Source: a virus. From it: a stretch of 33,662 bases of DNA. A program made the translations under genes and the position numbers. The stretch lies in IMG/VR virus record IMGVR_UViG_3300044564_000025. One strand, given 5' to 3'. The notes beneath the pieces were generated by a model. The model was not told where the DNA came from. It did not search any database and saw only the letters and a program-made list of their open reading frames with translations. This document shows, one piece after another, positions 1-33,662 of the stretch; positions within the stretch are counted from its first letter, which is position 1; every line of letters begins with the position of its first letter.

Positions 1-127
1 GACCGTGAAGGCCGTCGCGAAGACTGTCGAGGCGATGCTCGCGACCGTCTGGAGCGCCGGCCCGAGCACGGACGCGAGGACGTTGGCGATCAGGGTGAGC
101 GCCGGCTGCACGAACGTCGCCAGCGTC
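1..127. repeat. Terminal overlap, copy 1 (identical to 33536-33662)
   Basis: Direct comparison of the first 127 bases (gaccgtgaaggccgtcgcgaagactg...cgaacgtcgccagcgtc) with the last 127 bases shows identity. Confidence 0.95.
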
Positions 128-1668
128 TGGAACGCCGGCAAGAGGGTGCCGCTGACGGCGTCCGCGATGCCCTGGAGGGCGCCGCTCGCCGCCTCGGCTA
201 CGGGCGCGAACGTCTGGCCGAGGTTCCCCGCGAACTCCGAGAGCCCCTGCCCGGCGGTCTGGATCGCCGGGCCGAACGTCGCCGAGAGGTAGTCCCCTAT
301 CCCCTGCAGCGCGCCCTTGGCCGCGTCAATCGCCGGCTGGACCGTCGACGCGACGTCGGACGCGAGCGAGTTGACGGAGTTCCTGAAGTCCTCGTTCGTC
401 GCGTAGAGCGTGCCGAACACGGCGACGGCCGCGCCGACCGCTATGGCCACCGCGCCGAGCGGGTTCACGAGCAGCTGCACGGAGCCCGCCGCGGCCTCGG
501 CGCCCTCGCCCACCTGCTTCACCACGACGAGCTTTCCGATGGCGGCGGTGAGCGCCTCGACGCCGCTCGACACCTCGTCAACGACCTTGAGCGCTCCGAG
601 GGCGCCGGCGACGCCCGCCACGACGGGGGCGAGCTGCCGCATGGTGGCCAGGAGGTCCTCCCAGCCCTGGTCGAAGCCCGACGCGTCGAGCTTTGGCATG
701 CTGATGTCGATGCCGGAGAGCGCGTCGGAGACCATGTTCCACGCGCCGACGAACGCCTCGCGCAGGAGCGAGTACGCGGCCTGCCCGACCATCTGCGCCA
801 TCTGCGGCAGCGCCGCCACGATGCGCTCCCCGATGATCTTGACCCTCGGACCGACGTTCTTCGCGACGGTCTCTATAGCCTGCAGCAGCTGGTCAGTGAG
901 CTTGCCCATGTCCACGTTCTCGTTTCCGAGACCGGCGAGCCAGTTCTCCCACGCGGCCTTCGCCATGTCGATGGACCCGGCGATGGTGTTCGAGGCCTCC
1001 TCGGCGGTGTCGCCGGCTATCCCCTGCGCCTCCTGGACGTCGTGGATTGCCTGGACGACGTCTCCGAACTTGTCGATCGTGAGGTCGCCGGCCTTGCCGT
1101 TGGCCTTCTCCCATGCGTTGGCGTCGGATATCAGGCGCTCCATCTCGGTCTTCGTGCCGCCGTAGCCGAGCTTCAGGTTGTCGAGCATCGTGTAGTTCTG
1201 CTTCGCGAAGCCCTGGTACGCGTTCTGGATGTCCTCGATGTTGCTGCCGAAGACGTTCGCGTTGTCGCTCATGTCGACCATGGCCATGTTGGCACGCTCC
1301 GCAGCCTTGACCACGTCGCCGCCGAAGGACTGCTTCAGGGACGCCGAGAAGCTCGACACCTGCCGCATGTAGTCGTTCGCCGAGAGTCCGGCGGTCACGT
1401 AGGCCTGGCTCGCGTACTGCTCGACCTTGCCCGCGGCAGATCCGAAGATCTTCTCGATGCCTCCGGACAGCTGCTCGTAGTCGGAGTAGCTGTCCAGCGC
1501 CATCTTGCCCGCGGCCACGGCGCCGGCGCCGACGGCCGCGAACGCCGCGGCGGCGACCTTGCCGACCTTGCCGACGGCATCCGATATGCCGCTGGAGAGC
1601 TTCGTGTCGAAGCCCTTCATCGACGGGATGATGCTGATGTAGGCGGATCCCGCCTCAGCGTTGGCCAT
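1..1668 (-). CDS. Tail tape-measure protein, N-terminal 556 codons (gene continues across the circular junction at 33535)
   Basis: Minus-strand frame hand-translated from ATG 1668 (GGGGG run 5 nt upstream) to base 1 with no stop: MANAEAGSAYISIIPSMKGFDTKLSS...YQGFAKQNYTMLDNLKLGYGGTKTEMERLISDAN... It is missing from the ORF track because it has no stop inside the window. Its position right after the G/GT genes and its Ala/Gly-rich helical content are typical of tape-measure proteins. Confidence 0.9.
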   Translation of the reverse strand, partial: MANAEAGSAYISIIPSMKGFDTKLSSGISDAVGKVGKVAAAAFAAVGAGAVAAGKMALDSYSDYEQLSGGIEKIFGSAAGKVEQYASQAYVTAGLSANDYMRQVSSFSASLKQSFGGDVVKAAERANMAMVDMSDNANVFGSNIEDIQNAYQGFAKQNYTMLDNLKLGYGGTKTEMERLISDANAWEKANGKAGDLTIDKFGDVVQAIHDVQEAQGIAGDTAEEASNTIAGSIDMAKAAWENWLAGLGNENVDMGKLTDQLLQAIETVAKNVGPRVKIIGERIVAALPQMAQMVGQAAYSLLREAFVGAWNMVSDALSGIDISMPKLDASGFDQGWEDLLATMRQLAPVVAGVAGALGALKVVDEVSSGVEALTAAIGKLVVVKQVGEGAEAAAGSVQLLVNPLGAVAIAVGAAVAVFGTLYATNEDFRNSVNSLASDVASTVQPAIDAAKGALQGIGDYLSATFGPAIQTAGQGLSEFAGNLGQTFAPVAEAASGALQGIADAVSGTLLPAFQTLATFVQPALTLIANVLASVLGPALQTVASIASTVFATAFTV

Positions 1669-2397
1669 CGGTGCCCCCGTTCCACCAATCGTCGAAGTCG
1701 GACACCGGTATGGCGCCCGAGCCGTACGTGCGGCTGTCCCCGTTCGCGGACACGCCGGGCCGCTCTATCGGCCTCGGCAGCCTCGACCTCAGGTCGTGCC
1801 GGCTGTTGGCCTGCGCGACCTCCCAGTACACGTAGTGCGCCGTGTCCGCTATCTCGGCGAGTAGCATCGGCACGAGCGAGGGCTCCTGCCAGCGCACCTC
1901 GTCCTCGCTGTCGCCCCTCACCTCGCGGCACGTGGCCGAGTCGGGAGGGAGGTGCGACACGAAGGCGAGGAGCGCCCTCGCGGGCAGCCCCCCGCCCAGG
2001 TCGGACAGCGTGAAGCGCGTCCTCGTCATGAGGTCGTACTCGAGCGCCCCGCCATGCCCGGAGACGAGCATGGCCAGGGACGCTATTCCCCCTCGGAGAC
2101 CCCGGTCCCCTCGGAGCGTGCCTCCTGCCAGGCGCTCATGAGCGCGCTCGCGGCCTCGAAGGAGAGCCCCTTCGCGCCGGGCGCGTACCTCTCGGCGAAG
2201 TCCACGAACCACTCGGCCATGGCCACGCCGCCGCGGAACTTGCCCTCGTCCCCCTCGCCCTCGCCCTCGGCCTTGGCCTTGGCGAAGGCCTCGCCCATGG
2301 AGCGGGTCTCGTCCAGGCCGAGCTCGAGCGGCAGCGAGCACTCCTTGCCGTCGAGCTTGAATTCGAGCGCCTTGCGCTCAGTCGTTAGCTCGAGCAT
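1655..2397 (-). CDS. Tail assembly chaperone, -1 frameshift-extended form (gpGT-like), predicted
   Basis: The -1 frame (track ORF 1655..2341) is open across the 3' end of G and ends 14 nt inside the tape-measure start. A GGGGGAA run (minus strand, 2086-2092) lies directly before the G stop codon. Confidence 0.5.
2083..2397 (-). CDS. Tail assembly chaperone (gpG-like)
   Basis: 104 aa, acidic (MLELTTERKALEFKLDGKEC...AKAEGEGEGDEGK...). The ATG at 2397 overlaps the TAA of the major tail gene (TAATG). It sits between the major tail and tape-measure genes. The upstream Arg-rich part of track ORF 2083..2784 was trimmed. Confidence 0.75.
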   Translation of the reverse strand: MLELTTERKALEFKLDGKECSLPLELGLDETRSMGEAFAKAKAEGEGEGDEGKFRGGVAMAEWFVDFAERYAPGAKGLSFEAASALMSAWQEARSEGTGVSEGE

Positions 2398-2984
2398 TAT
2401 GCGGCCGCCTTCACGCCGTCGTCCACGTAGATGTAGATGCTGTTGCCGCTCGAGTCCGGGTAGCAGGACAGCGTGATGGGGAGCTTCACGGAGTCGGAGC
2501 TCACGAAGTCGATCTCGTCGACGCTCGTGACCTGCCCGTTCGGCACGACGATGAGGATGCGCGCGTTGCCGTCCTTCATGCGGAAGGCCCAGGAGCGCGC
2601 CTCGGGCATCGCGGAGTTGATTGCGAGGGTGACCTGCTCGCCGTGCTCGGTCGTCGCGGCCGTCTTGGTGACGGCGGACGTGCCGAAGGCGTGGCAGAGC
2701 GCCTCGTAGCTCATCTGCATCTCGGACCACGTGATCGTGCCGTCGAAGCTGTCGAGCAGCTTCTTCACGACGGAGCCGGACCACTCCTTGATGTCGTTGG
2801 TCGAGCGGTCGGTCTTGAGCGCCAGGCCGTCCTCGGAGACGTAGCCAGACGAGGTGAACGCCTTGTCGAGCTCCTCCGTCGCGGACGTCGGGAGCTTGGT
2901 CCCGAGGGGCGCGTCGAGCACGGCCCCCGTGGTCTTCTGGTCGGGCGCGCCGACCAGTACCTTGCTTACGTCGAGTGCAGCCAT
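2397..2984 (-). CDS. Major tail protein
   Basis: MAALDVSKVLVGAPDQKTTGAVLDAPLGTKLP...; Thr/Ser-rich beta-type sequence, about 195 aa, directly upstream of G/GT. ATG 2984 has GGGAG 5 nt upstream; the GTG at 2990 used by the track is less likely. Confidence 0.85.
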   Translation of the reverse strand: MAALDVSKVLVGAPDQKTTGAVLDAPLGTKLPTSATEELDKAFTSSGYVSEDGLALKTDRSTNDIKEWSGSVVKKLLDSFDGTITWSEMQMSYEALCHAFGTSAVTKTAATTEHGEQVTLAINSAMPEARSWAFRMKDGNARILIVVPNGQVTSVDEIDFVSSDSVKLPITLSCYPDSSGNSIYIYVDDGVKAAA

Positions 2985-3003
2985 TCGCACTCCCTTCCCC
3001 CGC

Positions 3004-3375
3004 TCAGTCGAGCAGGTTGACTTCCAGGTTCACGTTCGTCTGCCAGACGAACCAGCCGCCGTCCATGCGTCCGTAGCTGAGCACGGTCGGCACGAGGACG
3101 GCGTTCACGTGCGCGTCGGTGGGCGGCATGGTCTTGCAGGCCAGGGCCACGAGGTAGGCGTCGGTCTCGGCCGTCGCCTCGTCCGCGGCCCACACCTGCA
3201 CGGCGAAGGCCGGCGACTCGTGCGGGTAGTCGACCTCGCCGCCAGTCCTCGTGACGACGGCGAAGGGCTTCGCGCCCTCCGTCGCGGTCGTGGCGGACGC
3301 GGGCGGGTACGTCCCGACGCGCACGCCGAGGACGCCGCGCACCCAGTCGCACACGAGCTCAAGCGATGAGACCAT
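3004..3375 (-). CDS. Tail terminator / tail-completion-like protein
   Basis: 123-aa ORF between the gp10-like gene and the major tail gene; assignment is mainly positional. Confidence 0.55.
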   Translation of the reverse strand: MVSSLELVCDWVRGVLGVRVGTYPPASATTATEGAKPFAVVTRTGGEVDYPHESPAFAVQVWAADEATAETDAYLVALACKTMPPTDAHVNAVLVPTVLSYGRMDGGWFVWQTNVNLEVNLLD

Positions 3376-3378
3376 CCG

Positions 3379-3642
3379 TTACCTCCCGAGCGCCTTCTTG
3401 AGCGTCTGGTGCTTGAAGTTGCTGTTTATCGTGTGCATGTCGCCCGTGTACACGACGGCATGGGCTCGCCCGGAGCCCCCCGTCGCGCGCACGCCGTAGC
3501 CGCTCGCCCCGTACATGGAGTTGGCGGTCGCGCAGACTCGCTGCGCCTTGGCGAGGACGAGCCTCTGCACGGCCCCCGAGGTGAGCATCGACCTGGCGAA
3601 GGCGGGGCTCATCGACACCCTGTCGAGCCTCACCTGCGTCAT
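3379..3642 (-). CDS. HK97 gp10-like head-tail joining protein
   Basis: MTQVRLDRVSMSPAFARSMLTSGAVQRLVLAKAQ...; the ATG at 3642 overlaps the upstream TGA (ATGA). The Arg-rich 5' part of track ORF 3379..3873 was trimmed. Confidence 0.65.
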   Translation of the reverse strand: MTQVRLDRVSMSPAFARSMLTSGAVQRLVLAKAQRVCATANSMYGASGYGVRATGGSGRAHAVVYTGDMHTINSNFKHQTLKKALGR

Positions 3643-3980
3643 CCGTCGGCCCTCCCCAGGAGCACGTAGCATCCCCACGGGCCCCTGACCGAGCCCTCGG
3701 GGAACTCCCTGGGCTCGCCCAGGACGCGCAGCCACTCCGTGCCGTCCAGGGACACGATGGCGCCCCTGAGGTACTTGGCCCAGCCGCGCGGGAGGTGGGC
3801 GGTCGCGGTCACGCTCGCGCCCTCCGGGCGGTCCGTCGCGAGGTCCTCCGGCGTCCCGGGCGCCCAGAGGCACCCGGGTACCGAGACGGCCTCGGCGTAG
3901 CTGATGACCTCGTTTCCGAGGCGGTCGGTGCCCGAGTCGGCGCGCGGGCGCACGCGGAGCGTCACCGTCGGGGCCCTCAT
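3639..3980 (-). CDS. Head closure / head-tail adaptor protein
   Basis: MRAPTVTLRVRPRADSGTDRLGNEVISYAEAVSVPGCLWAPGT...; the ATG at 3980 overlaps the upstream TGA (ATGA). Size and position match head-closure proteins. Confidence 0.7.
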   Translation of the reverse strand: MRAPTVTLRVRPRADSGTDRLGNEVISYAEAVSVPGCLWAPGTPEDLATDRPEGASVTATAHLPRGWAKYLRGAIVSLDGTEWLRVLGEPREFPEGSVRGPWGCYVLLGRADG

Positions 3981-4351
3981 TCGGGCACCGCCGGGCTCAC
4001 GAAGCCGCACCACTCGCCGTCGAGGCCGAGGAGGCTGCGCTCCGTCTTGGTCAGGTAGATGTCGCCCGTCGGGTTCGCGTAGCTCGTGGAGCCGGAGTAG
4101 GGCGTTGCGCCCCAGGACTCCTGTGTGACGCCGAAGCCCGACTCGGAGGCCATGAGCATGCGCGTCGCCGCCTGGCACGTCACGAGCCTGAGCACGTCGG
4201 CGCCCACGCCCGACGGGTCGACGCCCCCCGACGTGCAGAGGGCGTCTATCGCGGACGAGACGAGCGGCAGCACGGCCTTGGCGCGGGACTCGTCGAGCGT
4301 GCCGCCGGGCCACAGCGCCCTCAGGTCATCGAGCGTTGCGTGCTGCGCCAT
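3977..4351 (-). CDS. gp6-like head-tail connector protein
   Basis: MAQHATLDDLRALWPGGTLDESRAKAVLPLVSSAIDALC...; the N-terminal motif pattern and the position right after the capsid gene fit a connector. Confidence 0.7.
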   Translation of the reverse strand: MAQHATLDDLRALWPGGTLDESRAKAVLPLVSSAIDALCTSGGVDPSGVGADVLRLVTCQAATRMLMASESGFGVTQESWGATPYSGSTSYANPTGDIYLTKTERSLLGLDGEWCGFVSPAVPE

Positions 4352-4364
4352 GAGTCGTCACCCC

Positions 4365-5252
4365 CTAGGCGGACGCCTTCTTGAGGACCGCGAAGCCCTT
4401 GGGGTCGAGAACGGCCCAGCTGTAGACGACCTCGGTGCGGTAGGCGATCTGGTTCAGGCGCTTGAGGTCGCCCAGGCCGTCGGGGTCGCCGGTCTCGATC
4501 ACGTCGAGGCCGAGGTCGCGGACGATGCCCCACTTGATGAGGCCGAACTGGCCGAGGATGGCCAGGACGTTGGTCGCGGTCTTGGCGAGGGAGCCGCTGA
4601 CGGTTCCGGAGGTCGCGGCGGCGATACCGTCGAGGTTGCCGACCTGCAGGTTCAGCGGGATCTCCGGGTAGAGGCGCGCGCCGGTGCTCTTGACGCGGAT
4701 CTTGCGGAGCTCGTTGGCCCAGGTCTTCGAGAGCGCGATGCCGTCGATGTCGTAGGACTCGTTCACGGCCGCGACGAGGCTGTCGAGGTCGGCGGAGGCG
4801 TCGGTGGTGGCGGTCACGGAGTTCGCGCCCGCGGTGAGCGCCGTCATGCCGGACGCGGCGGTTCCGGTGGACGGGTTGATGGCGTGGTAGATGCCGTAGT
4901 CGAGCGCGCGGCCGACCGCCGCGGAGGATGCGTCCACGATGGCGTCGATGATGCCGATCTGGGAGTCCTCGTCGGCCCACTTGACCTCGTCGGACAGGCG
5001 CACGGTGACCTGCGCCTTGTGGATCTCGCCGGGGACGGGGGTGAACGCGGCCTCGGAGGCGGACTTCTGCGCGCCCTCGCCGACGAACTCGGCCTCGGGC
5101 TCCTTGGAGAAGAGCATGTGGGTCATGTCCTTGAAGAGCACGGGCGTGCTCGGGGACAGGGTCGCGATGGTGGAGGTGTCGCGCGCCTTGGTCACGACCT
5201 GCTGCGCGACCTCCTTGGGGAGGGTGATGTTCTTGGTCTCGATTGCTGCCAT
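4365..5252 (-). CDS. Major capsid protein (HK97 fold type)
   Basis: 295 aa, MAAIETKNITLPKEVAQQVVTKARDTSTIATLS...NQIAYRTEVVYSWAVLDPKGFAVLK; GAAAGG SD 7 nt upstream; follows the scaffold gene. Confidence 0.9.
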   Translation of the reverse strand: MAAIETKNITLPKEVAQQVVTKARDTSTIATLSPSTPVLFKDMTHMLFSKEPEAEFVGEGAQKSASEAAFTPVPGEIHKAQVTVRLSDEVKWADEDSQIGIIDAIVDASSAAVGRALDYGIYHAINPSTGTAASGMTALTAGANSVTATTDASADLDSLVAAVNESYDIDGIALSKTWANELRKIRVKSTGARLYPEIPLNLQVGNLDGIAAATSGTVSGSLAKTATNVLAILGQFGLIKWGIVRDLGLDVIETGDPDGLGDLKRLNQIAYRTEVVYSWAVLDPKGFAVLKKASA

Positions 5253-5282
5253 TCGTCAGCCTTTCTCTTGGTGTTGCGTCCT

Positions 5283-5729
5283 CTAGGAGCCGAAGATCTC
5301 GCGTGCCAGGCGCGCCTTCGCGGCTGAGACGCCGTCGTCGGAGCCGCCCTTGGTGTCGAAGCGCCCGGAGTGGCCGTGCGCGCCGGACTTGGGCTTCGCG
5401 TACTCTGCCACGGCCTTGGCGTTGGCCTCCATCTCGTCCTCGGTCGCACCGAAGACGAGCGACTCGGGCACTCCGGCCGACTTGGCGACGCGACGTCGGA
5501 CCTCGTCGAGCTCCGCCTTGGCCTTGTAGCCGTCGAGCTCGGCCTTTGCCTTCTCGGCGGCCTCCCTCGCCTTCTGGAGCTCGGACTTGGACTCCTCCTG
5601 GAGCTCGTCGTAGGCCTTTGCCTTCTCGGCGTTCTCCTTGGAGCGCTGCTCCCACTTTCGGGCCATCGCCTTCCAGTCGGTCCCCTCGGCGCCCTCGTCC
5701 GGTCCCTTCTCCTCTGGCTCGTCTGCCAT
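5283..5729 (-). CDS. Capsid scaffolding protein
   Basis: MADEPEEKGPDEGAEGTDWK...ELQEESKSELQKAREAAEKAKAELDGYKAKAELDE...; charged coiled-coil-like 148 aa. ATG 5729 is preceded by GGAGGGAG. The upstream part of track ORF 5283..5870 was trimmed. Confidence 0.75.
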   Translation of the reverse strand: MADEPEEKGPDEGAEGTDWKAMARKWEQRSKENAEKAKAYDELQEESKSELQKAREAAEKAKAELDGYKAKAELDEVRRRVAKSAGVPESLVFGATEDEMEANAKAVAEYAKPKSGAHGHSGRFDTKGGSDDGVSAAKARLAREIFGS

Positions 5730-5744
5730 CTCTGGCTCCCTCCT

Positions 5745-5873
5745 GTCCCGTGCGGGACGGCCTCGGGCCGTGCGGCCCACGTTTATATGGCAGGAGGCCC
5801 CGTGCGGGGCCTCCGTGCTTGCGAAGTGTTTTGGCATGGGAAGGGCCGCATCCTCTCGGGTGCGGCCCATGCC
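5745..5873 (-). other. Cluster of four GC-rich stem-loops; three share a 4-nt loop GTGC (GCAC in the minus-strand RNA)
   Basis: gtccc-gtgc-gggac (5745-5758), gggcc-gtgc-ggccc (5765-5778), ggaggcccc-gtgc-ggggcctcc (5793-5814), and ggcatggg..gggccgca-N10-tgcggccc-atgcc (5833-5873). All lie in the 177-nt gap between ORF 5907..6302 and the scaffold gene. Confidence 0.6.
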
Positions 5874-5906
5874 GTCGTCGTTCTGTTTGCTTGCGTGCCG
5901 CGTGCG

Positions 5907-6302
5907 TCACATATCCGGGATGAAGCCCATCACGTAGCGCTTGACGATCTCCTCGGAGACCTCCTTGAGGAGCGGGTACGGCACGTCGATTCCGGCCGCG
6001 TCGAGCGTCCTCGACACGAGCGCCCACACGCGGTCGTTCTCGATTAGCCTGAAGAACTCGCGTCCCTCTTGCGTCAGGCCCGATATCTCTCCTCCGAGGC
6101 AGATTCCGCTTCCGTCCTGGAACTCTAGCGTGCTCTCGATGAGTCCGTCTGACTTGAGCCTCGCGAGCTCGCGCTTGAGCATAGCTTCGTCCCTGACGCT
6201 GATGAAGTCGCCGTAGCTCGTCGGGCCGTCGTTCGCGGAGATTATCGCGAGGACGGCTCGCATAGTGTCGTAGTCCCTTGGCATTTCAAATCTCTCAACC
6301 AT
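5907..6302 (-). CDS. Winged-helix protein, DUF2513/YjcQ-like; second gene downstream of the MuF C-terminal module
   Basis: MVERFEMPRDYDTMRAVLAIISANDGPTSYGDF...LKSDGLIESTLEF...GLTQEGREFFRLIENDRVWALV. The ATG at 6302 overlaps the upstream TGA (TGATG). Lower-GC DNA. The 5' extension of track ORF 5907..6410 was trimmed. Confidence 0.6.
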   Translation of the reverse strand: MVERFEMPRDYDTMRAVLAIISANDGPTSYGDFISVRDEAMLKRELARLKSDGLIESTLEFQDGSGICLGGEISGLTQEGREFFRLIENDRVWALVSRTLDAAGIDVPYPLLKEVSEEIVKRYVMGFIPDM

Positions 6303-6631
6303 CAGTCGAGTATTATCGGAGTCGCCACCCCATCGCGGTCTTCCCAGATGATCGTTTGGTACCACTTGTCTCCGAATTCTGGGTCCTTCAAATCGGCTTC
6401 TGACTTCCATTCCTTCTCGAAACGCTCTGCTTCGCTCTCAGGAACTATCCAGCCATATAGGCCTATCAGGTGCTGACCGGCTATGTTGAATGTGTCCCCA
6501 TCTGAGGTGTCGAAGAAGAACCGCTCGCCTCTTTGTCTGCAGAACCGGTTCATAGCTTTCACTGACCTTATCTCGTCCTTATAGACGAGATCATTTGTGT
6601 ACCGAATTCCAGACGGAAGTGAGCTCTCCAT
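6302..6631 (-). CDS. Small protein immediately downstream of the MuF C-terminal module (candidate immunity protein)
   Basis: 109 aa, acidic, Trp-rich (…FFFDTSDGDTFNIAGQHLIGLYGWIVPESEAERFEKEW…). ATG 6631 follows a GGGGGAG run and overlaps the MuF gene 3' end by 41 nt. An alternative ATG is at 6553. No family recognised. Confidence 0.5.
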   Translation of the reverse strand: MESSLPSGIRYTNDLVYKDEIRSVKAMNRFCRQRGERFFFDTSDGDTFNIAGQHLIGLYGWIVPESEAERFEKEWKSEADLKDPEFGDKWYQTIIWEDRDGVATPIILD

Positions 6632-7781
6632 TTCTCCCCCTCTCGAATCTCATGGCAGACACGATGTTCTTCGTACTTGCATTCACAATGACAACTATAT
6701 CATCCTTGAAATAGTAAAGGCAGAGCTTGTCACCTTGCCCGTACCAGTCTCCATACGCCAGCGCGTCGCAGTTATCTATAACATCATTTGCGATTTTCGA
6801 ATACCTGTCGCGGTCCTTCTTCTTCGACGGATCTATCCCGAACTCTGGTCCGTGTTTTCTTACGTGATGACCGAATCCCTTTCCCGTCCATTTAAGGTCG
6901 GAGCTCGCGAACGGAGATCCTGCCGTTCCGTTCAGTTCTATCCCGGTCGCTATCTCTTTCTCGGCCTCTGTGTACACGGTGCCGTTATGGTGCTTCGCGT
7001 TTCTAACCTTGTAAGGGGTCCACGCGAATTGGCCTTTTCCCTTGTACAGCCAGTCACTGTCCATTCCACCCATCTCGCGGGTGAGGGCGTCCATCTGTTT
7101 GCGGTCCTCGCCGAACCTTAGCCCGGTGTGGTCCTCGATGACGCCCATGCGACGCCTCATGCCGTCCGGGTCGTACCCGCTGATCTTGGTTACGCCCTTG
7201 ACGCCAGGGACGACGATGCAGTCGCACCCGTCATGGGAAGCGGCGCCTGCCGACTGCTCGCTCCTGTAGTCGAAGTCGCGTGACGCGAGCATGTAGCACC
7301 AGGAGCACGTCTCGCGTCCCGTGGGGACGCGAGCGTACCTGACGTCGTTCCTGCTGCAGTTCCTCGCCATGTTCTGCATGGCGGACCTGTGCACGTAATA
7401 TGAGGCGAGGTCTGCGCTTGTGCCCTCGTAGCCCTCCCAGTCCGGTTCATCGCCCGCTATGGCGCGGACGTAGTACCTGACCTTCTCCTCCATCTTGTCA
7501 TCGTCGATGAGGCCGTCGAAGATCTGGGCTGGGTCCGCCCCTAGCCCCTCGGCCTCGCTTATCTCGTCGAATAGCTCGGCCGACAGCGCCTGGGCCTGGT
7601 CACCGAAGACTCCGAGGCAGTCATGTATGATGCCGATCGTCTTGTCGCGCACGTCCGCGACGGGCATCTCCCTGATTCCGGGCTCTGACTCGAGGCGCGC
7701 GATGACGTAGGACTTCGCGTCAGCCTGCTGCTGCGCCAGTTGGAGTCGATACCTTGTCAGCTCCGCCTGCGTTATCTGCAA
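6591..7781 (-). CDS. MuF/SPP1-gp7-type minor head protein fused to an unassigned C-terminal domain (about residues 240-396)
   Basis: The N-terminal part carries ...VRYARVPTGRETCSWCYMLASRDF...ASHDGCDCIVVPG (MuF hallmark) and follows the portal gene. The TTG start at 7781 overlaps the portal 3' end by 62 nt, so the start is uncertain. The C-terminal part is encoded in lower-GC DNA. Confidence 0.85.
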   Translation of the reverse strand: MQITQAELTRYRLQLAQQQADAKSYVIARLESEPGIREMPVADVRDKTIGIIHDCLGVFGDQAQALSAELFDEISEAEGLGADPAQIFDGLIDDDKMEEKVRYYVRAIAGDEPDWEGYEGTSADLASYYVHRSAMQNMARNCSRNDVRYARVPTGRETCSWCYMLASRDFDYRSEQSAGAASHDGCDCIVVPGVKGVTKISGYDPDGMRRRMGVIEDHTGLRFGEDRKQMDALTREMGGMDSDWLYKGKGQFAWTPYKVRNAKHHNGTVYTEAEKEIATGIELNGTAGSPFASSDLKWTGKGFGHHVRKHGPEFGIDPSKKKDRDRYSKIANDVIDNCDALAYGDWYGQGDKLCLYYFKDDIVVIVNASTKNIVSAMRFERGRNGELTSVWNSVHK

Positions 7782-9204
7782 CCGGCGTCACCTGCCTGTT
7801 CCTGTCGAGTATCGCCTGCGCACCGGCGAGCGCCTGGCTCCTGCGCCTGTCGCTCCTGAGCTGCGCGATCTGCTCGTCGTCGTAGCCGAGCTCGCGGAGC
7901 GTCACGTCGGAGTCGGCGAGCCACGGGATGGCGCTCACCTGTTTGACCATGGCGTCGGACTGCGAGACCACGGACGGCATGGACGGGTTGCGGAAGTGCA
8001 CGGAGATGGTGCCGAGCTCCTGTGCCGCCTGGCCGTAGGAGACGTTCTCGTGGGCCGCCCACGCCATGCGGCAGAGCGACTGCGTGGACTGCTTCCAGCC
8101 GTCCACGTAGTGCTGGATGTCGACGACCGCGTCCTCCTTGGAGGCGTAGATGGCCTCGGCGGAGCTCGGGTTGTCGCTCACCACGCCGAGGGACGAGAGC
8201 GGCACGCCCGTGGAGCCCGAGAACTGGGACGCGAGCGAGCGCATGTAGTCCACGTGTGGCTGCATCGAGCCCTGGGCGAGCTGCCCGAACTGGGGCGTCT
8301 GGCCGTCCCTGGCGGGCGTCGCCGCGAAGATCGAGCCGATGTAGGCGCCGAACGGCGAGCTCTTGATCGCCTCCATCGCCTTGGGCGAGGCGTTCATGAG
8401 GAACTTCTGCGGGGCCGCGGCGAACGCGGCCGCGACGGTCATGTTGAGCATCTCGCGCTGGGCGTCGTCCACGTAGTTCATGACGGAGCGCGTGATGCGC
8501 GAGCGGCCGAACGGGTTGTCGAGCGTCGGGTGGTAGGCGACGTGCACCATGGGCGCGCGGCCCATCGAGTGCGGCGCGTACTCGGCCGACCAGCCGTCCG
8601 GGCCGTGCCTGAGCGTGATGACGCTCTCGTCCGTGAGCACGTCGACCACCGAGGGCCGGCGCACGTGGCTGTTGCGCAGGCGCTCCGTGGCCACGACGAC
8701 CATGCCGGCCGTGATGCGCCTGAGCTCCTGCGACCAGACGGCGCTCGCCGCCGTGGCCGGGTAGCCCGAGATCACGACGGGCTGCTCGCCCCTCTCGGTG
8801 TCGCCGAGCGTCACGGCCATGAAGGCGCACGCGTGGCGCAGCGACGCCGAGGCGGTCAGGTGGACGAGCTGCTTCATGGAGTTGCCGTCGAGGATGGCGC
8901 CGAGATCGTCCTCGGTGCCGTCCGCGGCGCCGGAGAGCGTGACGCCCTCGTACTGGACGCGGTCCGCCCACCAGTCCACGCACTTCGCGGCCCAGTCCAC
9001 GCGGGGGTCGAGCTTGCGCACGAGCTCCTTCTGGACGCTGATGCCGATGTCCTTCACGCGCACGTGGCCGCGGTAGTAGTCGTCGCGCAGGCGGTTCCTG
9101 GCGTAGTGCTCCCTCCACGTGTCGACGAGCCTCGCGACTGTGGCCGCGTCCTCGGGGTCGAGACCCTTGGCGCGGGCGACCTCCTGTCCGAGAGTGAGAC
9201 TCAA
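7720..9204 (-). CDS. Portal protein
   Basis: 494 aa, directly after TerL. The TTG start overlaps the TerL stop (TTGA). The sequence ...DDYYRGHVRVKDIGISV...PQKFLMNASP... resembles SPP1-type portals. Confidence 0.9.
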   Translation of the reverse strand: MSLTLGQEVARAKGLDPEDAATVARLVDTWREHYARNRLRDDYYRGHVRVKDIGISVQKELVRKLDPRVDWAAKCVDWWADRVQYEGVTLSGAADGTEDDLGAILDGNSMKQLVHLTASASLRHACAFMAVTLGDTERGEQPVVISGYPATAASAVWSQELRRITAGMVVVATERLRNSHVRRPSVVDVLTDESVITLRHGPDGWSAEYAPHSMGRAPMVHVAYHPTLDNPFGRSRITRSVMNYVDDAQREMLNMTVAAAFAAAPQKFLMNASPKAMEAIKSSPFGAYIGSIFAATPARDGQTPQFGQLAQGSMQPHVDYMRSLASQFSGSTGVPLSSLGVVSDNPSSAEAIYASKEDAVVDIQHYVDGWKQSTQSLCRMAWAAHENVSYGQAAQELGTISVHFRNPSMPSVVSQSDAMVKQVSAIPWLADSDVTLRELGYDDEQIAQLRSDRRRSQALAGAQAILDRNRQVTPVADNAGGADKVSTPTGAAAG

Positions 9205-10793
9205 AAGAACACCTCCATGTCATCGTCGGGACCTGCCGCCCCGGCCGTCCTCTGCGCGGCCCAGTGCGCTATGGCCGCTGCCTCCGCCGCGGTGGGGCTG
9301 TCGCCGCCGAAGCCCCAGCCGCCCATGCTACCGATGCGGCGGCGCGTGACGGTGAGCACGCTCTCCGTGAGCATGTCGGGGACCTCCCTGCCCTCATCGT
9401 CCGTGGCGCCGTCCGAGTACCACTCGAGCGTGCGCTCACGCACGGCGTCCAGGAACGACTGGGCGTACTCGGTGACCTCGCCAGTCCTGACGAGGTGCAC
9501 GTCCTGCGGCTCGCGCGGCCACTGGTCGAGATCCGGGTGCTCCGTCGCGCGCTCGATGCGGGCGCGCTCGGCGAGCGTCTTGGCGCCCGACTTGCCGTCG
9601 ACGGCCCACGCGGCGCCCGTCGCGTCCGATGCGATCGCGTGGACGAGGCCCGAGATGCCGTGCGTTGTCGGTCCGCAGCTCACGAGCTCGACGTGTATGT
9701 GGCCGTCTTCGAGCCTCACGGCCACGGCGACGGCGACCGTCCCTCCGTCCGGCGAGAACTTGACTCCGAACGCCGACGGGTCGCCGGACGGGGCCGCGTG
9801 AGACGCGCACGCCGCCCACTCGCCCCTTGAGACGAGAGCGTCGTGGCGCGCCGCGTCGTACCAGTAGCCCAGGTACTCCTGGGCGAAGCCGAAGGCGTCG
9901 AGCCTGCGGCGCCCGACCCTGATGGCGCGTATGTCGGCCACGCCGGAGGCGAGCGCGGGGTGGACCCTCATCCACCTCTGCTCGTCGTCCACGTCGCCGA
10001 CCTCGCCCACGCCCCACTCCCACCAGCACGTGTCAGGCGCCTTCCTGAGGGCGTCGGCGCGGAGCTCGCGGAAGCTCGTCCCGTGCGATCCCGGGCGCGT
10101 GGGCGTCCCGAGGTATACGAACTGCAGGTCGTGGAGCGCTCCCGACGTCGTGGTCGGGATGATCACCTGCTCCTGCTCGCTCGTGAGCTCCTGCGCCTCG
10201 TCGTACACGACGAGGTCGAAGGTGTAGCCGAGCGAGGCCGACTTCGTTCGCGTTGAGAAGTGGATGCTGCCCTCCGGGGCGCCCTCGTATGGGGCCTCGA
10301 AGAAGAACGACTCCTGGGCGGTCTTGGCCGACACGCCGCGGAGCCTCGCGTTTATCGCCGGGTAGCGCGCAGCGGGGTCCCTCGGCTTGGTGCCGAAGAT
10401 CGTGCGGAAGCGCCGGTACATCTCCGACGTGGTCGAGTAGTTGTGGTCGGTCCAGAGGACGGTGGCGCCCTCGGCGAGCGCGCGGTACGCGGCCCAGATG
10501 ATGCCGACGATTGACTTGCCGCACTGGCGCGGGATGGAGCCGCCGATCACCGGGTTCGCGTAGTGCGAGCCGTCCTCGGAGCGCCCTCCCATGTCCATGA
10601 GCATGGCGCGCTGCCACTCCTGGCACGGGTAGCCCATCATGGCGCCGAGCTCCGCCGCGGCCGCGCCGCGCGAGCCGGCCTCGTCGTACGGCATCGAGAG
10701 GTGGACGTTTGGCGGGAGGTACCTAGAGCCTGAGGACCTCCGCGAGCCCTCCGCCTCCGCCATAAGCCGCTCGAGCCTGCTTGCCACCGCCAT
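9201..10793 (-). CDS. terL: Terminase large subunit
   Basis: Walker A-like GGSIPRQCGKS and Walker B-like FDLVVYDEAQE, about 530 aa. The start is uncertain: ATG 10793 overlaps TerS by 71 nt, with alternatives at 10763 and 10694. Confidence 0.9.
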   Translation of the reverse strand: MAVASRLERLMAEAEGSRRSSGSRYLPPNVHLSMPYDEAGSRGAAAAELGAMMGYPCQEWQRAMLMDMGGRSEDGSHYANPVIGGSIPRQCGKSIVGIIWAAYRALAEGATVLWTDHNYSTTSEMYRRFRTIFGTKPRDPAARYPAINARLRGVSAKTAQESFFFEAPYEGAPEGSIHFSTRTKSASLGYTFDLVVYDEAQELTSEQEQVIIPTTTSGALHDLQFVYLGTPTRPGSHGTSFRELRADALRKAPDTCWWEWGVGEVGDVDDEQRWMRVHPALASGVADIRAIRVGRRRLDAFGFAQEYLGYWYDAARHDALVSRGEWAACASHAAPSGDPSAFGVKFSPDGGTVAVAVAVRLEDGHIHVELVSCGPTTHGISGLVHAIASDATGAAWAVDGKSGAKTLAERARIERATEHPDLDQWPREPQDVHLVRTGEVTEYAQSFLDAVRERTLEWYSDGATDDEGREVPDMLTESVLTVTRRRIGSMGGWGFGGDSPTAAEAAAIAHWAAQRTAGAAGPDDDMEVFF

Positions 10794-11181
10794 CGAGCGC
10801 GATCATCTCCTGTATGGTCTTTCGGTACTCGGGGGCGAGCCGCGCCACGTCGGCCGGCGCCGCGCCCTGCATCGAGTCCCATATGAGGTCCCGCAGGCCC
10901 GCGAGGCGCTGGTGGTCGGTCATGGCCGTCCCGATGGAATCGCGGCCCTGGCGGGCGTCCACGATGTGCATCAAACTGCCGACCTTGGGCCTCTCGTCCA
11001 TCGGGGCCTTCGGCTCATCGGCCGAGTCGTCGCGGAGGTGCATGTCGAGTATCTTCTTGTAGACCCCGCTCCTGCTCCTCCCGAGGTGGGAGGCCATTTC
11101 CTCGGTGGTCTTGGTCTCCCAGTTGGCCCGGATGTAGTCGAGCTCGCGCTGCGTGTAGCGTTTCGCGAAAGTCATGTCCAT
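10723..11181 (-). CDS. terS: Terminase small subunit (HTH-containing)
   Basis: MDMTFAKRYTQRELDYIRANWETKTTEEMASHLGRSRSGVYKKI...; GGAGG lies upstream of ATG 11181 (second ATG at 11175). It is immediately upstream of TerL. Confidence 0.7.
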   Translation of the reverse strand: MDMTFAKRYTQRELDYIRANWETKTTEEMASHLGRSRSGVYKKILDMHLRDDSADEPKAPMDERPKVGSLMHIVDARQGRDSIGTAMTDHQRLAGLRDLIWDSMQGAAPADVARLAPEYRKTIQEMIALDGGGKQARAAYGGGGGLAEVLRL

Positions 11182-11301
11182 CGGCCTCCGATGGAATCCG
11201 TGCATTTTGCCTGTCTGAAAAAATCGGGCACTATGCCGCCGGGAGAGCCGCTGGCCCTAGGGGAGGGCATGCCCCCCGACCCGAATGCATAAATCGGTCT
11301 T

Positions 11302-11661
11302 TCAGGTTTCTGTTTTCAGGTTTCCAAACCAGTCCCTGCTCGACGAGACGCGAGAAGGGCTCGACCCACGAGCACGAGCAGCCTGTGCCAGCACCCAAGC
11401 GACCGAACGGTTGCCTCGCCACTCGTTGCAGCGACGGTGCGCGGCCGCGAGGTTGGCGTGGTCCGTCGGCGAACCTCCGCAGCTCACGGGCACGAGCTCG
11501 TCGCACTCGAAGCTCATCGGGTGGCGGGCCGGCAGGGTGTAGTCGATGGTCGCCGGGCGTCCGAAAGCCTCGCAGATCCAGCACGGCCGACCCTGCGCGC
11601 GGAGCCAGGCGACGGCCTGACGGCGTGCGTTCCCGTTGCGCTGGCGGACGTTGTAGGCCAT
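11302..11661 (-). CDS. HNH endonuclease (packaging-associated)
   Basis: ...CWICEAFGRPA...ECDELVPVSCGGSPTDHANLAAAHRRCNEWRGN...; HNH motif. ATG 11661 is preceded by GGGGGTG. It sits next to the terminase genes. Confidence 0.85.
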   Translation of the reverse strand: MAYNVRQRNGNARRQAVAWLRAQGRPCWICEAFGRPATIDYTLPARHPMSFECDELVPVSCGGSPTDHANLAAAHRRCNEWRGNRSVAWVLAQAARARGSSPSRVSSSRDWFGNLKTET

Positions 11662-11734
11662 GGCCACCCCCTAGTGGCAGATGATTCCTTGCCATAACTA
11701 GTTCTTGTGGCGGGCCTAGCCGCGTCCTCGCAGG

Positions 11735-11998
11735 TCAAGCATGCTGCCATGGCAATCGCTCGTGGCAGGGGCGTGGCAGGCCGGTTATGCGCAGATCCAT
11801 GGGGCTTGACTCATTCCTGAAGCACTCCATGAGGTCCTCATACCTGACCTCGTACGCCCTGGCGTGGTCGCGCTCGTGCGCGCGAGTCGCCGGCCATCGC
11901 ACCGCCACGCCGAGGCAGCGGAGCTCCCTGAGCATCGCCCAGCTCATCGCGGTGTCGTATCGCGCCGCGATCCTCGCCATCGTCTCAAGGCTCGTCAT
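11735..11998 (-). CDS. Hypothetical protein
   Basis: 87 aa from ATG 11998 (GGGGG 4 nt upstream): MTSLETMARIAARYDTAMSWAMLRELRCLG... High GC3. The 5' part of track ORF 11735..12088 was trimmed. Confidence 0.5.
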   Translation of the reverse strand: MTSLETMARIAARYDTAMSWAMLRELRCLGVAVRWPATRAHERDHARAYEVRYEDLMECFRNESSPMDLRITGLPRPCHERLPWQHA

Positions 11999-12120
11999 CG
12001 TGCCCCCATACGCAGTGCGCCCGCGGGGCTTGGTGTCCCCACGGGCGCGAGTTCGCATGGTGCCATCTAAGCACAAATCATCAGGCACCGCCCGGCACGA
12101 CCCGGCACGACCTGGCAGGA

Positions 12121-12177
12121 TTCTCGTCGGACGTGCGCGGACGAGAAGGGCCCGGCCGCTCAGCTGCGACCGGGCCC
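12121..12177 (-). terminator. Two adjacent stem-loops downstream of hicB (candidate terminator)
   Basis: gggcccgg-N14-ccgggccc (12148-12177) is followed on the minus strand by ttctcgtc-N11-gacgagaa (12121-12147). The U tract is poor, so function is uncertain. Confidence 0.35.
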
Positions 12178-12206
12178 AAAGATGCCGACGGGATTCGGCA
12201 ACCAGA

Positions 12207-12629
12207 TTATACCCTGGCGACGTCGGCCTTGCGGGACTCGACCGACGCGCGGGAGACCATGCGCTTCGTGCCGTCCCTCCAGGACTCGAGCTTCCCCTCG
12301 TCGCACAGCTGCGTCACCCTGCCACGCGTGACGCCGAGCTCGCGCGCGGCGTCGGCGGCGGTCATCGCCGGGATGTCGCCGAGCGTGCGCGACACCGCCA
12401 CGGCGATCACCCTGCCGCCATGCCTCGGCTCATGGCCGAACGACATCCGTGGCGGCTCCTTCCCCTTCATGAGGTAGTCGTCAAGGAACATGGACAGCCA
12501 GTCCGCCGCGCTCTCGACGGCATCGTCAAGGTCATCGCCGAACGTGCCCTCGCGATCGAGCGACAGCGGCTCCGCTATCACGTTCCCGTCAGGCGACGTC
12601 CAGAACTCGAACTCGCATACGTAGACCAT
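12207..12629 (-). CDS. hicB: HicB-type antitoxin with C-terminal excisionase/MerR-like HTH
   Basis: N-terminal MVYVCEFEFWTSPDGNVIAEPLSLDREGTFGDDLDDAVESAADWL... is HicB/UPF0150-like. The C-terminal MTAADAARELGVTRGRVTQLCDEGKLESW is an HTH. AAGGAG lies 6 nt upstream. It directly follows hicA. Confidence 0.8.
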   Translation of the reverse strand: MVYVCEFEFWTSPDGNVIAEPLSLDREGTFGDDLDDAVESAADWLSMFLDDYLMKGKEPPRMSFGHEPRHGGRVIAVAVSRTLGDIPAMTAADAARELGVTRGRVTQLCDEGKLESWRDGTKRMVSRASVESRKADVARV

Positions 12630-12668
12630 TGGATCTCCTTTCGCACAGACGCCCCGAAGGGGGCGGGG

Positions 12669-12839
12669 CTATCTCAGCCCCGCCTGGCGAAGAATCCTCT
12701 TAGCCGTCTGGTCGTCTATCTCCTTGTGCCTCTTGACCAGCACCCACCTGTCGCCGTTGACGAACTTGTCGTGGTTGCCGCCGTGGATGCACACGTACCC
12801 AGCCGACTCGAGCATCCTTACCAAATCCCGTCGATGCAT
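12669..12839 (-). CDS. hicA: HicA-type mRNA interferase toxin (56 aa; not in the ORF track)
   Basis: Hand-translated: MHRRDLVRMLESAGYVCIHGGNHDKFVNGDRWVLVKRHKEIDDQTAKRILRQAGLR. This matches the HicA pattern (GG.H, H.KEI, I.KQAGL). GAGAGGAGG SD before ATG 12839; TAG at 12669-12671. Confidence 0.85.
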   Translation of the reverse strand: MHRRDLVRMLESAGYVCIHGGNHDKFVNGDRWVLVKRHKEIDDQTAKRILRQAGLR

Positions 12840-12866
12840 CTGACCTCCTCTCTTTCGACATCTAAT

Positions 12867-12895
12867 ATACTAAACACATGCTTACCTATTGTCAA
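12867..12895 (-). promoter_or_regulatory. Near-consensus sigma70-type promoter in front of hicA
   Basis: Minus strand TTGACA (12890-12895), 17 nt spacer, TAGTAT (12867-12872), in an A+T-rich 75-nt gap between the late-regulator stop (12916) and hicA. Confidence 0.6.
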
Positions 12896-12915
12896 CAGGC
12901 AATTTAAACAATCGC

Positions 12916-13410
12916 TTAGCCATCCTCGGCGAGCCCCAGCCCCCTGGCCATGCGCGCGACGCCGTACGAGTCCACCACGTCCATGGCCACGCCCACGGCG
13001 TCCCTGCACCAGCGTTCGCTCATGCCGGTGCCCTCGGCGACCTCGGGCCACGTGGCGGCCGCGCAGTAGCGCCACCAGAGCACGTCGGCGTACGGCGCCC
13101 CGAGTATCGCGCCCACGCCGCCCGTGCTCTGGTCGGCCCCGTAGATCACGTCGCACGCCGCGTCGATGAGACGGTAGTCCTCCTCGATGCGGCGCCTGTA
13201 CCTCGCCTCGTAGTCCATCCTCGCGTCGGTGGCGGCCATGGCGTCGTGGGAGCCGCCGCGGCCGCGCGGTCCGTACGTCTGCGCCCTCACGCCCTCGCGC
13301 GACTCCATGGCCTTGATCGTCCTGGACGTCCTGTCCGCGTCCCTGCTGGCGTCGCGCACCGCCTCGAAGAAGTCGCGCGCGCTCCCGTTCCCGTAGTCCT
13401 CTGGTACCAC
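12916..13410 (-). CDS. Putative late-gene transcriptional regulator (sigma-70 region-4-like / ArpU-RinA-like HTH)
   Basis: C-terminal ...ADVLWWRYCAAATWPEVAEGTGMSERWCRDAVGVAMDVV resembles a region-4 HTH. It is the last gene before the packaging module. The GTG at 13410 with GGGGG 7 nt upstream was chosen as start, but this is uncertain. Confidence 0.45.
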   Translation of the reverse strand: MVPEDYGNGSARDFFEAVRDASRDADRTSRTIKAMESREGVRAQTYGPRGRGGSHDAMAATDARMDYEARYRRRIEEDYRLIDAACDVIYGADQSTGGVGAILGAPYADVLWWRYCAAATWPEVAEGTGMSERWCRDAVGVAMDVVDSYGVARMARGLGLAEDG

Positions 13411-13630
13411 CGACGAACCCCCGTGACTAGAACGTGTGCCCGGAAAATTACACTCGCACCAGAGCGCTCGCACGCCAACTGGGATTCCGCCATCCAGCCG
13501 ACGTGCGAGCGCAACCTTGGGCATGCTGAAACTTACATTCGTCCCCCGTCCGCCCCAAGGCGACGCGGGCGAGAAGGACGGGGCCGTCCGCTCGATGGCG
13601 GGCGCCCCTCGGGCAGGCCAGTCCCCCTCT

Positions 13631-14143
13631 CTACCACTTGACCGAGATCTCCTCAACCGAGTACTCGCCGTCCATGGCGGCGACCTCCCGCGCCTTCTCC
13701 GAGATCTCCGCGGCCGTCAGGGCCTCGTCGTCGCTCGCGAACGCCATCACGTATCGGACCGTGCTCCCGCGGTGGTACGCGAGCGCGTACAGCCTATCGG
13801 GAAGCTTGCGACCGCTCTCCTTATCAGCCTCCGCCTGCTTTGCCTTGGTCTGCATGTCGTCCTCCGTTCCCCCTGGTTTCTTCACCACCGTCTGTGGCCT
13901 AGCGCCAACCTCCATCGTCTGAGGTATCGCGTCGGCCCACTTGAAGAACTTCTCGCGCACGTCCTGAAAGCACCCCACGAACTTCTGCTCCTGCTCGAGC
14001 CCTCTCGTCCTGCACACGCCCCAGTAGACGAGCCTCTTACGTGGGTTGGCGCCATCGACGTGGCGTTGGTTCGACTCTGGGTAGAGCGTGCACCCGTTAC
14101 GGCTCGCCAGCCTCGCGTGAGAGTTCCAGCGCCCCACCACCAT
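13631..14143 (-). CDS. Hypothetical protein
   Basis: 170 aa from ATG 14143, overlapping the upstream TGA (TGATG): MVVGRWNSHARLASRNGCTLYPESNQ...KAREVAAMDGEYSVEEISVKW. Confidence 0.55.
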   Translation of the reverse strand: MVVGRWNSHARLASRNGCTLYPESNQRHVDGANPRKRLVYWGVCRTRGLEQEQKFVGCFQDVREKFFKWADAIPQTMEVGARPQTVVKKPGGTEDDMQTKAKQAEADKESGRKLPDRLYALAYHRGSTVRYVMAFASDDEALTAAEISEKAREVAAMDGEYSVEEISVKW

Positions 14144-14373
14144 CACCGTCCCCCATCGTGTTCCCTCTCGCTCCACCAGCTGCACACGTCGCACGGAAGG
14201 CGGCGCCCATCTCCGTCGCACGACTTCCCGTCCCACTGGGAGCACGTGTCGCAGCGCACCCCCATCTCCCACAGCACCGCGGACACCGCATCGACCAGCC
14301 GCTCGCGCGGGGTCAGCTCGTCCGCAAAGCCGCGCCCGTCCACGACGCCCGCCCCGACCTCGCTAGGACTCAT
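14143..14373 (-). CDS. Small Cys-rich protein (MSPSEVGA N-terminus)
   Basis: 76 aa; ...CDTCSQWDGKSCDGDGRRLPCDVCSWW... The ATG at 14373 lies inside the conserved junction GATGAGTCCTAG. Confidence 0.55.
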   Translation of the reverse strand: MSPSEVGAGVVDGRGFADELTPRERLVDAVSAVLWEMGVRCDTCSQWDGKSCDGDGRRLPCDVCSWWSEREHDGGR

Positions 14374-14563
14374 CGTCATCACCATCGTTCAGCTCGCGCA
14401 TGAGGTCATAGTGCGCCGAGTTGTACTTGCCGTAGGCGCGCTCGAACTCCGAAGCCTCCTGCTCCGACATGTGACCGAGCGAGGCAAGCACGACGGCCGT
14501 TATGGTTGCCTCTATCTGCAGCGACTCCAGGCACTTGAGGAGCGCCTCGTCACGCAACCTCAT
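14363..14563 (-). CDS. Hypothetical protein
   Basis: 66 aa, MRLRDEALLKCLESLQIEATITAVVLASLGHMSEQEASEF...; track ORF. Confidence 0.5.
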   Translation of the reverse strand: MRLRDEALLKCLESLQIEATITAVVLASLGHMSEQEASEFERAYGKYNSAHYDLMRELNDGDDDES

Positions 14564-14636
14564 CGCACGTCACCGTCACTTTCGCCTATTCGTCGCAAAC
14601 CAAGGCCGTTACAGCATAATTTCGTCGAATATGTCA

Positions 14637-14966
14637 TCAGATTCCTCCGAAATCGCGCCAGCGGATGATGCGGGCGCCGCAGTACGGACAGTAGCTCGGA
14701 GGCTCGCTGTCGCCCCAGTCGACCCAGTGTCCGCAGCTCAGGCGGTATCCCCACGCGGGCGACTCGCACTCGCACGTGTCATCGAACATGCTCGATTCCA
14801 CGTGACACGTCGGGTCGATGAGGCCGGCGAGGTAGTCTGCGCCAAGACCAGCGTTCTCACAGTTGCCATCAAGCTCGTCCTCGCCAATCGGCTCGCCAAG
14901 CAGCACGAGCCATCCGGCGTGCTTCCTCAGCCGCTCCGCCACGTAGCGGCGCTCTTCGCTACTCAT
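14637..14966 (-). CDS. Small protein with C-terminal zinc-ribbon-like Cys cluster
   Basis: MSSEERRYVAERLRKHAGW...CHVESSMFDDTCECESPAWGYRLSCGHW...YCPYCGARI. ATG 14966 overlaps the upstream stop by 8 nt. Confidence 0.55.
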   Translation of the reverse strand: MSSEERRYVAERLRKHAGWLVLLGEPIGEDELDGNCENAGLGADYLAGLIDPTCHVESSMFDDTCECESPAWGYRLSCGHWVDWGDSEPPSYCPYCGARIIRWRDFGGI

Positions 14967-15222
14967 GGCGCCCCTCCCATCCGTCACACTCGTTGTCGGT
15001 CGCAAACTCCGCGCGCGAATGGCGGCACCACACGTGCGAGAGCATCCGCACCGCCGCGACCTCGCCGAGGTCGTAATTCACGTCGTAGACCTGCGAGTCA
15101 GCCACGCAGTCGGCACACGACAGGCACTGGCCGCCCACGCGCTCGCACAGCTCGCGGGCGTCGGCGCGCAGCTCGCGCTCGAAGGCGCTCGCGTCCTCCG
15201 CCCCGACCTCGCTAGGACTCAT
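14959..15222 (-). CDS. Small Cys-rich protein (MSPSEVGA N-terminus)
   Basis: 87 aa; ...CERVGGQCLSCADCVADSQ... The ATG at 15222 lies inside the same conserved junction sequence as 14373. Confidence 0.55.
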   Translation of the reverse strand: MSPSEVGAEDASAFERELRADARELCERVGGQCLSCADCVADSQVYDVNYDLGEVAAVRMLSHVWCRHSRAEFATDNECDGWEGRHE

Positions 15223-15460
15223 CCTTATCGCGCTCCCTCATCCCTCGTGTGACCCAGTCCGTGTACGGTCTGAAGTAACTGCCGCCGCTCCGCTCATCGA
15301 GCTTTCGGTCGAGAGCGCTAACAACGCGGCTCAGGGTCTTGACGTACTCCACGCTCTCTTTTGCCCGGTGCCGGCTCTTCACCGTCCACAGCATCGAGAC
15401 GACGCTGGCTATGAGGGCGGCGATGGAGAGCGCGAGCGCGATTGTCTGCACGTCAGTCAT
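15212..15460 (-). CDS. Small membrane protein (one N-terminal TM helix)
   Basis: MTDVQTIALALSIAALIASVVSMLWTV...; 82 aa. Confidence 0.55.
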   Translation of the reverse strand: MTDVQTIALALSIAALIASVVSMLWTVKSRHRAKESVEYVKTLSRVVSALDRKLDERSGGSYFRPYTDWVTRGMRERDKDES

Positions 15461-15647
15461 GGCGCTCCCCCGTCTCGCACAGGTGCCCGACGAGCCGCAT
15501 CACGGACTCCATCACCGCGTCGGCGTCGCGGTCCGTGTGGCACTCCACCAGCGCGGCCACGTTCGCCACGCTGTCGAGCAGCATCCTCGCGGCGAACGGG
15601 TCCCCGTCGAACGCCTTCGGCGCCCTGATCTTCCTTCCGGCAGTCAC
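15453..15647 (-). CDS. Hypothetical protein
   Basis: 64 aa. The GTG start overlaps the upstream TGA (GTGA). Confidence 0.45.
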   Translation of the reverse strand: MTAGRKIRAPKAFDGDPFAARMLLDSVANVAALVECHTDRDADAVMESVMRLVGHLCETGERHD

Positions 15648-16000
15648 CTTTTCCTCCTGTCCCGATGCGTCAGCGCGTAGAACGCGGTCTCGCGGAAGGC
15701 CTCCGCGGCCTCGTCCAGGGCCGGCCCGACCACGCTCGCGGCCACTGACTCGGCCGCGTCCATGCCGTCGGGAACGAGCCAGACCTCGTACCCGCAGGCG
15801 CCTGCGATGGCCAGCATGGTGTCCGCGAACTGGTGGCCGTCGTGACGGAGCGTCTTCGTGAGCGCCCCGCGGTTCTTCCCCATCGCGCGCTCGGTCTCCG
15901 CGATGGTCATGCCGCAGTCGGCCATCATCTGACGTTCGGCCTCAATGGCCCCCGCGTTTGACGGCTGGACGCGGATCGCGCCCGAGATCTTGTCAGCCAT
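15644..16000 (-). CDS. Hypothetical protein with possible HTH
   Basis: 118 aa, ...CGMTIAETERAMGKNRGALTKTL... Confidence 0.5.
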   Translation of the reverse strand: MADKISGAIRVQPSNAGAIEAERQMMADCGMTIAETERAMGKNRGALTKTLRHDGHQFADTMLAIAGACGYEVWLVPDGMDAAESVAASVVGPALDEAAEAFRETAFYALTHRDRRKR

Positions 16001-16208
16001 CGCGCCCCTCCCTCGTCCTGACCTCGAGCGCCTGGCGGAACCGCGTCCCGTCCATGTCGAGGACCTGTCCCTGCGATTGCCTGTCGCACCAGTCGAAGTA
16101 GGCGGCCATGTCGCGGTAGCTGCCGAACACCATCGGCAGGATCCTGTCGTTCGGGCCGTCCATGATGACCACTGGCTCGCTGTCCAGCCCTACCCTTGTC
16201 GCCGCCAT
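15993..16208 (-). CDS. Hypothetical protein
   Basis: 71 aa from ATG 16208 (GGAG 8 nt upstream): MAATRVGLDSEPVVIMDGPNDRILPMVFGSY... The Arg-rich 5' part of the track ORF was trimmed. Confidence 0.5.
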   Translation of the reverse strand: MAATRVGLDSEPVVIMDGPNDRILPMVFGSYRDMAAYFDWCDRQSQGQVLDMDGTRFRQALEVRTREGRDG

Positions 16209-16210
16209 CG

Positions 16211-16666
16211 CTACCACTCCTCCCCGGCTTCGATCCTGCCTGCGATGGACTCGAGCTCGCCCAGGTCCATGTGCTCGTCGGAGCGTGCCCGGCGCACCCA
16301 GTCGAGTATCATCGCGGCGCACTTGCTCGGGCGGCGGAGGGCATTGAGGTCAACACACCCGTCGTACCTCCCGTCGGGCGTGTACGTGCTCGCCGTCTCC
16401 CACTCGCCGGCGCCGAGTCCCATGGCCCCGATGACCATGCAGTGCCCGAGGCCGTTGACGCACCGGTCACCCACGTGCCACGGCCTGCCCTCGTCATCGG
16501 TCGGCAGCGCGACGTATCGCTCGTCAAGCTCGTCGGCCCACTTGCGTGCGATGTCCGCAGAGGTTTTCCCGTAGATGGTCATGCCCCTGTGCGGGTCGTC
16601 CCACCCGTCCGCCACCTCGCGCATCTCCTGTGCGAGCGTCATCTCGTCCAGTCCCATCTCGCTCAT
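16211..16666 (-). CDS. Hypothetical protein
   Basis: 151 aa from ATG 16666 (ATGA overlap): MSEMGLDEMTLAQEMREVADGWDDPHRG... Confidence 0.55.
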   Translation of the reverse strand: MSEMGLDEMTLAQEMREVADGWDDPHRGMTIYGKTSADIARKWADELDERYVALPTDDEGRPWHVGDRCVNGLGHCMVIGAMGLGAGEWETASTYTPDGRYDGCVDLNALRRPSKCAAMILDWVRRARSDEHMDLGELESIAGRIEAGEEW

Positions 16667-17016
16667 TCCGTTCCCCCTTGTCCTTCCGTTCCCGGAACCT
16701 TGCCGTACCTCCCGCACTGCACGCGGTTGATCGCGCTCGCGACGGCCGCCACGCTCACCCCGTAGTCGGAGGCGAGCCGCAGCTTGCTCGCGCCGTGCCT
16801 CCACGCGTCGTAGCAGGCGAGCGACTCCAGCCGCGTGAGGCACCTCGACTTCGGTCTGCCGCCTCCCGTCTCCACCTTCGCCGCCTGGTACTCGCGGGCG
16901 AGAAGGGCCACCTGCCTCGCCTGCGCGGACGTCAGCGAGTACACCAGCGGCGACCCGTCGTCCAGGAACACCGTCAGCACCGCGTGGTCCACGCGCCTCT
17001 GGTCACGACCTCCCAT
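16663..17016 (-). CDS. Hypothetical protein with C-terminal HTH-like segment
   Basis: 117 aa; ...ASKLRLASDYGVSVAAVASAINR... Confidence 0.5.
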   Translation of the reverse strand: MGGRDQRRVDHAVLTVFLDDGSPLVYSLTSAQARQVALLAREYQAAKVETGGGRPKSRCLTRLESLACYDAWRHGASKLRLASDYGVSVAAVASAINRVQCGRYGKVPGTEGQGGTE

Positions 17017-17761
17017 CGCCCCTCCTCACGTTCCGCGACTCGAGGCGCCGGTCGGCGCCCCTGTCCTCGATCACGTCGCAGCTGTCCACGATCCTCGACG
17101 CCACGGCCTGCGCCGTGAGCTCGTCCCCGCGCGACGCCAGCCGCTCCGCGAGCCCCGCCGGGCTCAGCTGCGAGGTCCACACCGTGGGCAGCATCGCGCC
17201 GTACCTGCGGTCGGCGATCTCGAAGAGCTTCGCCAGCGTCCAGGGCGATGGCGCCTCCTTGCCCACGTCGTCCACCACGAGCAGCCGCGCCGTGGCGTAG
17301 CCCGACGTGACGGAGCCCTCGCCGCGCCCGTCGGTCATGGCGCTGCGGCAGTCGTCGAGCATGGCCACGCACGGCACGAACCGCGTGCCCCTGCCGCCCT
17401 CGGCGATCCACCCGCGCGCCGCGGCGCACGCCGCCGAGGTCTTGCCGTTGCCGCCGGTCTCGCCCCAGACGTACAGCCCGCGGCCGTCGCGCATCCGCCT
17501 CGCGAAGCGCCTGTCCACGGGCACGTGGGCGAACCTCTCGGGGATGCCCGCGGCCCTCGTGGCCTCCTCCAGGAGCCGCTGGGCGCGCTCCTCGGCGCTG
17601 CCGGCGTCCCTCGCGAGCAGCTCGCGCGTCCGCTCGCGGTCGGCCTCGGCGGCGCGGCGGAACTCGTCCATCGACATCGTGTTCGCGGCCCTGACCTGCT
17701 CGACGGGCACGGAGTTCCCGTGCAGCCTGATCAGCTCGGGCAGGTCCATCGCGGCGCCCAT
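17003..17761 (-). CDS. DnaC/IstB-like AAA+ helicase loader
   Basis: Walker A GLYVWGETGGNGKTS, Walker B ARLLVVDDVGKE; 252 aa from ATG 17761 (TGATG overlap with the organiser gene). Confidence 0.8.
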   Translation of the reverse strand: MGAAMDLPELIRLHGNSVPVEQVRAANTMSMDEFRRAAEADRERTRELLARDAGSAEERAQRLLEEATRAAGIPERFAHVPVDRRFARRMRDGRGLYVWGETGGNGKTSAACAAARGWIAEGGRGTRFVPCVAMLDDCRSAMTDGRGEGSVTSGYATARLLVVDDVGKEAPSPWTLAKLFEIADRRYGAMLPTVWTSQLSPAGLAERLASRGDELTAQAVASRIVDSCDVIEDRGADRRLESRNVRRGDGRS

Positions 17762-18618
17762 CAGTCGCCGCCGATCACGAGGTCGGGCTCGACGTCGTAC
17801 GCGGCGAAGGGGCTCGCCCTCCCGCGCTCGGCCCGCGCCTCCTGCAGGTAGCCCTCGAACTTCGTCGGGCGCAGGAGCGTCTCCGGCCGCAGGTAGCCGC
17901 GCATGCGCTGGTCCCGCTTCCACTGCGAGCACTTGACCTCGGCCACCGAGCACAGGTCGTCGGCGCCGTAGCCGTCGCGCAGCCGTCCCGACACGAGCCT
18001 CAGCGTCGCGGCGGAGTCGGGCGAGAATGACGAGCCGGTGAGCTCGTTGAGCCGTGAGACGAAGCGCACCGAGGCGTCGTGGACGTCAGCGTCCCTCGCG
18101 ACGCCCGCCTCGCGCGCGTTACCCCTCCTCTCACTCTCATTCTCACTCTCACTCTCCTTCTCACTCTCACTCTCATTCTCAGCATCATGGGGTTCGTCGC
18201 GACCCCATGGTAGGGTCTCGCCAGACCCCATAATGGGGTCCTCTCCACCCCTATCATGGGGTACGTCGGACACCACATCATGGGGTTCTCCAGACCCCAT
18301 AATGGGGTCCTCGCCACCCCTATCATGGGGTTCGTCAGACCCCATAGTGGGGTCATCGCCACCCCCGTCGCGGTCGGCCTCGCCATCGTCGCCGCCCCAC
18401 CTCTTCCTGGAGCCCTGGCTCCCGTAGGCGGACGACTTCGCGCTCATCTCGATGCGCCCCGCGAACGCGAGGAAGGCGAAGTACCACGGGTCGTTGCAGC
18501 GCTCCGGCTGCTCTCCCGTGAAGCCGTAGTCGAGAAGCGCCCTTGCGAGCCTGTCGCCCTGGTCGCCCGGAAGCGCCCTCATGACCTCGTACATGTCCTC
18601 CTGGATGCTGACCTTCAT
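17761..18618 (-). CDS. Replisome organiser / replication initiator-like protein with internal repeat linker
   Basis: The C-terminal ...VRFVSRLNELTGSSFSPDSAATLRLVSGRLRDGYGADDLCSVAEVKCSQWKRDQRMRGYLRPETLLRPTKFEGYL matches the conserved phage replication-protein C-terminus. It lies upstream of the DnaC-like loader. Confidence 0.7.
   Translation of the reverse strand: MKVSIQEDMYEVMRALPGDQGDRLARALLDYGFTGEQPERCNDPWYFAFLAFAGRIEMSAKSSAYGSQGSRKRWGGDDGEADRDGGGDDPTMGSDEPHDRGGEDPIMGSGEPHDVVSDVPHDRGGEDPIMGSGETLPWGRDEPHDAENESESEKESESENESERRGNAREAGVARDADVHDASVRFVSRLNELTGSSFSPDSAATLRLVSGRLRDGYGADDLCSVAEVKCSQWKRDQRMRGYLRPETLLRPTKFEGYLQEARAERGRASPFAAYDVEPDLVIGGD
18119..18357. repeat. Repeat array inside the organiser gene: 63-nt G-free tract with (TCAYTC)n plus four ATCATGGGGT and four GACCCCAT motifs
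   Basis: Hexamer run about 18125-18180. ATCATGGGGT at 18184, 18253, 18277 and 18322. GACCCCAT at 18201, 18224, 18293 and 18338. A 47-bp unit at 18221-18267 is repeated at 18290-18336 with 2 mismatches. Palindromes accccatAatggggt occur within it. Confidence 0.9.
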
Positions 18619-18619
18619 G

Positions 18620-19801
18620 TCAGTCCTCCCCGTTCCCCAAGATCTCGTCGAACCTCGCCGCGGCCTGCCGGTCGCGTCCGGGCATCACGTGCCCGTAGTA
18701 CCTGAGCGTCGTCGCCACGTCCGCGTGGCCCAGGCGCTCGCTCACCGTCTTCGCGTCCACGCCCGAGGCGATGAGCAGCGTCGCGTGCGTGTGCCGCAGC
18801 GTGTGGAAGCGCACCCACTTCGGCAGCCGCAGCGCCCTGGCCCGCCTGCCGAACCATCCGCTCAGGTCGTTCGGTCGCATGAAGTTGCCGTTCGTGCTGA
18901 CCATCGGCATGTTCGACGCCTTGCCCCAGCGCTCGCCCGACCACGCGAGGTGCCTGCGGATGCCGTCCGCCACCTCGGCTGAGAGCGCCACGCGGCGCAT
19001 GCCTCCGGTCTTGGTGCCGTCGTGCCGCTCGCGGGAGGCGTCCACGGTGCCGCGCACCATGAGGGTTGGCTCCTCCCCGTCGAGGAAGTCGGCGCGGCGC
19101 ATGGCGCAGACCTCGCCCACGCGGAGCCCGGTGTTGAGCGCGACCCACGAACCGAAGGCGCACACCCTGTCGCGCACGCGCCTGACCGTCGAGACGTCCG
19201 CGAATCCCTCGCGCAGCAGCGTGTCGTTGAGCGCCCTGGCCTGGATCTCGTCGAGCGCCTTGGGCCTCCTCTCGGTGCCTCCCTTGGGCAGCCTCACCCC
19301 GCGCACGGGGTTCCCGTCCGTCACGCCGAGGGCGCGCATGCGGTCCCAGAAGCCCGAGAGGAACGCCTTCTCGAGGTCGACGGTCGCCCTCGCATAGGTG
19401 GACGAGAGCGACGCGAGCAGCTCGTCGACGTCGGCGGCGGACACGTCGTCGATGCCGGACGGTGCCAGCGGCGCCGCGAGCTCGGCGCACCGCGCGTAGG
19501 CGCTCAGGGTGTTGGCCTTGGTCCCAGCCTTGCGCATGCGGCCGAGGTACGCCCGCATGAGCTCGCCCACCGTGGCATCGTCGGCCAGCTTGCGCGCCGC
19601 GTACTGGCGCCTGACCCACGCCTCGGCCTCGCCCCTGGCGTCCTCGACGGGAGTGCCAGCCGGGAAGCTGAGCTGCGGGCGCACCGCGCGCCCGGTCACC
19701 TTGCTCGTGCCGAGGTACAGGCGCACCACGAGCCTGCCGTCATCCTCGCGCACGAGCCTCGCATTGTGCGGCAGAGTCGCCACGACGTTCGACCCGCCCA
19801 T
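18620..19801 (-). CDS. Tyrosine recombinase (phage-integrase family), second copy, in the early operon
   Basis: ...NTGLRVGEVCAM..., ...FHTLRHTHATLL..., ...LGHADVATTLRYYGHV (R, HxxR, H, Y), plus a SAM-like N-terminal core-binding region. ATG 19801 has GGGGG 9 nt upstream. Confidence 0.9.
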   Translation of the reverse strand: MGGSNVVATLPHNARLVREDDGRLVVRLYLGTSKVTGRAVRPQLSFPAGTPVEDARGEAEAWVRRQYAARKLADDATVGELMRAYLGRMRKAGTKANTLSAYARCAELAAPLAPSGIDDVSAADVDELLASLSSTYARATVDLEKAFLSGFWDRMRALGVTDGNPVRGVRLPKGGTERRPKALDEIQARALNDTLLREGFADVSTVRRVRDRVCAFGSWVALNTGLRVGEVCAMRRADFLDGEEPTLMVRGTVDASRERHDGTKTGGMRRVALSAEVADGIRRHLAWSGERWGKASNMPMVSTNGNFMRPNDLSGWFGRRARALRLPKWVRFHTLRHTHATLLIASGVDAKTVSERLGHADVATTLRYYGHVMPGRDRQAAARFDEILGNGED

Positions 19802-19805
19802 CACA

Positions 19806-19943
19806 TCACGCCCCCACCGCGACGGCCGCGAAGGCCAGCACGCACGCGAGCGCGCGGACGAGCATGTACCACGCCACGGCCACGGCCGCCAGGGCGAGAA
19901 GCGCCGCGACCACCACCAGCGGCCAGAGCCCGTGCCGTCCCAC
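19806..19943 (-). CDS. Micro membrane protein (45 aa, two hydrophobic segments), predicted
   Basis: Hand-translated from GTG 19943: MGRHGLWPLVVVAALLALAAVAVAWYMLVRALACVLAFAAVAVGA. High GC3. It is in a different frame from the Arg-rich track ORF 19801..20034. Confidence 0.4.
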   Translation of the reverse strand: MGRHGLWPLVVVAALLALAAVAVAWYMLVRALACVLAFAAVAVGA

Positions 19944-20067
19944 CTGAAACCACCAGCCTCACCTCGCAGACCAAACAGAACAGTTGCAAACCCCGCCCGC
20001 CCCCGCGCGACGGCCCGGCAGATGTGGGCGTCAATCGCTACTCGAAAGGAGATCCATAGAAGGCAGA

Positions 20068-20105
20068 CCTCCCTCCCTCGGGCTTCGGCCCCCTCGGGAG
20101 GGAGG
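20068..20105 (-). terminator. Strong stem-loop (candidate intrinsic terminator or attenuator) inside the early operon
   Basis: cctccctccc (20068-20077) pairs with gggagggagg (20096-20105), with an inner gggc-ttcg-gccc hairpin. On the minus strand it is followed by UCUGCCUUCUAUGG. Confidence 0.45.
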
Positions 20106-20144
20106 GAGCCGGGCCGCCGCGCGCGAGCGGGCGGGTGCGGGATC

Positions 20145-20288
20145 CTATCCCGCGTCGGCGGTGGCCGTCACCGGCGCCGCCTCGGCCACGCGCTCGTCCC
20201 GCTCGTTGAGCGGGCAGAGCGCCACGGCCAGCGCAACCACCGCGACCACGACGGCCACGACCAGCGCGGAGCGGACGTCACGCCTCAT
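20145..20288 (-). CDS. Micro membrane protein (47 aa), predicted
   Basis: Hand-translated from ATG 20288, overlapping the upstream stop by 11 nt: MRRDVRSALVVAVVVAVVALAVALCPLNERDERVAEAAPVTATADAG. High GC3. Confidence 0.4.
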   Translation of the reverse strand: MRRDVRSALVVAVVVAVVALAVALCPLNERDERVAEAAPVTATADAG

Positions 20289-20628
20289 GGCCGCTCGCCC
20301 CCAGGTACTCGTCCACCTGCGCGGGGCGCACCATGGCGCCGGTCTCGAAGCCGGCCGGGACCGACCAGTCGATGAGCCCCATCCTGTGCGCCTTGTAGAG
20401 CGTGCTCTTGGGAATCCCCGTCGCCATGGACACCTCCGCCACCGTGTACTGCCCCCTCACGGGAAGGCCCGCCGCCACGGCCATGGAGAGGAAGTCCTCC
20501 CCCGGGCGCTGCCCCGCGCCCTCCGCCGTGGCCATGCTCTTCCTCGCCGCCTGCGCGGCCTCGATCACCGCGCGCAGGAACTCGTCGAGCACGCGGCCCT
20601 CCGTCTCTGCTACCATCTCGTTGGACAT
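20278..20628 (-). CDS. Excisionase/MerR-like HTH protein (Xis candidate)
   Basis: ...QYTVAEVSMATGIPKSTLYKAHRMGLIDW...; 116 aa. Confidence 0.55.
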   Translation of the reverse strand: MSNEMVAETEGRVLDEFLRAVIEAAQAARKSMATAEGAGQRPGEDFLSMAVAAGLPVRGQYTVAEVSMATGIPKSTLYKAHRMGLIDWSVPAGFETGAMVRPAQVDEYLGASGHEA

Positions 20629-20688
20629 GGGTTACCGCCCTTCCGTCTGCCTCCGCGCGGCCTCACCCGCTCGGAGGCGCTTTCGTGT

Positions 20689-20949
20689 CTAAGCGAACGT
20701 CTCCGCGACCCCGACGAGGCTCGGCCCGAGTCGCACCTCGCGGGCCTCGCGGTTGAGGTCGAGGAAGTCGGACACGTTGACCGCCATCATCCGGTACGCG
20801 CCCAGCCTCAGCAGGTCGTTCCCCTCGTTCTGCTCGATGAGCCCGTGCGCGAACTCGCGCGCCGATTCGTAGGTGAAGAAGCCGCGCTCGTGCCACCTGC
20901 TGCCGTTCGTAGTCCAGGTGACCCTCCAGTCGTACGTGATGCCGTCCAT
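20689..20949 (-). CDS. Hypothetical protein
   Basis: 86 aa; GAGAGGAG SD; MDGITYDWRVTWTTNGSRWHERGFFTYESAREFAHG... Confidence 0.55.
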   Translation of the reverse strand: MDGITYDWRVTWTTNGSRWHERGFFTYESAREFAHGLIEQNEGNDLLRLGAYRMMAVNVSDFLDLNREAREVRLGPSLVGVAETFA

Positions 20950-20979
20950 GCCGACTCCTCTCGAAATGGGACTATAGGT

Positions 20980-21174
20980 TTAACTATCGCTATCAGCGAA
21001 AAAAATATCGCTGACCGGCACACCGAAAAGCGCAGACAGTTTCTTTGCGTCCTCTACAGTCACACACCCTGGATTAGACTCCATCTTTCGGTACGTAGGA
21101 CGAGAAACGCCCAGCTTACCGGCTACCAGCTCTTGAGTCATGTTCGCGTTCTCGCGCGCTTCTTTGAGTTCCAT
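20980..21174 (-). CDS. Cro/XRE-type HTH regulator
   Basis: MELKEARENANMTQELVAGKLGVSRPTYRKMESNPG...; AAAGGAGG SD. It is divergent from the CI-like gene. Confidence 0.8.
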   Translation of the reverse strand: MELKEARENANMTQELVAGKLGVSRPTYRKMESNPGCVTVEDAKKLSALFGVPVSDIFFADSDS

Positions 21175-21197
21175 ACCGTCCTCCTTTCCACAACTGA

Positions 21198-21226
21198 ACT
21201 ATAGGCAAACTTATAGTGCTTGTAAA
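21198..21226 (-). promoter_or_regulatory. Early (cro-side) promoter overlapped by an inverted repeat (operator candidate)
   Basis: Minus strand TTTACA (21221-21226), 17 nt spacer, TATAGT (21198-21203). The inverted repeat ACTATA-N8-TATAGT (21198-21217) covers the -10 element. Confidence 0.6.
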
Positions 21227-21276
21227 GAAATTTTGCCATATTCTGTAGAATAGTTTTATTGAAGGGACGGTAAGCG

Positions 21277-21918
21277 ATGAGTATCGCCAGAAACATCAAG
21301 AAGATCAGAACCAGCGCAGACATGACTCAAGAAGAGTTTGGCGAAATCGCTGGCGTCTCTGCTATGGCCGTCTCCCAATGGGAAAACGGAAGAGCGGTCC
21401 CACGCATGGGAGCCGTCCAGCGGATTGCCGACTACTTCAAGATCAACAAGGGTGCTGTCATAGACGAGGAGCCCCTGCAGCTCCCCAAGGGTGCCATGCT
21501 CCCCATCCAATCAGATGTGGCCTACGCTCCGCTGCTCGGCCGAGTCCACGCTGGAGACGCACAGGAGCCAGACATCCTTGACGAGCGAATACCGCTCCCG
21601 GCAGAGGTATACGACGCCCATCCATCGTCCTACTTTCTTCAGGTCGAGGGCAACTGCATGAGCCGCGTCTACCCAGAGGGATGCCACATTCTCATCGACC
21701 CAGAGCAGGAGCCTCAGAACGGATCTATCGCTGTCGTGAGCATCGACGGAGCGGACTACGTCATGCGTAGGCTCTACCGAGGCGCCACGACGCTCGTGCT
21801 CTCCCCTGACTCCTGGGACGATGGGTTCGAGGACATAGTCATCAAGGACACCGACGAGCACACGGTTGAGTTCCACGGGACCGTCGTGTGGTTCCAGAGC
21901 TCGAAGGAGATGGAGTAG
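21277..21918 (+). CDS. CI/LexA-type repressor (XRE HTH plus S24 peptidase-like domain)
   Basis: N-terminal HTH MTQEEFGEIAGVSAMAVSQWENG; LLGRVHAGDAQEP (Ala-Gly site region); FLQVEGNCMSRVYPEGCHILIDPEQ...YVMRRL resembles lambda CI VEGNSM...ILVDPEQ...FKKL. Confidence 0.85.
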   Translation: MSIARNIKKIRTSADMTQEEFGEIAGVSAMAVSQWENGRAVPRMGAVQRIADYFKINKGAVIDEEPLQLPKGAMLPIQSDVAYAPLLGRVHAGDAQEPDILDERIPLPAEVYDAHPSSYFLQVEGNCMSRVYPEGCHILIDPEQEPQNGSIAVVSIDGADYVMRRLYRGATTLVLSPDSWDDGFEDIVIKDTDEHTVEFHGTVVWFQSSKEME

Positions 21919-21935
21919 CACAGCCAAAAAGAGAT

Positions 21936-21971
21936 CGCCCCCGCACGGCCGGGCAGGGCCATGCGGGGGCG
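21936..21971 (+). terminator. Stem-loop between the repressor and integrase genes (weak terminator or attenuator candidate)
   Basis: cgcccccgca (21936-21945) pairs with tgcgggggcg (21962-21971) around a 16-nt loop. The downstream T tract is poor. Confidence 0.3.
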
Positions 21972-22009
21972 GGAGACCATCCATTTGGGGAACGGAGGTC
22001 GTGAACATT

Positions 22010-23146
22010 ATGCCACGACGGAGGAAGAGAAGCTCGTGGGGCTCCAACGAGGACGCGGGAAACGGCATGCGCCGCCTGCGCTACTGGGCCGACATGGGCG
22101 ACGGACGCGGCTACCGCAGGGTGTCCGAGACCGTGCAGGCCACGAGGCGCGAGGCGGACGCCCTCCTCGCCCGCCGCAGGGTCGAGCACGACTCCGACAG
22201 GCCCGTGCCGTCCCTGGCCGAGGTCTGGCAGACGTGGGTGCGTCCCACGCTCGAGCGCCGCGTGGCCGAGGGCGAGATATCCAAGGGCACGCTGCAGCAC
22301 TACGACGTCGCGTGGACCAAGCACGTCGGGCCGCGCTGGGGAGCCAAGCCGGTCAGCGCCGTGCGCCGTGCCGACCTGCAGGACTGGTTCGACGGGCTCA
22401 CGCACGGCCAGGCGGACATGTCCCGCATCGTGATACGCCACATCTACGACGAGTGCGAGCTGCGCGAGCTCTGCGACGGCTCCGTCGGGCGCTACCCCTA
22501 CAGGATGCCCAGGGCGGGCCAGACGCGCGACAAGGGCATCTGGACGCTGGACGAGCTCGGTCGGATCTGGCAGGCGTCGCGCGGCACGTACCTCGAGCCG
22601 TGGCTCATCCTCTCGGCCTTCGGCGGGCCGAGGGTCGGCGAGTCGCTGGGCGTGCGCAAGGACGAGGTGTGGCTCTGGGACGACGGCCCGGTGCCCGTGG
22701 CCGTTGTGCCCATCATGCGGCAGGCGGGCCGCGACGGCGAGGTGACGGACAGACTCAAGACGCAGTGGAGCTCGCACGCGGCCGTCGTGCCCGGTCCGCT
22801 GGGCGCAAGGCTCGCCGGGCTCTGCGAGGGCGCGGGCGACGCGTGGATCCTGCCGGGCAGGCGCCCGGAGCAGCCCATCAAGCGCGAGCTCCTGCGCACG
22901 CGCTTCGACTCGCTCGTGAAGGACGCCGGCGTGCCGCGCCATCCCCTGCGCAACCTCCGCAACTCCTGGGAGACCTTCACGCACTGGACGCTGGGCGTGA
23001 ACCCCGAGAAGGTCGAGCGCATGATGGGCCACGTCGGCAGCAGCGTGACCGAGCGCCACTACGACCGCCCCGAGGCGGAGATGCTCGCCGCCGAGGTCTC
23101 GAGGGCCTACTCCGAGCACCCGTACGCCGACGGATGGGACGTATGA
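22010..23146 (+). CDS. int: Tyrosine integrase
   Basis: ...GGPRVGESLG..., ...LRNLRNSWETF..., ...MGHVGSSVTERHYDRP. It sits next to the repressor and an attP-like non-coding region. The ATG at 22010 was chosen; the 5' part of the track ORF was trimmed. Confidence 0.9.
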   Translation: MPRRRKRSSWGSNEDAGNGMRRLRYWADMGDGRGYRRVSETVQATRREADALLARRRVEHDSDRPVPSLAEVWQTWVRPTLERRVAEGEISKGTLQHYDVAWTKHVGPRWGAKPVSAVRRADLQDWFDGLTHGQADMSRIVIRHIYDECELRELCDGSVGRYPYRMPRAGQTRDKGIWTLDELGRIWQASRGTYLEPWLILSAFGGPRVGESLGVRKDEVWLWDDGPVPVAVVPIMRQAGRDGEVTDRLKTQWSSHAAVVPGPLGARLAGLCEGAGDAWILPGRRPEQPIKRELLRTRFDSLVKDAGVPRHPLRNLRNSWETFTHWTLGVNPEKVERMMGHVGSSVTERHYDRPEAEMLAAEVSRAYSEHPYADGWDV

Positions 23147-23395
23147 TGGTGCCACGGCCACAGGCTCCAATCGGCGCACTTGGGCCAGATAGGGACAATC
23201 GGGACCTATGCACATGCGTCTACCTGCGGAAACGTTCAGACAAGTTTACAGGCCCACTTCGCTTTTTCAACTTCTAGACTGCACGGTGTACCGAATACCT
23301 GCGGTTATGCAAAAGCTGGTTCCACAGCTTGCATGGTTTGCACTAGCTTGGGACGGCGTTGGGACGCGCCAGAAGGTTCAATCGCCAATGAAAAT
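23147..23395. other. attP-candidate non-coding region
   Basis: About 250 nt without a convincing ORF, locally A+T-richer, directly after int. Direct repeats TACCTGCGG occur at 23221 and 23296, and CAATCG occurs three times. Confidence 0.4.
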
Positions 23396-23425
23396 GACCC
23401 CGCCCTCCCGAGGGAGGGCGGGGTC
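23396..23425 (-). terminator. Intrinsic terminator ending the late/lysis operon
   Basis: 13-bp stem gaccccgccctcc / ggagggcggggtc with a 4-nt loop. On the minus strand it is followed by AUUUUCAUU, 88 nt after the endolysin stop. Confidence 0.75.
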
Positions 23426-23512
23426 GTCTGGTGTTGCGCCTGTCGCCCAGGGACGGGCCCTTGGCCGTGGAAGGAGTGCGCGGCCGCGCGCGGCGGCACG
23501 GCGCTCTGAGGT

Positions 23513-24565
23513 CTACCTCTTGAGGTACACGCTGCCGCCCTTGCTGACGGCCACGTAGCGCTTCTTTCCGGAGCTCGCGCCGGTGTAACGTCCCCAGACG
23601 CAGCCGTCCGCGGTCGTGCTCCAGCCATCCAGGGTCACCTGCTGGCCCTTATGGTACTTGGCCACGACGGAAGAGCCCGTGGCGGGCGCGGAGCGGACGT
23701 TGAGCGTGGCCACCTGGCAGGTGTATCTCCCGGCGGGCAGGGATGCCGCCGCCGGCTTGGCAGCGGCCCTTGCGGGCGACGCCGCGGCGCCTGCCTTGCG
23801 CAGGTAATCCATGCCGCCGGTCGTGCGCACGGCCACCCAGCGAAGCTTGCCCGAGCCGCCCGTGTATCGGCCCCAGACGCAGCCGCCAGCGGTGACGGCG
23901 GTGCCGTCCAGCACGACGGTCTCGCCCTTATGGTATTGCGCGACCACCGAGTAGCCCGTGCCAGCACCCGAGCGCACGTTGAGCGCGGAGACCACGCACT
24001 GGTAGGTGCCTGCGGGCACCGAGGTGCTGACGGTGGCGTCGTGGACGGGAGTGGCCGTCTGTGCGGCCTTGGGCTGTCCGCCGACGTAGCGGTAGGCCCA
24101 CGTCCAGCGGCCCGCGTCGAGTGCGCTGTACGCGCTCTCCCACCCGGTCTGGTCGCCCTTGGTGCCCGAGATCGTCTTGTGCTCGCTGATTCGGAAGCCG
24201 GCCTGCATGAGCCTGCCGCCAACGCTGATGACCATCTCCGTGTGGCCCGATCGCAGGAGGACGTCGCCGACCTGCAGCGACCCCAGCCCGACGCCGGCGA
24301 AGCCGTGCTGCTTGAGTAAGGTGGCCTCGTTTCCCGTCCACATGTAGCAGCCGCGCGGCAGCACGCCAGCCGCGACGTAGCACATGCGGACGGCCTCGGA
24401 GCAGTCGTAGTCCCCGCCATGCACCGTGGTGACGGTGCCGTCCGACAGCCTGATGCTCTCGATCGTCCCGTCGCCCCTGCGGGCTGGTTGCGAGTAGCCG
24501 TGCGCGCTGTGGGTCACGAGGTGGTACATGATCTCCGCCGCACGCGCGTTGTAGGTGAGTGCCAT
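23513..24565 (-). CDS. Endolysin: Cys/His peptidoglycan hydrolase domain plus two SH3b-like wall-binding repeats
   Basis: N-terminal ...HGYSQPARRGDG...GGDYDCSEAVRMCY...RSGHTEMV... Two C-terminal repeats match the pattern Y.C.V..LNVRS....G..VVA.YHKG..V.LDG......GCVWGRYTG. Confidence 0.85.
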   Translation of the reverse strand: MALTYNARAAEIMYHLVTHSAHGYSQPARRGDGTIESIRLSDGTVTTVHGGDYDCSEAVRMCYVAAGVLPRGCYMWTGNEATLLKQHGFAGVGLGSLQVGDVLLRSGHTEMVISVGGRLMQAGFRISEHKTISGTKGDQTGWESAYSALDAGRWTWAYRYVGGQPKAAQTATPVHDATVSTSVPAGTYQCVVSALNVRSGAGTGYSVVAQYHKGETVVLDGTAVTAGGCVWGRYTGGSGKLRWVAVRTTGGMDYLRKAGAAASPARAAAKPAAASLPAGRYTCQVATLNVRSAPATGSSVVAKYHKGQQVTLDGWSTTADGCVWGRYTGASSGKKRYVAVSKGGSVYLKR

Positions 24566-24566
24566 G

Positions 24567-24767
24567 CTAATCCTCAGCCTCCCTGATAAGCCTGTCGTAG
24601 GACCACCTGCCGCCCGAAGGCGACCACGGGGTCCTCTCCTGGTGGAGGCACCTCGGGCACATCCACTCGGTCCACTCCGTGCCGCTCTGGTGCGTGCCGT
24701 AGAGCGGCCTCATCCTGTGCCCGCAGAGCGGGCAGTCCGGCGCGTGCCTGTTGGCCGCCTCACTCAT
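24567..24767 (-). CDS. Zinc-ribbon protein inside the lysis cassette
   Basis: 66 aa, ...DCPLCGHRM...WMCPRCLHQ... Its start overlaps the holin stop by 8 nt, and its stop is 1 nt from the endolysin ATG. Confidence 0.6.
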   Translation of the reverse strand: MSEAANRHAPDCPLCGHRMRPLYGTHQSGTEWTEWMCPRCLHQERTPWSPSGGRWSYDRLIREAED

Positions 24768-25005
24768 CGGACGCGTCGCCGCCCCTGGTCGCGGTCGCGG
24801 AGCTCACGCCGATGAGCGCGCCCACGCAGGTGCACACAGCAGCGGAGGTCTTGGCCACCTCGTCCGGGTGCGGCCACCCCCATACGCCCGCGAGGACCAC
24901 GTAGAGCGTGGTCAGCGCAGGGATGCCCACGAGGTCGAGCCACTTGAGCGCCTGGTACGCCGCCTCCGGCAGCATGTACGTCTTACCCTTGTCGTCCATC
25001 AGCAC
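24760..25005 (-). CDS. Holin (phi LC3 / LL-H-like pattern)
   Basis: 81 aa, ...YQALKWLDLVGIPALTTLYVVLAGVWGWPHPDEVAKTSAAVCTCVGALIGVSS..., directly upstream of the endolysin region. Confidence 0.7.
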   Translation of the reverse strand: MLMDDKGKTYMLPEAAYQALKWLDLVGIPALTTLYVVLAGVWGWPHPDEVAKTSAAVCTCVGALIGVSSATATRGGDASDE

Positions 25006-25444
25006 CCCAATCCTTCGGCCTGCCGTCCCACGGCGGCAGGGCCATGATGTCGTCCTTGTAGTGGTCGACCACGCCGTTGTGGTCCCCCGTGGCCTCGCAC
25101 AGCGCCTCGTACGTCTCGTAGCTCGCCATCCAGGAGCGCCGCTGCGTGTCGTCCGCGTCGCCGATGCCCATGAGGCGGTCGTGCTCGCTCACGAGCTTCT
25201 GTCGCAGCAGCACCTTGAGCGCGCCGTCCACCAGCGCATCGTGGCTGGCCGTCTTGGCGTCGCGCGCCTTCTCCACCTCAGCGGCGCGTATCGCCACGTA
25301 CACGGCCAGCGCCAGCGCCAGCACGATGAGCCACACCGTGGCCACGTGGTCGTCGCGCGGGTCGCCCTCCGTGAGGACCGCCGTCACGACGTAGCCCACT
25401 CCCGTGGTGAGCCCCCAGTAGAGGAGCGTCTTGTACGTCTCCAC
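24983..25444 (-). CDS. Membrane protein (two N-terminal TM helices), possibly lysis-associated
   Basis: METYKTLLYWGLTTGVGYVVTAVLTEG...VWLIVLALALAVYVAIRAAE...; 153 aa; precedes the holin. Confidence 0.55.
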   Translation of the reverse strand: METYKTLLYWGLTTGVGYVVTAVLTEGDPRDDHVATVWLIVLALALAVYVAIRAAEVEKARDAKTASHDALVDGALKVLLRQKLVSEHDRLMGIGDADDTQRRSWMASYETYEALCEATGDHNGVVDHYKDDIMALPPWDGRPKDWGADGRQG

Positions 25445-25773
25445 TAGGCGCCCACCGCGGTCGTCGGGTCGGTCGTGGTCGTGGAGTCCGTAGTCGTTGT
25501 GGTGCCGGTGTCGGTGGCGGCCGACGCGCCCGCGTCGGTCATACCGTCAGCCGCCTTCGGCTTGGCGGCGCCCTGGATGACGGTGACCTCGTACACGTGG
25601 CCCGTGGTGTCGGCGAGCATGGCCATGTCGCTGGCGAGCTTGTCGCTGACGGCACCATAGGCGAGTTCCATGTGAAAGGCCGAAACCGCCTTGTTGTAGT
25701 CGTCGTACGCCGTCATCACGGGGTTGTCCGAGCCGTCGGCGTGCTCCTGGCTGATGATCACCAAGTACTTCAA
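25444..25773 (-). CDS. Hypothetical protein (Thr-rich tail)
   Basis: 109 aa. The TTG start has GGAGG 5 nt upstream. Confidence 0.55.
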   Translation of the reverse strand: MKYLVIISQEHADGSDNPVMTAYDDYNKAVSAFHMELAYGAVSDKLASDMAMLADTTGHVYEVTVIQGAAKPKAADGMTDAGASAATDTGTTTTTDSTTTTDPTTAVGA

Positions 25774-25782
25774 ACGTGCCTC

Positions 25783-26154
25783 CTATGTGTACGTGACGCC
25801 TATCACCTTGCGGATGTGGATGTGGGGCTGCGACGTTTCGGCCCAGCGCACCTGCGAGTTGCTTGAGAAGAGGTTCACGAATCTCTCGGCGCCCATCGAG
25901 AGCGTCGACCCCGAGCCGTTCGCAGAGCAGTTGGCGACCTGCATGGTCGTGCCAGTCGCGAACCCCATCATCGTGACGTTGACGCCGCTCTTGTCGAAGA
26001 TGACGCCGACCTCGCGCGTGTGCCACTGCCAGTCGGTCTCGAAGCAGACCACGAGCGCGTCGTAGCTGCTCACCGCCCTCGGCAGCGTCACGGAGAGCGT
26101 CAGGTCCCCGTCGTACAGGACCTCGAGCCTCGTGTTGACGGCGGTCATCGACAT
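25783..26154 (-). CDS. Hypothetical tail-fibre-region protein
   Basis: 123 aa, MSMTAVNTRLEVLYDGDLTLSVTLPR... Confidence 0.55.
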   Translation of the reverse strand: MSMTAVNTRLEVLYDGDLTLSVTLPRAVSSYDALVVCFETDWQWHTREVGVIFDKSGVNVTMMGFATGTTMQVANCSANGSGSTLSMGAERFVNLFSSNSQVRWAETSQPHIHIRKVIGVTYT

Positions 26155-26176
26155 GCGACCACCGCCGTCTTGATCG

Positions 26177-26509
26177 TCAGACCGGGTAGGTCAGGGTGGC
26201 CGCCCAGTAGCTGCCGACGGACCCGCCCCAGACGATCTGCACGACGCCGGCGGAGCTCGCCGAGAGCGCGCCCACGACGCTCCCGCCCTTGTAGGCGAGT
26301 GGCGTCCTGACGTCGTGGCTCGGCCGCGCTGACGCGGGCAGCGTGCCCACGGTGACCGAAGAGTTGGCCTTGGGGCTCCCGCCCCAGCCCCCACCTCCGT
26401 CGGCCATGATCGTGCAGATCCCGCTCTTGGTTCTGTACCAGACGCCGTTCGACCCAGACCCCGCAAGCCTGACCCAGCCCGTGTCCGAGTGCAGCTCCGT
26501 CATGCTCAT
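26177..26509 (-). CDS. Hypothetical tail-fibre-region protein
   Basis: 110 aa, MSMTELHSDTGWVRLAGSGSNGVWYRTKSG... It has higher GC3 than the overlapping track ORF 26145..26558. Confidence 0.6.
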   Translation of the reverse strand: MSMTELHSDTGWVRLAGSGSNGVWYRTKSGICTIMADGGGGWGGSPKANSSVTVGTLPASARPSHDVRTPLAYKGGSVVGALSASSAGVVQIVWGGSVGSYWAATLTYPV

Positions 26510-26567
26510 CTAAGAGCGCCCCCCCCGCAATCGCGGCGGGCAGGAACAAGTCAACCATGGTCCCCTC

Positions 26568-27743
26568 CTACTCCACGAGGTATACGGAGCCGCCCTTGAC
26601 CACGACCAGGCACGGCTTGGTCGGCACGGCCGACTCGTCCGGCTTCGACGCGTAGTACAGGACCGGCAGCATGGCCACGCCCTCGTAGCTCATGGCCATG
26701 CCGACGTCGAGCCCCTCCGAGGTCGCGGCCTTGCCGATGGCGAGCCCCTTGCCGCCCTTCAGGAAGTCCAGCAGGTAGAAGGTCGGCGTGATGATGGTGG
26801 TCTGCGTGGTCGAGCCGCCAGAGTCAGAGACCGTGACACGTACGTCATAGGCGTAGCCAGTCTGGAAGGCGCCAGTATCCGAGTCGGTCACCGTGCCGAT
26901 GACGCCCGTTGCCGTGCCAGACGTGGTGCCACCAGCGGTGAGCGCGACCTCGCTCCCCCACGTCGACTCTCCACGCTTGCGCCATGCCGCCGTGACCTTG
27001 CTCACGACGTTGTCGGAGTTGATGGTCGTGTCGACGGACCACTGACAGCTGACGCTCACGTACATGCCCTCGTCGTTGGCGGTGCCAGCGGCGTTCGAGC
27101 GCGTGGCCGCGTACGTCCCGATTGTCGGCGGGATGTAGGAGCGCTTCCAGACGGCGTACCAAGTGATGGCTTGGTCGCGCGTCTCCTCGTCTCCGGCGTG
27201 CTTCGTGGCACTCGTCGCCGTGGCCGACTCCGCCCAGCCGAGGAACTCGTATCCAGAACGCACCATCGTCAGCGTCGGGATGTAATAGTGCGAGCCGTAC
27301 CACTTCGTATTGCTCCACGTCGAGCCGCCATTCACGGTGCCGCCGTTGCCGTTGTAGGTGAAGGTGTGGTGGTCGGTGGCCGTGATGCCGACGCTCGCGG
27401 ATACGGAGGCTCCCGACCTGTAGGAGCCGAGAGAGCTGCCCGGCATCGTCGCGCGCGCCGAGACGGAAACGTTATGGTTCGACGTCCCCCTCGGGACGTC
27501 CCACGTGCGCGTGGCCCCGCCCTTGATTCCAGCTCCTGACACGGGCGATATGGTCTGCGTGTACGTCTGGCCGTTGACGGTGGTCGTCACGGTCGCGCCG
27601 CTGCTCACGCTCGCGTATTGGTTCTGGATGCTCGCGCAGGTCGTGATGCGCGCGACGTTGCCGCTGAGGTTCGCGACGATGTAGTCCAGCTTGATGCGCC
27701 AGTCGTCGCCCGCGACCCATCCTGAGTATACGGTCACCATCAT
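26568..27743 (-). CDS. Tail fibre / receptor-binding protein with a Listeria-Bacteroides-type repeat
   Basis: ...FTYNGNGGTVNGGSTWSNTKWYGSHYYIPTLTMVRSGYEFLGWAESATAT...YAVWK. The ATG at 27743 overlaps the upstream TGA (ATGA); the track uses GTG 27752. Confidence 0.7.
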   Translation of the reverse strand: MMVTVYSGWVAGDDWRIKLDYIVANLSGNVARITTCASIQNQYASVSSGATVTTTVNGQTYTQTISPVSGAGIKGGATRTWDVPRGTSNHNVSVSARATMPGSSLGSYRSGASVSASVGITATDHHTFTYNGNGGTVNGGSTWSNTKWYGSHYYIPTLTMVRSGYEFLGWAESATATSATKHAGDEETRDQAITWYAVWKRSYIPPTIGTYAATRSNAAGTANDEGMYVSVSCQWSVDTTINSDNVVSKVTAAWRKRGESTWGSEVALTAGGTTSGTATGVIGTVTDSDTGAFQTGYAYDVRVTVSDSGGSTTQTTIITPTFYLLDFLKGGKGLAIGKAATSEGLDVGMAMSYEGVAMLPVLYYASKPDESAVPTKPCLVVVKGGSVYLVE

Positions 27744-28459
27744 CCCACCCACTTAAGGCTCAAGTTGCCGTTCTCGCGCGGGACGAAGGCGAAGCCTCCG
27801 AGCACGAGCTGTTGCAGGATCGTCGCGTTACGTATGAGCAGCGCATCGCCTGAGATGTAAGCCACCACGGCCGCCATGTACAGGAACTGGAGCTGTTTGT
27901 TCGTGAGCTTCACCTGCGCGGGGCTATCCGTCTGCCCGAGCGTAAGCGTCGGGTCGCTGGACTCCTCCGAGAATTGCATGAAGCTCTTCCGGGTCCTGAT
28001 TTCGTCCGACAGGCGACTGTTCAGGTCCTTCACGTCCGAGGCGTTGCTGTCCACGTCCTGCTGGACCGTGGAGACCTTCGAGTCGATTGTCGCAAGTATG
28101 CTGTCCGAAGTCGTGCTGAGGTTCGCGGCGACTATCTCGACCTGCTCCTGCGCGTCCTGCGCCTTAGTCTGCGCGTCCGTTGCCGTGCTCTTGGCATCCT
28201 TGGCAGCCTCGTAGGACGTGCTCTTTGACGCCTTGGACCAGCTCTCGGTGCCGTCTGCGTAGACGGTGCGCTCGCAGGTCCACAGCACCTTGGTGACGTC
28301 AGCCGTGGGCTCCGTCTCGCTCCACGAGCCGAGGCTGGACGAGGACGTGGGCACCGTGGGCGTCGCAGCGGTCGGTGCGGCCAGCTGGTAGTAGCGGACG
28401 GTCGCCAGGATGCCCGCGCTCCACGCGAGGGTGACCTGCGCGCTAGAGAGGACGCTCAT
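27740..28459 (-). CDS. Tail fibre-associated structural protein (coiled-coil centre)
   Basis: 239 aa; ...AKDAKSTATDAQTKAQDAQEQVEIVAANL...; C-terminal ...LQFLYMAAVVAYISGDALLIRNATILQQLVLGGFAFVPRENGNLSLKWVG. Confidence 0.65.
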   Translation of the reverse strand: MSVLSSAQVTLAWSAGILATVRYYQLAAPTAATPTVPTSSSSLGSWSETEPTADVTKVLWTCERTVYADGTESWSKASKSTSYEAAKDAKSTATDAQTKAQDAQEQVEIVAANLSTTSDSILATIDSKVSTVQQDVDSNASDVKDLNSRLSDEIRTRKSFMQFSEESSDPTLTLGQTDSPAQVKLTNKQLQFLYMAAVVAYISGDALLIRNATILQQLVLGGFAFVPRENGNLSLKWVG

Positions 28460-28826
28460 CGAGCCACCCCCTCCCCCCCGACACCTTCACGAGGGTTGGC
28501 GCTTCGCTATGAGCGCTATGCTGCCACGAGACCACGACGTAGGCGGTGCCGGCTGGCATGGTGAAGGTCTTTGAGTAGGGTCTCGCGGGCATCTGGTATC
28601 CATCAGGACGCCATATCTCGACCCCGTCAGCGTCGAGCGCCCCATACTGAATCTCGTACTCGCCGCGCTCCTGATGGAGCGTGAAGACGTCTCCCTCCGC
28701 CGCAGGATACCTGTAGGCGACGTTTGTAGCCTCTGGGTAAAGCGGCCATATGGTGGTATTTACTATGCCGAGACGGTAGCCGTCGGCGACTTCGACCGCA
28801 CCGGACGCGATGAGGTCCTCAGCCAT
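28443..28826 (-). CDS. Hypothetical tail protein
   Basis: 127 aa, beta-rich. Its 3' end overlaps the next gene by 17 nt and contains a G7 run. Confidence 0.6.
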   Translation of the reverse strand: MAEDLIASGAVEVADGYRLGIVNTTIWPLYPEATNVAYRYPAAEGDVFTLHQERGEYEIQYGALDADGVEIWRPDGYQMPARPYSKTFTMPAGTAYVVVSWQHSAHSEAPTLVKVSGGRGWLDERPL

Positions 28827-28829
28827 GGC

Positions 28830-29906
28830 CTATCCCTCCAGCTGGGCGGTGTAGACGGCCTTGGAGCTCACCGAGGACGCGGAGACCGAGAGCGTGGCGC
28901 CGGAGCCCACGGACGTGGTGCCGCCGTCCTTGTACCACTTGATGGTCCCGAGCTGCGCAATCTGCTGGGAAGAAAGCTCAGCTCCAGCCCTGTACACGTG
29001 GGCTGTCAGCGTCGTGCTGCCGTTGTTGTTCTTGAAGACCGTGCCGTTGTCCGTGGTGATGGCCATCGTGATGGCGTCAGCGCCATTGGCACCCGTATCG
29101 CCCTTGTCGCCTTTCGCTCCGACCTTGCCGCCGACCGAATAGGCAGTCGATGAGCTGCCGTTCGTGTATGCAGTTACGGTCTTCGTCCAAAGGTACTGCG
29201 TCGTCGTCGGGGCCAGCGGGGAATTCGACCACGTGCCCGTAGGAAAGTCGGTCCCGCTGGAAGAGAGCTGGTAGGTGGTCGTAGTCGACTTCACGCCATT
29301 TCCGGTATCGCCGGTAGCGCCCTTGGCTCCAGTCGCTCCATGGGCTGCCACGGTGTACGCAGTAGACGTAGAGTTGTCGGTATAGGTCGTCACGGTGCGC
29401 GTCCACAGGAACTGTCCAGGAGCGCTCGTTGCCACGACGGTGCTCGACCATGTGCCGGTCGGTGCCGTTGTGCCGGATGTGCCGACCTGGTATGTGGTCG
29501 CGGCAGACTTCACGCCCTTGCCGGTAGCGCCAGTGTCGCCCTTCGCACCGGTAGCACCAGTGAGCGCGAGGCCGCAGCTGAAGCGCTTGGTGATGGTCAC
29601 ATCAGTGCCGTTTACCGTGACGGGGATAAGCACGTCGCCAGGCTGCGTCATCGAGCTGGACGCCGTGATGGTGATAGTCTTGCCGTCCGTGCCGACCGAT
29701 GCCGAGATGCCCGTCGGGCACGTGATGCTGCCGATGCTGAAGCCTACCTCATTGGCGCCCTGCATGCAGACAACTGTCGTGGTGCAGTTGCCGGGCTTTG
29801 CTGCGCTGGTTGTGCCGAGGAAGGTATAGGCTTCGCTCGTGAGGATGACGCTATACGCATCAGTTACGTCGACAATCGAGACTTGGTCTGCTGCCTTTAC
29901 TGCCAA
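28830..29906 (-). CDS. Tail fibre with collagen-like G-X-Y triplets and an internal about 70-aa duplication
   Basis: GATGAKGDTGATGKG, GATGAKGATGDTGNG and GAKGDKGDTGANG. The repeated module has the pattern VKS..TTYQ...SGT..PTGTWS...Q.LWT.TVT.YT..S.STAY.V. The TTG start has GGAGG 5 nt upstream. Confidence 0.8.
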   Translation of the reverse strand: MAVKAADQVSIVDVTDAYSVILTSEAYTFLGTTSAAKPGNCTTTVVCMQGANEVGFSIGSITCPTGISASVGTDGKTITITASSSMTQPGDVLIPVTVNGTDVTITKRFSCGLALTGATGAKGDTGATGKGVKSAATTYQVGTSGTTAPTGTWSSTVVATSAPGQFLWTRTVTTYTDNSTSTAYTVAAHGATGAKGATGDTGNGVKSTTTTYQLSSSGTDFPTGTWSNSPLAPTTTQYLWTKTVTAYTNGSSSTAYSVGGKVGAKGDKGDTGANGADAITMAITTDNGTVFKNNNGSTTLTAHVYRAGAELSSQQIAQLGTIKWYKDGGTTSVGSGATLSVSASSVSSKAVYTAQLEG

Positions 29907-29915
29907 TTGGACCTC

Positions 29916-31454
29916 CTAGTCCGTCACTACCTCTGCCTTGAAAGTGCACTTGACCTCGACGTCGTCAGGCGTGATCGTGAGGGCGAAGCCGTCCTGGGAG
30001 AGCATCGGGTCCGAGGCCGACAGGCTCACCCAGTCGGCGTCTCCCTCGCGCAGCACCCACCAGCGGATGCGTGCCGTCTGGTCCCCCAGTGCGTCGCGCA
30101 GGCCCGAGAGCGTCGTGATCTCCGCGCCGCGCTTGTAGCAGCGCACGGTGAGGACGGTGCTCGCCGAAGCGTTGCGGAAGACGGTGCCGCGGCTGCTGTC
30201 GATGCGCAGGGTCACGAGGTCGCGCGTCTCCGCTGCGGCGTCCTCGGCCGACTTCCTCGCGGCGGCCGCGTCCTGGGCGATGGGCGCCACGGCGTCGACG
30301 GCCCTGTCGACGGACTCGTCGAGCTGCCTCGTGATGCCCGACCGCACCGCGCCGAGCGTGTAGGTCGTGTTCTCTGGGTCGTCGCAGTCTATGTCCATGC
30401 CGGACACGAGCATGTAGCGGTCGATGCCGTGCGGCCGCGAGCGCACGCGGACGATCTGCCCTGGCACGATCGGCGAGCCCGAGCCCGTCGCGAGGTGCCG
30501 GTCGATGGCCTTGACCTCGATGGTCGTGGCCACGGATGACGAGGACCCGAGCGCCGACACGGCCGCCTGTGCGAGCCCGTCCTGCGTCTGTGCGTCCGAG
30601 GACACCGAGTCCTCTATGACCCCGTACCTCTCGACCGCCGCCTCGTCGTACACGACGTCGCCGCGCTTGGAGTAGCCGGGGTACGCGGAGAAGAGCCCGT
30701 CCTCGGTCGCGGCGAGCGTCGGCGGCGGGTTGTCCCCGTCGGCCTTGCCCTCGACGCGCACCGCCGTCGCGAGCCCGTCCGTGGAGTCGGTCCTCTGGTA
30801 GTCGGTGATGCTCTCGCCGAAGTCGATGACCTGCGTGGCCACCTCGGAGAAGCCCGCCCTCAGGTCGATGATGCGGCGCCCGCCCTCGTGGCGCACGAAG
30901 ACGTGGCAGCCGAATGGCTTGAGGACCTTCTCCTCGATCTCGGACGCCGTGGTCGGCACCTGCGTGGAAGAGCGCAGGATGTGCCCGTCGGGGTCGATGA
31001 TGCCGCCCTCGTTGACGCCGACCTCGAAGCGCTTCGACTCGCCGCAGCGCTCGTCGTGCTGGGATATGAGCCACCCGAAGTACCCCGCGAGGTCGTCCGG
31101 CGGCGCGACCATGTCGGCGCGCCAGTCCTTGCTCGACCTGTCCGTGCAGTACGGCCTGACGCGCGTGTCGCCGAGGTACGCGAGGTCGCCCTTGCAGGTG
31201 ACCTCGAGCTCGTCCCACATGGTCTGCGTGGCCTCGTAGACGAAGCCCGAGAAGAGCAGGACGTCCCCGTCCAGGACGGTCACGGGCGCGCTGCCGTCGC
31301 GCTCGCGGATCTCGTGCCTGAGCGCGTGGGTCGGCGGCATCGTGAACTTGCAGGTCCCGGACTCGTCAAGCGCGGCCTCTATCTTGAGGTCGTGGAGGAC
31401 GTCGTCCGAGTACGGGTCGTGGAGCGCCCTCGGTCCGTAGAAGGCGCGGTACAC
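29916..31454 (-). CDS. Tail-associated (Tal / prophage-tail endopeptidase-like) baseplate hub protein
   Basis: 512 aa. The position downstream of Dit and the N-terminal region fit siphovirus Tal proteins. GTG start directly after the upstream TAG. Confidence 0.75.
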   Translation of the reverse strand: MYRAFYGPRALHDPYSDDVLHDLKIEAALDESGTCKFTMPPTHALRHEIRERDGSAPVTVLDGDVLLFSGFVYEATQTMWDELEVTCKGDLAYLGDTRVRPYCTDRSSKDWRADMVAPPDDLAGYFGWLISQHDERCGESKRFEVGVNEGGIIDPDGHILRSSTQVPTTASEIEEKVLKPFGCHVFVRHEGGRRIIDLRAGFSEVATQVIDFGESITDYQRTDSTDGLATAVRVEGKADGDNPPPTLAATEDGLFSAYPGYSKRGDVVYDEAAVERYGVIEDSVSSDAQTQDGLAQAAVSALGSSSSVATTIEVKAIDRHLATGSGSPIVPGQIVRVRSRPHGIDRYMLVSGMDIDCDDPENTTYTLGAVRSGITRQLDESVDRAVDAVAPIAQDAAAARKSAEDAAAETRDLVTLRIDSSRGTVFRNASASTVLTVRCYKRGAEITTLSGLRDALGDQTARIRWWVLREGDADWVSLSASDPMLSQDGFALTITPDDVEVKCTFKAEVVTD

Positions 31455-31892
31455 CTACGCCACCGTCCCGCTCACGTGGATGGAGTATCCGATGGCGCGG
31501 GTTGTGCTGTCGAAGCTCATGAAGTAGAGCGAGCACGAGCTCGTCCCGACGGAGTTGAGGCTGGCCCAGCAGGTGTTGGTGCTGTCGTACGGGCTGATGA
31601 TGACCATCGGCGCGACGGAGAAGGTCACGGGGAACTTGATCGTGCTGTTGCCGGAGCGGAATCCGTTGCCCGACTTGATGGTCGTGCCGATCGTCTGGGC
31701 GTCGCGCCTGAGCCACGCCTCGACGCGGTTGTCGCTCCACTTCCTGTAGTACCACCCGTCGGAGTTGGTGCCGTTCTCGGTCACGTAGGCGCGGCCGAGC
31801 TTGTCGATCTTCTCGAAGTTGTTGGTGAACACGTCCGGGTCGACGTAGTCGGCCGCGCTTATGGTGTCCAGTCCCATGATGCTCGTTGCCAT
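31455..31892 (-). CDS. Small RBP-like tail protein inserted between Dit and Tal
   Basis: 145 aa, MATSIMGLDTISAADYVDPDVFTNNFEKIDKLG...GWYYRKWSDNRVEAW... This resembles the fibre-tip / gp53-like C-terminal pattern. Confidence 0.55.
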   Translation of the reverse strand: MATSIMGLDTISAADYVDPDVFTNNFEKIDKLGRAYVTENGTNSDGWYYRKWSDNRVEAWLRRDAQTIGTTIKSGNGFRSGNSTIKFPVTFSVAPMVIISPYDSTNTCWASLNSVGTSSCSLYFMSFDSTTRAIGYSIHVSGTVA

Positions 31893-32765
31893 CTAGAGGT
31901 CCTTCCAGTCGTATGAGAGGATCACCGTCGAGTCGACTACGCCCTCTCGCTTGTCGAGGTCCGCCCACCGGGACTTCGCGAGGCCGTCCCACGTCTCCCC
32001 CGTCAGGTCGCCCCACGACCTCCTGACGAGCGCTCCGCCGGCCCAGCCGACCTCGCCGAGCTCGTCCCAGCGCATGGCCGAGGCCGCGCCCCACGTCGTC
32101 GCGTGCGCGGCACCGCTGGCGAGGTCGCCCCAGAGGCACGTCCTTATCGGGTACGAGTTGATGTAGACCCTGTTCACGCCCTGGCTGAACAGGACGTCGT
32201 TGAGGCGCCACGTGCCGGCGCCGAGGCGCGTCTCCCTGCCCTCGAACACCACGAGCGTGGGGCTCGGGCACTGTATGGTCGGGCGCACCGGCACCCTGCC
32301 GGAGACGACGTCGTAGGCGTGGCCGCCTATCGCGTTGAGCCTCAGCGGCTCGACCCTCTTGACGCGGAACGGGTCGGCCTCGACCTCGAGCTCGAGCCTC
32401 AGCCCGCAGGGTCCGGCCGGCTTGAGCGAGGTCAGCTGGAAGCGTCCCTCGTACCAGTAGCCCGGGTCCCAGGAGCACTCGAACGAGAGCCGTCGGCCGT
32501 GCCACCTGTTCATCAGCGCGTCGGACACCCTCTGGCGCGCCGACGCGTCGCCGTAGTCCGCAGCCATAACGAGGTCGAACTCCCGCTTCGAGTAGGAGAC
32601 GCCACCGGTAAGCGCCTCGGTGAGGTCGAGAGACCCCTCCGGCCGTCCCGGGACGTCGACCTCGTGCGTGATGGGGCTCGGGGGCGTGACCTTCGAGTCA
32701 GAGGTGATGGTGAGGCCGAGGTCCTGCCATGTGCGGATTCCCGCGGCCACTATCTCGTTCGTCAC
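31893..32765 (-). CDS. Distal tail protein (Dit)
   Basis: 290 aa directly after the tape measure (GTGA overlap): ...ITHEVDVPGRPEGSLDLTEALTGGVSYSKREFDLVM... Confidence 0.8.
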   Translation of the reverse strand: MTNEIVAAGIRTWQDLGLTITSDSKVTPPSPITHEVDVPGRPEGSLDLTEALTGGVSYSKREFDLVMAADYGDASARQRVSDALMNRWHGRRLSFECSWDPGYWYEGRFQLTSLKPAGPCGLRLELEVEADPFRVKRVEPLRLNAIGGHAYDVVSGRVPVRPTIQCPSPTLVVFEGRETRLGAGTWRLNDVLFSQGVNRVYINSYPIRTCLWGDLASGAAHATTWGAASAMRWDELGEVGWAGGALVRRSWGDLTGETWDGLAKSRWADLDKREGVVDSTVILSYDWKDL

Positions 32766-33662
32766 GCCAACGACCCCCTGAGCCTCGCCATGCCGCCGAG
32801 CTCGCGGTCCATGTCGCCCGCGATCGCCCCGACGAGCTTCCTCTTGTCGATGTAGACCCTCAGGTTCGCCACGTCCCTGTGGAGCGACCTGAGCTCGGCC
32901 AGGACGTCAGCCTGAGAGTCTCCGTATCCTCCCTCGGGCACGTCCATGGCCGACGAGAGCGCGTTCGCCCAGGGCATGATGTTGCGGTTCGTGTAGGGCA
33001 CGATCGCCTCCGCGCCGGCCTCTCCCAGGACCGCCATGTGCTGCGCGATGCCGCCCTTGGCGTACCAGGAGACGGAGATGTGCGGGACCTCGCCCTTCGC
33101 GAGGTCGAAGTTGCCGCTCAGGCTGAAGTGCGGGAGCTTGATCCTCGGGAGCTCGAGGTGGAGCCCCTTGAAGAAGCCGGAGATCGCGCTGAGCCCAGCC
33201 TTGACGACCTGCTTCGCGCCGTCGATCTTCGAGCCCATGGTCTTCGCGATGCCGCCGAAGATCCCGCCGACGACGCCGGCGACCCCGTTGAAGATGTTGG
33301 TGAACAGGCTCGCGATGCCGTGCAGGATGCCGCCGAGCGTGCCGGAGAGGGCGTTGAATATGCCGAGGATGACGTTCGAGAAGCCCTGCATGATGCTGCT
33401 GGCCCCGTTCGCCGCCATCGACCAGTCCCCGGTGAAGAGCCCGACGAACACGCCGATGATCGTCTCGATCGTTCCGACGACCCCCTGGACCACGCCGCCT
33501 ATGACCTGCATGGCGCCGGAGATGATCGAGCCCGCGACCGTGAAGGCCGTCGCGAAGACTGTCGAGGCGATGCTCGCGACCGTCTGGAGCGCCGGCCCGA
33601 GCACGGACGCGAGGACGTTGGCGATCAGGGTGAGCGCCGGCTGCACGAACGTCGCCAGCGTC
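32762..33662 (-). CDS. Tail tape-measure protein, C-terminal part (joins 1..1668; whole gene 2442 nt, 813 aa)
   Basis: Track ORF 32762..33646 stays open to the window end. Codon phase at 33535 matches the phase at base 1 of the 1..1668 frame. The stop TGA overlaps the GTG start of the Dit gene (GTGA). Confidence 0.9.
   Translation of the reverse strand, partial: TLATFVQPALTLIANVLASVLGPALQTVASIASTVFATAFTVAGSIISGAMQVIGGVVQGVVGTIETIIGVFVGLFTGDWSMAANGASSIMQGFSNVILGIFNALSGTLGGILHGIASLFTNIFNGVAGVVGGIFGGIAKTMGSKIDGAKQVVKAGLSAISGFFKGLHLELPRIKLPHFSLSGNFDLAKGEVPHISVSWYAKGGIAQHMAVLGEAGAEAIVPYTNRNIMPWANALSSAMDVPEGGYGDSQADVLAELRSLHRDVANLRVYIDKRKLVGAIAGDMDRELGGMARLRGSLA
33536..33662. repeat. Terminal overlap, copy 2 (identical to 1-127)
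   Basis: Same comparison as for 1-127. It lies inside the tape-measure reading frame. Confidence 0.95.

Follow-up and report, generated by a model that had tools for sequence, protein, structure and literature searches.

MuF-type head proteins that carry toxins are already described. In the MuF polymorphic toxins of the literature (PMC3482391, PMC5576092) the gene lies behind the portal gene of a temperate phage, and its product has a MuF-superfamily N-terminus followed by a C-terminal extension of >100 aa with a toxin domain common to other toxin systems. A small ORF is found directly downstream and is swapped together with the C-terminal domain at a junction. Zhang et al. 2012 (PMC3482391) already included the combination of MuF with Tox-ColD in their table. 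That MuF toxins are followed by small ORFs for immunity was reported by Jamet et al. 2017 (PMC5576092) and in PMC11699363. Iyer et al. 2017 (PMC5512222) described fusions of MuF with PBECR/colicin-D-like RNases, for which they predicted packaging in the head and injection with the DNA. MuF toxins form a large class which has barely been tested. The Apk2 and Bxa types alone have been studied experimentally, and a literature search found no experiments on the toxicity, neutralisation, packaging or injection of MuF-ColD proteins. The locus described here shares the features listed above, membership of its N-terminus in the MuF superfamily being probable, and is a good new example of a phage toxin system already described, not a new kind. 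It differs from the MuF polymorphic toxins described in its N-terminus, which is of the actinobacterial VG15 type and not PF04233 or PF06152, and in its partner protein, which is neither ImmD nor Imm64. Its host lineage, the Atopobiaceae (Actinomycetota), is missing from the Tox-ColD phyletic list of Zhang et al. (PMC3482391).

The window, meaning the whole stretch of DNA analysed, is 33,662 nucleotides long and corresponds to IMG/VR virus record IMGVR_UViG_3300044564_000025. Its source is a temperate, siphovirus-like phage from an Atopobiaceae MAG (a gut bacterium). An integrase, an S24 repressor and an endolysin are encoded in the window. The contig has a 127-bp terminal repeat, indicating that it is circular and complete. 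The head genes are ordered terminase, portal, 396-aa MuF-type gene, scaffold and capsid, with two small genes, ORF2 and ORF3, between the MuF-type gene and the scaffold gene. The MuF-type gene therefore has the post-portal position in a temperate-phage head/packaging module by which MuF toxins are recognised. The likely start of the scaffold gene is the ATG at 5729 and not 5870. The features of the locus are as follows.

7720..9204, minus strand: portal gene, matched by Pfam SPP1_portal (E=2.9e-9), with the MuF-type gene directly downstream.
6591..7781, minus strand: MuF-type gene, 396 aa, starting before the portal gene ends.
7146..7781, minus strand: MuF-type (Pfam VG15) N-terminal head-protein domain, residues 1-212, with a CxxC...HxxCxC motif.
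6981..7145, minus strand: conserved linker, residues 213-267 (GYDPDGMRRRMGVIEDHTGLRFGEDRKQMDALTREMGGM...WTPYKVRNAK), ending at the recombination junction.
6594..6980, minus strand: predicted colicin-D-like (Tox-ColD, BECR-fold) RNase domain, residues 268-396, with its core (281-396) at 6594-6941.
6852-6854, minus strand: codon of the predicted catalytic His310.
6657-6659, minus strand: codon of the predicted catalytic Ser375.
6302..6631, minus strand: ORF2, 109 aa, acidic (pI 4.6), predicted immunity (inhibitor) protein, with a 41-nt overlap with the toxin gene.
5907..6302, minus strand: ORF3, 131 aa, predicted DUF2513/YjcQ-type winged-helix protein, with TGATG start-stop coupling to ORF2.
5730..5906, minus strand: G+C-rich intergenic hairpin cluster in the 177-nt gap from ORF3 to the likely scaffold start.

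The 396-aa gene, ORF2 and ORF3 all lie on the minus strand where an earlier sequence-only reading of this DNA had placed them. The 41-nt overlap of ORF2 with the 3' end of the 396-aa gene and the TGATG overlap coupling ORF3 to ORF2 were also confirmed. The INPHARED phage collection gave no match to positions 4300-10800 by megablast, or to the MuF C-terminus or ORF3 by tblastn. Nothing relevant was found in NCBIfam and PADLOC for the MuF protein, ORF2 or ORF3.

The two ends of the 396-aa protein were assigned to different families: the N-terminus to VG15 and the C-terminus, by way of a family profile, to colicin D. Pfam PF25310 VG15 matched residues 3-212 (E=7.8e-40), and PHROG 13257 and 193, both head-module families, also matched this domain. 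VG15 is a family found in this post-portal position. The two motifs taken earlier as the MuF hallmark are present, VPTGRETCSWC containing C159 and C162 and SHDGCDCIVVP containing H183, C186 and C188. Their Cys/His pattern was aligned with the Phage_Mu_F profile by hhalign, which gave a weak link (prob 55%, E=1.2e-4, 40 columns). The equivalence of these N-termini is also supported by the finding of one toxin domain type on VG15, Phage_Mu_F and Phage_min_cap2 proteins. The linker following the N-terminal domain is 65% identical in locus L006/P0055, where the C-terminal domain is unrelated.

A foreign C-terminal module is present as proposed, but it is shorter than the ~155 aa first estimated, comprising ~129 aa (268-396) preceded by the conserved linker. 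The earlier statement that it could not be placed in a named family was superseded, as the family profile and predicted fold place it in Tox-ColD/BECR. A word-seeded search with the C-terminus against 5.8 billion proteins returned nothing, as did a single-sequence PDB search, and against Pfam the C-terminus of the window protein alone gave no Colicin_D or PBECR match (E<=1). The family was found only by exhaustive HMMER (phmmer) searching, which gave 184 representative homologues, with nearly all matches at protein C-termini. Their N-terminal partners included VG15 (22), Phage_Mu_F (22), Phage_min_cap2 (15), a portal and an XkdF protease. Pfam Colicin_D (PF11429) was matched by 17 of 100 homologues (best E=1.1e-6). 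PBECR models were matched only weakly among 100 relatives, PBECR2 in two and PBECR3 in one. A family profile built from 40 members matched the colicin D tRNase 1v74_A (E=5.4e-7), with matches to colicin D structures 1v74, 1tfo, 1tfk and 5znm ranging from E=5e-7 to 9e-6.

Structure prediction pointed to the same family. The AF2 model of the C-terminal domain had a pLDDT of 91.7, and Foldseek placed colicin D tRNase at PDB ranks 1-5 (prob 0.97-0.99, TM 0.53-0.68), with E values of only 0.03-0.05. The Foldseek search suggested at the outset thus also returned colicin D as the best matches. Weaker matches to BECR folds were scattered amid unrelated folds (RelE at rank 6, CdiA-CT NC101 at ranks 14-16 and colicin E5 at rank 43). 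By family profile and predicted fold the C-terminal module is a colicin-D-like (Tox-ColD, BECR-fold) RNase domain.

The active site is partly conserved. Residues K607, K608, H611, D614 and S677 of colicin D are reported to be essential (Zhang et al. 2012 table, PMC3482391). H310 was the sole invariant column across 39-40 diverse family members and aligns with the catalytic H611. S677 corresponds to S375, D614 to E313 (conservative) and K610 to K309. K607 and K608 are not kept and are replaced by H305 and H306, the second of which is typical of the actinobacterial subclade, suggesting that the substrate or chemistry may differ. The domain shares with the colicin D tRNase and ImmD (1v74, 1tfo, 1tfk, 5znm; PF11429) the same predicted fold and the pairing of a basic domain (pI 8.6 here) with an acidic partner. 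Unlike colicin D, to which it is only ~14% identical, it has an extra C-terminal helix (~385-395, ERGRN..LT.VW.SVHK) typical of the actinobacterial subclade. Its partner is unrelated to ImmD by sequence, and delivery is proposed to be by a phage head protein, whereas colicin D uses colicin translocation domains. The locus resembles PBECR1-5 as described by Iyer et al. (PMC5512222) in being a phage-borne BECR RNase type with a colicin-D-like His and Ser/Thr site and fusions to MuF or portal. Unlike these, the window protein matched no PBECR Pfam model and its relatives were closer to Colicin_D. The portion of PMC5512222 cited here does not mention a dedicated downstream partner family for PBECR systems, whereas ORF2 appears to be one at this locus.

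In every ColD-type MuF locus sampled (the window, L001-L005 and L008-L015), the toxin gene is overlapped at its 3' end by a homologue of ORF2. This partner spans three MuF N-terminal families, VG15, Phage_Mu_F and Phage_min_cap2. It is absent in L006 and L007, both of which have a JAB-like C-terminus and a different, 74-aa acidic ORF in the overlapping position. The proposed small gene directly downstream is thus borne out, and it is specific to the toxin type, following every sampled ColD-type MuF and being absent after the JAB type. In L016 an orphan copy of ORF2 lies beside a 19-residue remnant of the toxin 3' end. Pairwise identities of ORF2 track those of the toxin domain and not those of the MuF N-terminus. 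The ORF2 family comprises at least 181 clusters at 90% identity and is unannotated, no cluster carrying a Pfam domain and the few named members being called hypothetical. ORF2 and 10 relatives had no match in Pfam (E<=10), including ImmD and Imm64, and the ORF2 profile found no relative among PDB sequences. The ORF2 model was of moderate quality (pLDDT 68.6) and had no significant structural neighbour in the PDB and no fold match to ImmD chains. Weak NTF2/cystatin-like fold matches were set aside (E>0.3). The acidic pI of ORF2 is weak evidence of its role since the MuF N-terminus and ORF3 are acidic too. From gene position and co-occurrence, ORF2 is likely the immunity protein of the ColD-like domain.

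The toxin domain and ORF2 move together when the cassette is exchanged. Compared with L003, amino-acid identity was 73-76% in the cassette, 95-99% in the flanks and 92% in ORF3. At about nt 6980 (residue 268) the nucleotide identity dropped from >=0.90 to 0.68, and the exchange breakpoints were sharp, at nt ~6980 and ~6300 (the ORF2/ORF3 border). The toxin domain had a pS of 0.77 and ORF2 one of 0.53, against 0.02-0.07 for terminase, portal and capsid. Saturated pS in the cassette beside such low values in the flanks indicates replacement by an old, diverged allele. Compared with L002 the cassette was 65% (toxin domain) and 54% (ORF2) identical, above the 38% of the MuF N-terminus. The alignment with L006/P0055 ends behind WTP-YKVRNAK, around residue 263, and in that locus a JAB-like domain lies beyond the same junction. 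A swap of C-terminus and ORF2 at a conserved junction, a pattern that the sequence-only reading had proposed to look for in alignments, was therefore seen at residues ~263-268 in the alignments with L003 and L006. The C-terminal domain and ORF2 are under purifying selection. For the toxin domain pN was 0.13 against the pS of 0.77, with dN/dS not estimable as dS was saturated. The dN/dS versus L003 was 0.1-0.2 where dS was estimable, and 0.17 for ORF2.

The cassette also differs from the rest of the window in composition. GC content in 400-nt windows fell to 0.48-0.52 at 6200-7000, compared to 0.67 for the whole window. GC3 values were 0.57 (toxin domain) and 0.60 (ORF2), compared to 0.91-0.98 in the genes for terminase, portal, scaffold and capsid. 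The island lies far above noise and is real. Its existence was thus upheld by sliding GC, although not its proposed extent of 5907-7060, the strongly A+T-rich block being ~6265-7040. ORF3 was shifted only mildly (GC 0.60, GC3 0.82). Cassette GC was below that of the flanks in 10 of 10 phage-context loci checked. Amino-acid composition was rejected as the cause of the dip because GC3 places the shift at silent sites.

The proposed system is a MuF-type head protein with a swappable cassette of ColD-type RNase and ORF2 inhibitor, and we consider this reading as a whole probable. By analogy with MuF proteins such as SPP1 gp7, the MuF-type N-terminal domain (1-212) would direct the whole protein to the procapsid. 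The C-terminal domain (268-396) would act as a metal-independent colicin D/BECR-type RNase using His310 and Ser375, possibly cleaving tRNA anticodon loops as colicin D does with tRNA-Arg. ORF2 is presumably co-translated with the toxin gene through the 3' overlap, and would most likely serve as an acidic inhibitor keeping the RNase harmless in the virion-producing cell. The toxin protein would be packaged in the capsid and injected. The RNase domain and ORF2 would form a mobile cassette recombining near residues 263-268 and at the ORF2/ORF3 border, with ORF3 as a separate DUF2513 winged-helix gene in an accessory slot between MuF and scaffold. The MuF toxin/immunity-type cassette first proposed from the letters is accordingly retained in part: a swappable C-terminal toxin module with a cognate ORF2 is supported by every computational test available, while the membership of ORF3 is not.

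The divergence of the cassette between near-identical phages might reflect rapid in-place diversifying (arms-race) selection and not recombination. The amino-acid identity of 73-76% in the cassette versus 95-99% in the flanks would fit this. Against it, the synonymous sites of the cassette are saturated (pS 0.53-0.77; flanks 0.02-0.07), the dN/dS of ORF2 is ~0.17, the breakpoints are sharp, and in the comparison with L002 conservation is higher in the cassette than in the MuF N-terminus. In-place diversifying selection was rejected on the synonymous-site saturation and is most improbable. It is also very unlikely that the C-terminal domain is an inert structural or nucleic-acid-binding head module and the island ordinary head-gene mosaicism. 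Mu gp30, a MuF protein, carries a PBECR domain described as inactive (Iyer et al. 2017, PMC5512222), and the lack of conservation of colicin D K607 and K608 favours an inert domain. However, the catalytic His is the sole residue invariant in 39-40 members, with the Ser/Thr and acidic positions retained. Purifying selection acts on the domain (pN 0.13 vs pS 0.77), a constant dedicated small partner is one that an inert domain would not need, and the unrelated JAB-like enzyme domain in the same slot of L006 is a pattern of effector swapping. An effector RNase remains the preferred reading of the C-terminal domain. ORF2 in turn could be an assembly chaperone, packaging adaptor or co-packaged cofactor of the C-terminal domain and not its inhibitor. 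Co-occurrence and co-divergence with the toxin show a specific partnership but not its sign, and ORF2 has no similarity to known immunity families and no confident fold match. Nevertheless, a small acidic overlapping ORF directly 3' of a nuclease toxin domain is the canonical polymorphic-toxin layout (PMC5576092). The orphan ORF2 in L016, next to a decayed toxin, is consistent with immunity but not with a chaperone role, since a chaperone would have no use once its client is lost. We judge a helper role for ORF2 distinctly unlikely and favour an inhibitor.

ORF3 gave matches to DUF2513 (PF10711) (E=1.5e-5, 25.7 bits, below the 29.6 gathering cut-off) and to phrog_585 (E=1.6e-6). Its homologue in L002 (29% identity, E=5e-7) matched DUF2513 at 2e-21 (76.6 bits). 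A role for ORF3 as a functional third component, either a second immunity protein or a cassette regulator, is unlikely. The TGATG start-stop coupling to ORF2 favours such a role, as does a YjcQ or DUF2513 gene after the ORF2 homologue in L002, L008, L009 and the Phage_min_cap2-type L012. ORF3 is intermediate in composition (GC3 0.82) and has diverged somewhat further than the backbone genes (pS 0.23 versus L003), and MuF systems with two immunity proteins provide a precedent (PMC11699363). On the other side, L006 keeps an ORF3 homologue (60% identity) despite a different toxin domain and small ORF, the ColD domain and ORF2 occur without a YjcQ/DUF2513 gene in L011, L013, L014 and L015, and the L003 breakpoint lies at the ORF2/ORF3 border. 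ORF3 as an obligate cassette member was rejected on its retention in L006 and its absence in the other four loci. Judging from these comparisons, ORF3 is probably not part of the exchangeable cassette, since it is retained in L006 where the cassette is replaced. Of the three-part cassette envisaged at first, the toxin domain and ORF2 stand and ORF3 probably does not, given its retention in L006, far lower divergence and less A+T-rich sequence.

The two-gene downstream unit, first thought unusual, is not so in itself, since both Apk2 and Bxa come with a pair of immunity proteins (PMC11699363). These systems show that a MuF toxin can be followed by more than one accessory gene. They share with this locus a MuF N-terminus and toxin C-terminus in the head module and adjacent small protective genes (predicted here). 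Their toxin chemistry is different, being (p)ppApp synthetase and ADP-ribosyltransferase. In each, one immunity protein is an enzyme reversing the modification, whereas ORF3, predicted to be a winged-helix protein, is retained despite toxin exchange.

The conceptual picture of MuF toxins is unchanged by this locus, a compact RNase-type MuF example whose alleles form a natural series. With it, Tox-ColD is extended to phages that infect gut bacteria of the Coriobacteriia, and the unannotated ORF2 family could join the catalogues of immunity proteins. As near-identical phages differ almost only in the cassette, cognate versus non-cognate neutralisation, packaging and biological role are directly testable. 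Candidate roles include host takeover, competition and superinfection exclusion. The swapping of alleles between near-identical phages suggests that the pair could serve phage-versus-phage or lysogen-versus-superinfecting-phage recognition, beyond host takeover. The actinobacterial toxin subclade, with a His pair in place of K607/K608 and the extra C-terminal helix, may have a different RNA target. A joint reading, in which ORF2 represents an undescribed and widespread immunity family for MuF-ColD RNases, the toxin has a modified active site and the pair acts in phage-versus-phage recognition, is put forward tentatively, at a little under an even chance.

The hairpin cluster noted before the scaffold gene was located in 5730-5906. 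No T-tract terminators were found at the hairpin gap on the minus (coding) strand. Scans for intrinsic terminators and promoters around the island gave counts near shuffle expectation, with none on the coding strand. The motif GGGCCGCAC is common to two of the hairpins and had no further copy in the window. The predicted RNA fold of the gap was -86 kcal/mol compared to a shuffle mean of -69.3 (z=-3.83), and 0 of 200 shuffles were as stable.

The ends of the window carry an exact 127-bp direct repeat (1-127 and 33536-33662), identifying it as a circular assembly. Head genes at 1-4300 run on into tail genes at 26-33.6 kb. In addition to tail proteins the window encodes:

18620-19804, minus strand, tyrosine integrase
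21277-21918, plus strand, HTH-S24 repressor (HTH plus peptidase S24, LexA/CI-like)
23513-24565, minus strand, endolysin with SH3 domains

The integrase, repressor and endolysin indicate a temperate lifestyle. Together with the circular assembly and the tail genes they make the window a complete temperate phage genome of approximately 33.5 kb. Nothing similar to it was found in the INPHARED phage collection.

A standard head module occupies 4.3-10.8 kb on the minus strand.

9201-10793, minus strand, large terminase
7720-9204, minus strand, SPP1-type portal
6591-7781, minus strand, 396-aa MuF gene, next after the portal
6302-6631, minus strand, ORF2, a small ORF
5907-6302, minus strand, ORF3, a small ORF
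likely start 5729, minus strand, scaffold gene, after ORF3
4365-5252, minus strand, major capsid gene, after the scaffold gene

The sequence-only reading had described a toxin/immunity-like cassette here, and the 41-nt overlap of ORF2 with the MuF gene, the TGATG junction of ORF2 and ORF3 and the Cys/His motifs were all present as it described. The A+T-rich island it had reported was borne out, with a GC of 0.48-0.52 at 6200-7000 compared to 0.67 window-wide. The shift sits at silent sites: third-position GC (GC3) is 0.57 for MuF residues 281-396 and 0.60 for ORF2, compared to 0.91-0.98 for terminase, portal, scaffold and capsid. Intermediate values were found for the MuF N-terminal domain (MuF-N, 0.84), the linker (0.78) and ORF3 (0.82). 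The cassette, comprised of the C-terminal toxin domain and ORF2, had a GC content 3 to 18 points below its flanks in all ten phage-context loci, as is usual for mobile accessory genes. GC also drops strongly, to as low as 0.48, in a second island at ~20800-21600, where integrase and repressor meet; this island lies directly upstream of the repressor gene and extends into it. Shallower dips are seen at 12600-13000, 23000-23400 and 1000-1400. These stretches, too, may be accessory or regulatory.

Residues 3-212 of the MuF protein matched Pfam VG15 (E=8e-40) and head-module PHROGs. A profile of VG15-type N-termini aligned to a small Phage_Mu_F profile with a probability of 55% (E=1.2e-4) over the CxxC...HxxCxC motif only, giving weak direct support for MuF-superfamily membership from sequence profiles. 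Membership is strengthened by the position of the gene directly after the portal gene and by the finding that one C-terminal domain joins VG15, Phage_Mu_F and Phage_min_cap2 N-termini interchangeably. The actinobacterial MuF4 family was defined in like manner by Jamet et al. (PMC5576092).

No relatives of the toxin domain were found by word-seeded and phage-collection searches. An exhaustive HMMER search returned 184 representatives at E<=1e-3, in nearly all of which the match lay within ~20 residues of the protein C-terminus. The proteins carrying it ranged in size from 84 to 1875 aa. Among 100 scanned homologues the N-termini were VG15 (22), Phage_Mu_F (22) and Phage_min_cap2 (15), with one portal and one XkdF-protease fusion; Pfam Colicin_D was matched in 17 and PBECR2 or PBECR3 in three. 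With a 40-sequence profile of the domain, four PDB entries were hit at the tRNase domain of colicin D (E=5.4e-7 to 9e-6). Only one alignment column, His310, is invariant, and it aligns with colicin D H611 in a K-H-x-x-D/E motif.

Further residue correspondences, using the colicin D residue list of Zhang et al. 2012 (PMC3482391)
Colicin D K610: window K309
Colicin D D614: window E313
Colicin D S677: window S375
Colicin D K680: window R378
Colicin D K607: window H305
Colicin D K608: window H306

The AlphaFold model built from the toxin-domain alignment was of high confidence (pLDDT 91.7, pTM 0.86). Its five best PDB neighbours were colicin D tRNase chains (probability 0.97-0.99, TM 0.53-0.68). 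Weaker BECR-fold neighbours appeared among unrelated folds (RelE at rank 6, CdiA-CT NC101 at ranks 14-16, colicin E5 at rank 43). The profile match, the residues and the fold neighbours together identify the toxin domain as a predicted RNase with the BECR fold, belonging to the colicin D branch and carrying a variant basic patch; the predicted RNase is probably active. At residues 305-306 (nt 6864-6869) the actinobacterial subclade has x-His (HH, RH, AH, DH and others) in place of colicin D K607-K608. This subclade also has an additional conserved C-terminal helix, ERGRN..LT.IWDSVHK. The x-His pair and the added helix may reflect other chemistry or another RNA target.

ORF2 is identical in sequence to an NCBI protein from an Atopobiaceae MAG and had no match in Pfam, PHROGs, NCBIfam or PADLOC. 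Its close homologues (six clusters) were all located directly 3' of VG15-ColD genes in related phage contigs. More distant ColD-type MuF loci were inspected with VG15 (L008, L009), Phage_Mu_F (L010, L013) and Phage_min_cap2 (L011, L012) N-termini. In each a 100-116-aa ORF overlaps the toxin gene by ~30-56 nt, and the ORF2-group HMM recognized all of these ORFs (E 1e-18 to 3e-5); that of L010 is represented by its first 39 codons only, as the contig stops within the ORF. In L011, which is of Firmicutes type, the ORF2 homologue is followed by a short gene for a second Phage_min_cap2 fragment (3838-4335, 165 aa), suggesting that cassette insertion split or duplicated the MuF gene. Profile searching found at least 181 ORF2-family clusters. 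Among the matches listed the members were 84-147 aa and none had a Pfam domain; the few named were "hypothetical", from Oscillospiraceae, Hungatella, Hornefia and Atopobiaceae. Three clusters were sampled blind for gene context. In two the ORF2 member overlaps a Phage_min_cap2-ColD gene (ColD HMM, E=2e-41 and 6e-41). In the third, L016 (2808-3330), the ORF2 member is outside any head module, with an integrase and the specificity subunit of a type I R-M system as neighbours. A 75-aa gene overlaps it, whose last 19 residues, GHERGVSEHVDRIWDKAHG, are the 3' end of an actinobacterial ColD domain. This looks like an orphan immunity gene beside a toxin remnant.

Across five loci including the window, toxin/ORF2 identities to the window were 76/73, 65/54, 43/48 and 34/29%, so that ORF2 follows the toxin domain. 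MuF-N identities at the same loci in the same order were not in step (96, 37, 32 and 31%). The ORF2 profile had no match among PDB sequences and Pfam families, including ImmD. The ORF2 model was of moderate quality (pLDDT 68.6) and had no significant PDB structural neighbours. The best reading of ORF2 is a predicted immunity (inhibitor) protein, given strict linkage, translational overlap, acidic charge opposite a basic RNase, purifying selection and the orphan case.

Comparison with related loci, a check that the sequence-only reading had proposed, showed that the C-terminus swaps at a conserved junction. In near-identical phages (L001, L003-L005) protein identity was ~99% for terminase, portal and capsid, 95% for MuF-N, 84% for the linker, 76% for the toxin domain, 73% for ORF2 and 92% for ORF3.

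Synonymous divergence (pS) between the window and L003, by Nei-Gojobori counts
Terminase: 0.02
Portal: 0.07
Capsid: 0.07
MuF-N: 0.15
Linker: 0.31
Toxin domain: 0.77 (saturated)
ORF2: 0.53
ORF3: 0.23

All segments with estimable dS had a dN/dS of 0.09-0.20; none was obtained for the toxin domain because dS was saturated (nonsynonymous divergence 0.13 compared to pS 0.77). Rapid evolution of the cassette in place was rejected on these dN/dS values and the pS of 0.53-0.77 in the cassette. The pS pattern and low dN/dS therefore indicate that the cassette alleles are old and were brought in by recombination. At nt ~6980 (residue 268) identity to L003, taken in 60-nt windows, drops to 0.68 after values of >=0.90, and it returns to 0.87-0.90 at ~6320-6260, the ORF2/ORF3 border. 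The pattern is reversed in the distant phage L002, where MuF-N (38%) and terminase (36%) are less similar than the toxin domain (65%) and ORF2 (54%). The MuF protein of L006/L007 is identical at 64% of MuF-N and 65% of linker positions up to ~residue 263 (...WTP-YKVRNAK), and past this point it continues as an unrelated domain that matches Prok-JAB weakly (E=4e-4). A different, uncalled 74-aa acidic ORF (5328-5552 in L006) follows with a 29-nt overlap and was not recognized by the ORF2-group HMM; next come a homologue of ORF3 (60% identical) and the scaffold gene (61%). The L006 locus (3968-6751) is what remains of a prophage, within a bacterial contig of 228 kb, and has no portal or terminase upstream. 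The breaks in L003 and L006/L007 therefore represent two independent exchanges that both have their left junction at residues ~263-268.

MuF is already among the delivery contexts tabulated for Tox-ColD by Zhang et al. 2012 (PMC3482391), who list ImmD and Imm64 as its immunity proteins, and Iyer et al. 2017 (PMC5512222) describe fusions of colicin-D-like PBECR domains to MuF and to portal proteins. The window locus therefore belongs to a known kind of system. Its new elements are modest: a Coriobacteriia phage host, a VG15-type carrier, a His-His variant of the colicin D basic patch and a dedicated partner family absent from Pfam, no description of which was found in the published literature searched.

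A mechanism can be proposed from the parts, fold, catalytic residues, linkage and exchange demonstrated here. Late in infection or on induction the head operon would make the MuF-RNase and ORF2 from overlapping frames, and in the producing cell ORF2 would bind the RNase and block it. The MuF domain would carry the protein into the procapsid, in analogy to SPP1 gp7; packaging of MuF fusions is predicted by Zhang 2012 (PMC3482391), Iyer 2017 (PMC5512222) and Jamet 2017 (PMC5576092). At the next infection the RNase would enter with the DNA and cut host RNA, possibly the tRNA anticodon loop as in colicin D. This could serve to take over the host or counter its defences, following Iyer (PMC5512222), or could put newly lysogenised competitors at a disadvantage (Jamet, PMC5576092). 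Resident prophages or orphan ORF2 copies may give allele-specific protection, which would account for the allelic diversity and unit exchange.

ORF3 matched phrog_585 and scored 25.7 bits against DUF2513, just below the 29.6-bit cut-off; its L002 homologue is a clear DUF2513. A YjcQ/DUF2513 winged-helix gene lies directly 3' of the ORF2 homologue in four loci, of which L002 carries one gene of each of the two types and L012 is of the Phage_min_cap2 type.

L002: 5408-6151
L008: 1504-1857
L009: 4433-4750
L012: 1989-2351

This adjacency could reflect a looser functional link of ORF3 to the cassette, an unlikely reading. No such gene follows the ORF2 homologue in L011, L013, L014 or L015, and a DUF2513-type gene is retained in L006 despite the different toxin. 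From this patchy presence and persistence ORF3 was concluded to be a frequent occupant of the MuF-scaffold accessory slot that the ColD cassette does not require as a component.

One further feature (z=-3.8) fills the 177 nt that separate ORF3 from the scaffold gene:

5730-5906, minus strand, four G+C-rich stem-loops

Two of the four share GGGCCGCAC. No intrinsic-terminator look-alike was found on the coding strand of the gap, and the hairpins, being without T-tracts, are no classical terminator. The cluster may serve RNA stability or processing within the head operon.

Follow-up and report, generated by a model that had tools for sequence, protein, structure and literature searches.

The question raised by this locus is what kind of domain forms the C-terminus of the 396-aa protein translated from the minus-strand ORF 6591..7781 of the window (i.e., the whole 33,662-nt stretch of DNA that was analysed). 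A sequence-only reading had left this domain unassigned, and considered a nuclease-type toxin plausible given its G-H-H-V-R-K-H-G motif. Translation reproduces residues 240-396 as quoted there, with residue 240 at about 7063, and places the motif at aa 304-311, encoded at 6849-6872, in agreement with that reading. The analysis presented here indicates that aa ~291-396 most probably form a colicin D-like, metal-independent RNase of the BECR fold, carried by the MuF-type minor head protein of a temperate actinobacterial siphophage and accompanied by a probable partner antidote, i.e., a predicted MuF polymorphic toxin.

The N-terminal part of the protein was assigned from a Pfam match of aa 3-212 to VG15 (PF25310, E=7.8e-40). 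In addition, tblastn retrieved genes labeled 'MuF-like minor capsid protein' from Rothia and Gordonia phage records, at 28-33% identity. The portal gene is located directly upstream, and the terminase large subunit is also encoded in this region. The linker that follows the MuF-type domain is also present in the homologue P0022, and the GC content starts dropping within it, while the extension that follows the linker is common only to the closest toxin homologues, P0001-P0003. The coordinates of all features are presented in Table 1.

Table 1. Features of the locus, with coordinates in the window, strand and basis of assignment.
Feature	Coordinates	Strand	Basis
Terminase large subunit gene	9201..10793		
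Portal gene	7720..9204		
MuF-type minor head protein domain, N-terminal, aa 1-212, with CxxC...CxC motif	7146..7781	-	Pfam VG15
Linker, aa 213-254, conserved, still MuF scaffold; cassette junction at its end	7020..7145	-	95% identity to L001
Toxin-cassette N-terminal extension, aa 255-290	6912..7019	-	69% identity to L001
Predicted colicin D-like (Tox-ColD, BECR fold) RNase domain, aa 291-396 (stop codon 6591-6593)	6594..6911	-	Profile, AF2 model and Foldseek
Predicted active-site helix segment, G304-H305-H306-V-R-K309-H310-G-P-E313	6843..6872	-	Alignment to colicin D
Codons of H310; H306; E313	6852-6854; 6864-6866; 6843-6845	-	Inside active-site helix segment
S375-A-M-R378, last beta-strand; counterpart of colicin D S677-x-x-K680 ([TS]xxK)	6648..6659	-	Alignment and model strand E82-88
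Candidate immunity gene, 109 aa; shares 41 nt with the 3' end of the toxin gene	6302..6631	-	Synteny in 8/8 loci
Third gene, 131 aa, DUF2513/YjcQ-like winged-helix protein, TGATG start-stop coupled to the immunity gene	5907..6302	-	Pfam and PHROGs
Tyrosine integrase gene	18620..19804		Phage_integrase domain, E=2.2e-20

Standard databases provided no label for the C-terminal domain, so its description as unassigned by ordinary means was accurate. When the C-terminal 176 aa were used as a single-sequence query, zero Pfam matches were obtained at E<=10 (Colicin_D included), nothing was found in NCBIfam or PADLOC and nothing meaningful in PHROGs, and both phmmer against PDB sequences and tblastn against the 50,697 phage records of INPHARED gave nothing or noise only. 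A word-indexed search of 5.8 billion proteins also returned zero matches, although it missed the 396-aa protein itself, which is recorded in a Logan contig. Megablast of positions 5000-11000 against phages yielded zero matches, and searching with a three-sequence alignment yielded zero related loci in 185,579 GTDB species genomes and one sister contig in IMG/VR.

The exhaustive phmmer/HMMER search resulted in 183 homologue clusters. The domain is C-terminal in all of them, mostly on MuF-type minor head proteins, with N-termini that Pfam assigns to Phage_Mu_F (31), VG15 (30) and Phage_min_cap2 (21); one homologue is named 'colicin D domain-containing protein' by NCBI. Pfam Colicin_D is weakly matched (E<0.01) by 19 of 150 homologues, and five of ten individually scanned homologues match it with 16-22 bits against a gathering cutoff of 25; the clade lies below the curated threshold of this model. 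PBECR2 is matched by 6/150 homologues (best E 1.9e-4) and PBECR3 by 3/150, all more weakly than Colicin_D, and the 396-aa protein itself presents no match to the Pfam PBECR1-5 models. Comparing a profile of 50 homologues, with the sequence of the 396-aa protein first, against PDB sequences yielded E=3.1e-8 for the colicin D chains 1v74_A and 1tfo_A and 5.7e-7 for 5znm_A, over about 80 residues. The next-best PDB sequence had E=0.62, and nothing else was significant.

The AF2 model of the predicted RNase domain presents a pLDDT of 95 and the order alpha-alpha-beta4-alpha, with helices H10-24 and H31-47, strands E50-54, E64-69, E72-77 and E82-88, and helix H95-105. The N-terminal helices on a four-stranded antiparallel sheet that characterize the BECR fold are thus found in the model. 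In a Foldseek comparison against the PDB, ranks 1-5 are all colicin D, with probabilities of 0.98-0.99, TM values of 0.57-0.62 and weak E-values (0.017-0.04), followed by RelE, CdiA-CT NC101 and colicin E5; the best viral structure match of the model is a 'minor capsid protein' (TM 0.73). Taken together, profile and model establish that the domain is homologous to the tRNase domain of colicin D and matches it in fold, at the level of sequence and predicted structure. The profile match, the top five fold matches and the Colicin_D matches among homologues support the earlier suggestion of a nuclease-type polymorphic-toxin domain. The accompanying suggestion that the domain could be a new family finds no support at the fold or superfamily level, though the clade falls under the Pfam threshold.

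Colicin D cleaves tRNA-Arg between positions 38 and 39, and its residues K607 and K608 are reported to be essential. The alignment with colicin D pairs H305 with K607, H306 with K608, K309 with K610, H310 with H611, E313 with D614, S375 with S677, and R378 with K680. His611 is the general base in colicin D (PMC9990079), and the published Tox-ColD signature consists of [KH]K, Hxx[ED], [ST] and [TS]xxK, with MuF among the listed trafficking modes (PMC3482391). Two elements of this signature are present, namely Hxx[ED] (H310-G-P-E313) and the [ST] within a [TS]xxK-type segment (S375-A-M-R378), and the [KH]K dibasic position corresponds to H305-H306.

A residue census was performed over 135 homologous domains, ten of which constitute the near clade. 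Position 310 is His in 135/135, position 313 is acidic in 131, position 375 is S/T in 132, and position 378 is K/R in 117. Position 306 is Lys in 125 and His in nine, all nine within the near clade, whose tenth member has Arg. Lys occupies position 305 in 111 domains, and the near clade is variable there (A, R, K, D, G, S, W). In this alignment the predicted catalytic His, the acidic residue and the beta4 Ser are conserved, and the positions of Lys607, Lys608, Lys610 and Lys680 hold basic residues. Across the aligned domains, the residues of the His cluster are not conserved together, H310 being the only invariant one. Loss of the cluster in close homologues, which the sequence-only reading would have counted against a nuclease, was found in part, for H305, and not for H306 or H310. 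As a counterpoint to the conserved positions, those of K607 and K608 are His/His in the window, the former is unconserved in the near clade, and the sister phage L001 has the motif F-A-R-H-V-R-E-H, in which the K309 equivalent is Glu.

All eight loci examined (seven besides the window) have a homologous gene of 82-112 aa directly downstream of the toxin, and in seven of these loci it shares 32-41 nt with the 3' end of the toxin gene. The partner of L004 is an ORF taken from the ORF listing, uncalled as a gene, which begins just past the toxin stop. The eight loci include stand-alone toxin-partner two-gene modules in Firmicutes chromosomes. The toxin-partner pair of L005 is outside any phage head operon and adjoins cotJ and catalase genes, and L003 contains an orphan partner gene but only a remnant of a toxin. 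Partner residues F38, F39, G60, W61, F71, W90 and W96 are invariant, the partner motifs are FFxD..G.G, GW[LI][VI]P and F...W, and comparison of the partner gene with that of L001 presents a dN/dS of 0.17 at a dS of 0.93. On this comparative evidence, the 109-aa partner is likely an immunity protein. An 83-aa start (ATG at 6553) was dropped in favor of the 109-aa start at 6631, which is preferred because, apart from L004, every locus has a partner whose start falls within the 3' end of the toxin gene, because the N-terminal segment can be aligned between clades (G[IL]R.T), and because dN/dS is about 0.1 over codons 15-26.

Three partner sequences matched zero Pfam families at E<=10, and the partner profile retrieved no ImmD chain of 1V74/1TFO from the PDB sequences, the best match being spectrin with E=0.24. 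The comparison with Imm64 was made through its published motif 'DxEA, R' (PMC3482391), which is not evident in the partner alignment. As far as could be tested by these comparisons, the partner differs from both ImmD and Imm64, the immunity families listed for Tox-ColD. The AF2 model of the partner, built from a two-sequence alignment, is of poor quality (pLDDT 57), and no meaning attaches to its fold matches. A promoter scan found no minus-strand sigma-70-like site for the partner inside the toxin gene that could drive it independently, although such a scan carries little weight where the host is a high-GC actinobacterium. We tentatively propose that the near clade of high-GC actinophages, with its near-fixed H306 in the place of Lys608 and close to H310, might employ a two-histidine acid-base mechanism and/or have a tRNA target other than that of colicin D, and that the conserved partner might constitute an immunity family not described before, dedicated to the ColD-like clade as a whole, which is large and mostly unannotated.

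The third gene matches Pfam DUF2513 with E=3e-5, which is below threshold, and phrog_585 with 1.6e-6. Its counterpart in L001 is 92% identical, Logan contig L002 includes it as a 131-aa gene call, and a YjcQ-family gene takes its position in L012 (pairwise E=5e-5), while it is absent from L011, L004 and L009. By this distribution, the third gene appears as an optional accessory.

In comparison with L001, the 396-aa protein presents 95-96% identity over aa 1-254 and 69-75% beyond. The dS values are 0.08-0.17 for the portal and MuF N-terminus, 0.17 for aa 1-254, about 1.2 for aa 255-290, from at least 0.9 to saturated for the toxin C-terminus and immunity gene, and 0.28 for the third gene. The dN/dS is 0.07-0.17 wherever computable; there is no value for toxin aa 291-382 because dS is saturated. 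In 4/4 near-clade loci, this region has a GC content of about 50% (toxin C-terminus plus immunity gene) against 63-70% in its flanks, and that of the phage is ~67%. These values indicate that the toxin C-terminus and immunity gene constitute a cassette, exchanged by recombination relative to the sister phage. The homologue P0022 presents 66% identity as far as about aa 262; similarity ends at about aa 262-269 and is followed by an unrelated JAB-like C-terminus. The comparison points to a conserved N-terminal scaffold with variable C-terminal domains. Given the integrase (Table 1), and with tail and endolysin genes found elsewhere in the window, gene content indicates that the phage is temperate.

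The sequence-only reading had offered two kinds of nuclease fold. The BECR RNase of colicin D/E5 type is the one recovered, while an HNH/EndoVII-fold DNase of the GHH, AHH, SHH or WHH clades is now extremely improbable. Only the letters G-H-H speak for such a DNase, yet H305 of this 'GHH' is unconserved, and the motif is located in an alpha-helix of a confident alpha/beta BECR-fold model rather than in a beta-beta-alpha-metal finger. No HNH structure was recovered, nor any HNH-type Pfam family in the 396-aa protein or in 150 homologues, and among PDB sequences the profile is significant for colicin D only. A head-decoration or structural domain was also considered and rejected: the searches turned up no structural family, and the presence of the partner gene speaks against such a reading. 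It is also unlikely that the domain has lost its activity and persists as a BECR relic that binds RNA or DNA and contributes to head structure or packaging, which has been suggested for phage Mu gp30. The C-terminal BECR domain of phage Mu's own MuF protein has been proposed to be inactive (PMC5512222), hence a BECR domain need not be a toxin when it is carried by a MuF protein, and the substitutions at the K607, K608 and K309 positions described above would suit a relic. However, near-universal retention of the catalytic His, the acidic residue and the Ser/Thr (135, 131 and 132 of 135) goes against this, as does the dedicated, co-diverging partner under purifying selection, which is hard to explain for a harmless domain. 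Moreover, head genes are nearly identical between the sister phages, yet the toxin module was swapped.

A further possibility, held with limited confidence, is that the domain is an active BECR RNase serving as a phage-injected, PBECR-type effector that aids infection, e.g., through cleavage of host RNAs involved in defence or regulation, or through early shut-off of host translation, with the partner only silencing it during assembly. An injected-effector role has been proposed for PBECR domains that occur as fusions with MuF and portal proteins (PMC5512222), and the weak PBECR2 and PBECR3 matches among the homologues, the location of the gene in the late head operon and the outcome of the promoter scan are in line with this proposal. 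Nevertheless, the stand-alone L005 module and the orphan L003 partner with its toxin remnant are both typical of toxin-immunity cassettes. This alternative differs from a MuF polymorphic toxin in purpose only, the chemistry being the same.

For the MuF polymorphic toxin, the following course may be envisaged. A few copies would enter the procapsid via the MuF domain beside the portal, and would be ejected together with the phage DNA. The RNase domain would then cut tRNA anticodon loops, stalling translation in partner-less cells, while the 109-aa partner would bind and block the RNase in the producing cell and in lysogens.

In comparison with known systems, the closest is the colicin D tRNase (Tox-ColD; PF11429; PDB 1V74, 1TFO, 1TFK and 5ZNM), which has the same fold, with the catalytic-His helix followed by a four-stranded antiparallel sheet. 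Colicin D likewise has a C-terminal killing module beside a gene for a small neutralising protein, both of which are predicted here by analogy. The differences are that Foldseek identity is about 12-16% and the 396-aa protein is invisible to the Pfam model; Lys607/Lys608 of colicin D are His/His in the phage domain; and the phage domain has an extra C-terminal helix (ERGRN..LT.IW.S) where colicin D has its tail. Delivery would be by the phage capsid instead of by translocation domains, and the partner is not ImmD.

With the MuF polymorphic toxins (PMC3482391, PMC5576092), the locus shares the MuF-type N-terminus, the variable C-terminal toxin and the small downstream ORF (<150 aa), as well as a gene that adjoins the portal and a temperate genome with an integrase. 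The N-terminus here, however, is of the VG15 (actinophage) MuF type. MuF toxins are mostly found in Firmicutes (Jamet et al. 2017, PMC5576092), and the phyletic list of Tox-ColD, for which ImmD and Imm64 are given as immunity families, does not include Actinobacteria (Zhang et al. 2012, PMC3482391). PBECR domains (Iyer et al. 2017, PMC5512222) are matched weakly by 9/150 homologues (PBECR2/3) versus 19/150 for Colicin_D, both the solved structures and the profile indicate colicin D itself, and PBECR proteins are not described with a dedicated immunity partner. The domain is best explained as a divergent toxin of the colicin D type, of a phage-borne kind already known and not conceptually new.

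These results replace a former 'unknown C-terminal domain' with a testable prediction, i.e., a temperate actinobacterial phage with a capsid-borne colicin D-type tRNase and an adjacent antidote gene. They also reveal an annotation gap, given that at least 183 protein clusters, mostly phage minor head proteins, lie under the Colicin_D threshold, and that the partner family has no database model. The function of MuF toxins is poorly understood, and the cassette-swapped sister phage would provide a convenient system for studying their possible roles in superinfection, lysogeny or competition.

The last ~176 residues of the MuF-toxin protein find no usable match in Pfam, NCBIfam, PHROGs, PADLOC, PDB sequences, a word-indexed protein search or phage genomes, hence the sequence-only reading was fair in calling the C-terminal domain unassigned. 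Its quoted C-terminal sequence is also exact, with G304-H305-H306-V-R-K309-H310-G311 encoded at 6849-6872. Searched exhaustively with HMMER, 1.84 billion cluster representatives yielded 183 homologue clusters at E<=1e-3, and the toxin match is C-terminal in 150 of the 150 homologues listed from these clusters. The homology core spans window residues ~292-378, beginning right at the motif. When the 150 full-length homologues were scanned with Pfam, their N-termini matched Phage_Mu_F (31), VG15 (30) and Phage_min_cap2 (21), three flavours of MuF/SPP1-gp7 minor head protein, and their C-termini matched Colicin_D (19, best E 1.1e-6), PBECR2 (6) and PBECR3 (3), all of which are BECR-fold RNases. 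NCBI calls one of the homologues a "colicin D domain-containing protein".

A profile of 50 domain sequences, headed by the window sequence, was searched against all PDB sequences. The colicin D tRNase domain is the sole match (1v74_A and 1tfo_A, E=3.1e-8; 1tfk_A, 2.1e-7; 5znm_A, 5.7e-7), the next best having E=0.62. The AlphaFold2 model built from this alignment (mean pLDDT 95, pTM 0.87) predicts the order helix, helix, four strands, helix. Foldseek places colicin D chains at PDB ranks 1-5 (probability 0.98-0.99, TM 0.57-0.62 over 97-99 columns), while other BECR members, namely RelE, CdiA-CT of E. coli NC101 and colicin E5, appear at lower ranks (6, 9-11, 47), mixed with unrelated folds. Among predicted viral structures, the best match is a 514-aa "minor capsid protein" (TM 0.73, E=6e-6). 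By family and modelled fold, the toxin domain is identified as a colicin D-like BECR-fold RNase, one of two options raised beforehand and the one borne out by the only significant profile match and the top five folds. The other, a nuclease of the GHH/AHH/SHH/WHH groups of HNH/EndoVII fold, is rejected: no such family was recovered in any search, and the motif lies in the first helix of the model, not in a beta-beta-alpha-metal finger.

Active site residues were mapped by adding the colicin D sequence to a 135-member alignment, in agreement with the HMMER alignment.

Window residues mapped onto colicin D, with their composition among the 135 aligned members
Window	Colicin D	Composition
H305	K607	K in 111/135; A/R/K/D/G/S/W in near clade (closest homologues)
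H306	K608	K in 125/135; H in 9, all near clade
K309	K610	K 115, R 12, E 7
H310	H611	H in 135/135
E313	D614	acidic in 131/135
S375	S677	S/T in 132/135
R378	K680	K/R in 117/135

Zhang et al. give the Tox-ColD signature as "[KH]K, Hxx[ED], [ST], [TS]xxK", with K607, K608, H611, D614 and S677 essential in colicin D (PMC3482391), and His611 is considered the general base (PMC9990079). Given this signature and the mapping, the window protein retains the catalytic His as well as the Ser and the acidic residue, and its lysine positions hold side chains that are basic or ionisable. The His cluster noted beforehand is upheld only in part: H310 is the predicted catalytic residue, H306 is a clade-specific substitute for Lys608, and H305 lacks conservation (L001, the sister phage, reads F-A-R-H-V-R-E-H). 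Of the three, H305 would be the least informative mutation target.

The gene belongs to a head-morphogenesis block whose order is terminase large subunit, portal, MuF-toxin gene, two small genes, scaffold-like gene and a 295-aa ORF.

Features of the window
Feature	Coordinates	Strand	Remark
terminase large subunit	9201..10793	-	head-morphogenesis block
SPP1-type portal	7720..9204	-	Pfam SPP1_portal
MuF-toxin protein, 396 aa	6591..7781	-	ORF
partner gene, 109 aa	6302..6631	-	ORF, starts 41 nt ahead of toxin stop codon
ORF3, 131 aa	5907..6302	-	weak DUF2513/phrog_585 match
scaffold-like gene	5283..5870	-	head-morphogenesis block
295-aa ORF	4365..5252	-	where major capsid gene would be expected by position
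tyrosine integrase	18620..19804		
endolysin with SH3 domains	23513..24565		
tail endopeptidase	29916..31454		

Residues 3-212 match Pfam VG15 (E=7.8e-40); relatives of this region are annotated "MuF-like minor capsid protein" in Rothia/Gordonia phage records, whereas those from Arthrobacter, Propionibacterium and Bifidobacterium records are labelled either head maturation protease or hypothetical protein. The ORF starts with TTG at 7781 and overlaps the portal gene end by 62 nt (7720-7781). This overlap is probably real, since start and length are called identically in Logan contig L002 and conserved in L001 and in the close homologue P0001. The genome is siphophage-like with 67% GC, and its integrase marks it as temperate. 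The window appears to be a complete contig, its 33,662 nt equalling the longest contig given in the cluster table. It contains no tRNA genes, and nothing closely related turned up in 50,697 phage records (terminase <=34% identical). A high-GC actinobacterium is the probable host.

The partner has no match in Pfam, NCBIfam, PHROG, PADLOC or PDB, and the word-indexed search returned only one further cluster. A homologous 82-112-aa gene nevertheless occupies the same position in every toxin locus retrieved (8/8), sharing 32-41 nt with the 3' end of the toxin gene in seven; in the eighth, L004, the partner comes from the ORF listing, uncalled as a gene, and starts just past the toxin stop. The loci include L001, the near-clade toxins P0001 (L011) and P0003 (L012), and the Firmicutes-type L004 (MuF, toxin, partner, scaffold) and L006 and L009 (portal, toxin, partner). 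In L005, a toxin of 102 aa stands alone with its partner, amid cotJ, catalase and phosphatase genes and outside any phage context. The aligned partners are 59% down to 22% identical to that of the window, with F38, F39, G60, W61, F71, W90 and W96 invariant. The partner profile has no ImmD match among PDB sequences, which include ImmD chains, and the Imm64 motif (DxEA, R; Zhang et al., PMC3482391), compared as published, is not apparent in the alignment. Given the conserved synteny, and on that basis rather than on function, the partner is likely the cognate immunity protein.

Logan contig L003 (SRR33279952, 1-640) carries an orphan partner copy, P0152, 64-65% identical, preceded by only the last ~16 toxin codons (..KGRNAKLTSIWDSVHG). 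The DNA further upstream is unrelated and repeats itself locally. Such an arrangement is commonly seen where toxin-immunity cassettes have been displaced, and the copy seems to be an immunity module that was displaced or orphaned. Directly after the toxin stop, within the immunity ORF, lies an 8-bp stem hairpin (ATCTCGTC-TATAAG-GACGAGAT, minus strand, 6570-6591). The stem is kept in L001 (4763-4784), except that one base pair near its outer end has changed from T-A to C-G. The hairpin may influence how translation is coupled or how stable the mRNA is.

ORF3 is joined to the immunity gene by a TGATG stop-start overlap and probably encodes a winged-helix protein, with a possible role in regulation or as a second protective factor. 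Its 5' part has low GC and raised divergence, as in the cassette. In L012 the gene that takes the place of ORF3 next to the toxin-immunity pair is of the YjcQ family and weakly similar to ORF3 (pairwise E=5e-5); no ORF3-like gene follows the pair in L011, L004 or L009. The scaffold-like ORF has an internal ATG at 5729 (MADEPEEKG...), with AGGAGGGAG just before it, and probably starts there rather than at 5870, which would leave a ~175-nt intergenic stretch after ORF3 (5730-5906). This contains several GC-rich hairpins, e.g., GGGCCGCA-N10-TGCGGCCC at about 5845-5870 and a stem at 5765-5778, possible terminator or processing sites that would separate the cassette from the scaffold gene.

Between ~7020 and ~6300 GC is 47-50%, down from about 70%, and a similar contrast (~50% vs 63-70%) exists in L001, L011 and L012. 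In comparison with L001, whose portal is 99.4% identical in amino acids, synonymous divergence (Nei-Gojobori dS) is 0.078 for the portal, 0.17 for MuF aa 1-254, 1.2 for aa 255-290, saturated for toxin aa 291-382, 0.93 for the immunity gene and 0.28 for ORF3, with dN/dS of 0.07-0.17 wherever computable (i.e., excluding the saturated toxin segment). These values indicate anciently diverged, predicted functional toxin-immunity modules on near-identical head genes, and hence recombinational replacement instead of local decay. P0022, a 451-aa homologue, shares the VG15/MuF scaffold and linker up to aa ~262 (66% identity), followed by an unrelated ~190-aa C-terminus with a weak Prok-JAB match (E=0.0016), which may be a further cassette, for a toxin or an effector, joined at the same point. 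Given where the similarity ends, the junction falls at about nt 7000-7020, and the different C-terminus makes the MuF scaffold polymorphic in the usual sense.

The catalytic residues and partner gene are conserved, the module behaves as a cassette, and it sits in the head operon. By analogy with SPP1 gp7/MuF proteins and colicin D (PMC5512222, PMC5576092, PMC3482391, PMC9990079), the MuF domain would let a small number of copies enter the procapsid at the portal site, the protein would exit together with the DNA, and the RNase domain would cut tRNA anticodon loops independently of metal, stalling translation unless the partner is present. That the RNase domain is instead an injected effector seems less likely: this would fit the late-operon position of the gene and a scan that detected no internal promoter, which is weak evidence in a high-GC host, but the stand-alone (L005) and orphan (L003) modules favour a toxin-immunity module, the reading we prefer. 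The biological purpose of the RNase may be to kill or handicap competitors that lack immunity, to bias lysogeny, or to disable RNA-based defences of the host.

MuF-fused Tox-ColD proteins are already in the list of Zhang et al. 2012 (PMC3482391); the survey of temperate-phage MuF toxins by Jamet et al. 2017 (PMC5576092), mainly in Firmicutes, does not mention colicin D. The window example is a divergent actinophage member. Its domain is invisible to the Pfam Colicin_D model, whose matches are below gathering score in the ten homologues scanned individually. Unlike colicin D, it has His at the Lys607 and Lys608 positions, a predicted additional C-terminal helix and a partner from an unannotated family. 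These divergences leave the kind of system unchanged. The practical value lies in the annotation gap: at least 183 clusters, and a partner family that has no database model.
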